This document shows, one piece after another, positions 1-64,000 of a stretch of DNA of 64,000 bases (its first letter is position 1; every line of letters starts with the position of its first letter). Origin of the DNA: Leptospiraceae bacterium (lineage in GTDB: Bacteria; Spirochaetota; Leptospiria; Leptospirales; Leptonemataceae); assembly GCA_040217195.1 (NCBI GenBank), contig JAVJNR010000009.1, positions 96,001 to 160,000 on the forward strand. Direction: 5' to 3'. The notes beneath the pieces were generated by a model that did no database searches, had not been told where the DNA came from, and worked only from the letters and a program-made list of their open reading frames with translations. The translations under genes and the position numbers were made by a program.

Positions 1-2055
1 CGAGTGGAGGAACAGCGAAGCAGCATCGAAGGACTGGCTCGAATTACGCGAATCGCAGCCTCCACAGACAATCTGGACGAAATCCTGGATCAGATCTTTG
101 CCTATGTTCATAGAAGATACGGTATCGCATCCGGAGTGGTAATGCTACCCAATCCGGACGGAACCGAACTGGTAAGCTACCGGGTCTTTTCCTACGAGGA
201 TCGGGACGCTCTGGTCCTGCACGATGCCTTTGCATACGCCCAGAACCTGCGGCTTCCCATCGCAGAATCCGGAGGGATCCTGGCCAGAACCTTCCTTCGC
301 GGTAAACCCTTCTATGTGGCCGATGCCCGCCGGTTAGGTGTCTCAGACCGGGAGTATCCAGGGGCAGAGATGGACCGAGAGATAGCAAACAACCTAAAAT
401 ACCGCGGCTATTTCAGCCTGCCCATGCACGTCAAAGAAGAGCCTGTGGCACTGTTAAATTTTACCGCATACAAAGAAAGCTTCAAACTGAATCGAAGCGT
501 GCGAGAGGAATTAAAGACCCTTGCAGATCAATTGGCCGGCATCATTCGCACCAACAGCCTGGTCCGGGCTGTGCGCGAAGAAAGCAGAAGAGCCGCCCAG
601 GCAAAAAAAGAAACCGATATTCTGGCCAGGCTTTCCAGGAAGGCCAACGAAACCACAAATCTGCAGATGCTCAGTCAGGGAGTGTTCGATGTACTTAGAG
701 AAACCCTGAATCTGCAAAATCAGGGACTGTTTCTGGTAAACGACACCGATACAGAATTGGTTCCGGTACATTTTGACACCCATGAGAATATTCAGAACTG
801 GGATACCGAATTTCGCGTACCTTTAAAGCCCGAAGGAGGCACTCTGTTCAAGACCTGGACCAGACGAAAATCCACCTATCTGCCCCGACTTCCGTTGCAG
901 GGGGCGGCCTGGCCGGACCTGGAAATTGTGCGAAGGCTCAAGATTACCTCCGTTTTACAGATTCCACTGATTGTTACAGACCGGGTGGTGGCCATTTTTG
1001 CCTGCGGACCCACACGCTCCCTGTCCCGGGAAGAGATCCGATCCGCAGAAAGGTATTGCGAACAGATCGCCGGTGCAGTTCGAGTCATAGCTCTTTTGCA
1101 GGCCACTCAGGAAGCCAGGGAAGAGGCGGTGGTGGCCAAAGAGGAGGCTGAAGTGGCTCGCGCCGAATCCGATGCGCTTCTGGAAAATGTGCTGCCCAGC
1201 GCAGCCGCCCGGGAGCTCAAGGAAAGAGGACATGTGGAGCCCATCTATTATGATTCCGTTTCTGTGCTGTTTACAGACTTCGTGGGATTCACAAAAGCGG
1301 CGGCCAATTTGAGTCCGGCGGAACTCATCCAGGAGCTGGATGGCTGCTTTTCCCAGTTCGATGAAGTAAGCTGGCGCAACTCTATGGAAAAACTAAAGAC
1401 CATCGGCGATGCCTACATGTGCGCCGGTGGGCTTCCCGTGCCCAACGAAGGGCATGCCATCGATGCCTGCCTTACAGCTCTTGAGTTTAGAAGCTTTATG
1501 AAACAAATGGCCGAAGTCAAGCAACAACTGGGATTTCAATTCTGGCAGATTCGAATTGGTATCCACAGCGGTCCGGTAACGGCCGGGGTAATCGGTCAAA
1601 ACAAGTTCGCCTATGATATCTGGGGCGATACTGTAAACGTGGCCAGTCGAATGGAGTCATCCGGCAGCCCCGGAATGGTAAACATCTCCGGAGCCACGTA
1701 TGATCTGGTAAAAGATCTGTTCGAATGCGAGCATCGAGGCAAGGTGCAGGCCAAAGGAAAAGGAGAAATGGATATGTATTTTCTTCATCGAATCAAGCCA
1801 GAGCTTTCTGCAGATGAAGATGGTCTTCTGCCCAATGCAATGTTTGAGCTTGCACGCACCGATATGGACATGGAGGAGCTGGATGAACTGCGACGGGATG
1901 TGGCAGTCCTGAAGGGCGAAGTCTCCACGGAAGCAGCGGGGAATTCTAATAAGAATGGATCCAATTCCGGCCCTGACAGCCCGGGACGCAAAAAGAAAAA
2001 ACTGGCCGGGGCTCGTCCTCTTTCTGATATAGACGATAGTCGACAGGGATGGTAA
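1..2055 (+). CDS. Multi-GAF class III adenylate cyclase, 5'-truncated by the window edge (2 GAF modules visible + cyclase)
   Basis: Motifs VSVLFTDFVGFT, KLKTIGDAYM and YDIWGDTVNVASRMES. Frame is open to base 1. Paralogous to 8191-16713. Confidence 0.92.
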   Translation, partial: RVEEQRSSIEGLARITRIAASTDNLDEILDQIFAYVHRRYGIASGVVMLPNPDGTELVSYRVFSYEDRDALVLHDAFAYAQNLRLPIAESGGILARTFLRGKPFYVADARRLGVSDREYPGAEMDREIANNLKYRGYFSLPMHVKEEPVALLNFTAYKESFKLNRSVREELKTLADQLAGIIRTNSLVRAVREESRRAAQAKKETDILARLSRKANETTNLQMLSQGVFDVLRETLNLQNQGLFLVNDTDTELVPVHFDTHENIQNWDTEFRVPLKPEGGTLFKTWTRRKSTYLPRLPLQGAAWPDLEIVRRLKITSVLQIPLIVTDRVVAIFACGPTRSLSREEIRSAERYCEQIAGAVRVIALLQATQEAREEAVVAKEEAEVARAESDALLENVLPSAAARELKERGHVEPIYYDSVSVLFTDFVGFTKAAANLSPAELIQELDGCFSQFDEVSWRNSMEKLKTIGDAYMCAGGLPVPNEGHAIDACLTALEFRSFMKQMAEVKQQLGFQFWQIRIGIHSGPVTAGVIGQNKFAYDIWGDTVNVASRMESSGSPGMVNISGATYDLVKDLFECEHRGKVQAKGKGEMDMYFLHRIKPELSADEDGLLPNAMFELARTDMDMEELDELRRDVAVLKGEVSTEAAGNSNKNGSNSGPDSPGRKKKKLAGARPLSDIDDSRQGW

Positions 2056-2099
2056 ACCCTGAACCTGGAATGCCAGGGCCATTCCCGAGGCAGAACGAT

Positions 2100-2780
2100 T
2101 TAAATCAACTGCAACTCCTGAACCTTTCGAACCAGCTCCGCCCGATTGTGTACCTCAAGCTTCTTGTATATACTCTTCACGTAATCGTGCACTGTATGAG
2201 GACTTAGCAATAAGAACTCGGCCACGGATTTGATAGTTTTTCCTCGCACCATAAGCTCCAGAATCTGACGCTCCCGATCGGTCAAATTTGGCCCGGAAAG
2301 AGGGGCCTTCTGAAAGGAGGACATGACTCGCAATGCAATGGTGGGAGTTATCATGGCTCCACCTCCCAGCACAACGTGAATGGCATCGGCCAGGCTGGAA
2401 AGTTCAGATTTAAGAAGGTAACCTTTTACTCCGTTCTGGATGGCCTGGAAAATAGCTTCATCCGAAGTCAGGTTGCTCAGAATGATAATAGGAAGGTCCG
2501 GTTGCTTCAATGCCAGAATTCCAGCCAGTTGAATGCCGCTTATTCCAGATAGATCAATATCCAGAAGCAATAGATCCAGTTCCAACCGTGTTTCATCGCG
2601 CAAGAATAACTCGGCTGAATTCCAGGAGTGCACAGGAGGACGAACCACCGAAATGGCAGTGAGCTCAGAGATTAGATGATCCCTGTATACAGGGTCATTT
2701 TCAACGACTCCGACTCTGGAAGCCTTACTTCCCGGCCCTTCATCTGGAGTATTTTGGTTATCCATTATTTGTTCTTTCAT
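2100..2780 (-). CDS. NarL/LuxR-family response regulator
   Basis: REC domain (VGVVEND, LLLLDIDLSG, YLLK) plus LuxR HTH (LTDRERQILEL...IYKKLEVHNRAEL). Confidence 0.93.
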   Translation of the reverse strand: MKEQIMDNQNTPDEGPGSKASRVGVVENDPVYRDHLISELTAISVVRPPVHSWNSAELFLRDETRLELDLLLLDIDLSGISGIQLAGILALKQPDLPIIILSNLTSDEAIFQAIQNGVKGYLLKSELSSLADAIHVVLGGGAMITPTIALRVMSSFQKAPLSGPNLTDRERQILELMVRGKTIKSVAEFLLLSPHTVHDYVKSIYKKLEVHNRAELVRKVQELQLI

Positions 2781-2847
2781 AAGACCTTCCAGCGCACCAG
2801 AAGCTAGTATGTATTCAAATCTGTCATCCAGGGCGTTTCCGCAAATG

Positions 2848-2863
2848 CCCCCTGTTCAGGGGG
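2848..2863. promoter_or_regulatory. Palindromic site, copy 1 (CCCCCTGTTCAGGGGG)
   Basis: Near-perfect inverted repeat ~68 bp upstream of the regulator start at 2780. Recurs six times in the island. Confidence 0.65.
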
Positions 2864-2884
2864 TTTGCGTACAATATTTAATGG

Positions 2885-4774
2885 TTAATAGGGCAACTTC
2901 GCTCGAAAACAATAGGACTCTCCCAGAATTCGCACCCTGGTTACGCCGCCCATTTTACCGGCTCTTTTTCGAGCATGGACGGCTAAATGGGTCTCCGGTT
3001 CCTCCTCAGGCTCAGTCCTCGCGTAAATCGGAGCTGCGGCGGCCTCATTACGGATTCGATTCTTCTGACTCAGAAGCAGTGAATCCGATGTTGCAGCCAG
3101 CCGCCACACTGATTCGCCGGTACCGTATTTTAGATCATTCGTGCATAACTCCCGCGTAAGCTGAAGAAAGTCCATACGCAATGCATCATCACTTAGAGCT
3201 CGGTCCAGGGCATCTGGCCTTTCGCATTGAAATATCAGTTCTCGGCCTGAATCCGAATACCTTCGCAATAAGGAAAGCTGAATTCCAGTTGTAGGCTCCC
3301 TGGAGGCAAATTCCAGATCTTCCATGAATAGCAATTCACCGCGAAACAGATCATTTATCTCCGCTACCCTGGTCTGCAGCAATGATGAAGAATTTCCGGG
3401 TCCCAGTTCCCGGGACAACTGAATCTGCAAATCCACAAGCTTGCTTCCCAGAGTATCATGCAGATCATTTTCCAGGGACTGTCTTTGATGAATCAACGCT
3501 TCCTTACTTCTTTCCAGACGTATTCCAAGAGCCTTTTCGTTTTCCAGGCTTTCTTTATGCCTCTGTGCCACACCAATGCCCTGGAACAGTCCAAAGCTTA
3601 CAAATGCTAAAACAGCCAGATCCGCCGCCCCTTCTCGGCTCTGCCAGTTCTGAAAAATGGCCAGCAAACCGAATATACAGACGATGACCATCCCGAATCC
3701 CATGATCCGGGTGCTTCCTGCTTCCTGAAACGATCGAATCAAGACAATGTATGCACAAATAAGCAATACCGGACCGGCCACAAATAAATAGTATCCGTAC
3801 ATCAACATTGCCAGAACCGCCGTATCTGCAATCAGGGTTACTACAAAGGCTCCACAGACCGAAAGCAAGATAGCAAAAGGGATGCGGCCCAGGGCCGATG
3901 GAAACAGTCCGCGAAAATACATGAGCATTAACGGTGGACTCAAGATATTCAGAGTCATATTAAATCGATATTGCCACTCCCAGTTCAACTCCGGCCATAT
4001 ATCATGGATGGTCCTTTCTCCCAGCAAAGGAATGCGAAGAGCAAAACTAAGACATAGAAATGCAAATACCAGATAGGCCTTTTCTCTTCTTTGCATCCAG
4101 AACAGGAAAAGATTATAGAAAGCGATGGCACCCAGAAAGCCCGTGGCCAGGATTTCCAGAAAGTCCCTTCTGTTTTGAAGAGTCTTAATCTTATCTGGCC
4201 AACCTATTTCGAAGGCTGCCCGTAAGCCGCCGCGAAACGTATGGAAATTGGCAATATGCAGGATTATTTCAGTTCGGGGTTTCCGCGGCGTATATTCAAA
4301 GTAAAGTTCACCCCTGGATGGTTCCGTATTTGTTTCGCTTGTGCCTGGATGTCCATCACTGGCAAGAAGTTGTCCATCCACGTATACCCGGGCCGAAGTT
4401 AGCTGCTGGGAGAGAATAAATGCAATTGGTCGACCTTGAGGAAGATCCAGCAAGGTTCGATAGCTTGCATAACCCTTTCCAGTGGTTCCTGGTAGCCGGG
4501 TCCAGGGTCTCATGCCCTGGACTCTAAAATCCGGCTTCAGTCGTTCCGGGGCCGAAGACTGGATTGCCCCGGGTTCAATGTAGCGATTCCAGAAAAAATC
4601 CCAGACAGGCTCCACAACGGAGTATCCCTGGTGCTGCAGAGTATTGAGGTGCACTTTGGAAACTGGGTCACCCTGGATGGAAGCTTCCGAAGGCAATTTC
4701 CCCTGGCAATGAAGAGAGCTCAACACCAGCACGGACAGTAAGAAGCATTTGAGAAAGAAATTGAACACCTGCAC
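2885..4774 (-). CDS. 7TM-DISM membrane sensor with HisKA_3-like H-box and degenerate HATPase domain
   Basis: Signal/lipobox-like N-terminus, DISM ectodomain (WDFFW, GYASYR, HIANFH), ~7 hydrophobic segments, LENDLHDTLG, N-box-like ELCTNDLKYG. Confidence 0.8.
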   Translation of the reverse strand: MQVFNFFLKCFLLSVLVLSSLHCQGKLPSEASIQGDPVSKVHLNTLQHQGYSVVEPVWDFFWNRYIEPGAIQSSAPERLKPDFRVQGMRPWTRLPGTTGKGYASYRTLLDLPQGRPIAFILSQQLTSARVYVDGQLLASDGHPGTSETNTEPSRGELYFEYTPRKPRTEIILHIANFHTFRGGLRAAFEIGWPDKIKTLQNRRDFLEILATGFLGAIAFYNLFLFWMQRREKAYLVFAFLCLSFALRIPLLGERTIHDIWPELNWEWQYRFNMTLNILSPPLMLMYFRGLFPSALGRIPFAILLSVCGAFVVTLIADTAVLAMLMYGYYLFVAGPVLLICAYIVLIRSFQEAGSTRIMGFGMVIVCIFGLLAIFQNWQSREGAADLAVLAFVSFGLFQGIGVAQRHKESLENEKALGIRLERSKEALIHQRQSLENDLHDTLGSKLVDLQIQLSRELGPGNSSSLLQTRVAEINDLFRGELLFMEDLEFASREPTTGIQLSLLRRYSDSGRELIFQCERPDALDRALSDDALRMDFLQLTRELCTNDLKYGTGESVWRLAATSDSLLLSQKNRIRNEAAAAPIYARTEPEEEPETHLAVHARKRAGKMGGVTRVRILGESYCFRAKLPY

Positions 4775-4944
4775 CGCAAATTGTGACTATTCCATGAAGC
4801 GGGCAAGCGCATTCCAGAGAATTGTGGGCCCTCTTTTTTTACTGAAAATACTATAGCTCTGGAGGAAGCAATGGAGGAGTTCCCTTTGCTGCAGTTCCGG
4901 CAAAATCTGCCGCTCATTTTGAGCGATCCAATAAGGAATTGATC

Positions 4945-5727
4945 CTACATCAAGGACAGTTCCTGTACCTTTCGAACAAGCTCCGCCCGATTATGCACCT
5001 CCAGTTTCTTGTAGATGCTCTTTACATGATGATGAACTGTATGCGGGCTCAAGAGTAAAAACTCTGCCACCGAAGCGATGGTTTTTCCTTCCACCATAAG
5101 TTCGAGAATCTGCCTCTCCCGGTCCGTAATCTCCGGCGCCGGACTGCGCTCCTGTCTAAAGGAGGCCATTACACGCAATGCGATGGTAGGAGTAATCATA
5201 GCGCCGCCGCCAAGAACGATATCAATGGCATTCATCAGATTCTCCAGCTCCGATTTCAGCAGGTATCCGTTAACCCCATTCTTTATGGCTTCTACGATGG
5301 CTTCATCGGAAGTAAGATTGCTAAGGATAATGACCGTCAAATCCGGCTGTTTTACCGAAAGAATACCGGAAAGCTGAACGCCGCTAATGCCGGATAAATC
5401 GATGTCCAGAAGTAATAGATCGAGCTCATGCCTTTGTTCATCGCGCAGGAATTGTTCGGCGCTGGGCCAGGTAAGGATGGGCTCCTGAAACCGGCCAGAT
5501 GCCTTCAATTCGGCTACCAGAAAACGGCAGTATCTGGGATCGTTTTCTACCAGGCCAATCCGCAAACCGGTAGGGCGGCCATTTCGTTTGAGACCCGGCG
5601 CCGGAGTGCCTTTGCCCATTTCTTCTCTGGATTCTACTCTGGACCCTTCGCTTCCTTTGAATCCTTCTGATTCTGCGGATTCTCCAGATTCTTCGGATCC
5701 CATGATTCTGTTCGATTCTTCAGACAT
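4945..5727 (-). CDS. NarL/LuxR-family response regulator (paralog of 2100-2780)
   Basis: Same REC + LuxR HTH motifs, with a low-complexity N-terminal extension. Confidence 0.92.
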   Translation of the reverse strand: MSEESNRIMGSEESGESAESEGFKGSEGSRVESREEMGKGTPAPGLKRNGRPTGLRIGLVENDPRYCRFLVAELKASGRFQEPILTWPSAEQFLRDEQRHELDLLLLDIDLSGISGVQLSGILSVKQPDLTVIILSNLTSDEAIVEAIKNGVNGYLLKSELENLMNAIDIVLGGGAMITPTIALRVMASFRQERSPAPEITDRERQILELMVEGKTIASVAEFLLLSPHTVHHHVKSIYKKLEVHNRAELVRKVQELSLM

Positions 5728-5790
5728 AAGGTCCCCCGGACGAGATTCGCAGCGCTCCCTGTTGCGTCATGCAGCAAGCAGCAGAAAGCA

Positions 5791-5806
5791 TCCCCTGTTC
5801 AGGTGA
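5791..5806. promoter_or_regulatory. Palindromic site, copy 2 (TCCCCTGTTCAGGTGA)
   Basis: ~64 bp upstream of the regulator start at 5727. Overlaps the stop codon of the upstream sensor. Confidence 0.6.
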
Positions 5807-7892
5807 TTTTCGCTGCATCGGGCTTTCCGGGTATAGTAATCTGAACTGCAAAAACCGCTCCTATAATCCTTTTCCGCACTGTTCCATTCAATCGCCGGGC
5901 CCGTCGTCGTAGATGCTCCGGCGCAGCGGCCGAGTCCCCTCTCTGCCCCTTCACCCATACATTTTCGGAATCCCCGGAAGCTTCCCATGATTCCGGAGAG
6001 CCAAATCCTCCGCCCCGAATTGGATTCGCCTGATTCGTAGCGGCGGGCCCGGATGCCTCGGAAGAAGCGTTGGAAAGGCCAGGTTCATCTTCCGCTGCAA
6101 CGCCCGACCATTCCGGTCCCGGGGTTGAATCTTCGGATCGGATTCGATTCAACTGCAATAGTCTGATACAGCGATCCTTATCTATGGATATACGCCAGCG
6201 GGAATCCCGGACTCCGTATTTCAGATCGTTGGTACATATTTCCCGGGTAATCTGTAGAAACTCCATTCGAAAGGAATCATCCTGTAATTGGCTATCCAGC
6301 ATCGCACGGTCTTTCTCCGAAATACGAAACTTTAGCTCTCGACCGGCGCTGGAGTACCGGCGCAGAATCGATAGCTGAATGCCGGTAATCGGATCCCTGG
6401 ATGAATATTCCAGGTCTTCAATAAACAGAAGCTGCCCGCGAAACAACTGGTTTATTTCCTCAATCTGCTTTCGCAAGCCAGAGAGGCCAGCTTCATTTAT
6501 CCGGGCGGACTCCAGCTTCAGATCCACCAATCGACTCCCCAGGTTGTCATGCAGATCGTTTTCCAGGCTCTGCCTTTGATACGAAAGTGCCTGGCGGCTT
6601 CGTTCCAGATGCAAACCCAGCATCTTTTCTTTTTCAATACTTTCATTATGCCTCTGGGCCACTCCAATGGCCTGGAAAAAACCGAATGATACGAATGCAA
6701 GAATAGCTAGCTGCCCGGCATAATCCCTGGTATACCAGTTCTGATAGATTGCCATCACTCCCAGAATAGAGACTAATCCCATCCCCACAGCCATAGTTCG
6801 CCCACTACCTTTCTGGCGAATGCCATATACCAGCGCCATATAGAAGCCCAGGAGCAACGCTGGTCCGGCAGCCACCAGATAATAAGCAAACATGATGCGA
6901 CCCAGACTTATTGTATCCAGAAAAATACTGAGCGAAAAAGCACCGCATACGATTAGAAATCCGTAGAACAGTTTTCGATTCAAAGCAGCCGGGAACAGTC
7001 TATGGAAGAAAAGTAGCAAGAAAGGAGGGGTCACAATGTTCAAGCTCATGTTCGAACGATACTGGACCTCCCAGGACAAGCCCGGTAGTATTTCATGAAT
7101 CGTCTTTTCGCCCAGAAGAGGAATGCGAAGAGCAAAGCTCAAACATGTGAGCGCAAAAATTAGATAGACCCATTGACGCCTTTGAAGAGCGAAAAGAAAC
7201 AGGTGATAGAGAGCGATGGATCCCAGAAAACCAGAAGCCAGCAATTCCAGGCTTCTTTGCAGATTCCGGCTTTCCCGCACCTCATCCACAGGTCCCACCT
7301 GGATCATGCCCCGGGCACCCCCTCGGAAGGAATGAAAATTGGCAATGTGGAGCACTAGCTCGATCATTCCGCTTTGTGAAGTGTGTTCTATGATTAGATT
7401 CCCTCGGGCCGGCAGGGTTTCTTGCTCGGAGATGGCGGGCGAACCATCTACTGCCACTGCCTCCCCGTCAATAAAGACTCGAACCGAGGTAAGTTGCTGA
7501 GAGAGCCTGAATGCCAGAGGGATGTTCCTGGGCACAGGAATCAATGTCCTGTAGGTAGCATAACCGCTACTGGAATAACCTAACTTCTTCCAGATATCCA
7601 TGCCCCGGATTCTTCGGGAGGGGACTTCCTTCCTCGCTTGCTCGGGACTGAGCAGTTGCATCCAGTAGAAGTCCCATACCGGATGGACAATTTCAATGCG
7701 TCCTTCCTGTAGCGACCGTTTATAGACTTCGGACACCGGTTCCTTCTGCATTTCCCCTGATTGTAATTCGAAATGCAGCGGGGCCTCGCCATACAGATGA
7801 CTAACGTCCAGAGAATTACCAAAGCAAACTAAGGCAAATATGGGGAGTACGCGCCAGAGCCCAGGATTCTTTCGGTAAAAGGTCGAATGCAT
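5799..7892 (-). CDS. 7TM-DISM membrane sensor with HisKA_3-like H-box and degenerate HATPase domain (paralog of 2885-4774)
   Basis: LENDLHDNLG, EICTNDLKYG, 7TM region. The ATG at 7892 is preferred over the ORF-track start at 8015. Confidence 0.8.
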   Translation of the reverse strand: MHSTFYRKNPGLWRVLPIFALVCFGNSLDVSHLYGEAPLHFELQSGEMQKEPVSEVYKRSLQEGRIEIVHPVWDFYWMQLLSPEQARKEVPSRRIRGMDIWKKLGYSSSGYATYRTLIPVPRNIPLAFRLSQQLTSVRVFIDGEAVAVDGSPAISEQETLPARGNLIIEHTSQSGMIELVLHIANFHSFRGGARGMIQVGPVDEVRESRNLQRSLELLASGFLGSIALYHLFLFALQRRQWVYLIFALTCLSFALRIPLLGEKTIHEILPGLSWEVQYRSNMSLNIVTPPFLLLFFHRLFPAALNRKLFYGFLIVCGAFSLSIFLDTISLGRIMFAYYLVAAGPALLLGFYMALVYGIRQKGSGRTMAVGMGLVSILGVMAIYQNWYTRDYAGQLAILAFVSFGFFQAIGVAQRHNESIEKEKMLGLHLERSRQALSYQRQSLENDLHDNLGSRLVDLKLESARINEAGLSGLRKQIEEINQLFRGQLLFIEDLEYSSRDPITGIQLSILRRYSSAGRELKFRISEKDRAMLDSQLQDDSFRMEFLQITREICTNDLKYGVRDSRWRISIDKDRCIRLLQLNRIRSEDSTPGPEWSGVAAEDEPGLSNASSEASGPAATNQANPIRGGGFGSPESWEASGDSENVWVKGQRGDSAAAPEHLRRRARRLNGTVRKRIIGAVFAVQITIPGKPDAAKIT

Positions 7893-8031
7893 AAGGCCAG
7901 AGTAGCATTCTGCCCGGCTAAAGGTTCGCCAACAGCGGCCTGTACTTACATCGTAGCGGAGCAATGTACCACACAAACGATACAGGTTTTGAATTAATCG
8001 ATGAAACCGACTCAATCTGTCCTATTCCTTA

Positions 8032-8047
8032 TCCCCTGAACAGGTGG
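8032..8047. promoter_or_regulatory. Palindromic site, copy 3 (TCCCCTGAACAGGTGG)
   Basis: Lies in the divergent region between the sensor and the giant cyclase. Confidence 0.65.
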
Positions 8048-8190
8048 TTTTGGCCAGCTACACCCTGGAATCGATTGCCAGTCCATCGAAAATAGGATCG
8101 GGATGGTAGGAAATGCTAAAACCGGTAGGGGGTACCCACCTCAGGGTGGTAGATCCGGACCCGAAGTGCACCCTGGAAAAAGCAAATCCA

Positions 8191-11100
8191 ATGGATACAA
8201 ATCATAAAGACTACAAGAAGGCCGCAACCAGGCAGCGGGCGAGGGTTTCGCGCTCCAGCCTGCTACTGGCAAGTGTTTTGCTTCTTTCGGCTTCCCTGCC
8301 CGGCGCACTGTTGGCCGGGCCGACTTCCGCGGAGACCCGGGAGACCACAACTCCCGAGGCAAGAAACGGCATTCTGGATCTGCGGCAATGGGACTTCGAA
8401 CGCGACGGATCGGCCAAATTGAGTGGAGATTGGAAGCTGGTATGGAGCCAGTTCACCTCACCGAACCGGCCATTGAGAAACGCTCATGCCGCCCGCGTTC
8501 CCCGTAGCTGGGATCAGCTGGGAATCGAAGGTGTGGGCGGTCGCGGCTTCGGAACATTTCAACTTGTACTTCAAGGCCTGCCGGACACTGGACTGATGAT
8601 TTCACTACCTTCCATGACCGGTGCCTACCGGCTTTATTGTGGAGATTCGTTGATTGCTTCCACCGGCACCGCTGGCAGCTCCTTCGAGACAACGATCCCC
8701 AAACGCATTCCCCGCCTCGCCGCCCTTCCACCGAATTGTATCAAGGACAGCGGGGCTGTGCTCACCTGGCATGTTGCCAATTTTAGACATCGAACCGGTG
8801 GCGGCGCGGCCGAGCTAACTTCCACGATGACCATCGGGCTGCCCGCTCAAATGATGGGTTCCGTGTATCAAAGGCATCTTTCCGATCTTTCCCTGCTTGC
8901 CATCGCATTCATTATGGGTCTCTATCATCTGGTCTTCTGGCTTTTTCGCCGTAATGACATCCAGTTGATTCTCTTTTCCGCCGTGGCCAGCCTGTTCTGC
9001 GTCCGCATTATTGGAACGCAAACACTTTTACAACAGGCCTTTCCCGCAGCCGATTTTTACGAGTTTGAGTTCATGCTGGAATACCTGGGCTACTATCTGC
9101 TCGTTCCGGTGTTTTTCTCATACCTGCGAGCCTGGTATCCCCGGGAATTCAATCGCATTGTATCATACGCGCTCTGGACCGTCGCGGCGCTGTTTTCAGC
9201 TACTGTTCTCTTTGGTCCCGTAGACTTTTATAGCAATTTCATTCGGTATTATGAATCGGTGAGCCTGGCTGCCTTCCTCTACACTCTGATCGCGCTTGGT
9301 ATTGCAATTGCTCGAAAACATCGCGGCGCCTGGATTATCAGCGCCGGTGTCTGGATTATCATTGGAACCGCAACCCACGACATCCTGGGCAATATGGGTG
9401 TCCTTCAATCCGAGACGTATCTGGCACAGTTTGGCTTTCTTACATTTCTTCTGTCTCAGTCTTCTCTGATGGCAGCCCTTTTTTCGGATGCCTTTCGACG
9501 CGCCGAAGATCTTTCGGAAAACCTGGAAAAAAAGGTAGTTTCCCGGACAGAGGAGCTGGCCCGGGAAAAGGATCATGCAGAGACAGCCCGGGCTACTGCT
9601 CTTGCGGCGCAGTCTGAATCGGAAATCCTGGCCGATCTTGCTCAGCAGGCCAATCGGGGAACCGATGCCAGAAGTTTGCTGGAGCCTCTGGCGCAAATTC
9701 TGATTTCCAGGCTGGGAGCGGATCGTCTGGGACTGTGGCTTGCTCGAGAGGACGGATACCTGCATCTGGTGGCAGGATATTCGGACGGCAGCCCCACAGA
9801 TCCAGGTCAGTACTCCGACATTGTGGCCCGGATCAGCACAGGCGAAGAAGGGGGAATCCTTGCCCGAGGGCTTCGGGAAGGACGAACCATCTATACTCCC
9901 AGAGTTAATCAAAAGTACCTGGAGTCATCGCCGGTAGATCGAGAAATCCAATCCACCTGGAATTTTGACTGGTTCGTAAATATACCTCTTCTGGTGCAGC
10001 AACGCTCTGTAGGTTTGATTGCCGCCTCCGGACCGAAGGCGCAAAGGATTCCTAAAACGGAAATCAAGTTTCTGGAAAGAGCTGCGGCCACCGTGGCCGG
10101 CGCCACCCAAAAGCAAAGCCTATTAGAGCGGATTGAAGCAGAAAAGAATCAGGCGGAGTCCCTTAGAATCGAAGCCGAGCGCGAAAAAGAAGAAAGCGAG
10201 CTACTGGCGGAACTGGCCCGGGAAACCAACCAGGGAGCAAGCATCGAAGAATTGCTGGCTCCCATTTATCGCGCTTCCCGCTCCCGCATAGGAGCGCGAA
10301 ACATCGCTCTGTATCTGGCAGATGAATCAAATCGAATTTTGAAGCTGCGCGCCAGCTACAGCAAAGGACGAAGCGATACCCCGGCGGATTATCCGGAAAT
10401 ACTGCAAGACGTTCCCGTAGAAGACAGAGACAACAGTCTGATTCGCACCTATCTGAGGGGACGTTCCAATTTTCAAGACCGAATGGATCCGGAAATTCTC
10501 AAAGAATATCCGGTGGATCAGGCTCTCTACGAACAATGGAACTATGACTGGGCGGCCATTGTGCCTCTGACCATCAAGGGCCAGTCCATGGGTCTTATTG
10601 TCTGGTCCGGTGAGGGCAAGAATCAAATCTCTCGCTCCGATTTACCCTTCCTGGAAAGCGTGGCCGACATCATCACCGGCGCCATACATAATTTGCAGCT
10701 GCTGGAGCAGGTAAAAGAGAAACAAAGCATCGCAGAGCAGGAAAGACAGGCCACGGAGATGCTGGCGGAGCTCTCCAGGAAAGCCATGGAAGGCGGCAAA
10801 CTGGAAGAGATTGTGCGCTCCCTTTCGGATTTTCTAAGACCCATGGTGGGTAATCATGGCGTTAGCCTGTATCTGCCAGATCCGGAGGCGAGGCTACTTG
10901 TTCAGCAGACGGCTTCCGAAAACGGTAAGGTCCTTCCGCTGGATACGATTCCGGACATTGTTCGCAACGTCCCTCTGGCTTCCGAAGGCGGTAGTCTGCC
11001 AATTGTTTTTGGCAGCGGCAAGCCAATGTACTTCGCTCGAATCACGCAGAGAATGCTAGACAGCAGCGAAGTGGACCGGGCAGTAGCTGACCATTTCAAA

Positions 11101-14100
11101 TTGCAATGGGTATACCATTTACCGCTTTCGGTTGGAGATAAGGTCATCGGTATTGCAACCATAGGCGGTCGTTACCAGCGGCGAATACCTCCCTCAGACA
11201 AAGCCTTGATTGGGCGAATGATTGCCCAGGTGGCTGGCGCCGTGCAACAGCAAAGTCTGTTACAGACCATTGAAGAAGAAAAGGATTCCGCCAACAAGCT
11301 GGAACAGGAAACCAGGGCTCTTGCCGAATTCACCCGGCTTCTAAATGAAAGACAGGACCTGGATTCTGTAGTAAAAGAGGTATGTCGATTTGCCGTAGAG
11401 GCCCTGGATCTTCGTGGAACCTTTATTACTGTAATCAACGAAAAAGAACGAGAATTCCAAAATATTGGAGGGTTTGGCCGCGATTACAACGACCAGCAAT
11501 TGCTATTTGCCACTGGTTCCCGGGCGCCTCTGAATCCGGATGCTGGCACCTATTATCGTACCTACGAACGCAAGAAACCTCTGTATTTTCGCCGTCTGCC
11601 GCAACTGGATAATCCCACCGACCGCTACGTAGTGGAACTGTTGGAGCTAAAAAGCTACGCCCATGTACCTTTGATTTTGCAGGGTAATGTTATCGGCATC
11701 ATGGGGGTCGATCCAGGACAGCGAAAGCTCAAACGGGAGGACCTGAATCGACTGCAAAGATATGCCGACCAGGTCACCGGGGCCATCAACAATGCAGCGC
11801 TGCTAAAACAGGTTCAGCAGCAAAGATTCAGTATCGAAGGCATGGCCAAAATCACAGAAGTGGCCGCTTCAACAGATAACCTGGACGAAATCATCGATCA
11901 GATCTTTGACTATGTGCGACAGAGGTATGGCATATTATCTGGCATTGTCATGCTTCCAGATGACAAACATGCGAATCTAAGAACCTATCGGGTCGTTACA
12001 TTCGAAGACAAAGATAAGCTACAACTACATGAAGTTGGCCGATACTCGGAGAACCTTTCTATTCCCATCAATGACCGTGGTGGTACGCTGGCCCGCACAT
12101 TTCGGCGAGGTCGTCCGTTCTACGTACCCGACGCCTCTCGTATACAAAACGTTAAGCGAAACTATCCAGGGGCAGAGACCGACCGGGAGATCTTCAGCAA
12201 TCTTCGCTACAAGGGGTATCTGGCCCTTCCCATGTCAGTAAACAATGAACCTGTAGCGCTTTTAAACTTCACCTCCTACGGCGGTGAATTGCGATTGAGC
12301 AAATCGGACAGGGAAGAACTGGGCACCCTGGCAGATCAACTGGCCGGCATCATTCGATCCAGGCAACTTGCAGACAGACTCGCTATAGAAAAGAAGCGGG
12401 CAGAGCAGGAGAAAAAGGTGAATGAGGCGCTGGCCAATCTGGCCAGGCAGGCTAACGAAGGCGCTGGCATAGAAGACATTTTAACGCAGACTTCCCGATA
12501 TGTACAATCGGAGTGCGGCGTTTCCAGACTGGGGCTCTATATCGTTAATCACGAAAGAAATACCCTGGAATTGCACTCTATTCTGGAATCTGCACAGTTG
12601 CAAAATCTGGAAGAGGCGCCGGAAATAATCAAGACCATACCGATCGAATTTGAGAGCGGAAGCCTGGCAACCGTAGTCCGCAGAAATAGAAAGTTTTTCA
12701 TGCCGTACATGAAACAACAGTTTCTCGAAGCATCTCACGTTGATAAAGCTCATGTGGAATTCCACAAGTTTGACTGGGCATTGCAGGCCCCACTGAACAC
12801 AAGCGGCTCGATTATTGGAATACTTGTATTCGTGGGGCCGCATTCAACCCGTCCAGGTCTTCGCGAAAGACAACTGATGGAACGAATCGTTGATCAGATT
12901 GCTGGCGCCGTGCAAAGCAAGCAGCTATTGGATCAGGTCCGGGAAGCGCGAAAGGATAGCGAAGCGCTGGCCGAACTGGCCCGTCGTGCAGATGAAGGGG
13001 CCGATCTAACAGAAATTGGAGAACTGGTATTACACTATGCCCGGGAAAGATGCGGGGTGGATACGATGGGCCTCTATACCGTAGATCGAGAGCACCATCG
13101 AATGGAAGCTCATGCTATTGCGCGCAAGGGCGTCATAGAGCCGGTAAGAGCGGTACCGGAAGAACTACGGTTTCCTCCTCTCGCCGAAGAAACCGGTAGT
13201 CTCAGCCAGGTTGTGGCACGGGGGAAACCTCTATATATGGGAAGGCTTCCGGGCCGGGTGAAGATCCGAATGAGCGACCATGACCGAAAGAATCTGGAGT
13301 TCATGGGATTCGACTGGTTTCTGGATATTCCAATGATAGCTCAAGAAGAAGTGATTGGAGTGATCGCTTTTGCCGGCCCTGCCAGGCAAAAACTCTCGAA
13401 GAGCGAAAGAAGTTTTCTGGAGCGAATCACCGTGCAGGTCGCGGGCTCCGTACAGAATCGACAGCTTTTGAAGCAGGTGGAATCAGAACGAAACGTAGCT
13501 CGCACTCTTCAAAAGGAAACGGAAGGACTGAACCAGCTTCTGAAGCGAATAGCGGCCATGGAAGACCTGGAAGCAATCATGGATGAGGTAATCGCATTTT
13601 CCGAAGAAGCCTACGGCATAGGCATTTATTCCCTGTATTCTGTGGACAACGCAACCAAGCAGATGCAAGCGCTGGCTATGAACTTCCCGGATCATATTGC
13701 GCCCGAAGATCGACAGTATATCATGGACACTCCGGTTCCCCTGGATTTTCGCGGCGGGGCCTTTACCACCGCCTATCGGCGTAGTCCCCGCTACACATAC
13801 TTCAAGAATGCGAAATCGGAAGGTACATCGCCCATAGAGCAGTTTGTCACCGAGACGTACAATCTAACAAACATGGTGGTGTATCCGCTCATGGAAGGCG
13901 ACCAGGTAATGGCCTTTCTGAACTTTCTGACATACACTGAGGAAGGGTTGAATCGAGATCAGTTAAGTCAGCTATCCATTCTCAGCGATCAGATCTCTGG
14001 CATCATTCGAATGAATGGATTGATTCGTCAGGTAAAAGAGCAAAGCGCCCGAACCGAAGCCGCCAGGCAGGAAGTAGAGGCCCTGGCACGTATCACCCGA

Positions 14101-16713
14101 AAAGCCAATGAGTCCGCAGATCTGGAGCAGATCTTCGACATTATCCTGTCCTATGCCCAGGAAAACTTCGGCATTGAAGGGGCCATGCTGCAACTGGCTG
14201 ATGCGAACGCCAATGAGCTGTTCTACTATCGCACAAACAAGGTCGCGCGCCATACAGATGATATGTGGGATTTTATGCAAAACCTGCGCATTCCGCTGGA
14301 TGAGAGTGGAGGATTGGCGCACAACATTGCCCGGCGGGGCAAACCGATGTATCTATTGGATATGAAACGCGCAGCTCTGGAGCTTTCCGATCCGTTAAAG
14401 AAACTGGTCAAAGTTGTGGACCTGAAGTCGGCGCTCATCGTTCCACTGAAGGTAAAGCATCAAACCATCGGAATGATGTATTTCTCCAATTATTCCAGCC
14501 GCCTGCAATTAAATCGGGATCAAATCAATAGTATTGCACGGTTCGCCGAACAGATAGCAGGCACCATTTACGGTGCCAATCTTCTGGAACAGGCCGAAAC
14601 AGAGCGTGCTCGCGCTGAGGCCGCCCGAAAAGAAACCGAGATACTGGCAGACCTTTCGCGAAAAGCCAATGAAGCCACGGACCTGGAGGCTGTGAGCCAG
14701 ACACTCTTTGACTATCTTCGAGAATCCCTGGAGCTGGACGATTTCTGTCTCTTTGTCCTGGAACCCGAAACCATGTTGCTCCATGCAGCTGCCTGGGATA
14801 CCACGGCTGCCCATGACCCGGAAAACCTGCGCTGGCTGGAAACCACTCGCTTCAAGCTGGAGCCAGAAATTGGTACCCTGTACCGCACATACACAAAGAA
14901 AAAGTCAACCTACCTGCCCCGCTTTCCAGAAGCCTTCTTTGCGGAGGGGGACCGGGCTATTGTAGAAAAACTAAAGCTAACGTCTGCCCTTCAGGTGCCT
15001 CTCATCATCCAGGATGAGGTAATTGGTTTTTTTACATCCGGTCCCCGCCGCCGATTAAGCCGAGAAGAAATTACATCCGTAGAGCGATTCTGCAACCAGG
15101 TGGCAGGCGCCATTCGCGCAACCGCGCTGCTCAACAGTACAGTCCAGGCCAGGCAGCGGGCCGAAGCGGCGCGGCAGGAAACAGAGGCCCTGGCCATGCT
15201 TGCCAAACAGGCAAACGAAACTTCCAACCTGCAGAGCCTATGCGATACACTCTTTGATCACCTGGAAAAGCACTACAGCATACACAATCAGGCGCTATTT
15301 GTGGTGCATACCGAAAGCCATGAAATGACACCTGTAGCTGCCCGGGGTGGCCGAACAGAGCAGCAGAGACAACAGTGGCTGGACACCTTTCGCATTAATC
15401 TCAGCCGGGATCCGGGAACTCTGTCCTCGACATACAAAAGGCAAAAGACCTTCTATATCAAAGAAATACCCAAGACCCTGGCCGGAAAGGACCTCGAAAT
15501 TGTAAATACCTTGAATCCAGGCTCCATACTCCAGGTTCCACTTGTACTTCAGGGGCATACGGTAGCCATCATGGTGGCCGATCCAATCAAGGCTTTGAAC
15601 CGCAGCGACATTTCCTCTATTGAGCGACTATGCGATCAGATCGCCGGAGCTGTTCGAACCACCGCGCTGCTTCAGGCTACCCAGGAAGCCCGGGAAGAAG
15701 CCGTGGCAGCCAAAGAGGAAGCAGAAGTGGCCCGGGCCGAATCCGATGCACTTCTGGAGAATGTGCTGCCCAGCGTAACAGCAAAGGAGCTGAAAGAGTC
15801 TGGTCGAGTCGAGCCGGTGTACTTCGATAATGTTTCCGTCCTGTTCACAGACTTTGTAGGATTTACGAAAGCAGCGGCCAATCTAAGTCCCGCCGAGCTA
15901 ATCCAGGAGTTGGACGGCTGCTTTTCGCAATTCGATGAAGTATCCCGCCGAAACAACATGGAAAAGCTAAAGACCATTGGCGATGCCTATATGTGCGCCG
16001 GAGGCCTGCCGGTGCCCAACGAAGGTCATGCTATCGATGCCTGCTTGACAGCTCTTGAATTTCGCAGCTTCATGAATCAGATGGCAGCAGTAAAAGGACA
16101 GCTGGGCTATGAATTCTGGCAGATTCGCATTGGCATACACAGCGGACCGGTTACGGCCGGCGTCATTGGCCAGAACAAGTTCTCCTACGATATCTGGGGA
16201 GATACCGTAAACGTGGCCAGCCGAATGGAGTCCTCCGGTAGCCCTGGCATGGTGAATATATCGGGCACCACATACGAACTGGTGAAAGATCTATTCGAAT
16301 GCGAATATCGAGGCAAAGTTCAGGCCAAGGGAAAGGGCGAACTGGACATGTACTTTGTGCATAGAATCAAGCCGGAGCTTTCTGCTGACGAGGAAGGACT
16401 GCTTCCCAATGCCATGTTTGAGCTTGCACGGACGGATATGGATATGGAGGAACTGGATGACCTACGCAGGAACGTGGCCGCGCGAAAGGCCGAAGGATTC
16501 CAGGACGGAGTATCCACGGATTCCAGAGATCATTCAGAACCGAACGGATCTTTTGACCTCTCGAATGCTCTGAATCCCTCAAATCGTCCGAACAGCGCGA
16601 GCAGCCACGAAAGTCCAATTCATGGCCCCTCCTCCGGAACCCGACACCGAAAGAAGAAACTGGCCGGCGCCCGTCCGCTTTCAGACATAGATGAAAGCCG
16701 CCAGGGATGGTAA
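8191..16713 (+). CDS. Giant 7TM-DISM / 11xGAF / class III adenylate cyclase
   Basis: Signal peptide, DISM ectodomain (GILDLRQWDF...LSGDW), 7TM region, eleven ~185-200 aa GAF-like modules and cyclase motifs. Start is uncertain (8113 or 8191). Confidence 0.9.
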   Translation: MDTNHKDYKKAATRQRARVSRSSLLLASVLLLSASLPGALLAGPTSAETRETTTPEARNGILDLRQWDFERDGSAKLSGDWKLVWSQFTSPNRPLRNAHAARVPRSWDQLGIEGVGGRGFGTFQLVLQGLPDTGLMISLPSMTGAYRLYCGDSLIASTGTAGSSFETTIPKRIPRLAALPPNCIKDSGAVLTWHVANFRHRTGGGAAELTSTMTIGLPAQMMGSVYQRHLSDLSLLAIAFIMGLYHLVFWLFRRNDIQLILFSAVASLFCVRIIGTQTLLQQAFPAADFYEFEFMLEYLGYYLLVPVFFSYLRAWYPREFNRIVSYALWTVAALFSATVLFGPVDFYSNFIRYYESVSLAAFLYTLIALGIAIARKHRGAWIISAGVWIIIGTATHDILGNMGVLQSETYLAQFGFLTFLLSQSSLMAALFSDAFRRAEDLSENLEKKVVSRTEELAREKDHAETARATALAAQSESEILADLAQQANRGTDARSLLEPLAQILISRLGADRLGLWLAREDGYLHLVAGYSDGSPTDPGQYSDIVARISTGEEGGILARGLREGRTIYTPRVNQKYLESSPVDREIQSTWNFDWFVNIPLLVQQRSVGLIAASGPKAQRIPKTEIKFLERAAATVAGATQKQSLLERIEAEKNQAESLRIEAEREKEESELLAELARETNQGASIEELLAPIYRASRSRIGARNIALYLADESNRILKLRASYSKGRSDTPADYPEILQDVPVEDRDNSLIRTYLRGRSNFQDRMDPEILKEYPVDQALYEQWNYDWAAIVPLTIKGQSMGLIVWSGEGKNQISRSDLPFLESVADIITGAIHNLQLLEQVKEKQSIAEQERQATEMLAELSRKAMEGGKLEEIVRSLSDFLRPMVGNHGVSLYLPDPEARLLVQQTASENGKVLPLDTIPDIVRNVPLASEGGSLPIVFGSGKPMYFARITQRMLDSSEVDRAVADHFKLQWVYHLPLSVGDKVIGIATIGGRYQRRIPPSDKALIGRMIAQVAGAVQQQSLLQTIEEEKDSANKLEQETRALAEFTRLLNERQDLDSVVKEVCRFAVEALDLRGTFITVINEKEREFQNIGGFGRDYNDQQLLFATGSRAPLNPDAGTYYRTYERKKPLYFRRLPQLDNPTDRYVVELLELKSYAHVPLILQGNVIGIMGVDPGQRKLKREDLNRLQRYADQVTGAINNAALLKQVQQQRFSIEGMAKITEVAASTDNLDEIIDQIFDYVRQRYGILSGIVMLPDDKHANLRTYRVVTFEDKDKLQLHEVGRYSENLSIPINDRGGTLARTFRRGRPFYVPDASRIQNVKRNYPGAETDREIFSNLRYKGYLALPMSVNNEPVALLNFTSYGGELRLSKSDREELGTLADQLAGIIRSRQLADRLAIEKKRAEQEKKVNEALANLARQANEGAGIEDILTQTSRYVQSECGVSRLGLYIVNHERNTLELHSILESAQLQNLEEAPEIIKTIPIEFESGSLATVVRRNRKFFMPYMKQQFLEASHVDKAHVEFHKFDWALQAPLNTSGSIIGILVFVGPHSTRPGLRERQLMERIVDQIAGAVQSKQLLDQVREARKDSEALAELARRADEGADLTEIGELVLHYARERCGVDTMGLYTVDREHHRMEAHAIARKGVIEPVRAVPEELRFPPLAEETGSLSQVVARGKPLYMGRLPGRVKIRMSDHDRKNLEFMGFDWFLDIPMIAQEEVIGVIAFAGPARQKLSKSERSFLERITVQVAGSVQNRQLLKQVESERNVARTLQKETEGLNQLLKRIAAMEDLEAIMDEVIAFSEEAYGIGIYSLYSVDNATKQMQALAMNFPDHIAPEDRQYIMDTPVPLDFRGGAFTTAYRRSPRYTYFKNAKSEGTSPIEQFVTETYNLTNMVVYPLMEGDQVMAFLNFLTYTEEGLNRDQLSQLSILSDQISGIIRMNGLIRQVKEQSARTEAARQEVEALARITRKANESADLEQIFDIILSYAQENFGIEGAMLQLADANANELFYYRTNKVARHTDDMWDFMQNLRIPLDESGGLAHNIARRGKPMYLLDMKRAALELSDPLKKLVKVVDLKSALIVPLKVKHQTIGMMYFSNYSSRLQLNRDQINSIARFAEQIAGTIYGANLLEQAETERARAEAARKETEILADLSRKANEATDLEAVSQTLFDYLRESLELDDFCLFVLEPETMLLHAAAWDTTAAHDPENLRWLETTRFKLEPEIGTLYRTYTKKKSTYLPRFPEAFFAEGDRAIVEKLKLTSALQVPLIIQDEVIGFFTSGPRRRLSREEITSVERFCNQVAGAIRATALLNSTVQARQRAEAARQETEALAMLAKQANETSNLQSLCDTLFDHLEKHYSIHNQALFVVHTESHEMTPVAARGGRTEQQRQQWLDTFRINLSRDPGTLSSTYKRQKTFYIKEIPKTLAGKDLEIVNTLNPGSILQVPLVLQGHTVAIMVADPIKALNRSDISSIERLCDQIAGAVRTTALLQATQEAREEAVAAKEEAEVARAESDALLENVLPSVTAKELKESGRVEPVYFDNVSVLFTDFVGFTKAAANLSPAELIQELDGCFSQFDEVSRRNNMEKLKTIGDAYMCAGGLPVPNEGHAIDACLTALEFRSFMNQMAAVKGQLGYEFWQIRIGIHSGPVTAGVIGQNKFSYDIWGDTVNVASRMESSGSPGMVNISGTTYELVKDLFECEYRGKVQAKGKGELDMYFVHRIKPELSADEEGLLPNAMFELARTDMDMEELDDLRRNVAARKAEGFQDGVSTDSRDHSEPNGSFDLSNALNPSNRPNSASSHESPIHGPSSGTRHRKKKLAGARPLSDIDESRQGW

Positions 16714-16781
16714 CGATATAGCCAATCAATGTAGCCGGTTCCTCCGCTACAATGGCTGAAGTATCGCATGATGATCGAGCA

Positions 16782-16985
16782 GATCAGCTGGAGTTCCAAT
16801 ACCCTTCGCTCGAGCTCCGCCCGATTGTGCACCTGCGCCTTACTGTAAATGCTTTCTACTTGATGATATGGCGCAGGAGGGCTCATAAACAAGAACTCCG
16901 CCACCGAAGCGATGGCTTTGCCTCCCATCCTTAGTTCGAGAATCAGCCACCCCCGCTCCGTAATATCCGGCGCCAGGCTGCGCAC
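16782..16985 (-). pseudogene. Remnant of a NarL/LuxR regulator (HTH only, degenerate)
   Basis: ITERGWLILELRMGGKAIASVAEFL...VHNRAELERRVLELQLI aligns with the C-termini of both intact regulators. REC domain is absent and the original stop is lost. Confidence 0.85.
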
Positions 16986-17145
16986 CAGGTTTCGTCATAC
17001 GGCAAGCATGGGTAAGGGTCCATTTCTCAGATGATTATTGCTGAATCGGGCTTTTCGGGTAGAACGGTCCCTTTGCTCCTTCCTGGACCACCGAAAAGAT
17101 TTCGGGATTTTCCCCGAATTTCGAACCAAACCTAACGTTTCCTGC

Positions 17146-17161
17146 CCCCCTGAATTGGGGG
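17146..17161. promoter_or_regulatory. Palindromic site, copy 4 (CCCCCTGAATTGGGGG, variant)
   Basis: Upstream of the second giant cyclase. Two mismatches to consensus, same TTTT tail. Confidence 0.5.
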
Positions 17162-17291
17162 TTTTCTTCGACTACATGCTGGATTCGGTTGCCAGTCTTT
17201 CGAAAATAAGGGATTGATGGCAATAAATGTTAGAAGTGGCAAATGGGCCGCTTTTAATCGGGGCCCATACGATACCAGGACAGTAGAGCCG

Positions 17292-20200
17292 ATGGAGACA
17301 ATTAGCCAGAAATACAGCAGGTCTGGAAACACAAAGGGAACCGGGTTTCAGCTCGCAGATTTGCTGCTAGCAAGTATACTGTTCTGGCTGCCAAAAAGAA
17401 TAGTCAGTTTATTGGCCGGAATTCCAGCCCGGCTCCGTCTTTTCTTTCCAGTGCGATCCTTTATGTCAGCCGCGATTCCGGGGCCCCTTTTTCTTATAGC
17501 CTTGTTCTCAATGGTCGCTATTGGTTGCTTTCAATCAGCCCGGCCCGGCCCACCGGTTGCCCGGGATGGAGTTCTGGATCTACGACAATGGGATTTCGAA
17601 AGCAATGGATCGGCCAATTTGAGCGGAGATTGGAAACTTGTATGGGGCCAGTTCGCCTCTCCAAACAGTCCATTGAGAAACGCCTATGACGCGCGTGTTC
17701 CCCGTAGCTGGGATCACCTCGGAATCGAAGGCGTTAGCGGCCGCGGCTTCGGAACATTGCAGCTTGTTCTTCAAGGCCTACCGGAGACGACCTCCGGCCT
17801 GACCATTTCCCTCCCTTCCATGACCGGTGCCTACCGGCTTTATTGTGGAGAATCGTTGATTGCTGCCACCGGCACGGCCGGCAACTCCTATGAGACAACG
17901 ACCCCTGAACGCATTCCTCGTGTGGCCATCCTTCCAACGGAATGCATTAAGGAAAATCAGGCTGTACTCACATGGCATGTTGCAAACTTCCGGCATCGAA
18001 CCGGTGGAGGTGCGGCCGAGCTAACTTCCACGATGACAATCGGGCTACCCGCTCAAACCATGAGTTCCGTGTATCGGAGACATCTGGCCGATCTTTCCCT
18101 GCTTGCCATCGCATTCATTATGGCCCTCTACCATCTGGTCTACTGGCTGTTTCGCCGCGATGACGTCCAGTTGGTCCTTTTTTCGGCCGTGGCCGCTCTA
18201 TTCTGCGTTCGAATTACTGGAACGCAAACGCTTTTGCAACAGGCCTTTCCCTCCGCCGATTTTTACGAAATTGAATTCATGCTGGAATACCTGGGCTACT
18301 ATTTGCTCGTGCCGGTTTTCTTTTCCTATCTACGAGCATGGTACCCGGGCGAGTTCAATCGATTTGTATCGTACACGCTCTGGATCATCGGAGGGCTTTT
18401 TTCAGCCACCGTTCTTTTTGGTCCGGTAGATTTCTATAGCAATTACATTCGCTATTATGAAAGCGTCAGCCTGGCTGCCTTTCTTTACACCCTGATCGCG
18501 CTTGGTTTTGCCATTGTTCGAAAACGTCGCGGTGCCTGGATCCTAAACGCCGGCGTCTGGATTATAATCGGAACCGCAACGCATGACATCCTGGGCAATA
18601 TGGGTGTGCTTCAGTCCGAAACCTATCTGGCGCAGTTTGGCTTTCTTACATTTCTGTTATCTCAGTCTTCTCTGATGGCAGCTCTTTTCTCGGACGCCTT
18701 TCGTCGCGCCGAGGATCTTTCAGAGAATCTGGAAAAAAAGGTCGTCTCCCGGACAGGGGAACTGGCCCGTGAAAAGGATCGCGCAGAGACAGCGCGAGCG
18801 ACCGCACTTGCGGAGCAGTTGGAATCGGAGATTCTGGCGGATCTGGCCCAACAGGCCAACCGTGGTACAGATGCAAAAAGCCTGCTGGACCCTCTGGCCA
18901 GGGTTTTGACTGCACGCCTTGGAGCGGACCGCCTGGGACTCTGGGTTGCCCGGGATGACGGGTATCTTGAACTGGTGGCCGGTTTTGCGGATGGCCAACC
19001 AACGGATCCGAAGCAATATTCCGACGTTGTGGCTCGAATCAGTACCGGCGAAAAAGGAGGTATTCTGGCACGCGGCTATCGAGAAGGCCGAATCATCTAT
19101 GTTCCTCGAGTAAACCGCAAGCTTCTGGAGAATTCGCCTGTGGACCGGGAAATCCAATCCACCTGGAAGTTTGACTGGTTCGTTAATCTACCGCTGGTTG
19201 TGGACCGGGGCTCGGTGGGAATGATTGCCGCTTCCGGTCCCAGAGCAAAAAGAATTCCCCGAAAGGAAATCCGATTTCTGGAACGAGCGGCGGCCACCGT
19301 GGCCAGCGCTACCCAGAAACAAATGCTTCTGGAGCGAATCGAAGAAGAAAAGGATGCAGCGAAAAAACTGGAGCGCGAAACCAGGGCTCTGGCCGAGTTT
19401 ACGCGACGACTTAACGAAAGGCAGGACCTGAACTCCATTGTATCAGAGGTTTGTCAATACTCAGTAAATTCCATGGCTCTGCGAGGAGCCTACGTAACCG
19501 TAATCAATGAGAAGGAAAGGGAATTTCAAAGCATTGGAGGGTATGGCCTGGATTACAATGATCAGCAAATGGCCTTCGTGCGTTCCTCCCGCGTACCTCT
19601 TAGCCAGGAATCCGGATTGATCTATTCCACGTATCGAAGAAAGAAAAATGTGCACCTTCGTAGATTACGTCAATCCTCAAGTCCGGTGGATGAATATGCC
19701 CGGGAAATACTGCAGCTAAATTCTATTGCACACTTCCCTCTGCTTCTGGAAGGAAATGTAATCGGTGTTCTCGCAGTGGATCCGGGGCGGCGAAAATTAA
19801 GCCAGAAGGACCTGGGTAAGCTGCAGAATTATGCCGACCAGGTAACAGGAGCCATTAACAATGCCGCTTTGCTGCAACAGGTTCAGCAGCAGAGGATGAG
19901 CATTGAAGGTCTGGCAAGAATTACCGAGACTGCCGCCTCTACAGATAACCTGGACGAAATCCTGAATCAGATCTTTCACTATGTGCATTCTCGTTTTGGG
20001 ATTTTGTCAGGGCTTGTAATGGTTCCCAACGAAGACCGCACCGAGCTTCAAAGCATTAAGGTACATACATTCGAAGATAAAGAGTCCCTGCAACTGGCTG
20101 CTGCTGGCGAATACGCAGAAGGTCTATCGGTAGCAATTAACTTACAGGGAGGCACTCTTGCGCGAACCTTTCTACGTGGCAGGCCTTTCTACGTACCGGA

Positions 20201-23200
20201 CGTTTCGCGGTTCATGGAAACGGGGCGAAATTACCCCGGCTCCGAGATTGACCGGGACATCTTTCAAAATCTTCGCTACAAGGGATATCTGGCCCTTCCC
20301 ATGACCGTTAACAAAGAGCCCGTAGCGTTGCTCAATTTCACCTCCTATGGAGCAGATCTACGATTAAGCAGGGCAGACCGGGAAGAACTGGGCACTCTTG
20401 CCGATCAGCTGGCAGGCATCATCCGATCCAGGCAGCTGGCCGAGAACCTGTCCAGAGAGAAAAAGCGGGCCGAGCAGGAGAAAGCAGAGAACGAGGTTCT
20501 GGCAAATCTGGCCCGGCGCGCCAACGAAGGCGCTGGCATAGAAGACATACTGATCGAGACTTCCCGAATCACGGAGGCTCACTGCGGTGTATCCAGACTG
20601 GGTCTTTACCTGGTCGATACGGAGAAAAACACGCTTGAGTTGCATTCATTCCTATCGTCGGGCGAAGTGAACGATGAACGGCCGGTACCGGATATTATCA
20701 AATCCATACCCATAGAATTCGAAAGCGGAAGTCTGGCCGCTGTAGTACAGCGAATGCGAAAGATGTTTCTTCCCTCCATCAGGCCTCCGTTTCTGGAGGC
20801 TTCGCCCGTAGATGCCGCTCAAGTAGAGTTTCACAAATTTGATTGGTTTCTTCAAGCACCGTTGATGACCGGAGGTTCCATGATCGGCGTATTGGCCTTT
20901 GTAGGTTCACAGGATCATCGCCCTGGCCTGCGCCAAAGACAGCTGATGGGTCGCATCGTAGATCAGATTGCAGGTGCCGTTCAGAGCAAGCAACTTCTGG
21001 ATCAGGTGGAGGACGCACGAAGAGACAGCGAGGCGCTGGCAGAACTGGCCCGCCGTGCAGATGCAGGCGCCGATCTTTTTGAAATTGGAGAACTGGTACT
21101 GGATTATGCGCGGGCAAAGTGCGGAGTAGATACTCTGGGTCTATACACCGTCAACCGGGAGCTCAATCGACTGGAAGTACAGGCCTTCGCGCGAAAAGGT
21201 CCGATTGAGCCGGGAAGCGTGCTGCCCGATGAACTGCGCTTTCCTCCACTGTTTGAGCAGACCGGTTCCCTGAGTCAGGTCGTATCCCGAGGCAGGCCTC
21301 TTTATATGGACCGACTGCCGGAACGACTGAAACGAAAAATGAGCGACCATGACCGAAAGAACCTGGAGTTCATGCAATTTGACTGGTTTCTGGATATTCC
21401 AATGATTGCTCAAGAAGAGGTAATTGGAGTCATTGCTTTTGCCGGCCCCGCCAGGCAGAAGCTTTCAGAAAGCGAAAGAAATTTTCTGGAACGGATCACA
21501 GTACAGGTGTCCGGTTCTGTAAAGAACCGACAGCTCTTGAAGCAGGTAGAATCGGAGCGAAACGTAGCTCGCACTCTACAGAAAGAAACAGAAGGTCTGA
21601 ATCAATTACTCAAGCGCATCGCGCCGATGGAAGACCTGGAAGAAATCATGGAGGAGGTTATGGCATTCTCAAAGGATGCATATGACATAGGTGTTTATTC
21701 CCTGTATTCCGTGGACAATGAAAGAAAGCAGATGCAAGCACTTGCCATGAACTTCCCTGATCATATAGGACCAGAAGACCGGCAATACATTATGGAGACT
21801 CCGGTTCCGCTGGATTTTCGCGGAGGGGCCTTTACCATAGCCTATCGTCGCAGCCCGCGATACACTTATTTTAAAAATGCGAAGCAAGAAGGCACATCAC
21901 CAATTGAAGAATTTGTCAGCAAGAAGTACGACTTAACGAACATGGTGGTCTATCCGCTTATGGAAGGCGACCAGGTAATGGTTTTCCTGAATTTTTTAAC
22001 CTACAATAAAGAAGGCCTGAACAGGGATCAGCTGAGTCAACTCTCCATTTTGAGCGATCAGATCTCAGGAATTATCAGGATGAACGGATTGATCCGCGAA
22101 GTGAAAGAGCAGAGCGTGCGCACAGAAGCCGCGAGAAAGGAAACCGATATGCTGGCCGAACTCTCCAGGAAGGCCAACGAAGCAACAGACCTGGAAGCTG
22201 TGAGCCAGACACTCTTTGACCATCTTCGCGAGTCCCTTGAACTGGACGACTTCTGTTTGTTTGTCCTGGAGCCCGAAACCAGGTTGCTGCATGCGGCAGC
22301 CTGGGACACATCCGCCGCCGAGGATCCGGAAACCAGGCGATGGCTGGAAACCACGCACCATAAACTGGAACCGGATGTGGGAACCCTTTACCGCACCTAT
22401 TCAAAAAAGAAAACAACCTATCTGCCTCGTTTTCCGGAAGCATTTTTTGCACCCGGAGATCGGATCATTGTAGAAAAACTAAAACTAACCTCAGCTCTTC
22501 AAGTACCTCTACTCATCCAGGATGAGGTTATTGGGTTCCTTACCTCCGGCCCCCGCCGGCGATTGACCAGGGAGGAGATCACTTCGGTGGAACGATTCTG
22601 CAACCAGGTGGCCGGCGCCATTCGCGCAACAGCTTTGCTCAACAGCACAGCGCAGGCGCGGCAGCGGGCCGAGAATGCCAGGCGTGAAACCGAAGCCCTG
22701 GCCGTTCTTTCCAGAGAAGCAAACGAAACCGTAAACCTGGAGAATCTTTCACAAACCGTTTTTCATCTAATGCGTCAGACTCTGGATCTGGAAAATTTCA
22801 CTTTATTCATCGTGGACGATCAGGACAGCGAGCTTCTTCCAGCAAAATGGGATACAGTGCAGGATGTCAGTGAATGGAAACGGAACTTTCGCGTACCACT
22901 ACAACCCGACGCGGGAACGCTGCATCGGACGTGGAGTCGTAAACGTACCCTCTATTTGCCCGCATTTCCGGAAGAATTCGGGGGATGGGCGGACCAGGAA
23001 ATCGTCGGGAATTTGAAGATTGAATCCGTACTGCAAATCCCGCTGGTGGTATCCGACCGAGTCGTAGGCATCTTCGCATGTGGTCCTACCAGGAAACTGA
23101 ATCGTGAGGAAATTCGATCCGCAGAGCGTTATATTCAACAGATTGCCGGCGCAGTAAGGATCATTGCTCTGCTCCAGGCCACCCAGGAGGCCCGAGAAGA

Positions 23201-24182
23201 AGCTGAGGTGGCCAAAGAGGAGGCAGAAGTAGCCCGGGCCGAGTCCGATGCTTTGCTGGAGAATGTGCTGCCCAGCGTAACCGCAAAAGAGCTAAAAGAG
23301 TCCGGCCGAGTGGAACCTGTGTACTTTGACAACGTTTCCGTGATGTTCACAGACTTTGTAGGATTCACAAAGGCAGCGGCCCGGCTGACTCCTGCCGAGC
23401 TTATCCAGGAGCTGGATGGTTGCTTTTCGCAATTCGATGAGGTATCCCGCCGAAACAATCTGGAAAAGCTAAAGACCATTGGTGATGCCTATATGTGCGC
23501 GGGAGGCCTGCCGGTGCCCAACGAAGGTCATGCTATCGATGCCTGCTTGACCGCCCTTGAATTTCGCAGCTTCATGAATCAGATGGCAGCAGTAAAAGGA
23601 CAGCTGGGCTATGAATTCTGGCAGATTCGCATTGGCATACACAGCGGGCCGGTTACGGCCGGCGTCATTGGCCAGAACAAGTTCTCCTACGATATCTGGG
23701 GCGATACGGTAAACGTGGCCAGCCGCATGGAATCCTCGGGCAGCCCGGGAATGGTTAATATTTCAGGTGCCACCTACGAACTCGTCAAAGATCTATTCCA
23801 ATGCGAATATCGAGGCAAAGTTCAGGCCAAGGGAAAGGGCGAACTGGACATGTACTTTGTGCATAGAATCAAGCCGGAACTTTCTGCAGATGAGGGAGGA
23901 CTGCTTCCCAATGCCATGTTTGAGCTTGCACGGACGGATATGGACATGGACGAAATCAATGCCATGAAATCAGAAATCCATGAGAATCATGCCGCCTCCA
24001 GGTATCCAGATAAATCGGAACCTGATACAGGGTCCACACAGGCACAGAATAATACCTCCACTGGTAAGTCGAAAGCCTCAAGCGGCGACCAAAAAGCCGA
24101 TCGGCGCGCCGGGTCGGAAAGAAGAAAACATGCGGGGGCCCGACCACTGTCCGAACTGGACAAAGAAAGACAGGGCTGGTAA
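17292..24182 (+). CDS. Giant 7TM-DISM / 8xGAF / class III adenylate cyclase
   Basis: Close paralog of 8191-16713 with a lipobox-like VAIGC. Start is uncertain (17214, 17292 or 17463). Confidence 0.9.
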   Translation: METISQKYSRSGNTKGTGFQLADLLLASILFWLPKRIVSLLAGIPARLRLFFPVRSFMSAAIPGPLFLIALFSMVAIGCFQSARPGPPVARDGVLDLRQWDFESNGSANLSGDWKLVWGQFASPNSPLRNAYDARVPRSWDHLGIEGVSGRGFGTLQLVLQGLPETTSGLTISLPSMTGAYRLYCGESLIAATGTAGNSYETTTPERIPRVAILPTECIKENQAVLTWHVANFRHRTGGGAAELTSTMTIGLPAQTMSSVYRRHLADLSLLAIAFIMALYHLVYWLFRRDDVQLVLFSAVAALFCVRITGTQTLLQQAFPSADFYEIEFMLEYLGYYLLVPVFFSYLRAWYPGEFNRFVSYTLWIIGGLFSATVLFGPVDFYSNYIRYYESVSLAAFLYTLIALGFAIVRKRRGAWILNAGVWIIIGTATHDILGNMGVLQSETYLAQFGFLTFLLSQSSLMAALFSDAFRRAEDLSENLEKKVVSRTGELAREKDRAETARATALAEQLESEILADLAQQANRGTDAKSLLDPLARVLTARLGADRLGLWVARDDGYLELVAGFADGQPTDPKQYSDVVARISTGEKGGILARGYREGRIIYVPRVNRKLLENSPVDREIQSTWKFDWFVNLPLVVDRGSVGMIAASGPRAKRIPRKEIRFLERAAATVASATQKQMLLERIEEEKDAAKKLERETRALAEFTRRLNERQDLNSIVSEVCQYSVNSMALRGAYVTVINEKEREFQSIGGYGLDYNDQQMAFVRSSRVPLSQESGLIYSTYRRKKNVHLRRLRQSSSPVDEYAREILQLNSIAHFPLLLEGNVIGVLAVDPGRRKLSQKDLGKLQNYADQVTGAINNAALLQQVQQQRMSIEGLARITETAASTDNLDEILNQIFHYVHSRFGILSGLVMVPNEDRTELQSIKVHTFEDKESLQLAAAGEYAEGLSVAINLQGGTLARTFLRGRPFYVPDVSRFMETGRNYPGSEIDRDIFQNLRYKGYLALPMTVNKEPVALLNFTSYGADLRLSRADREELGTLADQLAGIIRSRQLAENLSREKKRAEQEKAENEVLANLARRANEGAGIEDILIETSRITEAHCGVSRLGLYLVDTEKNTLELHSFLSSGEVNDERPVPDIIKSIPIEFESGSLAAVVQRMRKMFLPSIRPPFLEASPVDAAQVEFHKFDWFLQAPLMTGGSMIGVLAFVGSQDHRPGLRQRQLMGRIVDQIAGAVQSKQLLDQVEDARRDSEALAELARRADAGADLFEIGELVLDYARAKCGVDTLGLYTVNRELNRLEVQAFARKGPIEPGSVLPDELRFPPLFEQTGSLSQVVSRGRPLYMDRLPERLKRKMSDHDRKNLEFMQFDWFLDIPMIAQEEVIGVIAFAGPARQKLSESERNFLERITVQVSGSVKNRQLLKQVESERNVARTLQKETEGLNQLLKRIAPMEDLEEIMEEVMAFSKDAYDIGVYSLYSVDNERKQMQALAMNFPDHIGPEDRQYIMETPVPLDFRGGAFTIAYRRSPRYTYFKNAKQEGTSPIEEFVSKKYDLTNMVVYPLMEGDQVMVFLNFLTYNKEGLNRDQLSQLSILSDQISGIIRMNGLIREVKEQSVRTEAARKETDMLAELSRKANEATDLEAVSQTLFDHLRESLELDDFCLFVLEPETRLLHAAAWDTSAAEDPETRRWLETTHHKLEPDVGTLYRTYSKKKTTYLPRFPEAFFAPGDRIIVEKLKLTSALQVPLLIQDEVIGFLTSGPRRRLTREEITSVERFCNQVAGAIRATALLNSTAQARQRAENARRETEALAVLSREANETVNLENLSQTVFHLMRQTLDLENFTLFIVDDQDSELLPAKWDTVQDVSEWKRNFRVPLQPDAGTLHRTWSRKRTLYLPAFPEEFGGWADQEIVGNLKIESVLQIPLVVSDRVVGIFACGPTRKLNREEIRSAERYIQQIAGAVRIIALLQATQEAREEAEVAKEEAEVARAESDALLENVLPSVTAKELKESGRVEPVYFDNVSVMFTDFVGFTKAAARLTPAELIQELDGCFSQFDEVSRRNNLEKLKTIGDAYMCAGGLPVPNEGHAIDACLTALEFRSFMNQMAAVKGQLGYEFWQIRIGIHSGPVTAGVIGQNKFSYDIWGDTVNVASRMESSGSPGMVNISGATYELVKDLFQCEYRGKVQAKGKGELDMYFVHRIKPELSADEGGLLPNAMFELARTDMDMDEINAMKSEIHENHAASRYPDKSEPDTGSTQAQNNTSTGKSKASSGDQKADRRAGSERRKHAGARPLSELDKERQGW

Positions 24183-24328
24183 TGCCAATACCTGAGGGTG
24201 CCAGACTGAGCGATTTCACTTCGCAGGATGCTAATTGCATCAAAAGAATCACGTCTATATAGTTGCCGTTCGCCCCTGGTTAAAGCATCTAATTCGCAGA
24301 GGCATCATAATTCATCGCTGACTTCCCT

Positions 24329-24344
24329 CCCCCTGAACAGGGGG
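24329..24344. promoter_or_regulatory. Palindromic site, copy 5 (CCCCCTGAACAGGGGG)
   Basis: ~195 bp upstream of the PNPOx-like operon. Confidence 0.65.
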
Positions 24345-24538
24345 TTTTTGCTCCCGGACCAGGAATTGGTATTGCGCATCCCTTACCGTAGTATCTTCTA
24401 ATGCCCCTGAGCAAGGAAACTGGTTTGCTAGCGCCGGGGGATAACCTATTGCTTTCTGTCCAGGATCAGTAACGTTGCGAAAGAGCCGGCGCAGGCAATC
24501 CTTTTTGCCGGACAAAGAGCCACAGAGGAGAATTGGGA

Positions 24539-25015
24539 ATGTCAATACTGACCGATGAAATGATAGGGATCTGGAATGGTCCTGTAATGGGAGCAATCTG
24601 CACCGTAAACTCCCGACTGGAACCGTTCTATACAAGAGTCTGGGGAGCTACCGGGAAAGCCGGAGAAGCAACCATGAATTGTTTTATTCCGGAATCCCTT
24701 TCCGCTCGGCCACTGGCCGATCTCAAAGAACGCCCGAGGCTAGCAATTAACATGGTGGATGCTACCAATTTTTCCGGATACCAATTCAAAGGCCCCTTTC
24801 TGCAATCGATGAAAGCCACCCCCGAGGAAGAAGAGTACCTGGCAGGTATCAAGGCAAATACTCTTCATGTAGTAAGTCAGTTCTTTGGAGCGTCCGCCGG
24901 AGCAGGCTGGGAACGCTATATAATCAGTCCTGCCATTCGCCTGGAAATACAAGTAGAAGAAATCTACAACCAGGCCCCCGGCATGATGACCGCAGAAGAG
25001 AGGAAAATAGTATGA
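24539..25015 (+). CDS. Pyridoxamine 5'-phosphate oxidase-like (split-barrel) protein
   Basis: Pattern ICTVNSRLEP..RVWG...YQFKG...IYNQAPG. ATGA overlap with the next gene. Confidence 0.6.
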   Translation: MSILTDEMIGIWNGPVMGAICTVNSRLEPFYTRVWGATGKAGEATMNCFIPESLSARPLADLKERPRLAINMVDATNFSGYQFKGPFLQSMKATPEEEEYLAGIKANTLHVVSQFFGASAGAGWERYIISPAIRLEIQVEEIYNQAPGMMTAEERKIV

Positions 25016-25422
25016 AGTTGCCCGAAGAGATCAAACCAGCGCTACAGGGTGTCATCCCGGCTACCATCGCCACATGCGATCCATCCGGCAATCCGAATGC
25101 CACTATATTGTCCCAGGTTTTCCCTGTAGACGATGAGCATATTGCATTGTCCCATCAATTCTTTACCAAGACCTACCAGAACATTCGAACACACCCAAAA
25201 GTACACATACAGGTGGTGCATCCTGCCGATTGCACCCCCTGGTTACTGGAAGCGGAATTTGTAAGAGAAGAAACGGAAGGTCCTTTGTTCGAACAGATGG
25301 ATATGCAACTGGAAGCCATTGCTTCCATGTCCGGAATGGCCGATGTATTTAAGCTACACTCCGCTCTTGTTTGCAAGGTCCTGAGCGCATCCATTCTCGA
25401 AGGAGCCCAGAGGCCTGCATGA
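25012..25422 (+). CDS. Pyridoxamine 5'-phosphate oxidase-family FMN-binding protein
   Basis: IATCDPSGNPN...SQV..VD...ALSHQFFTKTYQNIRTHP. Confidence 0.75.
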   Translation: MKLPEEIKPALQGVIPATIATCDPSGNPNATILSQVFPVDDEHIALSHQFFTKTYQNIRTHPKVHIQVVHPADCTPWLLEAEFVREETEGPLFEQMDMQLEAIASMSGMADVFKLHSALVCKVLSASILEGAQRPA

Positions 25423-25423
25423 C

Positions 25424-28400
25424 ATGAGCTTTGAATCCGAGATCAGCCCGGACGAGGATTCCGCCGTTTGCGTCAACCAGCTGCGGCAGCAACTGGCTCG
25501 CAAGGAAAGAGAGTTCCAGGTGATCCATGAGCTTTCGTCTGAAATCAATACTACGCTGGATCCGGATCGAATCTTCAAGGTTTCCATGGATGGCCTGGAC
25601 CAGGCTTTCGATTTTCACCATTCTCTGATTCTGCTAACTGATGAAGCCGGTAAGAATCTGGAAGTTGTGGCCAGCCATGGTTATCCGGACCCGGGCCTGG
25701 GAGCCACACTGCCGGTGGGCATGGGCGTCATTGGTGTTGCCGCAAAAAGAAAGAAGCTACTGAGATCGGTGGCGATAACCTACCAATCCCTGTATGCTCG
25801 GATGACCATGATGGGAAAGGCAGACCAGGTGAAGAACCGGAGTCCCATGCCCGGGCTGGAAAATGCGGCCAGTCAGATGGCCATTCCACTCATTGTACAG
25901 GATGCTTTGATCGGAATCTATGCGGTGGAAAGCCCGGCGGTGGGGGCCTTTGATTCTCTGGATGAGCAACTTCTTTCCATCATCGGAAGCATGGTGGGTG
26001 CCGCCATAGCAAATGCAAGAACCTATCGGGACGTGGAGGATTTAAGCAGAAACCTGGAACAAAAGGTTCAGCGCCGCACAGAAGAGCTCAATTCTCTAAA
26101 TACACTTACGCGTACAGTAAACCGAAGTCATCAGCTAGAAACGATAGTCCGGGACACAGCGCAATACATGGTAAGACATCTGGCCGTGCGAAAGATGTTT
26201 CTCTTTCTGTTGAACTCTGAAGAAAATGAAATTCGGGGAATGGCAGGCTATTTAGAGACTCTCAGTGATGAACAGCAAGACCTACTAAAAAACTTTCGAG
26301 CCCGGGTGGAGCCAGAGCTGGGCACGTTGTACCGTACTATTCAGCGAAAAAGGACCGTGTACCTGGATCTCACTCGAATCAAGCAGGCCCGCTCTGCAGC
26401 AGACCGGTTTGTTATAGAACAAATTGGACTGAGCAGCGTCATCCAGATTCCTGTTATGGTGAGCGGCCGCGTTCTGGGAGTGGCCTGTATGGATCCTGGC
26501 GGGTTTCGCATGGATCGTGCCGCACTGCGCAAACTGGAATCCGTGGTAGCCCAGATTGCAGGCGCTGCAGACAACGCCTATCTTCTGGAACAGGTAAGCG
26601 CACAGAAACAGGATGCCTTACGAGAACGGGCGGATAGTGAAATTCTGGCAGAAGTGGCCCGCAGAGCAAACGAGGCCCGCAGCAGCGAGGAAATCCTGCA
26701 ATTGATGGCCGAACATGTACTCGGACATTGTGCTGTGAACACCATATCCCTGCGATTGGTAGATCCCACCGGCGAACTGTTGGAAACTCATTCTGTGATA
26801 GAAGACGGCATCCGAACCAGCCTGGACGATTTGCCCGCAGAAATCCGGTCTATACCGCTAAAATATGAAAGCGGAAGTCTGTACCAGGTCTTTTCCAGGA
26901 ATCGCAAGATGTATCTGCCTCGCATCCGGCCCTCCTTTGTGCAGAATTCCCCGGTGGATCAGACCATTCATGCCCATCACGGATTTGAGTGGTTTTTGAA
27001 CGTTCCTCTGTCAATCCAGGGCAGTGTCATCGGCATTTTCAGTTTCGCTGGCAAGAAAGCAAACCTGCCGGACTTTAGAGCGCGATTATTAATGGAACGA
27101 ATGGTTGCACAGGTGGCCGGAGCTGTTCATAGCAAGCAGCTACTGCTGCAGGTTCAGGAAGAAAGAAACATTGCCACACGACTCCAGGAAGAGACAGAAG
27201 GCCTCAATCAATTGCTCAAGCGAATCGCCAGCATTGAAGATATCCAGGAATTGATGAATGTAGTCCAGAAGTATGTTGCGAAGGCATACGATATCCATTA
27301 CTACTCTCTCTACTCCATGGACCCGGAAAACCAACAGGTAGTGCCGACCGCGCTGAACATTCCCGAATGGATTTCAGGAGATGACCTGGAGCATATTCGC
27401 ACGACTCCCGTGCCACTAAATGTTCGATTTGGAGCTCTAAGCGTGGCCTACCGCAGAGTCCCGAATTACACATACTACAGGTCTCTTCGCCCATCCATTG
27501 CTTCCGACATTGAACGATTCATTATCGAAAAATACAGGATGAACAATCTGGTGGTCTACCCATTGATGAATAACAATGAGCCCATCGCTTTCCTGAATTT
27601 TATGACTCACACTGAGGGAGGGCTCAATCGGGAACAACTGAATCAACTCTCTATTTTGAGCGATCAGATCTCCGGCATTATTCGGATGAATGGACTACTT
27701 CGCGAAATAAAAGAAGAAGGGCGAAAGACCGAACAGGCCCGGGCCGAAACCCAGGCTCTGGCCACTCTTTCAAGGCATGCCAACGAAAGCACAAACCTGG
27801 AAAGTATTTGCCACGCTCTTTTTACCTATCTGGAAGATACCCTCAGTCTTACGAACTTCTGTCTATTTATGGTGGATCAGCCCCGGTCCGAGATCTATGT
27901 CGTTGCAGGTGCCGGCGCTGGGTGGTCCACTCACATTCAGGAGTGGACCCGGGATCTGAGAATTAAGTTGGAACCAGAATCCGGCACCCTTTATAGCACG
28001 TATAGTAGGCAAAAACCCATGTACCTTCGGCGAATTCCTGGAAACATGGATTCAGCTGTGGATCTGACCATAGTAGAAAAATTCAATCTTGATTCTATAT
28101 TGCAGGTGCCTCTGGTCATCCAGGGAAATACCATCGGAATACTGGCCTGCGAACCATCCCGAAGGCTCCGCCCGGAAGATATTCAATCCGTTGAACGATT
28201 TTGTAATCAGATCGCAGGCGCCATGCGAACCATGGCTTTGCTTCAGATCACCCAGGAGGCCCGGGAAGAAGCCGTGGTGGCCAAAGAGGAAGCGGAGCAG
28301 GCCCGGGCCGAATCCGATGCACTCCTGGACAATGTGCTTCCGGCTGCTGCAGCAAGAGAACTCAAAGAAACCGGCCGAGTCGAACCCATATACTTTGACT

Positions 28401-29269
28401 CCGTTTCAGTGCTTTTCACAGACTTCGTAGGATTCACCAGGGCGGCCGCCAACCTGACACCTGCCGAACTGATCCAGGAACTGGATGGTTGCTTTTCTCA
28501 GTTCGACGAAGTAAGTCGCAGAAACAACCTGGAAAAACTGAAAACAATCGGCGATGCCTATATGTGTGCAGGCGGTCTCCCGGAACCCGGTAATTCCCAT
28601 CCTGTGGACATCTGCCTGGCTGCACTTGAGCTACGAGCGTTCATGCAGCAAATGGCAGAAGTGAAGCAACAACTGGGATTTCAATTCTGGCAGATTAGAA
28701 TCGGAATTCATACTGGCCCGGTTACCGCCGGCATTATTGGACAGAATAAATTTGCATACGATATCTGGGGAGATACCGTCAACGTAGCCAGCAGAATGGA
28801 GTCCTCCGGAAGTCCCGGTATGATCAACATCTCTGGATCCACGTATTCGCTGGTCAAAAATCTGTTCGAATGCGAACACCGGGGCAAAGTAGAGGCAAAA
28901 GGTAAAGGCGAAATGGATATGTATTTTCTGCATCGTATCAAGCCCGAACTTTCTGCCGATGAAGAAGGATTGCTACCAAATGCAATGTTTGAAATGGCTC
29001 GCACCGATCTGGATAGAGATGAGATCCATTCGCTCAAGCAGGGTCCCTCAGAGACTCCCGGATTTCGATCTTCTGAAAGTTACAGCGAAGGGGCTACCGA
29101 TGAGATAGCTCATTCAGCCACAAATTGCGGGTTTCAGACCTCTTTGAATCAGTCTGATAACAGCGTAGAGAGTGGACAGTGTATTTCGGACAGAAAGCAA
29201 TCCATCCGAAAAAAGCCAGCAGGAGCCCGGCCGCTATCCGAGATCGATGCGGACCGCGAGGGCTGGTAA
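25424..29269 (+). CDS. Soluble 5xGAF class III adenylate cyclase
   Basis: No TM segments, five GAF modules, cyclase motifs KLKTIGDAYM and YDIWGDTVNVASRMES. Confidence 0.9.
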   Translation: MSFESEISPDEDSAVCVNQLRQQLARKEREFQVIHELSSEINTTLDPDRIFKVSMDGLDQAFDFHHSLILLTDEAGKNLEVVASHGYPDPGLGATLPVGMGVIGVAAKRKKLLRSVAITYQSLYARMTMMGKADQVKNRSPMPGLENAASQMAIPLIVQDALIGIYAVESPAVGAFDSLDEQLLSIIGSMVGAAIANARTYRDVEDLSRNLEQKVQRRTEELNSLNTLTRTVNRSHQLETIVRDTAQYMVRHLAVRKMFLFLLNSEENEIRGMAGYLETLSDEQQDLLKNFRARVEPELGTLYRTIQRKRTVYLDLTRIKQARSAADRFVIEQIGLSSVIQIPVMVSGRVLGVACMDPGGFRMDRAALRKLESVVAQIAGAADNAYLLEQVSAQKQDALRERADSEILAEVARRANEARSSEEILQLMAEHVLGHCAVNTISLRLVDPTGELLETHSVIEDGIRTSLDDLPAEIRSIPLKYESGSLYQVFSRNRKMYLPRIRPSFVQNSPVDQTIHAHHGFEWFLNVPLSIQGSVIGIFSFAGKKANLPDFRARLLMERMVAQVAGAVHSKQLLLQVQEERNIATRLQEETEGLNQLLKRIASIEDIQELMNVVQKYVAKAYDIHYYSLYSMDPENQQVVPTALNIPEWISGDDLEHIRTTPVPLNVRFGALSVAYRRVPNYTYYRSLRPSIASDIERFIIEKYRMNNLVVYPLMNNNEPIAFLNFMTHTEGGLNREQLNQLSILSDQISGIIRMNGLLREIKEEGRKTEQARAETQALATLSRHANESTNLESICHALFTYLEDTLSLTNFCLFMVDQPRSEIYVVAGAGAGWSTHIQEWTRDLRIKLEPESGTLYSTYSRQKPMYLRRIPGNMDSAVDLTIVEKFNLDSILQVPLVIQGNTIGILACEPSRRLRPEDIQSVERFCNQIAGAMRTMALLQITQEAREEAVVAKEEAEQARAESDALLDNVLPAAAARELKETGRVEPIYFDSVSVLFTDFVGFTRAAANLTPAELIQELDGCFSQFDEVSRRNNLEKLKTIGDAYMCAGGLPEPGNSHPVDICLAALELRAFMQQMAEVKQQLGFQFWQIRIGIHTGPVTAGIIGQNKFAYDIWGDTVNVASRMESSGSPGMINISGSTYSLVKNLFECEHRGKVEAKGKGEMDMYFLHRIKPELSADEEGLLPNAMFEMARTDLDRDEIHSLKQGPSETPGFRSSESYSEGATDEIAHSATNCGFQTSLNQSDNSVESGQCISDRKQSIRKKPAGARPLSEIDADREGW

Positions 29270-29426
29270 TCGGAACCGCATTCGGACGTCGATGGAAATA
29301 TTTTTAGTCAATTGTGTAACCCGGATTTATGGATCATCGAATTTGAGAACCGGAAGGGACCGAGGAAAATAATGTAATCGGGCCGCCATATTCCGAAATA
29401 CTGGATATTACATAAGGGGTTCCCAT

Positions 29427-30419
29427 TTGAAAGCAGCAGTGATTGATCGTTTCGGCGATGCGGAGGTTCTGCGCATTGCCGAGGATTTACCAGGGCCTGA
29501 AATCCAGGCAAACCAGGTTCTTGTTCGAGTAGCGGCCGCCGGGATCAACCCGCTGGATCTCCGAACTCGTGAAGGGGATCTTCGCTGGATTCGCGGCAAT
29601 CGCTTTCCCATGATTCTGGGCAATGACCTTTCTGGCATTGTGGTGGAATGCGGAAAGGATGTCTCTCAATTTCATCCGGGAGATCTTGTATTTGGCATGA
29701 TAGATCCCAATCCGGTCCTCGCCTGGAATGGATTCACTCAATGCGGCGCGTATGCTGAATTTGCAGTAGCCCGGGCAGATACCCTGGCCCATAAACCGGA
29801 GAGCATCTCGCACGTGGAGGCAGCCTCCATTCCCCTCGTTGCACTCACTGCGTATCAGGCCCTGGGCACAGACTTGAAGAATAAAGACGTACTGATCAAT
29901 GGAGCATCCGGTGGCGTGGGGACCTTTGCGGTTCAGCTGGCACGAGCCGCCGGCGCCCGGGTTACAGCTTTTTGCAGTGAGCCCAATCGGGAGGCTGTGC
30001 GCGATCTGGGGGCCCGGGAGGTATATGATTATCGAAAACAATCCGTTACAGACCTGCCCGGCCAATTCGACGTAATCTATGACGTGGCAGTCACCCTCAA
30101 GTATTCAGAATGCCACGAGCTACTGAAACCCGATGGCCGATTCATCTCTAACCTGATCAGCCCGTCGAACTTCCTATCCACTATTCTACAACCTGCGCTT
30201 AAGCCATTTTGCCATGGCCGCATAAACACCTACGCCTTCGTAAAGCCGTCAGGTCAGGAACTTGAAGAAATCTCCAAACTGATTGAGCTGGGTCACATTC
30301 GGCCGGTTATCGACCGAGTCTTCGATTTGCAAGATGTGGCGGCAGCCCATGAGCATAGTCAGAAAACCAGGGGTTACGGAAAAGTAGTCCTGAATGTGGC
30401 CGAAAACCGGGTGGACTGA
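29427..30419 (+). CDS. NADP-dependent quinone oxidoreductase-like (MDR family)
   Basis: VLVRVAAAGINPLD, VLINGASGGVG, GKVVL. Confidence 0.9.
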   Translation: MKAAVIDRFGDAEVLRIAEDLPGPEIQANQVLVRVAAAGINPLDLRTREGDLRWIRGNRFPMILGNDLSGIVVECGKDVSQFHPGDLVFGMIDPNPVLAWNGFTQCGAYAEFAVARADTLAHKPESISHVEAASIPLVALTAYQALGTDLKNKDVLINGASGGVGTFAVQLARAAGARVTAFCSEPNREAVRDLGAREVYDYRKQSVTDLPGQFDVIYDVAVTLKYSECHELLKPDGRFISNLISPSNFLSTILQPALKPFCHGRINTYAFVKPSGQELEEISKLIELGHIRPVIDRVFDLQDVAAAHEHSQKTRGYGKVVLNVAENRVD

Positions 30420-30475
30420 CAGTTTTCTTGAGGCCTGCAGTAGCCGCAGACCGGATTAGTTAGGCAGAACCGCAC

Positions 30476-30491
30476 TCCCCTGATCAGGTGG
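30476..30491. promoter_or_regulatory. Palindromic site, copy 6 (TCCCCTGATCAGGTGG)
   Basis: ~105 bp upstream of the SRPBCC gene. Confidence 0.6.
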
Positions 30492-30596
30492 TTTTATTCA
30501 TTTTCAGATTCGAATGCATTGGCATGGAAAATGATGCCCGCAAAACCAGTATGACCCGGGGAGCGTAATCCTGGGGCAAGGAGCAGTGCATCGAAA

Positions 30597-31088
30597 ATGG
30601 CGAACCAACAAATGAAAGAATACCACTTCGTTACAATCTGGAGAACAAAAGCTCCTCTTTCGGACGTTTACAGGGAAATCCATAGCAGCGACTCCTGGCC
30701 GGAGTGGTGGCCCGCGGTCAAAAAGGTAGAAACACTGAGCAAGGGAAATGATCAGGATCTGGGGACTGTGCGAAGGATGACCTGGAAAGGGGCTCTGCCC
30801 TATTCCCTGGCTTTTGACATGAAATCCACCATCGTAGAGCCGGAGAAGGTTCTGGCCGGAGATGCCTTTGGCGAACTGGAAGGGCACGGCCGATGGGAGT
30901 TCAACCGCGAAGGGAATGACACTATCATTCGCTACGACTGGAAGGTTTACACAACAAAAGCCTGGATGAACCTGTTCGCACCCATTGCAAAGCCTATCTT
31001 TCAATGGAATCACGACCATGTAATGGAAGGCGGGGCCCGGGGGCTGAGCAAACGCCTGGGCGTGGAAGTTACCGACGAAAGTCCCTGA
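30597..31088 (+). CDS. SRPBCC/polyketide cyclase-like protein
   Basis: WPEWWP, GELEGHGRW, WNHDHVM..G..GL. Confidence 0.8.
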   Translation: MANQQMKEYHFVTIWRTKAPLSDVYREIHSSDSWPEWWPAVKKVETLSKGNDQDLGTVRRMTWKGALPYSLAFDMKSTIVEPEKVLAGDAFGELEGHGRWEFNREGNDTIIRYDWKVYTTKAWMNLFAPIAKPIFQWNHDHVMEGGARGLSKRLGVEVTDESP

Positions 31089-31165
31089 AAGAGGCCCATA
31101 GCGCAGGACTCATCTCAGACGAAGAGTATGAACAAAAACGAACCAGGATCCTGAAAGAATCTTGA
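31085..31165 (+). pseudogene. Orphan SHOCT-like C-terminal fragment
   Basis: Manual translation gives LKEAHSAGLISDEEYEQKRTRILKES*. No nearby start codon seen. Confidence 0.55.
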
Positions 31166-31481
31166 GACCAATTAATCGGCCAGACCACGAATAATGTATC
31201 CGGCCACAACCTGCGCCAGAGCCAGGCAGAGCAATGTACGGCCAATAGATGATATCATTACCTTTCTTTCATCATCGCTGGCCCGCTGCACTGACTCATC
31301 CGCTTCCGCCCCCACCTCCTGGTGAAGACGATCCAGTTTTTAGTTAAATAGTTCTTCCTCTTCCTGAAGCCTGCTCTCCATCCAGATAACCCGCCTTGAA
31401 TACCCTTTCTCGGATTCTAGCACAAAAGTAAGCCTGTCCGGTATTTAATGTTCACAGGAAGTATCTGTACTGCAGTGACAT

Positions 31482-31946
31482 ATGCGAACCTTTCGAGCCC
31501 TGACGGGAGCTATTCTACTTGGCATTATTTCTCAATGTATCTGGATTCCTGCGCGAGACCCGGAAGACAGCCGTGGACTGTTCTGGTGCCCTCCCCTTCC
31601 TAACTGCGCCTCCACCGAGTCCTGGGTTCCCTATCTTCATGGAACGGATCCATTTATCCTGAAAATGCCAATGGATGAGGCATGGCCCATAGTTCTGGCA
31701 ACCGTGAAAGAGATGGAGCGAACGGATGTGAGCACTCAGTGGGATGGTTATCTATATGCGAAGGCCTACAGTCGCGTTTTTCATTTCCTGGACTTTCTGG
31801 AAGTTTTGGCTGTGCCCGAAGAAAATCGGCTGGCGGTACGCTCCTCTTCTATGCTGGGTATTACAGATTTCTGGGTCAACTATCGCAGAGTGGAGCGATT
31901 AAGAGATTTGCTGGTGGAAAAAGGAGTCATAGAAGGCGAAAACTAA
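31482..31946 (+). CDS. DUF1499-family protein (probable lipoprotein)
   Basis: CPPLPNCAST...SRVFHFLD..E...VRSSSMLG..DFWVNYRRVERLR. Confidence 0.75.
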   Translation: MRTFRALTGAILLGIISQCIWIPARDPEDSRGLFWCPPLPNCASTESWVPYLHGTDPFILKMPMDEAWPIVLATVKEMERTDVSTQWDGYLYAKAYSRVFHFLDFLEVLAVPEENRLAVRSSSMLGITDFWVNYRRVERLRDLLVEKGVIEGEN

Positions 31947-31998
31947 ACTTGTATAGGCCACAGGATTGAACTTTTCTGGTGGCGTCTGACAAGAGATG

Positions 31999-32445
31999 TC
32001 ATCGATCCTTTTCCAGATCTCTGCGCAATTCCCGAATCACTTCAAGACAGGTAGATATCTTTCGCATGCTAACCCAGGGAATCCTGTCTCTGAAAAATCT
32101 CCTTTCCTGTCTTAGAAGGCTTTCTGCAGATCTGCGTCCGCTCACCGTCAAATTGATCAGATTGGATTTTTGATGTCTGGGATTCGATTCCTTGAGCAGC
32201 ATACCCTGCTCAATCAGCAGATCCACCACTTGCTGCATCCTCTGTCTGCTCACTGCTTTTCTGTAGGCCAGGTCTGGAACCGTCAGCGGGCCTTCCGAGA
32301 AAATTGCAAACAGAGTGAAACGCCCGGTTCGTCCACCGGGAAAAGGCTGCTTTTCTTCAATATCTTTGAACGCAAAATAAGATCTGTAGATCTCATCTGA
32401 AATCTCCAGAAGTTCCATCTCGCGGCTTCGTCCATCCCGGGCCAT
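31999..32445 (-). CDS. MarR-family transcriptional regulator
   Basis: GPLTVPDLA...VSRQ.MQ.VVD.L...NPRHQKS.LI.LT..G. Confidence 0.85.
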   Translation of the reverse strand: MARDGRSREMELLEISDEIYRSYFAFKDIEEKQPFPGGRTGRFTLFAIFSEGPLTVPDLAYRKAVSRQRMQQVVDLLIEQGMLLKESNPRHQKSNLINLTVSGRRSAESLLRQERRFFRDRIPWVSMRKISTCLEVIRELRRDLEKDR

Positions 32446-32451
32446 ACTCCA

Positions 32452-32490
32452 TTGGACAGTGAATTGTCATTATGGCAAGTAGATTGTCAT
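32452..32490. promoter_or_regulatory. Candidate MarR operator
   Basis: ATGGCAA-N5-TTGTCAT inverted repeat at 32472-32490. ATTGTCAT is also repeated 20 bp earlier, between divergent genes. Confidence 0.4.
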
Positions 32491-32572
32491 CCTGAGCTAT
32501 TTTTTCTGCATTTGAGCGACCCAACGCTTTAAGCGGATTTGACTCAAATAGTAAACCGGGCTATCAAGACCT

Positions 32573-32989
32573 ATGATAGTAAACGTTATGCTGTGGGTAA
32601 TCCTGGCCATTTTCCTGGTGGCAACCAGTTTGATTCCCGGAATTGCACCCGCCCAGATCGAAAATGTAGACACCACTGCCAGACTATTCCAGTACATCAT
32701 TGGATCAATCTGGCTGGCTTTTCTTGTCTACAGCCTTTATTGTTCCTACCGGGAAAGCCTGGTAAAGACCGTTCGCAGAATGGCATCCTGGCACTGGGGA
32801 AGACAGATTGGATTGGACCTTTATCTGGGACTTCTGATGTTTTGCGGGCTGATCTTCTTAGTAGAAGGAAATGTATGGATCGCTCTGGTCTGGCTGGTTC
32901 CAACGCTCATTTATGGTAATCTGGTGCCTCTATTCTATGCGTTCACTAGATTGCCAGTGATTGTAATGGCTTTCCAGCAGGGGACCTGA
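32573..32989 (+). CDS. Small integral membrane protein (DUF1475-like)
   Basis: Four hydrophobic segments, WG.QI.LDLYLG. Confidence 0.6.
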   Translation: MIVNVMLWVILAIFLVATSLIPGIAPAQIENVDTTARLFQYIIGSIWLAFLVYSLYCSYRESLVKTVRRMASWHWGRQIGLDLYLGLLMFCGLIFLVEGNVWIALVWLVPTLIYGNLVPLFYAFTRLPVIVMAFQQGT

Positions 32990-33168
32990 TCTACTTTCGG
33001 CTGCCCGAAATGTATACCCGCTATTTGCAGCATTGCTGCTTGCAACGGGCCTGCAGGTGGAGAAACAATGAGTTGTGGAGCTGAATTTTCTCCCTTTAAA
33101 AAAAAAACGGTGGCTTCGATACGGTACCGGGCATAATGAGCCGGCTGACCAGGCCCCGGATTTAGGTA

Positions 33169-33822
33169 GTGAAACTCTGGCTCTTAATTACAATTCCAAT
33201 GATGTCTCTGGCATTTGGCTGCTGGTTACATCCTGTTTATCAGCAGGAGAATGCGAATTCACCGCCAGAAGAGCGAAGCCTGCTGGCCCTGATAGCGGGA
33301 AGCAATTCGGACAGCTCTGCTTCCCGGGGGTTCAAATACCTTTTTGTGACATCGGCCACTCCCACAGGAGGAGCCGTAAACGGACTGTCCGGAGCGGATC
33401 TCCTTTGCCAGACAGATAGCAGAAACCCTGGAACCGGAACTTTCAAAGCATTACTTGGAATCAAGGATGTGCGTCACTGGTGCCGCTCCGACCAGGGTAG
33501 TTGTCCGGGAGGGAGCTCCATGAACTGGGTACTCAGCCCATCTACAGAATACCGTAGACTGGATGGGATTACAACAGTCGCTACATCCACCGCTGATTCA
33601 CATTTCCCTTTTCCTCTGGATAATACCTATTCCAATGATACGGATGATGCCTGGACCGGATTGGCAAGCGATATGAGCTCCAATTCAGGAACTTCGGAGT
33701 GCGGCAACTGGGTAAGCACAGGATGCTGTGGGAACCATATTGCACTTACAAACATTGTTGGTATCAACGAGGGAAACCTGAATTGCAGTTTTCCAGCCCG
33801 GCTGATCTGCGTTGAGCAATAG
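33169..33822 (+). CDS. DUF1554 / Len-like (endostatin-like) lipoprotein
   Basis: Lipobox AFGC, FVTS...GLSGAD.LC...FKALL...NWVL.P.TEY.R.DG...WTGL...C.NW...LICVEQ. Confidence 0.8.
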   Translation: MKLWLLITIPMMSLAFGCWLHPVYQQENANSPPEERSLLALIAGSNSDSSASRGFKYLFVTSATPTGGAVNGLSGADLLCQTDSRNPGTGTFKALLGIKDVRHWCRSDQGSCPGGSSMNWVLSPSTEYRRLDGITTVATSTADSHFPFPLDNTYSNDTDDAWTGLASDMSSNSGTSECGNWVSTGCCGNHIALTNIVGINEGNLNCSFPARLICVEQ

Positions 33823-33898
33823 AGAATCACCAACGACAGAATCGCTTGACTACTAAATAGTTCGTATATATTACTGTCCGGATTTAACGGAAGCAAGT

Positions 33899-34534
33899 AT
33901 GAAAATCAGCAGATTATTAACCACATCTTTCCTCGCACTGACTATTGCAGCCCAGTGCTCTGCGCCGCCAGAAGAGCAGGTTATGGAAACCTTCCAGACC
34001 TACAAATCAGCTATTCTGGACAAGAACGGTGAACTGGCCTACGAACAGGTAGATGCCAATACCAGGAAGCGCTATGCTCGCACTCTGGATCATGCACTGA
34101 ACCTGTCTGCTGTCAAAACAAGAGAACTTCCCATTGTTGATATGATGGAAGTATTGATGGCCCGTCACATGATTGAACCGGAAACCCTTCAGGCAATGGA
34201 TGGAAAAGGATTTTTCGTTCATGCAGTCAATGAAGGCTGGATCGATGAACAGGGAGTTCGGGGCCTGGAAATTGAAATTCAGAGTGTGGAAGGAACGAAA
34301 GCCACCACGCATGTAAAGAAGGGAGAGATTACCGCTCCCATTGGCTTTGAATTTAACCTCGAAGATGAAAAATGGAAAATCGATCTAACATCCATCCTGG
34401 GTATGGCAGAAAAACAATTCCAGGGAATCATTGATCAGTCCGGTATGAGCACCGAGGAACTGATGTTTGCAGTCCTGATGGAGTTGTCTGGCCAACAGCC
34501 CACTGCGACTATCTGGGAGCCGTTAAATCAATAA
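33899..34534 (+). CDS. Hypothetical lipoprotein
   Basis: Signal peptide ending AAQC, clean ORF. Confidence 0.7.
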   Translation: MKISRLLTTSFLALTIAAQCSAPPEEQVMETFQTYKSAILDKNGELAYEQVDANTRKRYARTLDHALNLSAVKTRELPIVDMMEVLMARHMIEPETLQAMDGKGFFVHAVNEGWIDEQGVRGLEIEIQSVEGTKATTHVKKGEITAPIGFEFNLEDEKWKIDLTSILGMAEKQFQGIIDQSGMSTEELMFAVLMELSGQQPTATIWEPLNQ

Positions 34535-34570
34535 TATTCCGGTCGAAGTATGCGAAACTGACACAGAAAT

Positions 34571-35497
34571 TCAAGCTCGATGAAGTCCAAAGTATTCGGC
34601 CAGCTGGTTGCGCGCATCTGAGTATCCAGCCTGGATCAACTGGTCCGCCTGCCTTGCAGTAAAATTCAGAATAGACTGGAAACCCAGCATACGATGAGGA
34701 GCTACAGTGGCAATTCTAGTATCGCCCAGAGTTAACGTTCTACGCACCAGGCTTTGAAGCATACCCTGCTGTTCTCGCAGCTTGAATTCCCAGGAAAGAT
34801 GGGCCATAAAGGATTCGTAAGAGCCAATCAAGGATTGCTCAAATACCCTTTCTGCAGCCTGCCTGCGACTGTTGGGAAGAGGCATACGGGCACCGCCCAC
34901 CGGACTCAGTAGTACTACAATTACTTCCCGTGCCCCTCGCTCCAGAGCTGGCAGAATGGGAGTGTTGGCCATGACTCCTCCATCCCAGTAAGGCTCACCA
35001 TCTATGTACTGCCAGGGAAATAAAATGGGTATGGCGCTGGATGCCATAACATGCTCAATGTCGATGACCTGATTGTTAAAAAATTTCAGCCGAGACTTCA
35101 GAATATTTACGGCTGTGATAATGATTTCTCGATCGCTCTTTCGTAAAGTTCTGAGATCCATTCGATCCAGGATCAGGTTCTTCAATGGCTCGGTATCCAT
35201 TAAAGGACTAAACCCTCGCCTGGTAAAGAAATGAACGATCTGCTTCCATAGCGATATCCGGTAGATGCGCCCTCGTTCGATGGTTTTCCAGAGATGAACC
35301 AGTTCCTGCAGATTAAGGCCGCAGCCAATGGCGCTAGCATTTACGGCCCCCACCGAAGTGCCACAGATTAGATCTGGATTCCAGCCAATTTCCTGCAGGA
35401 ATTTCCACACTCCCACCTGATAGGCTCCCCTGGCCCCCCCGCCAGAAAGGATTAATGCTCTGTTTCGTTTTTTCTGTTGAACCGGCGCTGTTGCCAT
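34571..35497 (-). CDS. Patatin-like phospholipase
   Basis: SGGGARG, GTSVG, DGG. Confidence 0.92.
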   Translation of the reverse strand: MATAPVQQKKRNRALILSGGGARGAYQVGVWKFLQEIGWNPDLICGTSVGAVNASAIGCGLNLQELVHLWKTIERGRIYRISLWKQIVHFFTRRGFSPLMDTEPLKNLILDRMDLRTLRKSDREIIITAVNILKSRLKFFNNQVIDIEHVMASSAIPILFPWQYIDGEPYWDGGVMANTPILPALERGAREVIVVLLSPVGGARMPLPNSRRQAAERVFEQSLIGSYESFMAHLSWEFKLREQQGMLQSLVRRTLTLGDTRIATVAPHRMLGFQSILNFTARQADQLIQAGYSDARNQLAEYFGLHRA

Positions 35498-35616
35498 GGA
35501 ATAAGAAATTTAATCAGGGGCCTGTAGAGAAAGGACAAATTGAAGGTCCGGGCATAGAAAACCCGCGGGATTTCAGCCGAATTCGCCGGGCCTTACATTC
35601 AGCGGAAACTCATTTT

Positions 35617-36090
35617 CTACTGGGAGTCTGGATGATCCGCGGAATTCTTACCTTTCTTTACCACTTTGATTCTTTGCACGTCCAGAAGGAATCGCTCCGG
35701 ATCGCCTTCATATATAGCTAAGACCAGATAGGGTCCGCTTTTAACGACATACATATAGTCAGAAGGTACTATATAACCCAGCTCATGAAAAATTCCCCTG
35801 GTGTACATAGAGTCCCGGTTGATTTTTTCATATTCAAAATCCCCGACGTTGAGTTTCTTTACGTAATCAGCCCCTTCAAAAGTATCCTCCCTGGGAAGGA
35901 CGCTTTTTAACATACGCAGGAGATTATTCTCCAGTCGGTCCTTGCGGTCGGCTTCCGGGTCCTTCTGACCATCCATGTAGGAATCGTAGTAGTCTTGATC
36001 CAGATTCTTACCTGGTTGCTCCATCTTCTGATGGAATCCACTGATTTGTGGGTCGGTAATGGCCGTAAATATATAGAAGAGTACAAGCAT
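35617..36090 (-). CDS. Hypothetical protein
   Basis: ORF fills the gap and has protein-like composition. Start uncertain. Confidence 0.55.
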   Translation of the reverse strand: MLVLFYIFTAITDPQISGFHQKMEQPGKNLDQDYYDSYMDGQKDPEADRKDRLENNLLRMLKSVLPREDTFEGADYVKKLNVGDFEYEKINRDSMYTRGIFHELGYIVPSDYMYVVKSGPYLVLAIYEGDPERFLLDVQRIKVVKKGKNSADHPDSQ

Positions 36091-36112
36091 ACCCCGGAAA
36101 TAACCCGGGCAT

Positions 36113-37570
36113 TTGCCAAATCCAGTAGAATTTGGGGGCAGATTGGAAACATCGGCAGAAAAAGGACCTCATCGAGAACAGGTCAGACTGGAACTAAACG
36201 TTCAAAATGATATGATTGCCACTGTACGGATACGTGGCAATCCAGATACCTCATTTGCCGCCGCACAAATCTATCAGGCCCTAAATGAACACCATGTCAA
36301 ATACGGTGTGGATCAGCAGGCCATTGAAAAGGTAGTCCATACGGTGCGAAGCAGCATCGAGCCAGTCCACATAGAAGAAACTGTAGCCCGGGGGCATCCA
36401 GCCACTCCTGGCATCGATGGCAGCTACCACAGGCTTGTCCGGGAAGTAAACAAGGTCAATATTCGAGAGGATGGCAAAGCGGATTTCCGCAACATCGAAA
36501 AATTCGTCACTGTGGACAAAGGCGACCCTGTAGTTGAAATAGTTCCTGCAAGCCCGGGCAAACCCGGGTATAATCTGTACGGTGATGAAATCCATCCAGA
36601 GCCGGCAAATCCCGCTCCCAGAAAGCCGGGAAAGAACATCAGTCAGATGCCAGGCTCCAATAAGTACATTGCCAGAATCCATGGAATCTATGTGGACGAT
36701 GGAAATACAATCGACATCAGCCCGGAGCTGGTGGTGGAAGGAAATGCTGGCCTGGAAACTGGAAACATTGAGTACGATGGTAACGTTCGCATTCTGGGGA
36801 ATATTGAACGTGGCACTCAGGTTCGCGTGGGCGGGAATCTCTATGTTGGAGGCACCATCGAATCCGGGCACTTAAAGGTTGCTGGAGATATTGAAGTGCA
36901 CCAGGGAATCAACACAGCCCGACAGGGAACCCTGCAATGCAGTGGAAGTATCCAGTCCACATATATTGAAAATTCAGTCATTATCGCAGATGGCAGTCTT
37001 TATGTTCAGAAATCCATCCTGGCCAGCTATGTAATAACCCATGAGAATATTGAACTGGCATCTGGAGGTTCAGTACTGGCCGGAAGCGAAGTAGTCTGCT
37101 TTGGCAATCTCTCCACCGATCATCTGGGTAGCAAGGCGGGAAGCGTCACTCGACTGTTTATGGGCACCCATTACAAGAATACCAGACAATGGGAACAATC
37201 CAGAAAAGAACTGGAAGGCCTGGAAGAACATATAAATAAATTAACCCATTCTCTGAAGCAGTATCGCGATAAAGTGCAGCGATATCGCGGCAATCCTCCG
37301 GTGACCCTGCAGGCTGAAATACGTCAGTCTTTTCGAGAATACAAGGAGGAACTGGCAAAACAGAAACGAGCCAGATCTATTTTTAACTACCTATCCCAGC
37401 ATAGAAACAATCCTGACTCCATTCGAATCACAGCAAGACAGATGATTCATCCAGGGGCAGAAATTCGCTACCACGGGCATACAGAAAAATACACCACGGA
37501 ATCTTCGGCCACCGTTCTGGAATACTTTCCCGGTGAACAGAAGCCAGAGATTAAAGCTTTCAAGAAATGA
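36113..37570 (+). CDS. FapA/DUF342-family protein
   Basis: VKYGVD, G.ADFR, TGNIEYDGNV.I.G, beta-helix repeats and a coiled coil. Confidence 0.85.
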   Translation: MPNPVEFGGRLETSAEKGPHREQVRLELNVQNDMIATVRIRGNPDTSFAAAQIYQALNEHHVKYGVDQQAIEKVVHTVRSSIEPVHIEETVARGHPATPGIDGSYHRLVREVNKVNIREDGKADFRNIEKFVTVDKGDPVVEIVPASPGKPGYNLYGDEIHPEPANPAPRKPGKNISQMPGSNKYIARIHGIYVDDGNTIDISPELVVEGNAGLETGNIEYDGNVRILGNIERGTQVRVGGNLYVGGTIESGHLKVAGDIEVHQGINTARQGTLQCSGSIQSTYIENSVIIADGSLYVQKSILASYVITHENIELASGGSVLAGSEVVCFGNLSTDHLGSKAGSVTRLFMGTHYKNTRQWEQSRKELEGLEEHINKLTHSLKQYRDKVQRYRGNPPVTLQAEIRQSFREYKEELAKQKRARSIFNYLSQHRNNPDSIRITARQMIHPGAEIRYHGHTEKYTTESSATVLEYFPGEQKPEIKAFKK

Positions 37571-37857
37571 TCTACCTGCAGGGGACCCGGCAGCTCCCCA
37601 GTGGATATACATTGGCGGATTGCGCTCATATTACCTGAGCTTCAAAAAAGGATGGACCCGATCTGTGTATTCATTTATTATGAAGGCCAGTTCCAACCCG
37701 AGCGGTGTTGCCAACGAAAGAAGGCAATTAGAACAATGGTAATATAATCACTCCCATATCTTCGCTGAAACAGTCAGCTTCCGAATTCGGCATCGCGAAA
37801 TCGGATTATTATGATTTTGGATCCGACCCGAGCGTTGGACCAATACAGGAGTGAGTT

Positions 37858-38397
37858 TTGAAAGAAATAGTATATCATGTGGCCATTTCTCTGGATGGCT
37901 TTATTGCACATTTGGATGGCTCTGCTGAAGGCTTTCTGTGGGAAGGCCAGCACGTCACAGACTATCTTGAATCCCTAAAAGAGTACGATACGGCCATCAT
38001 GGGCCGCAAAACCTATGAGTCTGGTTATCAGTTTGGGATGAAACCGGGAGCCAATCCCTACCCGCATATGAGAACTCTGGTTTTTTCCAGCCGGCTTCAT
38101 TTGCCGGAGGGTGCAGATCAAGGAATCGAATGCATTGGGCAGGAGTTTATCCCATCCGTTCAAAAGCTCAAGGATGGCCCGGGTAAACCAATCTATCTTT
38201 GCGGAGGAGGAGAATTCGCAGGACTTTTGATGCAACATGATCTTGTGGATCGCTTGATCTTGAAGTTGAATCCGGTCACCTTTGGTAATGGTATTCCTCT
38301 GTGGCGATGTGCTCAGTCCGCAATCCGTAGTTGGTCCTTGAAGCAACAGATGGCCTATGGCAATGGTCTTCTATTGCTCGAGTATGTCCGAAACTAA
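37858..38397 (+). CDS. Dihydrofolate reductase/RibD C-terminal family protein
   Basis: AISLDGFIA, MGRKTYE, YLCGGG, P..FG.GIPL. Confidence 0.9.
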   Translation: MKEIVYHVAISLDGFIAHLDGSAEGFLWEGQHVTDYLESLKEYDTAIMGRKTYESGYQFGMKPGANPYPHMRTLVFSSRLHLPEGADQGIECIGQEFIPSVQKLKDGPGKPIYLCGGGEFAGLLMQHDLVDRLILKLNPVTFGNGIPLWRCAQSAIRSWSLKQQMAYGNGLLLLEYVRN

Positions 38398-38406
38398 TTC
38401 CGGTAG

Positions 38407-38435
38407 GCCGCGCTTTTCTCAGCGCGGCTTTTTTT
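38407..38435 (+). terminator. Intrinsic terminator
   Basis: GCCGCGCT-tttctc-AGCGCGGC followed by T7, just after the stop at 38397. Confidence 0.8.
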
Positions 38436-38524
38436 CGGATTGAGATCAGAGCAAATCCGCGAAGAAAATCTATTCGCGGATCTCGATCCAGGGCTCCAGC
38501 TTTGGGGATGTAGCCATCGTGCAA
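38429..38524 (-). pseudogene. Truncated N-terminus of an OpgC/acyltransferase-like membrane protein
   Basis: RDPRIDFLRGFALISI motif. Similarity ends at the convergent terminator. Confidence 0.5.
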
Positions 38525-38577
38525 GGAAAAATGGAATTGGCCTTCCGTTCCGGAAGTACGGAAAGCTTCCAGGGTAA

Positions 38578-39819
38578 TTATCGCTTCAATCCCAGTTGAT
38601 ACTGCACTGTCTGCATGCGACCATTCACCATTTCTTTCCAGGGCCCATGCTTCTTGTTCTGAACGAAAGTGCCTTCGCCCACCACCTGACCACCGGGCCC
38701 ATAGAGCTTCCAGGGACCATTCTTGAATATGGCCGATGTATGGATTCGATCTTCGCTCTGCTCATACTTCACAAGGCCCATCGATAGTGGGCCCTCGGCT
38801 GATTTTCTTCCATTTTCATAGAGAACCGCATATTTGGGTGAGAAATCGTTGCCTTCGAAGCGAAATTGAAATATGATATTTCCCGATTTGTCCCAGAATG
38901 TCCACATACCCTGCCTGGCATGTACTCGCTGTCCCATGGCCATTTTCTGTCCCGATTCATAGTACTCGGTCCAGGTTCCGTTTCGCTTTCCTGTAGTGGG
39001 ATTGTAAGAGCCTTCTGAAAAGAGCTTACCGTTATCGTGATAGATCTTCCAGGTGCCGATTCGCTTTTCGCATTTGGTCTTATCTCCATCCGGAGGATTC
39101 TGAAGGCAGGTCAGATCGGCCCGGTAATCTCCGGTGGCCATAGGCTCCCCTGTAGGATGATAAAATGCTGCCGGACCGTCTTTAAGCCCTTTTCTGTATT
39201 CACCCACAAAGCCTTTATAGATATCCCCATCCTGGGATTTCATACATTCGGTCCACTCTCCCTGCTTGTTGTCTTCCACGTATCGCCCGGTAGAAATACA
39301 ATCGCTGTTCGCTGCCAGTCTTTCTTCCCAGGTACCGGTTTTCTTGCCATTACTGTTCTGCCCTCTGGCACGCCAGTCTCTGGTGCCCGGAAAGTAAAAT
39401 GTATCCTGGCCATTCTGAAAGTCATTTTGATACATAACCTCGCGAATCAACTGCCCTTCCTGGCTGTAAAACGTCCACATACCTTCCTTTTTTCCAGCAC
39501 TGTATTGACCTTCGCCCAGTTTTCCACCTGATGAGTAGTACTGAATCCACTGGCCTTCTTCCTTCAATTGAAGCATTTGCTTGTCGTTAAAGCCTTCTGC
39601 ATCGGAACAGCTTGCACCGGAGGGTAGTGCCACCGGTCCTTTTTGTAGTATGCTACCTGTATCTTTCTTGTAGTGTACACGGATAGTCTGAGAATTCTCA
39701 CAGAAGATATCCACGACTTTGCCAGGCTGATTTTCATCCACGGAGGCGGTCTTACAGCCTGCCATGGAAGCGAAGAAAAGAATGGAAAGGATTGGCAAAA
39801 TGCTTTTCAGAAGAGACAT
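38578..39819 (-). CDS. MORN-variant repeat lipoprotein
   Basis: Lipobox MAGC, repeated G.W..YY..G....EG.Y..GK. Start taken at ATG 39819. Confidence 0.85.
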   Translation of the reverse strand: MSLLKSILPILSILFFASMAGCKTASVDENQPGKVVDIFCENSQTIRVHYKKDTGSILQKGPVALPSGASCSDAEGFNDKQMLQLKEEGQWIQYYSSGGKLGEGQYSAGKKEGMWTFYSQEGQLIREVMYQNDFQNGQDTFYFPGTRDWRARGQNSNGKKTGTWEERLAANSDCISTGRYVEDNKQGEWTECMKSQDGDIYKGFVGEYRKGLKDGPAAFYHPTGEPMATGDYRADLTCLQNPPDGDKTKCEKRIGTWKIYHDNGKLFSEGSYNPTTGKRNGTWTEYYESGQKMAMGQRVHARQGMWTFWDKSGNIIFQFRFEGNDFSPKYAVLYENGRKSAEGPLSMGLVKYEQSEDRIHTSAIFKNGPWKLYGPGGQVVGEGTFVQNKKHGPWKEMVNGRMQTVQYQLGLKR

Positions 39820-39835
39820 AGGTAGAGAGGAACAA

Positions 39836-40552
39836 ATGGTGCAGAGGATGGCAAGACTTTTCAATTCAGGAACATACCTCTCTATACTGATCTGGATTGC
39901 CGGATGTTCAGCGCCAGGGCCCATTCTTCCGACGAAAGAGGCTCCTGCCGCCTCACCGGCCCTCTACGAAATGGATGCACTGCAACATAGATTCAAAAAC
40001 AATGTGGCGGCCTTCTTGCAGATTTTTCCAGGCGGAAGAACGGAACTATGGCAACTCTCCCTGAGTAGCACAGGCAAGATTCATCTGTTTCAATACATTG
40101 GACACAGCTATGACGGAAATGAGATTGAGTTTCGAGCTCAGAAATGTTTCCTGCATGCGAAGGATACTCCTGACTCTGATCTGGTCGCTCTGGAAGTATT
40201 CACCTGTGATCATCTAATCGTGGAGCTTCAACCAGCCGATTGTACGGGCTGCCTGATTACTACCAGGGGGCCCTATGGGGATGAACTCACAGATGCCTCG
40301 GACTTTCTGCTGGACCGACATCTAACGCCACTATCGTCTACCCGATATACCGGCAAAAAAATGGATGCATTTAGCGACCCTACTCAGGTATGGTACTGGG
40401 GACTGAGTCGTGAGCGAAAACCTGCGACAGGCACGACCACATCTGCGGGAACAGTCAAGACGGTTCTGGACGGATTCGTGCAGATTGAGCCGGGACCGGG
40501 ACCGGATAGAATTAGTATCCCGCTGCCGGAACCGAGCAGTGATTTGTTTTGA
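39836..40552 (+). CDS. Hypothetical lipoprotein
   Basis: LSILIWIAGC lipobox. Start 39836 or 39848. Confidence 0.6.
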   Translation: MVQRMARLFNSGTYLSILIWIAGCSAPGPILPTKEAPAASPALYEMDALQHRFKNNVAAFLQIFPGGRTELWQLSLSSTGKIHLFQYIGHSYDGNEIEFRAQKCFLHAKDTPDSDLVALEVFTCDHLIVELQPADCTGCLITTRGPYGDELTDASDFLLDRHLTPLSSTRYTGKKMDAFSDPTQVWYWGLSRERKPATGTTTSAGTVKTVLDGFVQIEPGPGPDRISIPLPEPSSDLF

Positions 40553-40673
40553 TATCAGGGATTCCTACCCAGGGGATCGAATTGGATCGAATCTGTGTCA
40601 GAATGGATCCCAATCCCACCGGGGATAAAGAATGCCAGATTTAGCTCGAAATGGTATTCAACTTTCGTAATTA

Positions 40674-41543
40674 ATGTCTTTTAAAACTCTGGATAGAACT
40701 ATGCCAACTGTAGAAGAATATATAGAACAAATTCGAGACCTGGCCATTATACCCCCGGTCCTGGTTTCCGTACTTAGTCTGCCGGACGATACGGATCTAT
40801 CCTTTGGAAAGCTGGAGAATATGGTTCAATCGGACCAGGTGCTGGTAGCTCGAATGCTAAAACTGGCCAATTCCCCTTTTTACAGCCGTGGGAATCGAGT
40901 TACTGGAATCCGTCAGGTAATTACCAGACTGGGGTTTCGAACTGTTCGATCCATGGTGGCCATCGCTCTAGCAGATTCCATCTTTATGCACGGAAATTAC
41001 AGAAAGTTCAAAGATGAAGTCTGGACTCATTCCATTTCCACCGGTGTACTGGCTCATTACCTGGCCCATGACTACAAAATGAAGGAGTACGAAGATTTCG
41101 CGCTTGTGGCCGGACTCCTGCTGGACCTGGGTAAAGTGGTATTGAACTCCCTGGACAGAAAAAAATACATTGAAGTACTGACTGAATTCCTGGAAGAAGG
41201 ACAGACGAAGCCTATCGAAGAGTTTGAGGAAAAGAGATTTGGTGTTCGCTCCGAGGTAATCGCAGTGGAAGCCGCGAAATTGTGGAACCTGCCCGGTTCC
41301 GTAGTGGAAATCCTGGAACAAAGGCCTCTAAACATAGAAGAACAAAAGGATTTGTCTAGATTATTGAACCTGGCCGACCTGCTGGTGCGCAAACTGGGAT
41401 TTGGTAAAATGTTAGCCCACCACGAAAGCGAACTGGAACAGTACGCAGAGTATTACGGAATTACTCTGTCTGACGATTACCTGGAAGCAAAGAAGAAACA
41501 GATTGAGGCCGACGGACTTTACCAGTTCTGCCTGAGCCTCTAA
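40674..41543 (+). CDS. HDOD domain protein
   Basis: DQVLVARMLKLANSPFY...RLGFRTVR...WTHS...AGLLLDLGK...WNLP. Confidence 0.9.
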   Translation: MSFKTLDRTMPTVEEYIEQIRDLAIIPPVLVSVLSLPDDTDLSFGKLENMVQSDQVLVARMLKLANSPFYSRGNRVTGIRQVITRLGFRTVRSMVAIALADSIFMHGNYRKFKDEVWTHSISTGVLAHYLAHDYKMKEYEDFALVAGLLLDLGKVVLNSLDRKKYIEVLTEFLEEGQTKPIEEFEEKRFGVRSEVIAVEAAKLWNLPGSVVEILEQRPLNIEEQKDLSRLLNLADLLVRKLGFGKMLAHHESELEQYAEYYGITLSDDYLEAKKKQIEADGLYQFCLSL

Positions 41544-41618
41544 TCCATTTCCTGGCTCGTGCCAGAATCCAGACCTATCCTAAAATAACGGAGGCAACTC
41601 CGAAAACAGGGAAGAGAT

Positions 41619-42533
41619 ATGCACGAGCTGGATGCGATTCAGTTAAATTTCAGTAAAGATAGCTTATTTTTATTAAACATAATTCTGGGCCTGGTCATGT
41701 TTGGCGTGGCCCTGGATCTTACCGTTCATGACTTCAAACGATTATTGAGAGCCCCTCTGGCGCCCATTATCGGTCTTGTAAGCCAGTTCATTATTCTACC
41801 GGCCCTGTCCTTTGGACTCATCCAGATTCTGGATCTCAGGCCATCCCTGGCTCTGGGGGTGCTTCTGGTCGCGGCCTGTCCCGGTGGGAACATTTCCAAT
41901 TTCATTGCGCACCTGGCCAAAGGCTCAACAGCACTATCCGTCAGTATGACTGCACTTTCCACAGCTGCAGCCATTGTCATGACTCCTTTCAATATCACAT
42001 TCTGGGCCAGTTTGAACCCCGGCACCCGGCAACTACTCACCGATCTGAGTGTGGATCCGCTGGAATTGTTTGGCACGGTGGTCATGCTTCTGGGAATACC
42101 TCTGGTGCTTGGCATGTGGATTCATCATAAGTATCCAAAGACAGCTCATAAACTAAGAAAGCCCTTTCGCATCTTTTCACTTATCTTCTTTGGTGGCTTT
42201 GTTCTGGCAGCCCTGGGTGCGAACTGGACTCACTTCCTGAAATACATAGGTGCGGTATTTGGTCTGGTACTTGTGCACAATGCTCTGGCCATCGCCATGG
42301 GCTATACAGCCAGTTTTCTGGCTCGTCTGGAAGAACAGGATCGCAGAGCTGTTAGCATTGAGGTAGGTATTCAGAACTCCGGTCTGGGACTGACCCTGAT
42401 CTTCACTTTCTTTAATGGAAATGGAGGGATGGCTCTGGTGGCTGCCTGGTGGGGTATCTGGCATATCATCGCAGGGATGAGTCTTGCATTGTTCTGGTCC
42501 AGGTTTCCGCCTAAAGGACAAAGCGTCAATTGA
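41619..42533 (+). CDS. Bile acid:sodium symporter family transporter
   Basis: ACPGGNISN, IEVGIQNSGL. Confidence 0.92.
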   Translation: MHELDAIQLNFSKDSLFLLNIILGLVMFGVALDLTVHDFKRLLRAPLAPIIGLVSQFIILPALSFGLIQILDLRPSLALGVLLVAACPGGNISNFIAHLAKGSTALSVSMTALSTAAAIVMTPFNITFWASLNPGTRQLLTDLSVDPLELFGTVVMLLGIPLVLGMWIHHKYPKTAHKLRKPFRIFSLIFFGGFVLAALGANWTHFLKYIGAVFGLVLVHNALAIAMGYTASFLARLEEQDRRAVSIEVGIQNSGLGLTLIFTFFNGNGGMALVAAWWGIWHIIAGMSLALFWSRFPPKGQSVN

Positions 42534-43327
42534 TGGATCAGGCCCAGATCATTACCGCCCTGATTGTCGTAGCGCTGATCGGGCCGGGTATTACTATCGC
42601 AGGAATTACAGGTTTTGGCGGTATGGTAATTACCCTGGCCGCAGGAAGCTTATTCTTTGCCCTGGATCAAATATCCGCCGCAGCATTGATGGCCAACCTG
42701 ATTGTCAGCGCCTATGTTCTGGGAAGCGATCTACATCATGTGAACCGGCCCGTAATATTCCGTTTAATCGTTCCTATCATGATTCCGGGAGTTCTTGCAG
42801 GCGTGTTCTTGCGAGAGTTGTTGATCCCGTTGCCTGCCATGCTGGGTATCTTCTTGCTTCTAATCGTTCCCTATCGCTTTTATCGAGAGCGACAGAGTCT
42901 TGCCTCGGGTAAAGAGCAAGCCCCGGATGACAGAAGTATGCATGAAAGAGGGCATCATGCGGCCCGCAGCCTGGCAGGTCGCCTCTGGACTGCATCAGCA
43001 GGATTTGTACAGGGATGGATGAACACCGGAGGACCTCTTCTGGTGTATGGCCTGGCTCGAGCCGGTCTATCCCCTCGGTCCTTTCGCGCAACCCTGATGG
43101 CTATATGGACCGTGATCAATACTGGAATCATGATAAGTCATGTAATCTCTGGAGAATTCGCCAGGCCACAGCTTAACCAGATGGCATTTGTGATTCCCAC
43201 GCTACCAATCTTCTATAGTATTGGAAACTACCTGCATCATCGCATTCCCACCCGGCAGTTTAATTCTGTAATCTACGGATTGCTTACATTGATGGGATTA
43301 TTTCTGGTGATTCGTTCCGTTACCTGA
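42530..43327 (+). CDS. TauE/SafE (sulfite exporter) family membrane protein
   Basis: AGITGFGG, G..NTGGP, FRATL. Confidence 0.8.
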   Translation: MMDQAQIITALIVVALIGPGITIAGITGFGGMVITLAAGSLFFALDQISAAALMANLIVSAYVLGSDLHHVNRPVIFRLIVPIMIPGVLAGVFLRELLIPLPAMLGIFLLLIVPYRFYRERQSLASGKEQAPDDRSMHERGHHAARSLAGRLWTASAGFVQGWMNTGGPLLVYGLARAGLSPRSFRATLMAIWTVINTGIMISHVISGEFARPQLNQMAFVIPTLPIFYSIGNYLHHRIPTRQFNSVIYGLLTLMGLFLVIRSVT

Positions 43328-43490
43328 ACCACTGCAAAATCCCCGGTCCGATAGCCTTGGCCTCAACATACGCTCTGCATCTCTACTGCTTGGAGAGGTT
43401 CGGGGATTTCCTGATTACAGATTTCCAGCGATTGCCCGGCTACAGGTGCTGAAGCTTTAAAACCTGGTTCCCGCCGATGAAACCATGGGC

Positions 43491-44729
43491 CTAGCTAAAT
43501 TGCACGGACCAGACCCGTTGCAGGCCATGCTTGCCCTTTAATTCAACAGGCTCTAGTTCTTTAAAATCGTACTTGGAGCGAACTTCCCCCGTTAGCCCAT
43601 CTACAAGGTCTGTATTTACCAGAACCTGACCTGGTTTGGCAATACTCTCCAGGCGGGCAGCCACATTCACAATGTCACCAATGGCGGTGTAGGACAATTT
43701 CTGAAAGGAGCCTACATTACCCAGAGTCACATTACCGGAAGCCACACCAACGCCCATTCGCGGCGAAATTCCATACGATTGCTTCCAGTTCTGGCTCCAT
43801 AAATCGAAGATGCTCTGCATCTCCACTGCAGCCTGCACTGCATTATCCCGATGCTCCGGGTTATACACCGGCGCTCCGAACAGACACATAATTGCATCGC
43901 CAATGTATTTATCGATCAATCCTTCGTAGCCCAGTAATACCTCTGTCATGGAGGTAAAGTATTCATTCAAAAAACTAATTACTTTCTCTGCATCCAGCTC
44001 CTCGGCCATGGTAGTATATCCCCGGATATCAGCAAAAAGCACAGACACCTCCTGCTCCACCCCTTTCTGTTCCAGGGCAATGTCTCCTTTCATGATTCCC
44101 TGAACAATGGCCGGATCCACATACATACCAAACACCGACTGGATTTTCTTTTTTTCTTCCTCCAGTTTGTTGCGGGATTCATATTCCTTTTCAAGCTCCC
44201 TTCGCATCTCAGAAACAAGATCATTCAGATCTTTGATCTCAGACTGGGACGTTCCATGGGCCGATTGGAAACGATGAAGTGCATCATCGATCTGCCTGTA
44301 CAATAGCTTGGTGCGAAACTGCATTCGGAAGAGATTCTTTAATCGATATTGAAGCAAATAGGCATTGGTTCCTTTCTTGGGAAAGAACTCCGCAACCCCG
44401 GCCCGAAAAGCATAGACTGCAAACATATCCTCTTTTAGATCCGAGTACACCACTACCGGACTGTCAGCTGCCCCCGGTTCTTCCATCAATCGATCGATAA
44501 ATACAGTGGGATCCCCCTGGCCAGGCAATACCACTTCGGTGAACAGCACATCCACTCGGTCCGAGTTCAGCTCCTCTATGGCCTCTTCTACACTGCTGGT
44601 CCAGCGAGCGGACACATAGTCTCCAAACCAGTAGGTCAAGAATCCTGCAAGTGTATCAAAGGCAGACTGATCGGGATCCAGGTGAAGAACCCGAACACCT
44701 TCATCAAGCGAGGAATCAATGGAAGACAC
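43491..44729 (-). CDS. Receiver-like domain / coiled coil / class III adenylate cyclase
   Basis: LFADIRGYT, DKYIGDAIM, YTAIGDIVNVAARLES, with an N-terminal REC-like fold. Confidence 0.88.
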   Translation of the reverse strand: MSSIDSSLDEGVRVLHLDPDQSAFDTLAGFLTYWFGDYVSARWTSSVEEAIEELNSDRVDVLFTEVVLPGQGDPTVFIDRLMEEPGAADSPVVVYSDLKEDMFAVYAFRAGVAEFFPKKGTNAYLLQYRLKNLFRMQFRTKLLYRQIDDALHRFQSAHGTSQSEIKDLNDLVSEMRRELEKEYESRNKLEEEKKKIQSVFGMYVDPAIVQGIMKGDIALEQKGVEQEVSVLFADIRGYTTMAEELDAEKVISFLNEYFTSMTEVLLGYEGLIDKYIGDAIMCLFGAPVYNPEHRDNAVQAAVEMQSIFDLWSQNWKQSYGISPRMGVGVASGNVTLGNVGSFQKLSYTAIGDIVNVAARLESIAKPGQVLVNTDLVDGLTGEVRSKYDFKELEPVELKGKHGLQRVWSVQFS

Positions 44730-44807
44730 AGTGCAATCCGCCTTTTAATCCAACCACATTCAACCTATTTTTACTTGCCTGGAGGCAGTATTGAGGCTTC
44801 CTGCGGT

Positions 44808-45749
44808 ATGATTCAAAACTTTGACCAGGTACTGGACAAGATCCATGATTACCCCGTACAACGTATTGCTGTGGCCAACGGAGTGGACCCGGCTACACTG
44901 AATGCAGTTTGCGAAGCCCGGGACAAGTCCATAGCAGAAGCAGCGCTCTTTGGTGATGAATCCCTGATCAGAGAAAATGCCCAGAAGCAGGGCCTGGATC
45001 TGAAAGGAATCGAAATATTCGATCATAAAGAACCCATCCATGCAGCCAATGCTGCGGTACAATCTGTAAGCGAAGGCAAATGCACCATTTATATGAAAGG
45101 ATATATCCATAGCGATGACTTTCTGCGAACCGTCATTGCCAGAGATGGCGGACTCCGTACCGACAACATATTGAATCATGTATTTATCCTGGAGGCCAAA
45201 CATCTGGGAAGATTGCTTTTTATTACCGATGGGGCCATGAATATTAAACCGGACCTGGAGCAAAAGGCCCGTATTATTGCAAATACGATAGCCCTGGCCC
45301 AGACCTTTGACATCCAGAAGCCAAAGGTAGCTGTACTAAGTGCCGTTGAAGTTATTGCACCGAAAATTGAATCAACTCTAGAAGCCGCTGCGCTTGCAAA
45401 AATGGGCGATCGAAACCAATTCCATGGGGGTCTGGTGGACGGCCCTTTCGCCCTGGACAATGCCATAAGCGAAGAAGCAGCCGCCTATAAAAAGATTGGT
45501 GGTGAGGTAGCAGGCAAAGCAGATATACTTCTGGTGCCGGACATTGTAACCGGAAATGCACTGGCTAAAAGCTTCGCCCATATCACCGGAGGAACTTCTG
45601 CAGGGCTAATTTATGGCGCCTCTGCACCAGTGGTTCTGCCCAGCCGATCAGATCCAGAGCGATGCAAGCTAATGGGTATTGCCTGCGCCGTATATGTTGC
45701 AGGAGCCCAGGCACAAAAACGAGTCAAAATCGGAAAAGTGCACTTCTAA
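44808..45749 (+). CDS. Phosphate butyryl/acetyltransferase family
   Basis: ITDGAMNIKP, KVAVLSAVE, VDGPFALDNA, LPSRSD. Start taken at ATG 44808. Confidence 0.9.
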   Translation: MIQNFDQVLDKIHDYPVQRIAVANGVDPATLNAVCEARDKSIAEAALFGDESLIRENAQKQGLDLKGIEIFDHKEPIHAANAAVQSVSEGKCTIYMKGYIHSDDFLRTVIARDGGLRTDNILNHVFILEAKHLGRLLFITDGAMNIKPDLEQKARIIANTIALAQTFDIQKPKVAVLSAVEVIAPKIESTLEAAALAKMGDRNQFHGGLVDGPFALDNAISEEAAAYKKIGGEVAGKADILLVPDIVTGNALAKSFAHITGGTSAGLIYGASAPVVLPSRSDPERCKLMGIACAVYVAGAQAQKRVKIGKVHF

Positions 45750-45847
45750 TTTTCGATTCTTTGCTTTGAGTATCAGGTTCCTTCGCATTTTGGCAGCTCG
45801 ATGCAGATCCGAAATTCTAAGCGCAACCAGTTTCCCCGGAGTCCTAA

Positions 45848-47065
45848 ATGAAAAATGAAATCCTTGTATGCAACTCAGGATCTTCTTCCTTGAAGCTGGA
45901 TGTGTTTCGATCCGGCGAATCTCTGGAATACCTGGCCAGCGCTTCCGTGGATCGAATCGGACAGAAACAAGGAGCTACCAGTACACTGGAAGTTGAAATT
46001 CCAGACCAGGATACGTACCAGGAAGAAGACCAATTCGAGGATCATCGCAGCGCCCTTCTAAGAATCTCTGCCATTCTAGAAAAGGAAGGTGTATTTCTGG
46101 AAAATCATCGCATGGCTGTGGGCCATCGAGTGGTGCATGGGGGGCCGGGCATCACCAGACCAGTAATCATTGACAAGGATATAGAGCAAACCATCGAAGA
46201 ATGTGCGCTCTATGCACCACTGCATAATCCGGCCAACTTGAATGGTATCAAGGTGGCCCGGGAACTATTTCAATGCCCTCAGGTGGCTGTATTCGACACG
46301 GCTTTTCATGCGAAAATGCCTGCTCCGGCCAGAACCTATGCCATCCCTCTAGATCTGGCAACAAAACATGGAATTCAAAGATATGGATTTCATGGCACCT
46401 CTCATGGCTATGTGGCAGAAATCGCAGCCCGGAACTTGAACCGAGCAGCCCAGGATGTAAATCTAATCACACTTCATCTTGGAAATGGGGCCAGCGCCTG
46501 TGCAATACACAATGGAATCAGCATCGATACAAGTATGGGATTCACTCCCCTGGAAGGGCTGATCATGGGCACCCGCTCCGGAGATCTTGACCCGGCCATT
46601 GTGGCCTATCTCCAGGAAAAGGAGCAGCTAATTTTCCAGGAAGTGGACACACTACTGAATCGTCAGTCCGGCCTTCTGGGACTGGGAGGAGCTTCGGACA
46701 TGCGCGATCTACTGGAAAAAGAAAAACAGGGAGATCAAAACGCAGCGCTGGCGGTAGATGCATTTTGTTATCGTGTGCGAAAGTACATCGGCGCCTATTT
46801 TGCAGCCATAGGAGATCCTGTGGATGCAATCGTTTTTACGGCAGGCATAGGCGAAAACTCACCTGTTATTCGAGAACGGATCATGAAGAATCTTTTTGCC
46901 GATCGTATATACTTTGACCGGGAACTAAATGAGAGATCCCTGGAAAGCAGAGAGGGAAACCTGCTCACAAAAGAACATAGCCCGGTGGCAGTCTATGCGA
47001 TTCCCACAGATGAAGAGTGGATGATTGCAAGGCTTGCCCGGGATTTGCTTTTAAGTGCGGATTAA
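45848..47065 (+). CDS. ackA: Acetate kinase
   Basis: NSGSSSLK, GHRVVHGG, APLHNP, YGFHGTSH, HLGNGAS, FTAGIGEN. Confidence 0.96.
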   Translation: MKNEILVCNSGSSSLKLDVFRSGESLEYLASASVDRIGQKQGATSTLEVEIPDQDTYQEEDQFEDHRSALLRISAILEKEGVFLENHRMAVGHRVVHGGPGITRPVIIDKDIEQTIEECALYAPLHNPANLNGIKVARELFQCPQVAVFDTAFHAKMPAPARTYAIPLDLATKHGIQRYGFHGTSHGYVAEIAARNLNRAAQDVNLITLHLGNGASACAIHNGISIDTSMGFTPLEGLIMGTRSGDLDPAIVAYLQEKEQLIFQEVDTLLNRQSGLLGLGGASDMRDLLEKEKQGDQNAALAVDAFCYRVRKYIGAYFAAIGDPVDAIVFTAGIGENSPVIRERIMKNLFADRIYFDRELNERSLESREGNLLTKEHSPVAVYAIPTDEEWMIARLARDLLLSAD

Positions 47066-47262
47066 TCGCAGGCAGAAGTCATAATCCGATTTTGTGCCAT
47101 CCTGAACCAAAACGAAAGTTAGGCAGGTTCAGCTCTGAACCTCCAGGCAGGCCGAAAATAGAGTTCAGCAGATTTCTGGCTACGCAAGGAGACCCCGATC
47201 GCAGGTAGCGGAGCGTCATTCTGACTTTCCCCGGAAACAGTCAAATTCTCCTGTTCCGGCCA

Positions 47263-47928
47263 CTACTCAGTGGAAAACCGGATCGTTCGGTAGAACTGTA
47301 AAACCCCATTTCGGGTACCGGAGATGATTTCCTGATCCGTCAGAGGCTCAGGCGAAAGCCGTAGAGGAGACATTCGGTAGTGAATCATAAATATCATGTC
47401 TTTCAATTGGAAGCAAAGTATACCCCAATGAGCCTTTCCTATCCCTCCGCCTGCTTTGCGAATGGCACCGTCCGGAGCCTCAAAGACTACCAGATGCATT
47501 TCATGCCCATCTTCTACCAGGCTCTCTGTGCCAACCACTCTGGAATTCCTCATGGTTTTTAGAATACTGGCAGTGAACCACTCCCGGGCCAGCTTTTCCA
47601 ATTTTTCTTTCTGGCTGAGGCCTCCATAGCCCGGCGCAATGGAAAAGTCAATTGTACGATAATCAATGCGATAATAAGCAGGTCCATCGTCCTTGAACGT
47701 AACGCTCCGATCTCCTTGCGTGTAATGACCATTGTAAAGTCCCCGGGGGGCAGGCACCGAGTAGACCCCTCCTGGATCCCGGTAATACTCACCGGATTTA
47801 ATGGCACCACTGCCAGTGGCGCAACTACCAGCTGCCAGGCCAGTGAAGATTAGAACTAGAAATCGGGCCCTGCGATAAAATAGACTCTCCTTCCGCACTG
47901 AAATCTGCCTTGAACCATAATCTTTCAT
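47263..47928 (-). CDS. Hypothetical lipoprotein
   Basis: Hydrophobic leader ending AGSC. Confidence 0.6.
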   Translation of the reverse strand: MKDYGSRQISVRKESLFYRRARFLVLIFTGLAAGSCATGSGAIKSGEYYRDPGGVYSVPAPRGLYNGHYTQGDRSVTFKDDGPAYYRIDYRTIDFSIAPGYGGLSQKEKLEKLAREWFTASILKTMRNSRVVGTESLVEDGHEMHLVVFEAPDGAIRKAGGGIGKAHWGILCFQLKDMIFMIHYRMSPLRLSPEPLTDQEIISGTRNGVLQFYRTIRFSTE

Positions 47929-48179
47929 AACGCTGTAATTTTATCTCCTATAGATTTCCTGAAGTATGAAACCCCTCCGGGCACGGACCGGAATTAAAAT
48001 AGCCCCTGCAGGCAGGTCAAATGAATATCCAGAGTTTCGCCTGTACTTTTGCAAAACAGGGTTGCGAATTATAATCTGGGTCGCCCATCCATGGTCTGAC
48101 TCATATGCGACTTCATCTTTTCATCATGTATTAAGAAAAGGGCAATTGGCACCATTCCAGTGGCTGCAAGAATGGACTC

Positions 48180-48788
48180 ATGAGAACCATTCTCCAGCTG
48201 GCGTCCGCCTCCCCTCGCCGAAAACAGATTCTGGAAAATCTGAAGCTCAGATTTGAAGTCCATCCAGTGGATGCAGATGAAAGCCTGGATCCGGCTCTTA
48301 ACAGTCATCCAGCACTTTACATTGCGCAAAGAAAAGCGAAACAGGCTCATGCGCAGCATAGGGGGAAATGGATTCTGACCTGCGATACGGTAGTAGAAAC
48401 AGAAAATACCAATGGCCCGGTCTATCTGGGAAAAGCCAGGAATCGAAACGAGGCTCAATCCATGCTCGAAGCTCTGTCTGGACGCAAACACCTGGTTCGC
48501 ACCGGACATTGTCTGGTTACTCCAGAAGGACAGTTTCACACTGCACTTCCAGAAACCAGGGTTCAATTCCGGGAACTGGATGATCGATTATTGGACTGGT
48601 ATCTGGATTCCAACGAATGGACCGATAAAGCAGGGGCCTATGGCATTCAGGACCAGGGTGCATTGCTCATCGAATCCATTGAAGGTGATTACCTGAACGT
48701 TGTTGGCCTTTCGCTCATCGCCCTGTATGGACTCTGCAAGGAAGCTGGCATAAACCTCCTGGATTTCACAAAAGACCTGAACCGTTGA
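48180..48788 (+). CDS. maf: Maf-family nucleoside triphosphate pyrophosphatase
   Basis: LASASPRR, CDTVV, DKAGAYGIQ, NVVGL. Confidence 0.93.
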   Translation: MRTILQLASASPRRKQILENLKLRFEVHPVDADESLDPALNSHPALYIAQRKAKQAHAQHRGKWILTCDTVVETENTNGPVYLGKARNRNEAQSMLEALSGRKHLVRTGHCLVTPEGQFHTALPETRVQFRELDDRLLDWYLDSNEWTDKAGAYGIQDQGALLIESIEGDYLNVVGLSLIALYGLCKEAGINLLDFTKDLNR

Positions 48789-48877
48789 AACCATTGCTCC
48801 AGTCTTCCAGGACCCCGCCCAGTAGGCTGTACCGGGCGGCTTCCTATCCCGGGTCCCGGGCTCGCTTCCAGGTATGA

Positions 48878-49453
48878 TTAATTTCCGTTCGAACGAATTA
48901 GATCGAAGAATTCCTGGCGAGTTCTGGGATCCTCTCGAAAAGAGCCCAGCAATGTTGAGCTAGTCATTATGGAATGTTGCTTTTCCACACCACGACAGGT
49001 CATACACATATGACGAGCCTCAATAACGACTCCCACTCCGGCTGGCCTGAGCTCCTCATAGATTGCATTTGCTATTTGATGGCAGAGCTCTTCCTGGATT
49101 TGCAGTCTTCTAGCGTACACTTCCATGACCCGGGCCAGCTTGCTAATGCCCAGAACCTTCCCTTTGGGGATATAGCCTATATGACATTTGCCGGTAAACG
49201 GCAGCATATGATGCTCGCACATGGAATACAGCTCAATATTCGAAAGCACTACCATCTCTTCCGTGCTCGAAGTGAAGGTCTTTCCCAGGATCTCTTTGAA
49301 ATCCTTCTTATATCCGCTGTATATATGATCGTAGGATCGCACCACTCGATCCGGGGTTTCCAGCAATCCTTCCCGTTCGGGGTCGTCTCCAATATATCTT
49401 AAGAGGGTTCGAACCGCTTCCAGCGCCTGCTCTCTACTAACTTCCTGGCTCAA
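48878..49453 (-). CDS. folE: GTP cyclohydrolase I
   Basis: [35 protein letters not shown]. Confidence 0.97.
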
Positions 49454-49615
49454 ATGGTAACTCCTGTGTCTTCAGAGACAAGACACAAGAACAGTAGGTT
49501 AACGATTACAGACCAGAGTTTTTTTTCCGCCCACCCGGAGCCAGGCAAAGGTCCGGTGCCGAACTTCGATATAGAAAGTCTGGCCCCGAAACAGGCCGCT
49601 CAAATCCTGACCTGA

Positions 49616-50347
49616 ATGGATATACGTAATGTAATTATTGAAACCTTTGAAACCGGAGCCGCCGGTTCAGTCATCATCTCCGCCGGCAATACCCGGGTTC
49701 TTTGCACAGCCTCCCTCTCTACAGATCTACCAGGATGGCTTGCGGCTAAAGAGCCTCCGTCGGGCTGGATCAGCGCTGAGTACAATATGCTTCCAGGCTC
49801 TACTTCGCCGAGAAAAAAAAGAGGAACGGATGGCCGTAGCACGGAAATTCAAAGATTGATCGGTCGATCCCTTCGCGCCATGGTAGAGTTAACTTCTATT
49901 CCAGGACTGAGCATCATCTGCGACTGCGAAGTTCTTCAGGCCGATGGAGGAACGCGAACGGCCGCCATATCCGGTGCATCCGTAAGTCTGATGCTTGCCC
50001 TGGGCACGGCTCTGGATCAAGGAAAACTGGCAGCACCCCCCACAGACCGTCTACCCATCGAACTGGTCACTGCCATCAGCGCCGGTGTGGTGGATGGAAA
50101 ATGCGTGGTGGATCTGGACTATGACAGAGACAGCCGAGCGGATGTAGATCTTAACGCTGTTCAAAATCAGAAGAAGGAATGGATTGAACTTCAGGGCACC
50201 GGCGAACGTGCCGGATTTAATAAATCTCAGCTAGATGAGATTCTGGAACTATGCGATAGTGCCATGGATGACATACGAAATCGACAACTGGAATTCTTGA
50301 AAAAAAATCTATCCCCGAAGTCAGCGGCCATTCTTCTGGGTGCCTAA
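49616..50347 (+). CDS. rph: Ribonuclease PH
   Basis: AEYNMLP, GRSTEIQRLIGRSLRA, QADGGTRTA, QGTGE. Confidence 0.95.
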   Translation: MDIRNVIIETFETGAAGSVIISAGNTRVLCTASLSTDLPGWLAAKEPPSGWISAEYNMLPGSTSPRKKRGTDGRSTEIQRLIGRSLRAMVELTSIPGLSIICDCEVLQADGGTRTAAISGASVSLMLALGTALDQGKLAAPPTDRLPIELVTAISAGVVDGKCVVDLDYDRDSRADVDLNAVQNQKKEWIELQGTGERAGFNKSQLDEILELCDSAMDDIRNRQLEFLKKNLSPKSAAILLGA

Positions 50348-50426
50348 AGAATTGAATATTTTGCTTTTCCATGTGCTCCAGTTCTGATATACCAGCGTAA
50401 AGCCTTTTCTAGAGCTGGAGCATTCA

Positions 50427-52079
50427 ATGATTCGCACCTATGCCCGTTTTACAATCCTGGCACTGACCTCCATCGCATTACTACTTCCTTACAATCCCGT
50501 GACGGCTGAGCAGTGGGAGTCTACCACCTGGCTGGATGGGCTCACTCTATTTGGGATGGCACGATTGAGGCCAGAGTTTCGCGCCAACGGTGATTTTAAT
50601 CGAAACACCGACGACACAGATGAATTTGTGGCCAGCAAGATTCAATTTGGAATCCAAAAGAAATTCACAGAAGACACTTCCATAGTTCTTCGATTGCAGG
50701 ACTCCAGGCTCTGGGGCGGAAGCCCTGGATCGGATACCGGTTTTTCCACCGCAAACGATGCCACGGGAGAGTCACTGGATCTTCGGGAAGGCTACATTAA
50801 ATCCGATAACCTGCTGGGCCCACTGGGCATTACTGCAGGCCGTCAAATTCTTGAATATGGAGGCGGTCGACAGATCGGAGCAACCGACTGGAACAATGTA
50901 GGACGAAGCTTTGATGCTCTGGAGTTTCACTGGGATCTGGGCTTCTGGAATGCCTCCCTTCTGGGAGCAGTGCTTGCTGAAGAAGACAATAATGGCGGCG
51001 GCAACTCCACGGATGTAGGGCGATCCAATGCATCCGACTTTACCTTTAACTGTGATGCCACCACCGGAGCCTGCACCGTTCAGGCCAATACGGCCCGGGA
51101 AATGGACGATGCGTACATGGCTGTATTCTACAATGAGCTCAAATTTCATCCCCAATTTCAGGTGGAGCCCTATTACATTGGAGTGTACAAGAAATGGATT
51201 CCTGCTACCACTTCCCCGTTTCCCGGGCTTCCGGTGCCGCCCAGGCAAAGAGATAGGCAACGAGATAATCTACATACCCTGGGGATTCGATTCACAAACA
51301 AGACTGTGAACGGAAAGAGTGCTTCGGATTTCATTGATTACTCTTTTGAATTCGCCTATCAGACCGGATTCAACGGTCAGAGAGTGCAATCCGGATGGGA
51401 CATTTTGAATCAGACAGACCCTAACGGAAATCCCATCTACACAGACAGACAATACTACGATGCGTATGCTGCCTATGGGGAAATAGGCATCATTCCAGTG
51501 GACTTTATGCGAATCGCTGTAGCAGCTGATCTGGCATCCGGCGATCCAGACCGTACGGATGCAGCTGTGGCCACCTACCAGCAACTATTTCCCACCAATC
51601 ATGGAGCTATGGGTGACATGGACCTGGTGGGCTCTCGCAACCTGGTAGGCCGGGCTTTAAAGCTGGGTTTTGCTCTGGGTAAATTCGGCAACCTGCAGCT
51701 AGCCTACTGGCATTTTAAGAAGCATAAAGCGCAAGACAGCCTCTATGGGAATGGAGGCGAAGTCCTAAGAGACCTGGATGGGGAGCTTCTGAGCACAGAA
51801 ACACAGTCCAATGCCCGCTATATGGAAGTCCTGGACTCCAGTGGGAAAATTGCCGAGCACAATGTATCTCAGCTTGGCACCCAGCTCTTCCATGAATACA
51901 ATTTAATCTATTCATTCAAAGCCAATGGATTGAAGTTTAATATGGGCTATGGTCAGGCCCATGCCCTGGATGCAGTGAGACATGCGGTGGATGAAACCCA
52001 TGTTCGCCCGGATCTCAGAAGTCCTGCATTTGACCCGAGAAGCGACTGGGCTTATTTCATGTTAACAGCCGAGTTTTAG
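50427..52079 (+). CDS. Alginate-export-family outer membrane beta-barrel
   Basis: Signal peptide, LQDSRLWG, GRQIL.YG..RQIG..DWNNVGRSFD, ASGD, LFPTNH, terminal Phe. Confidence 0.82.
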   Translation: MIRTYARFTILALTSIALLLPYNPVTAEQWESTTWLDGLTLFGMARLRPEFRANGDFNRNTDDTDEFVASKIQFGIQKKFTEDTSIVLRLQDSRLWGGSPGSDTGFSTANDATGESLDLREGYIKSDNLLGPLGITAGRQILEYGGGRQIGATDWNNVGRSFDALEFHWDLGFWNASLLGAVLAEEDNNGGGNSTDVGRSNASDFTFNCDATTGACTVQANTAREMDDAYMAVFYNELKFHPQFQVEPYYIGVYKKWIPATTSPFPGLPVPPRQRDRQRDNLHTLGIRFTNKTVNGKSASDFIDYSFEFAYQTGFNGQRVQSGWDILNQTDPNGNPIYTDRQYYDAYAAYGEIGIIPVDFMRIAVAADLASGDPDRTDAAVATYQQLFPTNHGAMGDMDLVGSRNLVGRALKLGFALGKFGNLQLAYWHFKKHKAQDSLYGNGGEVLRDLDGELLSTETQSNARYMEVLDSSGKIAEHNVSQLGTQLFHEYNLIYSFKANGLKFNMGYGQAHALDAVRHAVDETHVRPDLRSPAFDPRSDWAYFMLTAEF

Positions 52080-52083
52080 AATT

Positions 52084-52968
52084 CTAACCCAGGCTTTCGC
52101 TCAGAGCTCGGAGCTTATCTGCTACGGCCGGGTCATTGGACGCCGGCAATGGATTCTTCCTTTTTTTACCATGAAAATAGGTTCCGGACGGTCCTGGATC
52201 AGGTAGAGTGGCCAGTTGCACCAGAGGAATGGCTGCTTTCTTCGCAGACTTGCTAATCATACCCCAGAGAACATGGACTACTCCTGGATAATCCCGGACC
52301 AGGCCTGTATTTACAACTCCAGGATGGAATGCATAAACAGATACATTCTTACTCTCCAGCCTGCGAAACAGATCCATAGTGTAGATTACATTGCAAAGCT
52401 TGCTATCGTTGTAAGCTTGAAAACCGCTGTATTTTTCCTTTCGATTCAGGGCTTCGCCGCCGGCCAGAAAATCAGTTTTGCCGCGATAATGCAAAGCGGA
52501 GGCAACATTAATGATTCTGGAAGGAGCATTCTTCTGGAGTATGTCGGTCAAAGCTTCAGTTAACCAGAAGGGCCCCAGGTGATTCACTGCAAAAGTGGCT
52601 TCAATACCATCGGCACTCTCTTTTCGATCCGGATGGTTAACGCCTGCATTGTTGATGAGTAAATCCAGGCCTTTATGTCTTTTCTTGAAGTTCTTAACAA
52701 ATTCCTGAATCGATTTCTTTGAGCCCAGATCCAGTTCGTATAATTCCACCCGGCTTCGACCGGACTTCATCTGGATTTCTCGCTGCACTGCCTGCCCGCG
52801 CGAAATGTCTCGAGCTGTGATCACGACCTGGGCGCCCAGTTCAAGCATTTGAATGGCCGCCTCCTTACCAATCCCGGATGTTGCACCGGTGATAAGGCAT
52901 AGTTTGCCCTGAATATGTTCTTTCTGCAGGTTTTTAAGTAAGGAATCGTCCTTTCGCGCCATAAGCAA
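52084..52968 (-). CDS. Short-chain dehydrogenase (retinol dehydrogenase-like)
   Basis: TGATSGIG, NNAG, NHLGPF, YNDSK. Confidence 0.92.
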   Translation of the reverse strand: MLMARKDDSLLKNLQKEHIQGKLCLITGATSGIGKEAAIQMLELGAQVVITARDISRGQAVQREIQMKSGRSRVELYELDLGSKKSIQEFVKNFKKRHKGLDLLINNAGVNHPDRKESADGIEATFAVNHLGPFWLTEALTDILQKNAPSRIINVASALHYRGKTDFLAGGEALNRKEKYSGFQAYNDSKLCNVIYTMDLFRRLESKNVSVYAFHPGVVNTGLVRDYPGVVHVLWGMISKSAKKAAIPLVQLATLPDPGPSGTYFHGKKRKNPLPASNDPAVADKLRALSESLG

Positions 52969-53069
52969 ATGCCATGGGCTGCGGCGCTGTTGTCAAGCCT
53001 GGAGCAGAATTCCTTGAAGGCCGGAAAACTCCCGAAAAAGTTCCGGCCTTCCTGGCAGCACTGATTGGA

Positions 53070-53783
53070 TCAATAACTGGTTGGGTCCGGGCTGTTATCG
53101 GTAGCCAGGTCTGTCATTTTATGACACATGGTACAATCCTGCATTTTGGGATCCTTATCGATCGCCGACTGGAATGCGTTGTCTACTTTCAGGCCCCGAA
53201 AGAGCTTTGTAAAGTCATTGGTCTGAACTTTGCCGTCTTCATCAAAGTCATTGCTGAATCCTTTATTCACATCTTCGAAATCGTCTTCATCCACATGTCT
53301 TGTGGCCACGGTTCCTTCGCAAACACAGGTAGCACTTCCATGCTCATCGTGACTTACGGAGAACTTGGTACCTCGTACGGAAGCCACAGCGGTCGGACTT
53401 ACCACTTCCACTCCCTGATCCGAAAGCTTTTTCACATCGATCCAGGTAAAACCTTTCTGGAGTTTAACCTGTAGAGGCTCATCTTTCTTCTTCAGGTTTT
53501 CCAGGGTTACTTCCGTCTTTGGTCCCAGACGAATTTCTTTTCCCTGATAGATAATTACCAGATTGCTTTGTGGGCCGGTCTGAATGCGATCCTTGCTTTC
53601 AATTATGGTACGCAATTTGAGGTTTTTGTAGTCACCCTGCCCTCCTTTTTGAATGCGAGCCACTCCAACCAGGCGAGTTACAAGAGCCCGGTCTTCTGCT
53701 TTCAGGCCGTCAAAGGCAGACACAGCAATTAATAGAGCCAGTGCGGCCATCAGAGGTTTCACTATGGGGGATTCGTGATTCAT
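53070..53783 (-). CDS. Exported FecR-domain protein with C-terminal CxxCH
   Basis: Signal peptide, D.IQTG, SPTAVASVRGTKF, CTMCH. Confidence 0.8.
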   Translation of the reverse strand: MNHESPIVKPLMAALALLIAVSAFDGLKAEDRALVTRLVGVARIQKGGQGDYKNLKLRTIIESKDRIQTGPQSNLVIIYQGKEIRLGPKTEVTLENLKKKDEPLQVKLQKGFTWIDVKKLSDQGVEVVSPTAVASVRGTKFSVSHDEHGSATCVCEGTVATRHVDEDDFEDVNKGFSNDFDEDGKVQTNDFTKLFRGLKVDNAFQSAIDKDPKMQDCTMCHKMTDLATDNSPDPTSY

Positions 53784-53953
53784 AAATACTCCTTCCTGCG
53801 GTATGCAGTTGTACTATACGTTACATACCGAAAAACAAATGCAAGCCCCTATTTTGCAAGAATTCTTTATTATCGATTACACAGAAATGATCAACTTCGG
53901 GTAATGAACCTGTCATATTGCGATCTTTAGGCCTGCGGGGGTAGAAGGCAGAA

Positions 53954-54343
53954 CTAATCTTCCATAAAGGCAGCGTGAAACCGAAACTCCATTCTGGCCC
54001 CTATAGCTCCGGCAAGAAGTAGATAGCGACTATCCAGTTCAAAATAAGCTTCTGTTTCATCGCCTGCATCCATAACACAGGAGACTCGAACTTCATGGTC
54101 TCGGGCCAATTGCCTTAAACTTCGCCGCACAGGAGAAAGTCTGCGCAGTAAATCCTTAACATGCTCTTCAATAGGCTCATTGCCTGCGGGTCTGCTATTG
54201 ATCTGCCAGATTCCTCTTCCCCAGGCATCCCGGGGAATAATTCGGTCCGGTTCCACACCCAGGATTCTACTTACATCCTCTGGATGAAGGTCCGAGCCTG
54301 AAATGGTAAGAATAGCCCAGCCTGTAGTTACTCTGTTTGACAT
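53954..54343 (-). CDS. DUF4279-like protein
   Basis: LTISG.DLHPEDVSRILGVEP...W. Start taken at ATG 54343. Confidence 0.65.
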   Translation of the reverse strand: MSNRVTTGWAILTISGSDLHPEDVSRILGVEPDRIIPRDAWGRGIWQINSRPAGNEPIEEHVKDLLRRLSPVRRSLRQLARDHEVRVSCVMDAGDETEAYFELDSRYLLLAGAIGARMEFRFHAAFMED

Positions 54344-54394
54344 CTTATGGAATTCCTGTAACCGTGGAATCAACTTCTCGAATCCACACTGCCC

Positions 54395-55771
54395 ATGAAA
54401 GAACCAGTACTGGTAATTATCGGTAATGGCATAACCGGAATCACGGTTGCCAGAACTGTCCGCAAACAATTCAGGGATATCCGCATTCGTATTATATCGG
54501 ATGAGACGGACTACTTCTTTTCCCGTCCTGCCTTAATGTATATCTATATGGGTCATATGGAAGCTAAACATACTGAGCCCTATGAGCGGAATTTCTACGA
54601 TGAAAATCGTCTGGAGTTGATCCGTGGCCGTGTAGAATCCATGGATCCGGATTCCGGAAATCTGACCCTGACTGGCGGTCAGCAGGTACCCTTTGACTAC
54701 GTTGTGATGGCCACAGGCTCAGTGCCCAATCGCTTTGGCTGGCCCGGCCAGGATCTGGACGGTGTTCAAGGTCTCTATTCCATGCAAGACCTGGATAGCC
54801 TGGAATACTGGACAAAAGAAGGGATTCACAATGCAGTTATAGTAGGTGGAGGATTGATTGGTATAGAACTGGCGGAGATGCTACATACCCGAGGGATCCC
54901 GGCAACCTTTCTAGTGAGGGAAAGTCATTACTGGGGGAACATCCTGCCCGTTGAAGAATCCAATCTGGTCAAACAGCAAATCGATGCCCATCATGTTGGG
55001 TTAAAGCTAAATACAGAGCTGAAATCCATTGAATCCGATTCAAATGGCAGAGCCAGCGCCGTCATCACTTCGGATGGAGAGAGCATACCAGCCAACTTCG
55101 TAGGACTTACGGCTGGTGTTAGACCCAACATTTCTGTTTCGCATCCTTCTGTGGAAACGGCACGCGGCTATTTAATCGATTATTCATTTCAGACCAGCCA
55201 TAATAAGGTATTCGCGGCAGGCGATTGCGCCCAGTTTCGCACAAATGAAGGCGCCGGCCCGGTGGAGCAACTATGGTACACCGGGCGGATGCAAGGAGAA
55301 GCTCTGGGTTCCATTCTGGGATACAGGATTAAGGAGGAGCATTCCTTAACGTTGCGGGATGATATCCCGGTTGCGGATCAGGTATTTCCGGAAAACACCC
55401 CTTACGATCGGGGAATCTGGTTTAATTCAGCCAAGTTCTTTAACCTGGAATATCAGACCTACGGATATGTGCCTGCCAGACTTGATTCGGAGCAAACCTT
55501 TTACTGGCAGCATCCGAAAAAGAGTATCGCCTTTCGCATGGTATGGCAGGGAAATCCGGAATCTGGTCAGGTTACCGGATTCAATGTATTCGGATTGCGC
55601 TACAGACAGAATGTATGCCAGCAATGGATTGCGGATGGCCGAAGCCCCCGCCATGTAATCGATCATCTCAAGGAGGCCAATTTCGATCCAGAGTTCTTCG
55701 AAAAACCGGAGAAGCAAATACGAAAAGCCTTCAAAGAATTTGTCCGCAAGGCCCCGGCAGTCACGGGATGA
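54395..55771 (+). CDS. NAD(P)/FAD-dependent oxidoreductase (pyridine nucleotide-disulfide family)
   Basis: IIGNGITG, ATGS.P, VGGGLIGIELAE, FAAGDCA. Confidence 0.9.
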   Translation: MKEPVLVIIGNGITGITVARTVRKQFRDIRIRIISDETDYFFSRPALMYIYMGHMEAKHTEPYERNFYDENRLELIRGRVESMDPDSGNLTLTGGQQVPFDYVVMATGSVPNRFGWPGQDLDGVQGLYSMQDLDSLEYWTKEGIHNAVIVGGGLIGIELAEMLHTRGIPATFLVRESHYWGNILPVEESNLVKQQIDAHHVGLKLNTELKSIESDSNGRASAVITSDGESIPANFVGLTAGVRPNISVSHPSVETARGYLIDYSFQTSHNKVFAAGDCAQFRTNEGAGPVEQLWYTGRMQGEALGSILGYRIKEEHSLTLRDDIPVADQVFPENTPYDRGIWFNSAKFFNLEYQTYGYVPARLDSEQTFYWQHPKKSIAFRMVWQGNPESGQVTGFNVFGLRYRQNVCQQWIADGRSPRHVIDHLKEANFDPEFFEKPEKQIRKAFKEFVRKAPAVTG

Positions 55772-56290
55772 TCACAAGGTCCAAAGGACCGCAAGATTCA
55801 TTACGGGAGCACTGTTACACGAGATAGCAAGGCGAGCGAGATTCTGGCCGCTCCAAAGAGCGGGCCAGAAAGCGATCAGGACGATCGCCAGGTCCGAAGG
55901 ACCGCAAACAATTTCGTGGGAGGCGCAATGCACGAGGCATTGCGACGAGCACAACTAGATCGCAGAGTGCGTAGCACTCGCCGCGGGCAGGATGTCCGCA
56001 AGGCCCGAAGGGCCGCATAAACTTTCACGGGAGCACTGCTACATGAGGTAGCAAGGCGAGCGAGATTCTGGCCGCTCCAAAGAGCGGGCCAGAAAGCGAT
56101 CAGGACGATCGCCAGGTCCGAAGGACCGCAATAATTCTCGTGGGAGGCGCAATGCACGAGGCATTGCGACGAGCACAACTAGATCACAGAGTGCGTAGCA
56201 CTCTGCGCGGACAGGATGTCCGCAAGGCCTGAAGGGCCGCACAAATTTTCACGGGAAGCGCATTACAGGACGTAATGCGCTGAGCGTACC
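55764..56290 (+). repeat. Tandem array of five ~112-bp multi-hairpin units (224-bp higher-order period)
   Basis: C(A/G)GGA(C/T)G at 55764, 55877, 55988, 56101 and 56212, each followed by a GG(T/C)CCGAAGG(A/G)CC-type hairpin. Confidence 0.92.
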
Positions 56291-56293
56291 TAT

Positions 56294-57643
56294 ATGAACG
56301 ATTCAGTACCTTTTAAAATATTTCAACCCTATAACCTCATGGCCAGTTTGCTGATAGCAATCAGCCTGGCTGTTCCGGTGCTGGGCCTGGCCGGGTTGCC
56401 CGTAGCCCGGGGCGGGCTCTATCTGGTATTATTTCCGGGACTACTCTGTCTTGGCTTCTTTATGATGGCCGCTCAGCGTGCGCTTTCCCGACCGGCTGGA
56501 ATAGACAACCATGGCATTTACCATAGCAGCGTCACTGGCCGAGGGCTGGCAGGCATTTTGCTTGGAATTGTAATTACGGGTCTCTACGTTGTAATCTATT
56601 TTGGAGACCGAATCAGCCTGGGAGACAGCACTCTGCATAGTTTCTTTCAGGAAAGATTGTACAGCCATTTCGATGCCATTAGCCAGGCCTTACGCGGCCA
56701 ACCCGCCGATAATTGGTTCTTCTACAGTCTAATGTACACTCTAGCTGTATTCGTATTCGGAGTACGGATGATCCTGAAGCACAGGCATTCTCCCTACCAG
56801 ATCATTCGCACCATATCTGTAGTCATTGTTCAAACCGGATTTGGATTTCTCATCCCGTATCTCCTGGTGGCGCTTCAAAAGCCGGAGTTCTATTTCAGCT
56901 ACTTCTGGCCTTTGAAGCCCGAGTACCTCTATCCTGGTAAATGGCCGGACCTGGCATCGGGAGCACTCACCACTTTCTTTACCGGAGAAGCTGAACTGTT
57001 CACCTACTTTCTGGCCTTTGGCGCCTTTATGACCTTTGTGGCTACACCTGTGCTCACATATTTCTTTGGAAAGCGCTGGTATTGCTCCTGGGTTTGCGGA
57101 TGCGGAGGACTGGCAAACACTGCAGGTGATCCGTTTCGTCAGCTAAGCGACAAAAGCCTAAAAGCCTGGAAGATCGAACGATGGACCATCCACTCGGTTC
57201 TCGTGGCCATAGTCCTGATTACCGGAGTCCTCTGGCTGAATTCCATAACCGAAGGCAGGTTCTTGCCGGGATGGGGAGCTTCCCTTCAGCAAGCATATAC
57301 ATTCTACATTGGCTTAATATTCAGTGGAGTGGTTGGCGTGGGGTTCTATCCACTCCTGGGAACCAGGGTCTGGTGCCGATTCGGCTGTCCCATGGCTGCC
57401 ATCCTGGGAATCATTCAGAAGTTCTTTTCCAGATTTCGCATTACCACCAATGGAGGGCAATGTATCTCCTGTGGCAACTGCTCCACCTATTGCGAAATGG
57501 GCATCGATGTGCGATGGTATGCGCAGCGCGGCCAGAATGTGGTACGAGCATCCTGTGTGGGATGTGGCCTGTGTTCGGCAGTATGCCCGAGAGGTGTACT
57601 CAATCTGGAGAACGGAATTGTTACTGCAAGAGTGCCTTCCTGA
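56294..57643 (+). CDS. Membrane-bound 4Fe-4S binding protein
   Basis: Multiple TMs, RWYCSWVCGCG, RVWCRFGCP, CISCGNCSTYC, CVGCGLCSAVCP. Confidence 0.9.
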   Translation: MNDSVPFKIFQPYNLMASLLIAISLAVPVLGLAGLPVARGGLYLVLFPGLLCLGFFMMAAQRALSRPAGIDNHGIYHSSVTGRGLAGILLGIVITGLYVVIYFGDRISLGDSTLHSFFQERLYSHFDAISQALRGQPADNWFFYSLMYTLAVFVFGVRMILKHRHSPYQIIRTISVVIVQTGFGFLIPYLLVALQKPEFYFSYFWPLKPEYLYPGKWPDLASGALTTFFTGEAELFTYFLAFGAFMTFVATPVLTYFFGKRWYCSWVCGCGGLANTAGDPFRQLSDKSLKAWKIERWTIHSVLVAIVLITGVLWLNSITEGRFLPGWGASLQQAYTFYIGLIFSGVVGVGFYPLLGTRVWCRFGCPMAAILGIIQKFFSRFRITTNGGQCISCGNCSTYCEMGIDVRWYAQRGQNVVRASCVGCGLCSAVCPRGVLNLENGIVTARVPS

Positions 57644-58750
57644 TCATCCAATGCATAGATAATCCAGCCCGGCCCTGAATCCGTTTTTGGCAAGCGCCAA
57701 TTCGATTACTGGTCGGGCTCCCCTGGCATTTACGTAGACCAGCACAAAAGGATTTCGCCTATCCTGAAACAGCTCTTCCGGGCTACAGACTTTCATTTTA
57801 CGGGAGCCGGGTAACCTCGCATTTTTTGAGTTATTCTCGTGCCGGGTTGTTTTTTCTACTGGCAAAGTCTCTTCTAGATTCGCAGATCTGGAATCCCCTG
57901 GATGAGCCAGAAGAGATGGTTTTATATCTACGAAATAATCTGGCTTCGCTTCCGGAAAATGAGCTTCGAATCTTCTACGGCTCATTCGAGAAGCTCCCCA
58001 TACAACAAGCGGACGCAGATGAAGTATTTCTTGCAGAGACTCATCTGCGGCGATATAGAACTTTCGCAGATCATGAAAGGAGGATTTGCTGTACCGAGAA
58101 TCAATGTATGACAATTGATCTTCGCTGCATCTGTATTGCAACAGAGCACCGGGCAGTTTTTCCATTCTCAGGCCTGCCTGCATTATTCTAAGAAACAGAT
58201 CGTAGTCTTCCGGGAAGGGCCCCTTTCTATAGCCGCCCAGATCCTGCAGGACTTTCACTGGAAGTGCCAGAGTGGGATGCTGAAATGGGCATTCCACATA
58301 TCGATTTACATAAAAATCCTTCGCTGTCAGAACACCGTTTTGCCAGGCGAAGTAGGCTTCCCGACCGGCACCAACAAAGCCGATGGGCTGCACCTGGCAG
58401 CAAGAAATATCCACTCTGGCTAGATGTTCCACCTGCTTTCGCAACCTGGAAGGCTCCATCACATCGTCTGCATCCATGCGAATATAATAACTACTGCGAG
58501 CTTCCGAAATACCCTGATTCAATGCATCCACCAGTCCCTGGCCGTTAGCCTGAACCAATCGAATACTTGTATCGGAGTTGCTATCTCTTGAGGCCCTATC
58601 AACAATGGATGAACCATCATCGCTGGAATGATCATCGATAAAGATAACTTCAAAAGAGGAAAGATCCTGATTTAGAATCGACTGAAGACAGGCAGACAGA
58701 GTGCCGGATGCATTTCGAAAAGGAATGATTACACTTGCAGAAGGTTTCAG
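57644..58750 (-). CDS. Glycosyltransferase family 2, probable CTG start
   Basis: Frame is open upstream of the ORF-track start and encodes SVIIPFRN...EVIFIDDHSSD. Also RMDADD, HPT and EDYDLFLR. Confidence 0.85.
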   Translation of the reverse strand: MKPSASVIIPFRNASGTLSACLQSILNQDLSSFEVIFIDDHSSDDGSSIVDRASRDSNSDTSIRLVQANGQGLVDALNQGISEARSSYYIRMDADDVMEPSRLRKQVEHLARVDISCCQVQPIGFVGAGREAYFAWQNGVLTAKDFYVNRYVECPFQHPTLALPVKVLQDLGGYRKGPFPEDYDLFLRIMQAGLRMEKLPGALLQYRCSEDQLSYIDSRYSKSSFHDLRKFYIAADESLQEILHLRPLVVWGASRMSRRRFEAHFPEAKPDYFVDIKPSLLAHPGDSRSANLEETLPVEKTTRHENNSKNARLPGSRKMKVCSPEELFQDRRNPFVLVYVNARGARPVIELALAKNGFRAGLDYLCIG

Positions 58751-58771
58751 ACCGCCCCAGCCTGCGACTGG

Positions 58772-59380
58772 CTACTCAAATGGCGAGAACTTTATGCCAT
58801 AGGCAATGTAATTGCTGCCGCAAGTACGAGGACAGAAAGTGCCGTAGATGCCGCTGCGATGGTGCAGACGAATAAAGGCCCTGGGCTCATAGGCATCCAT
58901 GGGAAGTCCAAATTCCACCTCAAATACAAGGTAGTTCAAAAGATTCTGAGAGTATTCCGATTCCCCATCGATTCCATAAAAGCTTCGCGGATTTTCCAGG
59001 TCCGGATTCCTGGTAGCCAGGGACAATCCTTCGCCCACTGCAAAACTAACTGGCACCCCGGAGAAATCCAGACTGTCGCCTACCCGGGCCATCAGGACTG
59101 CATTGAACTCTAGATGTTTCTGAGCACCTGAATGATGGACCACCTGGCCCTCCCATTCTGTGGGCAGGCCAAAAAAATCTACAGATGCAGGGGCGGATAC
59201 AGCACCGGTGAAGATATAGCTGGGCTGATATTCCGTATCACCTTTTAGCATGATGTTGCCCAGAGTCGTTCCGGTAAACTGCCCCCGATAGAAAGTAAAA
59301 TCCAGGCCTCTGGCTTCCTCCACGGCACCCAGGGCTGCAGAACTCAGAAATGCCAGAAACAAGATAATGCCCCGTACCAT
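58772..59380 (-). CDS. Exported beta-barrel-like protein (possibly PagL/acyloxyacyl hydrolase-like)
   Basis: Signal peptide, GEGLS.A, LLNYL.FE, RLHHRSG.YG. Confidence 0.6.
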   Translation of the reverse strand: MVRGIILFLAFLSSAALGAVEEARGLDFTFYRGQFTGTTLGNIMLKGDTEYQPSYIFTGAVSAPASVDFFGLPTEWEGQVVHHSGAQKHLEFNAVLMARVGDSLDFSGVPVSFAVGEGLSLATRNPDLENPRSFYGIDGESEYSQNLLNYLVFEVEFGLPMDAYEPRAFIRLHHRSGIYGTFCPRTCGSNYIAYGIKFSPFE

Positions 59381-59466
59381 GTACCTTAGACGAATCCAGC
59401 CACCGGAGGTTTCACCAACGTTCAATTTTTTAAAGCTATAGAAATGCTTTTGGACCGGGCCAGATT

Positions 59467-60633
59467 CTAGTCCACGACCAGGCGGGGAATTCCGGGCTCT
59501 ATGCGAGTGACGATTTCATAGTTGATCGTGCCTGCCAGATCGGCCAGTTCATCTGCTGTCACTGTCTCCGAACCATCCTGTCCGATCAAAGTGGCAACGT
59601 CACCCACTGCGCATCCAGGAATGGAGGTCACATCCACCATAATCATATTCATACATACCCGGCCCAGAAGTGGCGCCCGACGGCCACGAATCAAGACATG
59701 AGAACGATTGGAAAGGCTGCGATCATATCCTTCATAGTACCCAACCGGCAGCACTGCGATGGTGGTGGGCGCCGTGGTACGATGGGTGCAGCCATACCCC
59801 ACATCCACGCCTTCCCCCACTCGATTGATGTGCACGATACGAGTTCTCCAGGATAGAGCCGGTCGAAATTCTGGCATTTCTGCAAATATGGTACGAGCGC
59901 TAAGTCTGGTGGAACTGGAAGGCCAGAAACCATACAGTGAAATGCCCACTCGAATCCAGTCCTGACGGGATTCAGGCAAAATCAGGGCCGGTGCGCTGGC
60001 TGCACTGTGACAGATCAGTTCACCCGAAAAACCAGATTGCTGAAAAATGGCCCGGGCCCTTTCCATGGCAGCTGCAAATCTGGAGTATTGTAACCTGCCA
60101 TAGCCCTGGTCCATCACATCCTCGACGTTGGCAAAATGAGTCATTAATCCACGCCAGGGAAGTTCCGGGGTCTCAGACAGGTATTGAAATAGTTCATCCA
60201 GATAGGCATCGTGAGCGCCCAGGCGGCTCATTCCGGTATCGACCTTGATGTGGAATGGCAGATTCGGTCTACGAGCCTGGAGCGCCCGAACATCGTCCAC
60301 CGTGGAAAGCACGATATGGAACTGGTCTTCGGATTCAGGAATCTCTGAGTACTGTTGATCATCGTTACGACCCATGATCAACACAGGACCTGAGAATCCC
60401 AGATTTCGTAACTGAAGTCCTTCGAAAATGGCATTTACAGCCAATCCCCGCACATCTCCTCTCTCATAGAGAGGTAGCAAAATCTCAACCATCTGCTGTA
60501 GGCCGTGACCATAACCATTGGATTTGATAACAGCGTAGAAATCGCTATCGGGAGCGGCCGCTCTGTAGTTCAAGACGGACTGCTCAATGGAGCTTCTGCT
60601 GATCTCCAGCCAGGTATTCATAGGGCCAGCCAA
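59467..60633 (-). CDS. alr: Alanine racemase
   Basis: AVIKSNGYGHG, HIKVDTGMSRLG, VGYG, GRVCM. Confidence 0.95.
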   Translation of the reverse strand: MAGPMNTWLEISRSSIEQSVLNYRAAAPDSDFYAVIKSNGYGHGLQQMVEILLPLYERGDVRGLAVNAIFEGLQLRNLGFSGPVLIMGRNDDQQYSEIPESEDQFHIVLSTVDDVRALQARRPNLPFHIKVDTGMSRLGAHDAYLDELFQYLSETPELPWRGLMTHFANVEDVMDQGYGRLQYSRFAAAMERARAIFQQSGFSGELICHSAASAPALILPESRQDWIRVGISLYGFWPSSSTRLSARTIFAEMPEFRPALSWRTRIVHINRVGEGVDVGYGCTHRTTAPTTIAVLPVGYYEGYDRSLSNRSHVLIRGRRAPLLGRVCMNMIMVDVTSIPGCAVGDVATLIGQDGSETVTADELADLAGTINYEIVTRIEPGIPRLVVD

Positions 60634-60697
60634 AAAAACAGACTTGCCCTGTATACCGGTTTGCTGAGCATGGAGGATTCTTATGGTATTTCACCTT

Positions 60698-61027
60698 TTT
60701 CTGGCCTCCCCGCGGGCCAGAAATCGATCAGGACGATCGCCAGGTCCGAAGGACCGCAATATTTGCTACGGGAGCAATGCACGAGGCATCGCGACGAGCA
60801 CAGCTGAAAAAGAACGCGGAGCGTTCTTGGTGATCAGGATGATCACAGGGTCCGAAGGACCGCAATATTTGCTACGGGAGCAATGCTGCACGAGGTAGTA
60901 TTGCGAGCGAGATTCTGGCCGCTCGGGAGAGCGGGCCAGAAAGCGATCAGGACGATCGCCAGGTCCGAAGGACCGCAAAATTTACTACGGGAGCAATGCG
61001 ACACGAGGTAGTATTGCGAGCGTACCT
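60698..61027 (+). repeat. Second array of the multi-hairpin unit (three copies)
   Basis: CAGGA(C/T)G at 60729, 60835 and 60948, GGTCCGAAGGACC x3. Ends in GAGCGTACCT, as does the first array. Confidence 0.92.
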
Positions 61028-61174
61028 CTAAAGGAGCCGGACAGTGAAGAAGCTGAAGACCAGACTATCCGTTCGAAAGCGACTGCAAAAGAAACGTGAA
61101 GCAAGAGCGCTGCGCAGCAAGGCCAAACAGGCCCATCGCCGAGGCACTGGATACAAAGACCTGGAAGATGCTGA

Positions 61175-61807
61175 GTGATGAAGCCTATTGCAGGCCTTCC
61201 ACTTCGCAATCATTTCATCCCCGCAGAACGAAGAGACTCCGCATTGCTGGTCATTATGCATGGCCTGGGCGATCGTATGGAGTCTTTTTTCGATTTCCCG
61301 GAAATGCTTCTGGGAAGCAAGATCTCCTATCTATTTCTAAACGCTCCTGATCCTTACGTGGTAGGCTGGAAGTGGTACGATCTGGATGGCCAGCAAGAGA
61401 CTGGCCTGAAAAACTCCAGGAGCCTATTAGACCAAACCCTCCAATACTTACGAAAGCACCAGGGCATTGCACCGGAGAGTATAGTGCTTTCTGGATTCAG
61501 CCAGGGCGCTGTTGTCAGCCTTTACACAGGGATTCGGAGTGAATTGCCACTTGCAGGTATTGGAGCTCTGTCAGGTTATCTGTTCGGCGGCGTGGACGAT
61601 GCCACAGAGGCAAGCAAGGAAACGCCCATCTTCATGACCCATGGATTATACGATGAAGTGCTACCCTATGAGCGATCCGAAGGTCATGGCCAGTTGCTTT
61701 CGGAGGCCGGTTACAAACTGGACTGGAGGGAGTATCCCATGGGGCATCAGATTTGCCAGGAAGAAATGCAGGATTTCGCACACTGGTTGAGCGCTATTGC
61801 TGGCTGA
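61175..61807 (+). CDS. Phospholipase/carboxylesterase (alpha/beta hydrolase)
   Basis: MHGLGD, GFSQG, HG.YD.VLP, MGHQI. Confidence 0.92.
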   Translation: MMKPIAGLPLRNHFIPAERRDSALLVIMHGLGDRMESFFDFPEMLLGSKISYLFLNAPDPYVVGWKWYDLDGQQETGLKNSRSLLDQTLQYLRKHQGIAPESIVLSGFSQGAVVSLYTGIRSELPLAGIGALSGYLFGGVDDATEASKETPIFMTHGLYDEVLPYERSEGHGQLLSEAGYKLDWREYPMGHQICQEEMQDFAHWLSAIAG

Positions 61808-61836
61808 TTTTAACACTTCCATCCGAGCCTCTCAAA

Positions 61837-63150
61837 CTAACTTTGCAAAAGCGCTTTCAGGTCATTGAGCCAGAGAAGCAAAGTTAATAAAACAACCCAT
61901 AGAAACGACAATCGAAACATCCAGTTCTTTCGCAGAAATGCCAGAAATACCATGGCAGGCGCAAATAGGCGTACTATATTTGCAAAGGTTAGCCAGTACT
62001 CCTGGGCGCTGGCCATAGAGATAAGTGCAAGATTCAACCAGAGGCCAGGAAGCACAAATCTATGTTCCATCCAGGAGCCCTTACCCTTCCAGCAGCGAAT
62101 AAATAGCAACAGGGCAAGAATGGTCAGCCAGAGGATTCCAGGCAATAGAAGGCCGCGACCGCTAATTAGTGCAGGCCGGGTCTGAATAAAATCCAGGACT
62201 CCCGAAAACGGGATGTTCATTTTGCCGCCAGCCCCATCGCCGGAGAAAAAGCCAGCCCATAGATACCAGGCAAAGGCAATGGCTCCAGAAAGCAGCAGTG
62301 CTACGATTACTGGCCAGCGAAGCACCACACTAAAATCTCTTTCAAGAATCGAACCTATTTTCGCAGCCCCACTTTTTCCAGATCCAATAGCCCGGAAAAT
62401 TTTAGTAAAAGCAGCCACCGATAATCCAGCACCAAAAGCCAGACCCACAATAAACATTGTTTCTTTACTTAGAAATCCCAGGATCAAAAGGAAAGCGCTG
62501 GCTCCATAAACTAACAGTGGGCTTTTTCGCATCATCCCTGACTGGCCAGAAATCCTGCCGGAACCTTTCTGAAGCAACAGAAGAATCGCAACCAGAGATG
62601 CAGAAAGGGCCAGAGGCTCGGCCAGATTCAACCCAAAGGAAAGCAGGCTTACAGGATTCAAAGCGAACAGCCATCCTGCTCGCGGACGAGCCGAAAAGAG
62701 CATAGAGGATGCACATAGATGAACAAGGAGCAAAAGAAGAGGCATCCCCAGCATCAGCGCGCGGGAGCCCAGACCAAAGAGCCAGCCAGTAACCAGCGGA
62801 AATCCAATACGAGGAAGTCGAAAGCCCATGCTATCCACTACCAGAACGTCTGAATTCGTTTTTGAGTCTTTCAGTTCAGAAAGAGAAACAAGTGTATAGT
62901 CGCTGTAGATCGCAGCAGCTACGTAGTAGTAGAATTGGCCATCGTATCCTCCTGTGGAAAAGACAGGAGCCCCTTCCGGGATCACAGAAGAGTTCAAACC
63001 AGAAAAGCAAACATCATCTACAATACAACCAAACCCAATTAAGGATCCGGGCCCACCAAAGCGGGCGGAACGCAAAGCTGCATAAGATAGGAAAATCGAT
63101 GCTACAATGAGAAGGAATAGATATTTATTTCGAAACACCCAGTGATTCAT
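61837..63150 (-). CDS. Polytopic membrane protein, possibly GT-C-like cell-surface glycopolymer protein
   Basis: GYDGQFYY, RIGFP, LAEPLA, SKET and many TMs. Start taken at ATG 63150. Confidence 0.6.
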   Translation of the reverse strand: MNHWVFRNKYLFLLIVASIFLSYAALRSARFGGPGSLIGFGCIVDDVCFSGLNSSVIPEGAPVFSTGGYDGQFYYYVAAAIYSDYTLVSLSELKDSKTNSDVLVVDSMGFRLPRIGFPLVTGWLFGLGSRALMLGMPLLLLLVHLCASSMLFSARPRAGWLFALNPVSLLSFGLNLAEPLALSASLVAILLLLQKGSGRISGQSGMMRKSPLLVYGASAFLLILGFLSKETMFIVGLAFGAGLSVAAFTKIFRAIGSGKSGAAKIGSILERDFSVVLRWPVIVALLLSGAIAFAWYLWAGFFSGDGAGGKMNIPFSGVLDFIQTRPALISGRGLLLPGILWLTILALLLFIRCWKGKGSWMEHRFVLPGLWLNLALISMASAQEYWLTFANIVRLFAPAMVFLAFLRKNWMFRLSFLWVVLLTLLLWLNDLKALLQS

Positions 63151-63580
63151 ACGGAGTCGTTCTTCCATGCTGATCCACGCGAAAATGGGTACCGCAGGCC
63201 GGGCAACCGTAAAGTCCGGCTCCCTGAATCTGGAGTTTTCTTGCGCAATCCGGGCAACGAGCCGTGGGCCCTGCATCTGCCTGGGAGCTTTCCACAACCT
63301 GCTCATCAGAACTGCAAAGAGCTATTCCATCATGGAAATTCCATCCGCAATATTGAAGGGCCACTCTACAATCTGAATTCAAATCCAGGATGGCCAGCTG
63401 GCTGCCTGCTTTTTCCACTCTATCTTTCAGCAAACAGGCAGAAGCAAAGTCCACGGAAAAAAGAGAAGATCCATCCGCTCTGTAGCGAATGTGCGGCCTG
63501 GATCCAATTTCTTCCATTACGGATTCTACCATGGGCCGATCCAGTGTGCCTTTCAGTATAAAATGTACGGTCTGGTTCAT
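63125..63580 (-). CDS. STAS-like domain with C-terminal zinc ribbon
   Basis: LKGTLD...D.S.L.SVD pattern, CPDC...CPAC. Confidence 0.6.
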   Translation of the reverse strand: MNQTVHFILKGTLDRPMVESVMEEIGSRPHIRYRADGSSLFSVDFASACLLKDRVEKAGSQLAILDLNSDCRVALQYCGWNFHDGIALCSSDEQVVESSQADAGPTARCPDCARKLQIQGAGLYGCPACGTHFRVDQHGRTTPYESLGVSK

Positions 63581-63623
63581 AACTTGTTTGCTATCTGCGA
63601 GTCTAAATGGTTTTGAGTCCTAC

Positions 63624-64000
63624 ATGGAGCCTGTATCTCGTCTGAGATTGATTCTGGGCTGGAGTCTGGAAGTATTGCTGCTTCTTCTGCAGCTTATCTT
63701 CGTCTTTTTGCCCTTTCCACTGCCTTCTTACAGAAGAGGAAGGCGTGGTACTGTTATCATCGTCACAGATATACTGACCTCGCCACTGTTTTATTTTCTC
63801 CTGGCCAGCAGGCTAAAAAAAAATGGTTACAGTGTTTTCGTTCATTCCTGCTACAATCCGCTAAAAGGATTTCGCGTCCATGCACGAACGCTATCGGCCA
63901 ACCTGGAGAAATGGAATGTCCATCGAGCAACTCTGCTCTGCCACGGCTCCGGAGGGCTTACCTCTCTTGGATTACCTGATCCCGGGCGCCAGAGGATCCA
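63624..64000 (+). CDS. Alpha/beta-hydrolase-like protein, 3'-truncated by the window edge
   Basis: Manual translation gives MEPVSRLRLILGW...LASRLKKNGY...TLLCHGSGGL. Frame is open to the end. Confidence 0.55.
   Translation, partial: MEPVSRLRLILGWSLEVLLLLLQLIFVFLPFPLPSYRRGRRGTVIIVTDILTSPLFYFLLASRLKKNGYSVFVHSCYNPLKGFRVHARTLSANLEKWNVHRATLLCHGSGGLTSLGLPDPGRQRI

Follow-up and report, generated by a model that had tools for sequence, protein, structure and literature searches.

The two tandem arrays in the window (the whole 64,000-nucleotide stretch that was analysed, i.e., contig C8:96001-160000 of the 4.6-Mb genome G000) are probably members of a genus-level, non-autonomous mosaic repeat family of the REP/BIME kind, read by its structure in single-stranded DNA. 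The repeat is apparently undescribed: no published account of the family was found in the literature searched, which had few subscription papers, and the Rfam search proposed with the original prediction gave no real match, whether at the gathering score or by E-value with limits of E = 5 and E = 1. That prediction had offered an RNA scaffold such as a CsrA sponge as one reading and a non-autonomous REP/BIME-like element as a second; it is the second that the spread of the family, its filled and empty sites, and an intragenic copy bear out.

Array 1 holds five units (55.76-56.29 kb), and a second array of three units (60.7-61.0 kb) is also present, at 60712-61028 (Table 1). The short hairpins of array 1 start at 55778, 55891, 56002, 56115, and 56226, reproducing the predicted spacing of 113, 111, 113, and 111; the two alternating subtypes proposed correspond to a 224-bp doublet of 94% identity, and both the hairpin order and the GGA/GAG internal loop can be read in the sequence. 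The array does overlap the oxidoreductase TGA (55769-55771) and ends 3 bp before the ATG at 56294. Unit 1 is degenerate, as its 5' arm is gone and AAA replaces GAA; it scores 52 bits with model R1, versus 86-97 bits for the others. The description "CsrB-like CAGGA(C/U)G loops" fits half of array 1: among its ten pentaloop positions, five read CAGGANG, whereas two are CACGAGG, one is CATGAGG, and two are degenerate. Folding of the array is far more stable than that of shuffled sequences on both strands (z = -9.75 on the + strand and -8.30 on the - strand; 0/100 shuffles were as good). The only RNA evidence was one 118-nt contig of related sequence in one library, which is uninformative on expression, and no RNA run was shown to hold the array stretch. 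The closest named relative of the membrane polyferredoxin, 91% identical, is labelled Leptonemataceae.

Table 1. Features in and around the two arrays (window positions).
Feature	Position	Strand	Basis and remarks
FAD/NAD(P)H oxidoreductase gene, 458 aa	54395..55771	+	ORF; Pyr_redox_2 E=1e-42; TGA within degenerate unit 1
Unit 1 core, degenerate 5' unit	55756..55844	+	model R1, 51.9 bits
D hairpin ahead of unit 2 core	~55842-55870	+	fold
Unit 2 core: A hairpin (AGGAC loop), B hairpin (GAA triloop), C stem (GGA/GAG internal loop, ACGAG loop)	55871..55957	+	96.5 bits; fold
Unit 3 core, AGGAT and ATGAG loops	55982..56068	+	86.4 bits
Unit 4 core, copy of unit 2 (224-bp doublet)	56095..56181	+	96.4 bits
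Unit 5 core, terminal; ends at family 3' junction CT(C/A)TA right before ATG	56206..56292	+	94.9 bits
Membrane polyferredoxin gene, 449 aa	56294..57643	+	ORF, domain match; in other bacteria usually tightly coupled to flavoprotein gene
Alanine racemase gene, divergent from array 2	59467..60633	-	ORF, domain match
Array 2, three units; cores 60723-60806, 60829-60915, 60942-61028	60712..61028	+	model R1
44-aa very basic ORF with own good SD, directly 3' of array 2	61044..61178	+	start conserved in four congeners; no Pfam match
Carboxylesterase-type gene	61175..61807	+	ORF, domain match

Elsewhere in the window, very large multi-GAF adenylate/guanylate cyclase genes are clustered (4-2055, 8113-16713, 17214-24182, and 25424-29269); they encode up to 2866 aa (two were scanned), and their 3' parts are paralogous. 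Contig C8 also carries a second ParB (202038-202310) and thus may be the small chromosome; C8, at 5% of the genome, holds four of the 13 G000 arrays (p = 0.003, post hoc).

Each family unit spans ~105-113 nt and sets its hairpins in a fixed geometry. A variable hairpin capped by GNA comes first, followed by a 6-bp stem closing an A(G/C)GAN pentaloop and a 5-bp stem closing a GNA triloop; the last stem, of 3+10 bp, is interrupted by the GGA/GAG internal loop and ends in another A(G/C)GAN loop. The two sides of the internal loop are kept in 86 and 85 of 139 units. Model R1 was built on 32 units (30 of the 32 distinct units collected, plus two from the window added by hand), in which 91.9% of alignment cells are paired and 167 have changed on both sides, with 0/500 shuffles as high; for 139 distinct units, the values are 92.1% and 862 cells, figures that are not probabilities because the units are related to one another and were aligned by fitting them to the model. 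Such heavy covariation nevertheless upholds the original claim that structure is kept while the stems change.

R1 detected 31 matches in G000 (E<=0.1) and was matched in nine of 42 genomes of the taxonomic family, including all six congeners (2-44 matches each); in addition, there was one strong match, beside the tmRNA gene in another genus, and one weak match. Grouping the units by flanking genes gave 19 loci, and those genes are functionally unrelated (e.g., arginyl transferase, a DinB protein, a sodium symporter, lipase, citrate synthase, and acyl-CoA dehydrogenase). Weak matches in four of 150 other genomes of the phylum have the loop vocabulary in common but a different architecture; with only 29 candidates scored in each genome, this search may have overlooked weak copies. 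Specific-pattern searches returned 23 genome stretches, 22 of them spirochaetal (labelled Leptonemataceae, Leptospiraceae, or Spirochaetaceae), and metagenome matches that added little new context; these patterns had no match in viral contigs or plasmids. A 16-nt pattern scan of genome contigs was set aside, the single scattered matches among those listed looking like chance.

Hairpins with similar loops were encountered in other settings. Intergenic hairpins of other spirochaetes (L325, L326, L327, and L329) have the same CAGGATG loops in different architectures. A second, ~150-nt tandem repeat family combines the same pentaloop with hexaloop hairpins and has a constant end; its copies lie next to tRNA genes and surround a VapBC-like pair (G000:C7:195-1700, C2:499900-500150, and C1:1048000-1048200; L151, L148, and L147). 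A tRNA array with a group II intron (L428, G024:C1:4553000-4562000) carries a constant two-hairpin GGA-loop motif between its tRNA genes, TwoAYGGAY-like but without an Rfam hit.

Insertion was visible at an intragenic site. One unit of genome G004 lies inside an Rpn (Transposase_31) gene, where it adds an in-frame stop, and is absent from the genus's other five Rpn copies; the filled and empty alleles have a CT-rich junction in common, and no target duplication is visible there. Three more arrays of G004 lie in spacers that are array-free in G000, and comparison of orthologous sites for presence or absence gives four G004 sites that are empty in G000. Array 1 itself places 522 nt between genes whose gap elsewhere is -4 to +39 nt in 44 of the 73 measurable loci (83 flavoprotein-polyferredoxin loci were examined). 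The family as a whole consists of dispersed, multi-copy, mainly intergenic palindromes in clusters. Its 3' end is sharp, reading CT(C/A)TA in 34 of 45 arrays in which an end motif was found (60 were examined), and the 11 exceptions include some false picks within flanking genes; this end abuts a same-strand start codon or SD, or else a convergent gene's stop. On the 5' side the boundaries are ragged, and arrays grow by local duplication. At nine of 13 G000 loci, the element strand has negative GC skew, but there is no clear replication-strand rule. Of 53 rows from a loose pattern, 14 have a second small module directly 3' of an intact pentaloop; many of the remaining rows are chance matches or stand-alone copies, some inside HINT-domain ORFs. 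Small hairpin modules, one per strand, occur within pretoxin HINT-domain ORFs (G000:C1:3245-3600 and C1:43888-44100; L430, L437, and L447).

We infer that a nuclease or transposase cuts at the hairpins and joins the strand at CT(C/A)TA; such a target would explain why arrays end at start codons or SDs on one strand and at TAG stops on the other. Once inserted, the arrays would persist for long periods with their fold kept, and effects on mRNA, including CsrA binding to GGA-bearing copies, would be secondary.

The search for such an enzyme, which covered the adjacent RAYT/TnpA or reverse transcriptase gene named among the checks of the original prediction, found no mobiliser. The Y1 transposase domain (PF01797) was found in none of seven genomes (58-94% complete), with the control matching in 6/14; Y2_Tnp was likewise found in none of the seven, but its control was also silent. 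A reverse transcriptase is encoded in one of the seven genomes, not in G000; it has no repeat beside it, and none was seen beside any array examined. None of 12 GIY-YIG loci had a family pentaloop hairpin within 1.5 kb. The 42 ORFs at nested-module loci include a single nuclease, an Rpn; a group II intron reverse transcriptase lies more than 1.5 kb away, in another genus. Five of the six Rpn loci of the genus contain at least two hairpins of the family vocabulary or a nested module within the 3.6-kb locus, compared with 2% and 0.5% of random G000 windows and three of 25 Rpn loci in other genera. G004, with the most units (44 matches), carries four Rpn genes, but none is seen in four congeners that have arrays, one of those genomes being 94% complete. 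Rpn nucleases are a loose lead as the mobiliser, and their loci lie in variable DNA where repeats may simply collect. Rpn genes with their own upstream short repeats around a palindromic core were also noted (L448-L452 and L324), the one in L451 being bracketed by an ~80-nt direct repeat that starts with a degenerate copy of the nested module.

The folds look suited to single-stranded DNA more than to RNA. The triloop hairpin reads C(GNA)G in 113 of 139 units (GAA 62, GTA 28, GGA 12, and GCA 11), with ANA in 14, and the variable hairpin, present in 84 of 130 units examined, has 43 GNA and eight ANA loops, one GNRA, and no UNCG. In the accessible text of PMC13037366, only GNA triloops form an extra-stable DNA mini-hairpin, and the RNA counterparts tested are much weaker. 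G-T pairs are scarce (79/2910, 2.7%) relative to G000 tRNA stems (~61/791, ~7.7%, taken from ARAGORN drawings). In sense (coding-strand) copies, G-T and A-C are level at 56 and 49; in other contexts they number 22 and 4, and overall, G-T leads by 79 to 53 (p = 0.03). Antisense units, which make up 15 of 137 and comprise two loci and two units inverted inside one array, are paired as well as sense units (304/334 versus 2031/2289 Watson-Crick cells).

After insertion, arrays are mostly inherited in place. The nearest neighbour of a unit outside its own array was at the same locus of another genome for 41 of 97 units (the top 100 rows, duplicates dropped), where 6.5 would be expected. Orthologous terminal units share 70% identity, and their stem differences comprise 445 compensated and 223 uncompensated pairs, so the fold has been maintained in place, unlike that of a dead insertion; this upkeep could come either from host use or from local renewal. 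With arrays mostly inherited in place and the fold kept, host use is possible. The leading alternative is a once-mobile element that has been domesticated within mRNA, where its RNA fold, placed next to a gene start or intergenically, would control stability or translation through a protein that accepts A(G/C)GAN. Besides conservation of the fold in place, it has in its favour that the unit next to the gene start is the best paired in sense arrays (24 versus 3, of 27), as against 2 versus 3, of 7, in other arrays, five loci with fragmentary, duplicate, or mixed arrays having been left out. Orientation is sense at 10 of 12 co-directional loci (p ~0.04, by hand); a 13:2 count of sense to antisense was discarded because divergent spacers are uninformative. 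The lack of any consensus promoter- or terminator-like site in 54200-56400 fits co-transcription. However, RNA-type loops are absent and wobble pairs few, antisense units are equally well paired, one locus may hold anything from 1 to 6 units, and the target genes are unrelated; domestication is judged unlikely, and it ranks ahead of the CsrA sponge. The preferred reading of a single-stranded DNA repeat has its own difficulties: no mobiliser was found, most loci are old and common to the genomes, and the upkeep of the fold in place, the well-kept terminal unit, the sense bias, the overall lead of G-T over A-C, and the GGA loops of 107 of 137 units all count against it.

A second alternative is that the GGA pentaloops titrate CsrA or, as a CsrA-operated leader, block translation. 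CsrA is indeed encoded, as the original prediction assumed, csrA adjoining fliW in a flgL-fliW-csrA cluster (with flgL-like genes). According to the available part of PMC8668096, Leptospira biflexa CsrA binds a very similar GGA hairpin and requires the GGA; AGGAX pentaloops bind Csr/Rsm proteins less well than ANGGAX hexaloops do in the portion of PMC4005645 seen, and Csr/Rsm binding has been proposed, without proof, for TwoAYGGAY and Bacillaceae-1 (PMC4333381, accessible sections). At least one GGA loop is kept in 107 of 137 units, and CsrA may plausibly bind any transcribed copies with GGA. However, position 2 of 188 A-x-G-A-N loops is G in 130, C in 56, T in 2, and A in 0; a transversion is thus common where the transition is absent, and C is specifically allowed. 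Against 130 AGGAN loops, there are 58 other pentaloops, and about 30% of all loops are ACGAN without GGA. AGGA and ACGA loops are mixed at 12 of 19 loci, terminal units next to start codons show no excess of GGA (28/36 versus 43/56, p = 1), and six units have ACGA in both loops, when ~5.5 would be expected under independence (by hand). Flagellin leaders of the genus, in comparison, keep GGA in 23 of 23 cases, 18 as a hexaloop, although this is a weak control because they represent four paralogues and the GGA overlaps the SD. Taken with the DNA-type triloops, few wobbles, and antisense and intragenic copies, this makes a non-coding RNA or CsrA sponge improbable as the main explanation.

Slightly less probable still is a recombination platform, in which single-stranded hairpins would serve as attC-style sites for uptake or exchange of gene cassettes. 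A 3.6-kb cassette does begin at the 3' end of the array before moxR in G000 and G004 and is missing in G002, the region being 97.6% identical over 3797 nt with flanks of 69-79%, and in G002 and G005, though not in G004, the acyl-CoA dehydrogenase array is followed by ~2.3 kb of additional genes. Such cases amount to at most three of the 19 loci, however, the cassettes are not individually bounded by units, and any repeat promotes such events. The attC core is GTTRRRY, and an attC-like reading was rejected as the array end has no such core. The cassette itself consists of small lipoprotein-like genes (G000:C10:419900-423500 and L296) and, being 97.6% identical between two species otherwise ~79% identical, reflects a recent transfer. 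Neutral relics, with stems kept perfect by template-switch repair of palindromes and no selection on structure, would account for near-absent wobbles and level G-T and A-C counts in sense copies, as expected from strand-symmetric repair, but are very improbable: loop sequences, stem lengths, and the unpaired GGA/GAG loop, which lie beyond what such repair can preserve, are all kept while units diverge to 60-70% identity.

The best reading is a BIME-like mosaic acting at the single-stranded DNA level with a loop vocabulary common to TwoAYGGAY and Bacillaceae-1. IS200/IS605 and IS91 elements have a sharp boundary on one side, at a short target that is not duplicated, together with a subterminal hairpin and a ragged far end. 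These features resemble those of the family, but no cognate transposase and no gene-carrying element were found; the terminal inverted repeats and target duplication of a MITE are not seen either, as the 5' ends are ragged and the filled and empty Rpn site shows no duplication. With REP/BIME/REPIN elements and their RAYTs, as described in the accessible parts of PMC6006769 and PMC3733652, the family has in common dispersed intergenic hairpins, tandem mosaics, occasional inverted or intragenic copies, lineage specificity, and a fold of the single-stranded DNA type. It differs in that the foot of the hairpin bears neither a GT[AG]G tag (unit alignment, both strands) nor CGTC, that seven genomes show no Y1 transposase, and that its four-hairpin unit is mostly head-to-tail and present in only tens of copies.

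TwoAYGGAY (RF01731) and Bacillaceae-1 (RF01690) also have two GGA-type loops per unit and a G-A rich internal loop (PMC2864571 and PMC4333381, in part), and they vary in copy number and behave as if mobile according to the visible text of bioRxiv 10.64898/2026.09.22.753630; that text leaves a link between mobility and regulation open for TwoAYGGAY, and its supplements may cover more lineages. The present family, however, has no Rfam match even below threshold, its pentaloop is A(G/C)GAN rather than AYGGAY, and its hairpins stand in series with GNA triloops and no common basal stem, head-to-tail rather than as divergent doublets. Hexaloop modules related to the AYGGAY type do occur elsewhere in these genomes. 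CsrB/RsmZ RNAs likewise carry several CAGGA(U/C/A)G hairpin loops in series, but the family does not look like a single gene with promoter and terminator, 30% of its loops are without GGA, and it has long perfect stems, many loci, and antisense copies. The ncRNA arrays of UG27 reverse transcriptases resemble it in their structure-conserved, sequence-diverse units and a main hairpin with a conserved internal loop (same preprint, accessible text); here, no reverse transcriptase is present in G000 or beside the arrays examined, motifs and unit length are different, and the neighbours are housekeeping genes rather than prophage.

The tandem copies are thus real and belong to a small four-hairpin repeat that, within one group of relatives of marine spirochaetes, has entered spacers between genes of unrelated function. 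If it is only another REP-like family, its value is modest: a well-defined annotation model for one uncultured genus. The proposal that GGA-loop repeats are CsrA sponges dates from 2014-15, and the interest of the family lies mainly in its ACGAN variant, which makes the open question of CsrA versus mobility testable. We would tentatively entertain, while still regarding it as doubtful, that the many bacterial A(N)GGAN-loop repeats now taken for CsrA sponges (TwoAYGGAY, Bacillaceae-1, and look-alikes) are recognition hairpins of a structure-specific single-stranded DNA mobiliser that is neither RAYT nor Ssn and is possibly of the Rpn family, with the arrays of the present family doubling as hot spots of gene uptake. 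The CT(C/A)TA end supplies a defined junction sequence for tracing that missing mobiliser. Since the loop tolerates exactly G or C where CsrA needs G, the family is a natural experiment between the CsrA and mobiliser readings, and the A(G/C)GAN rule, GNA triloops, antisense copies, and clean filled/empty site together provide a sharp and cheap test of RNA and CsrA versus single-stranded DNA and a nuclease.
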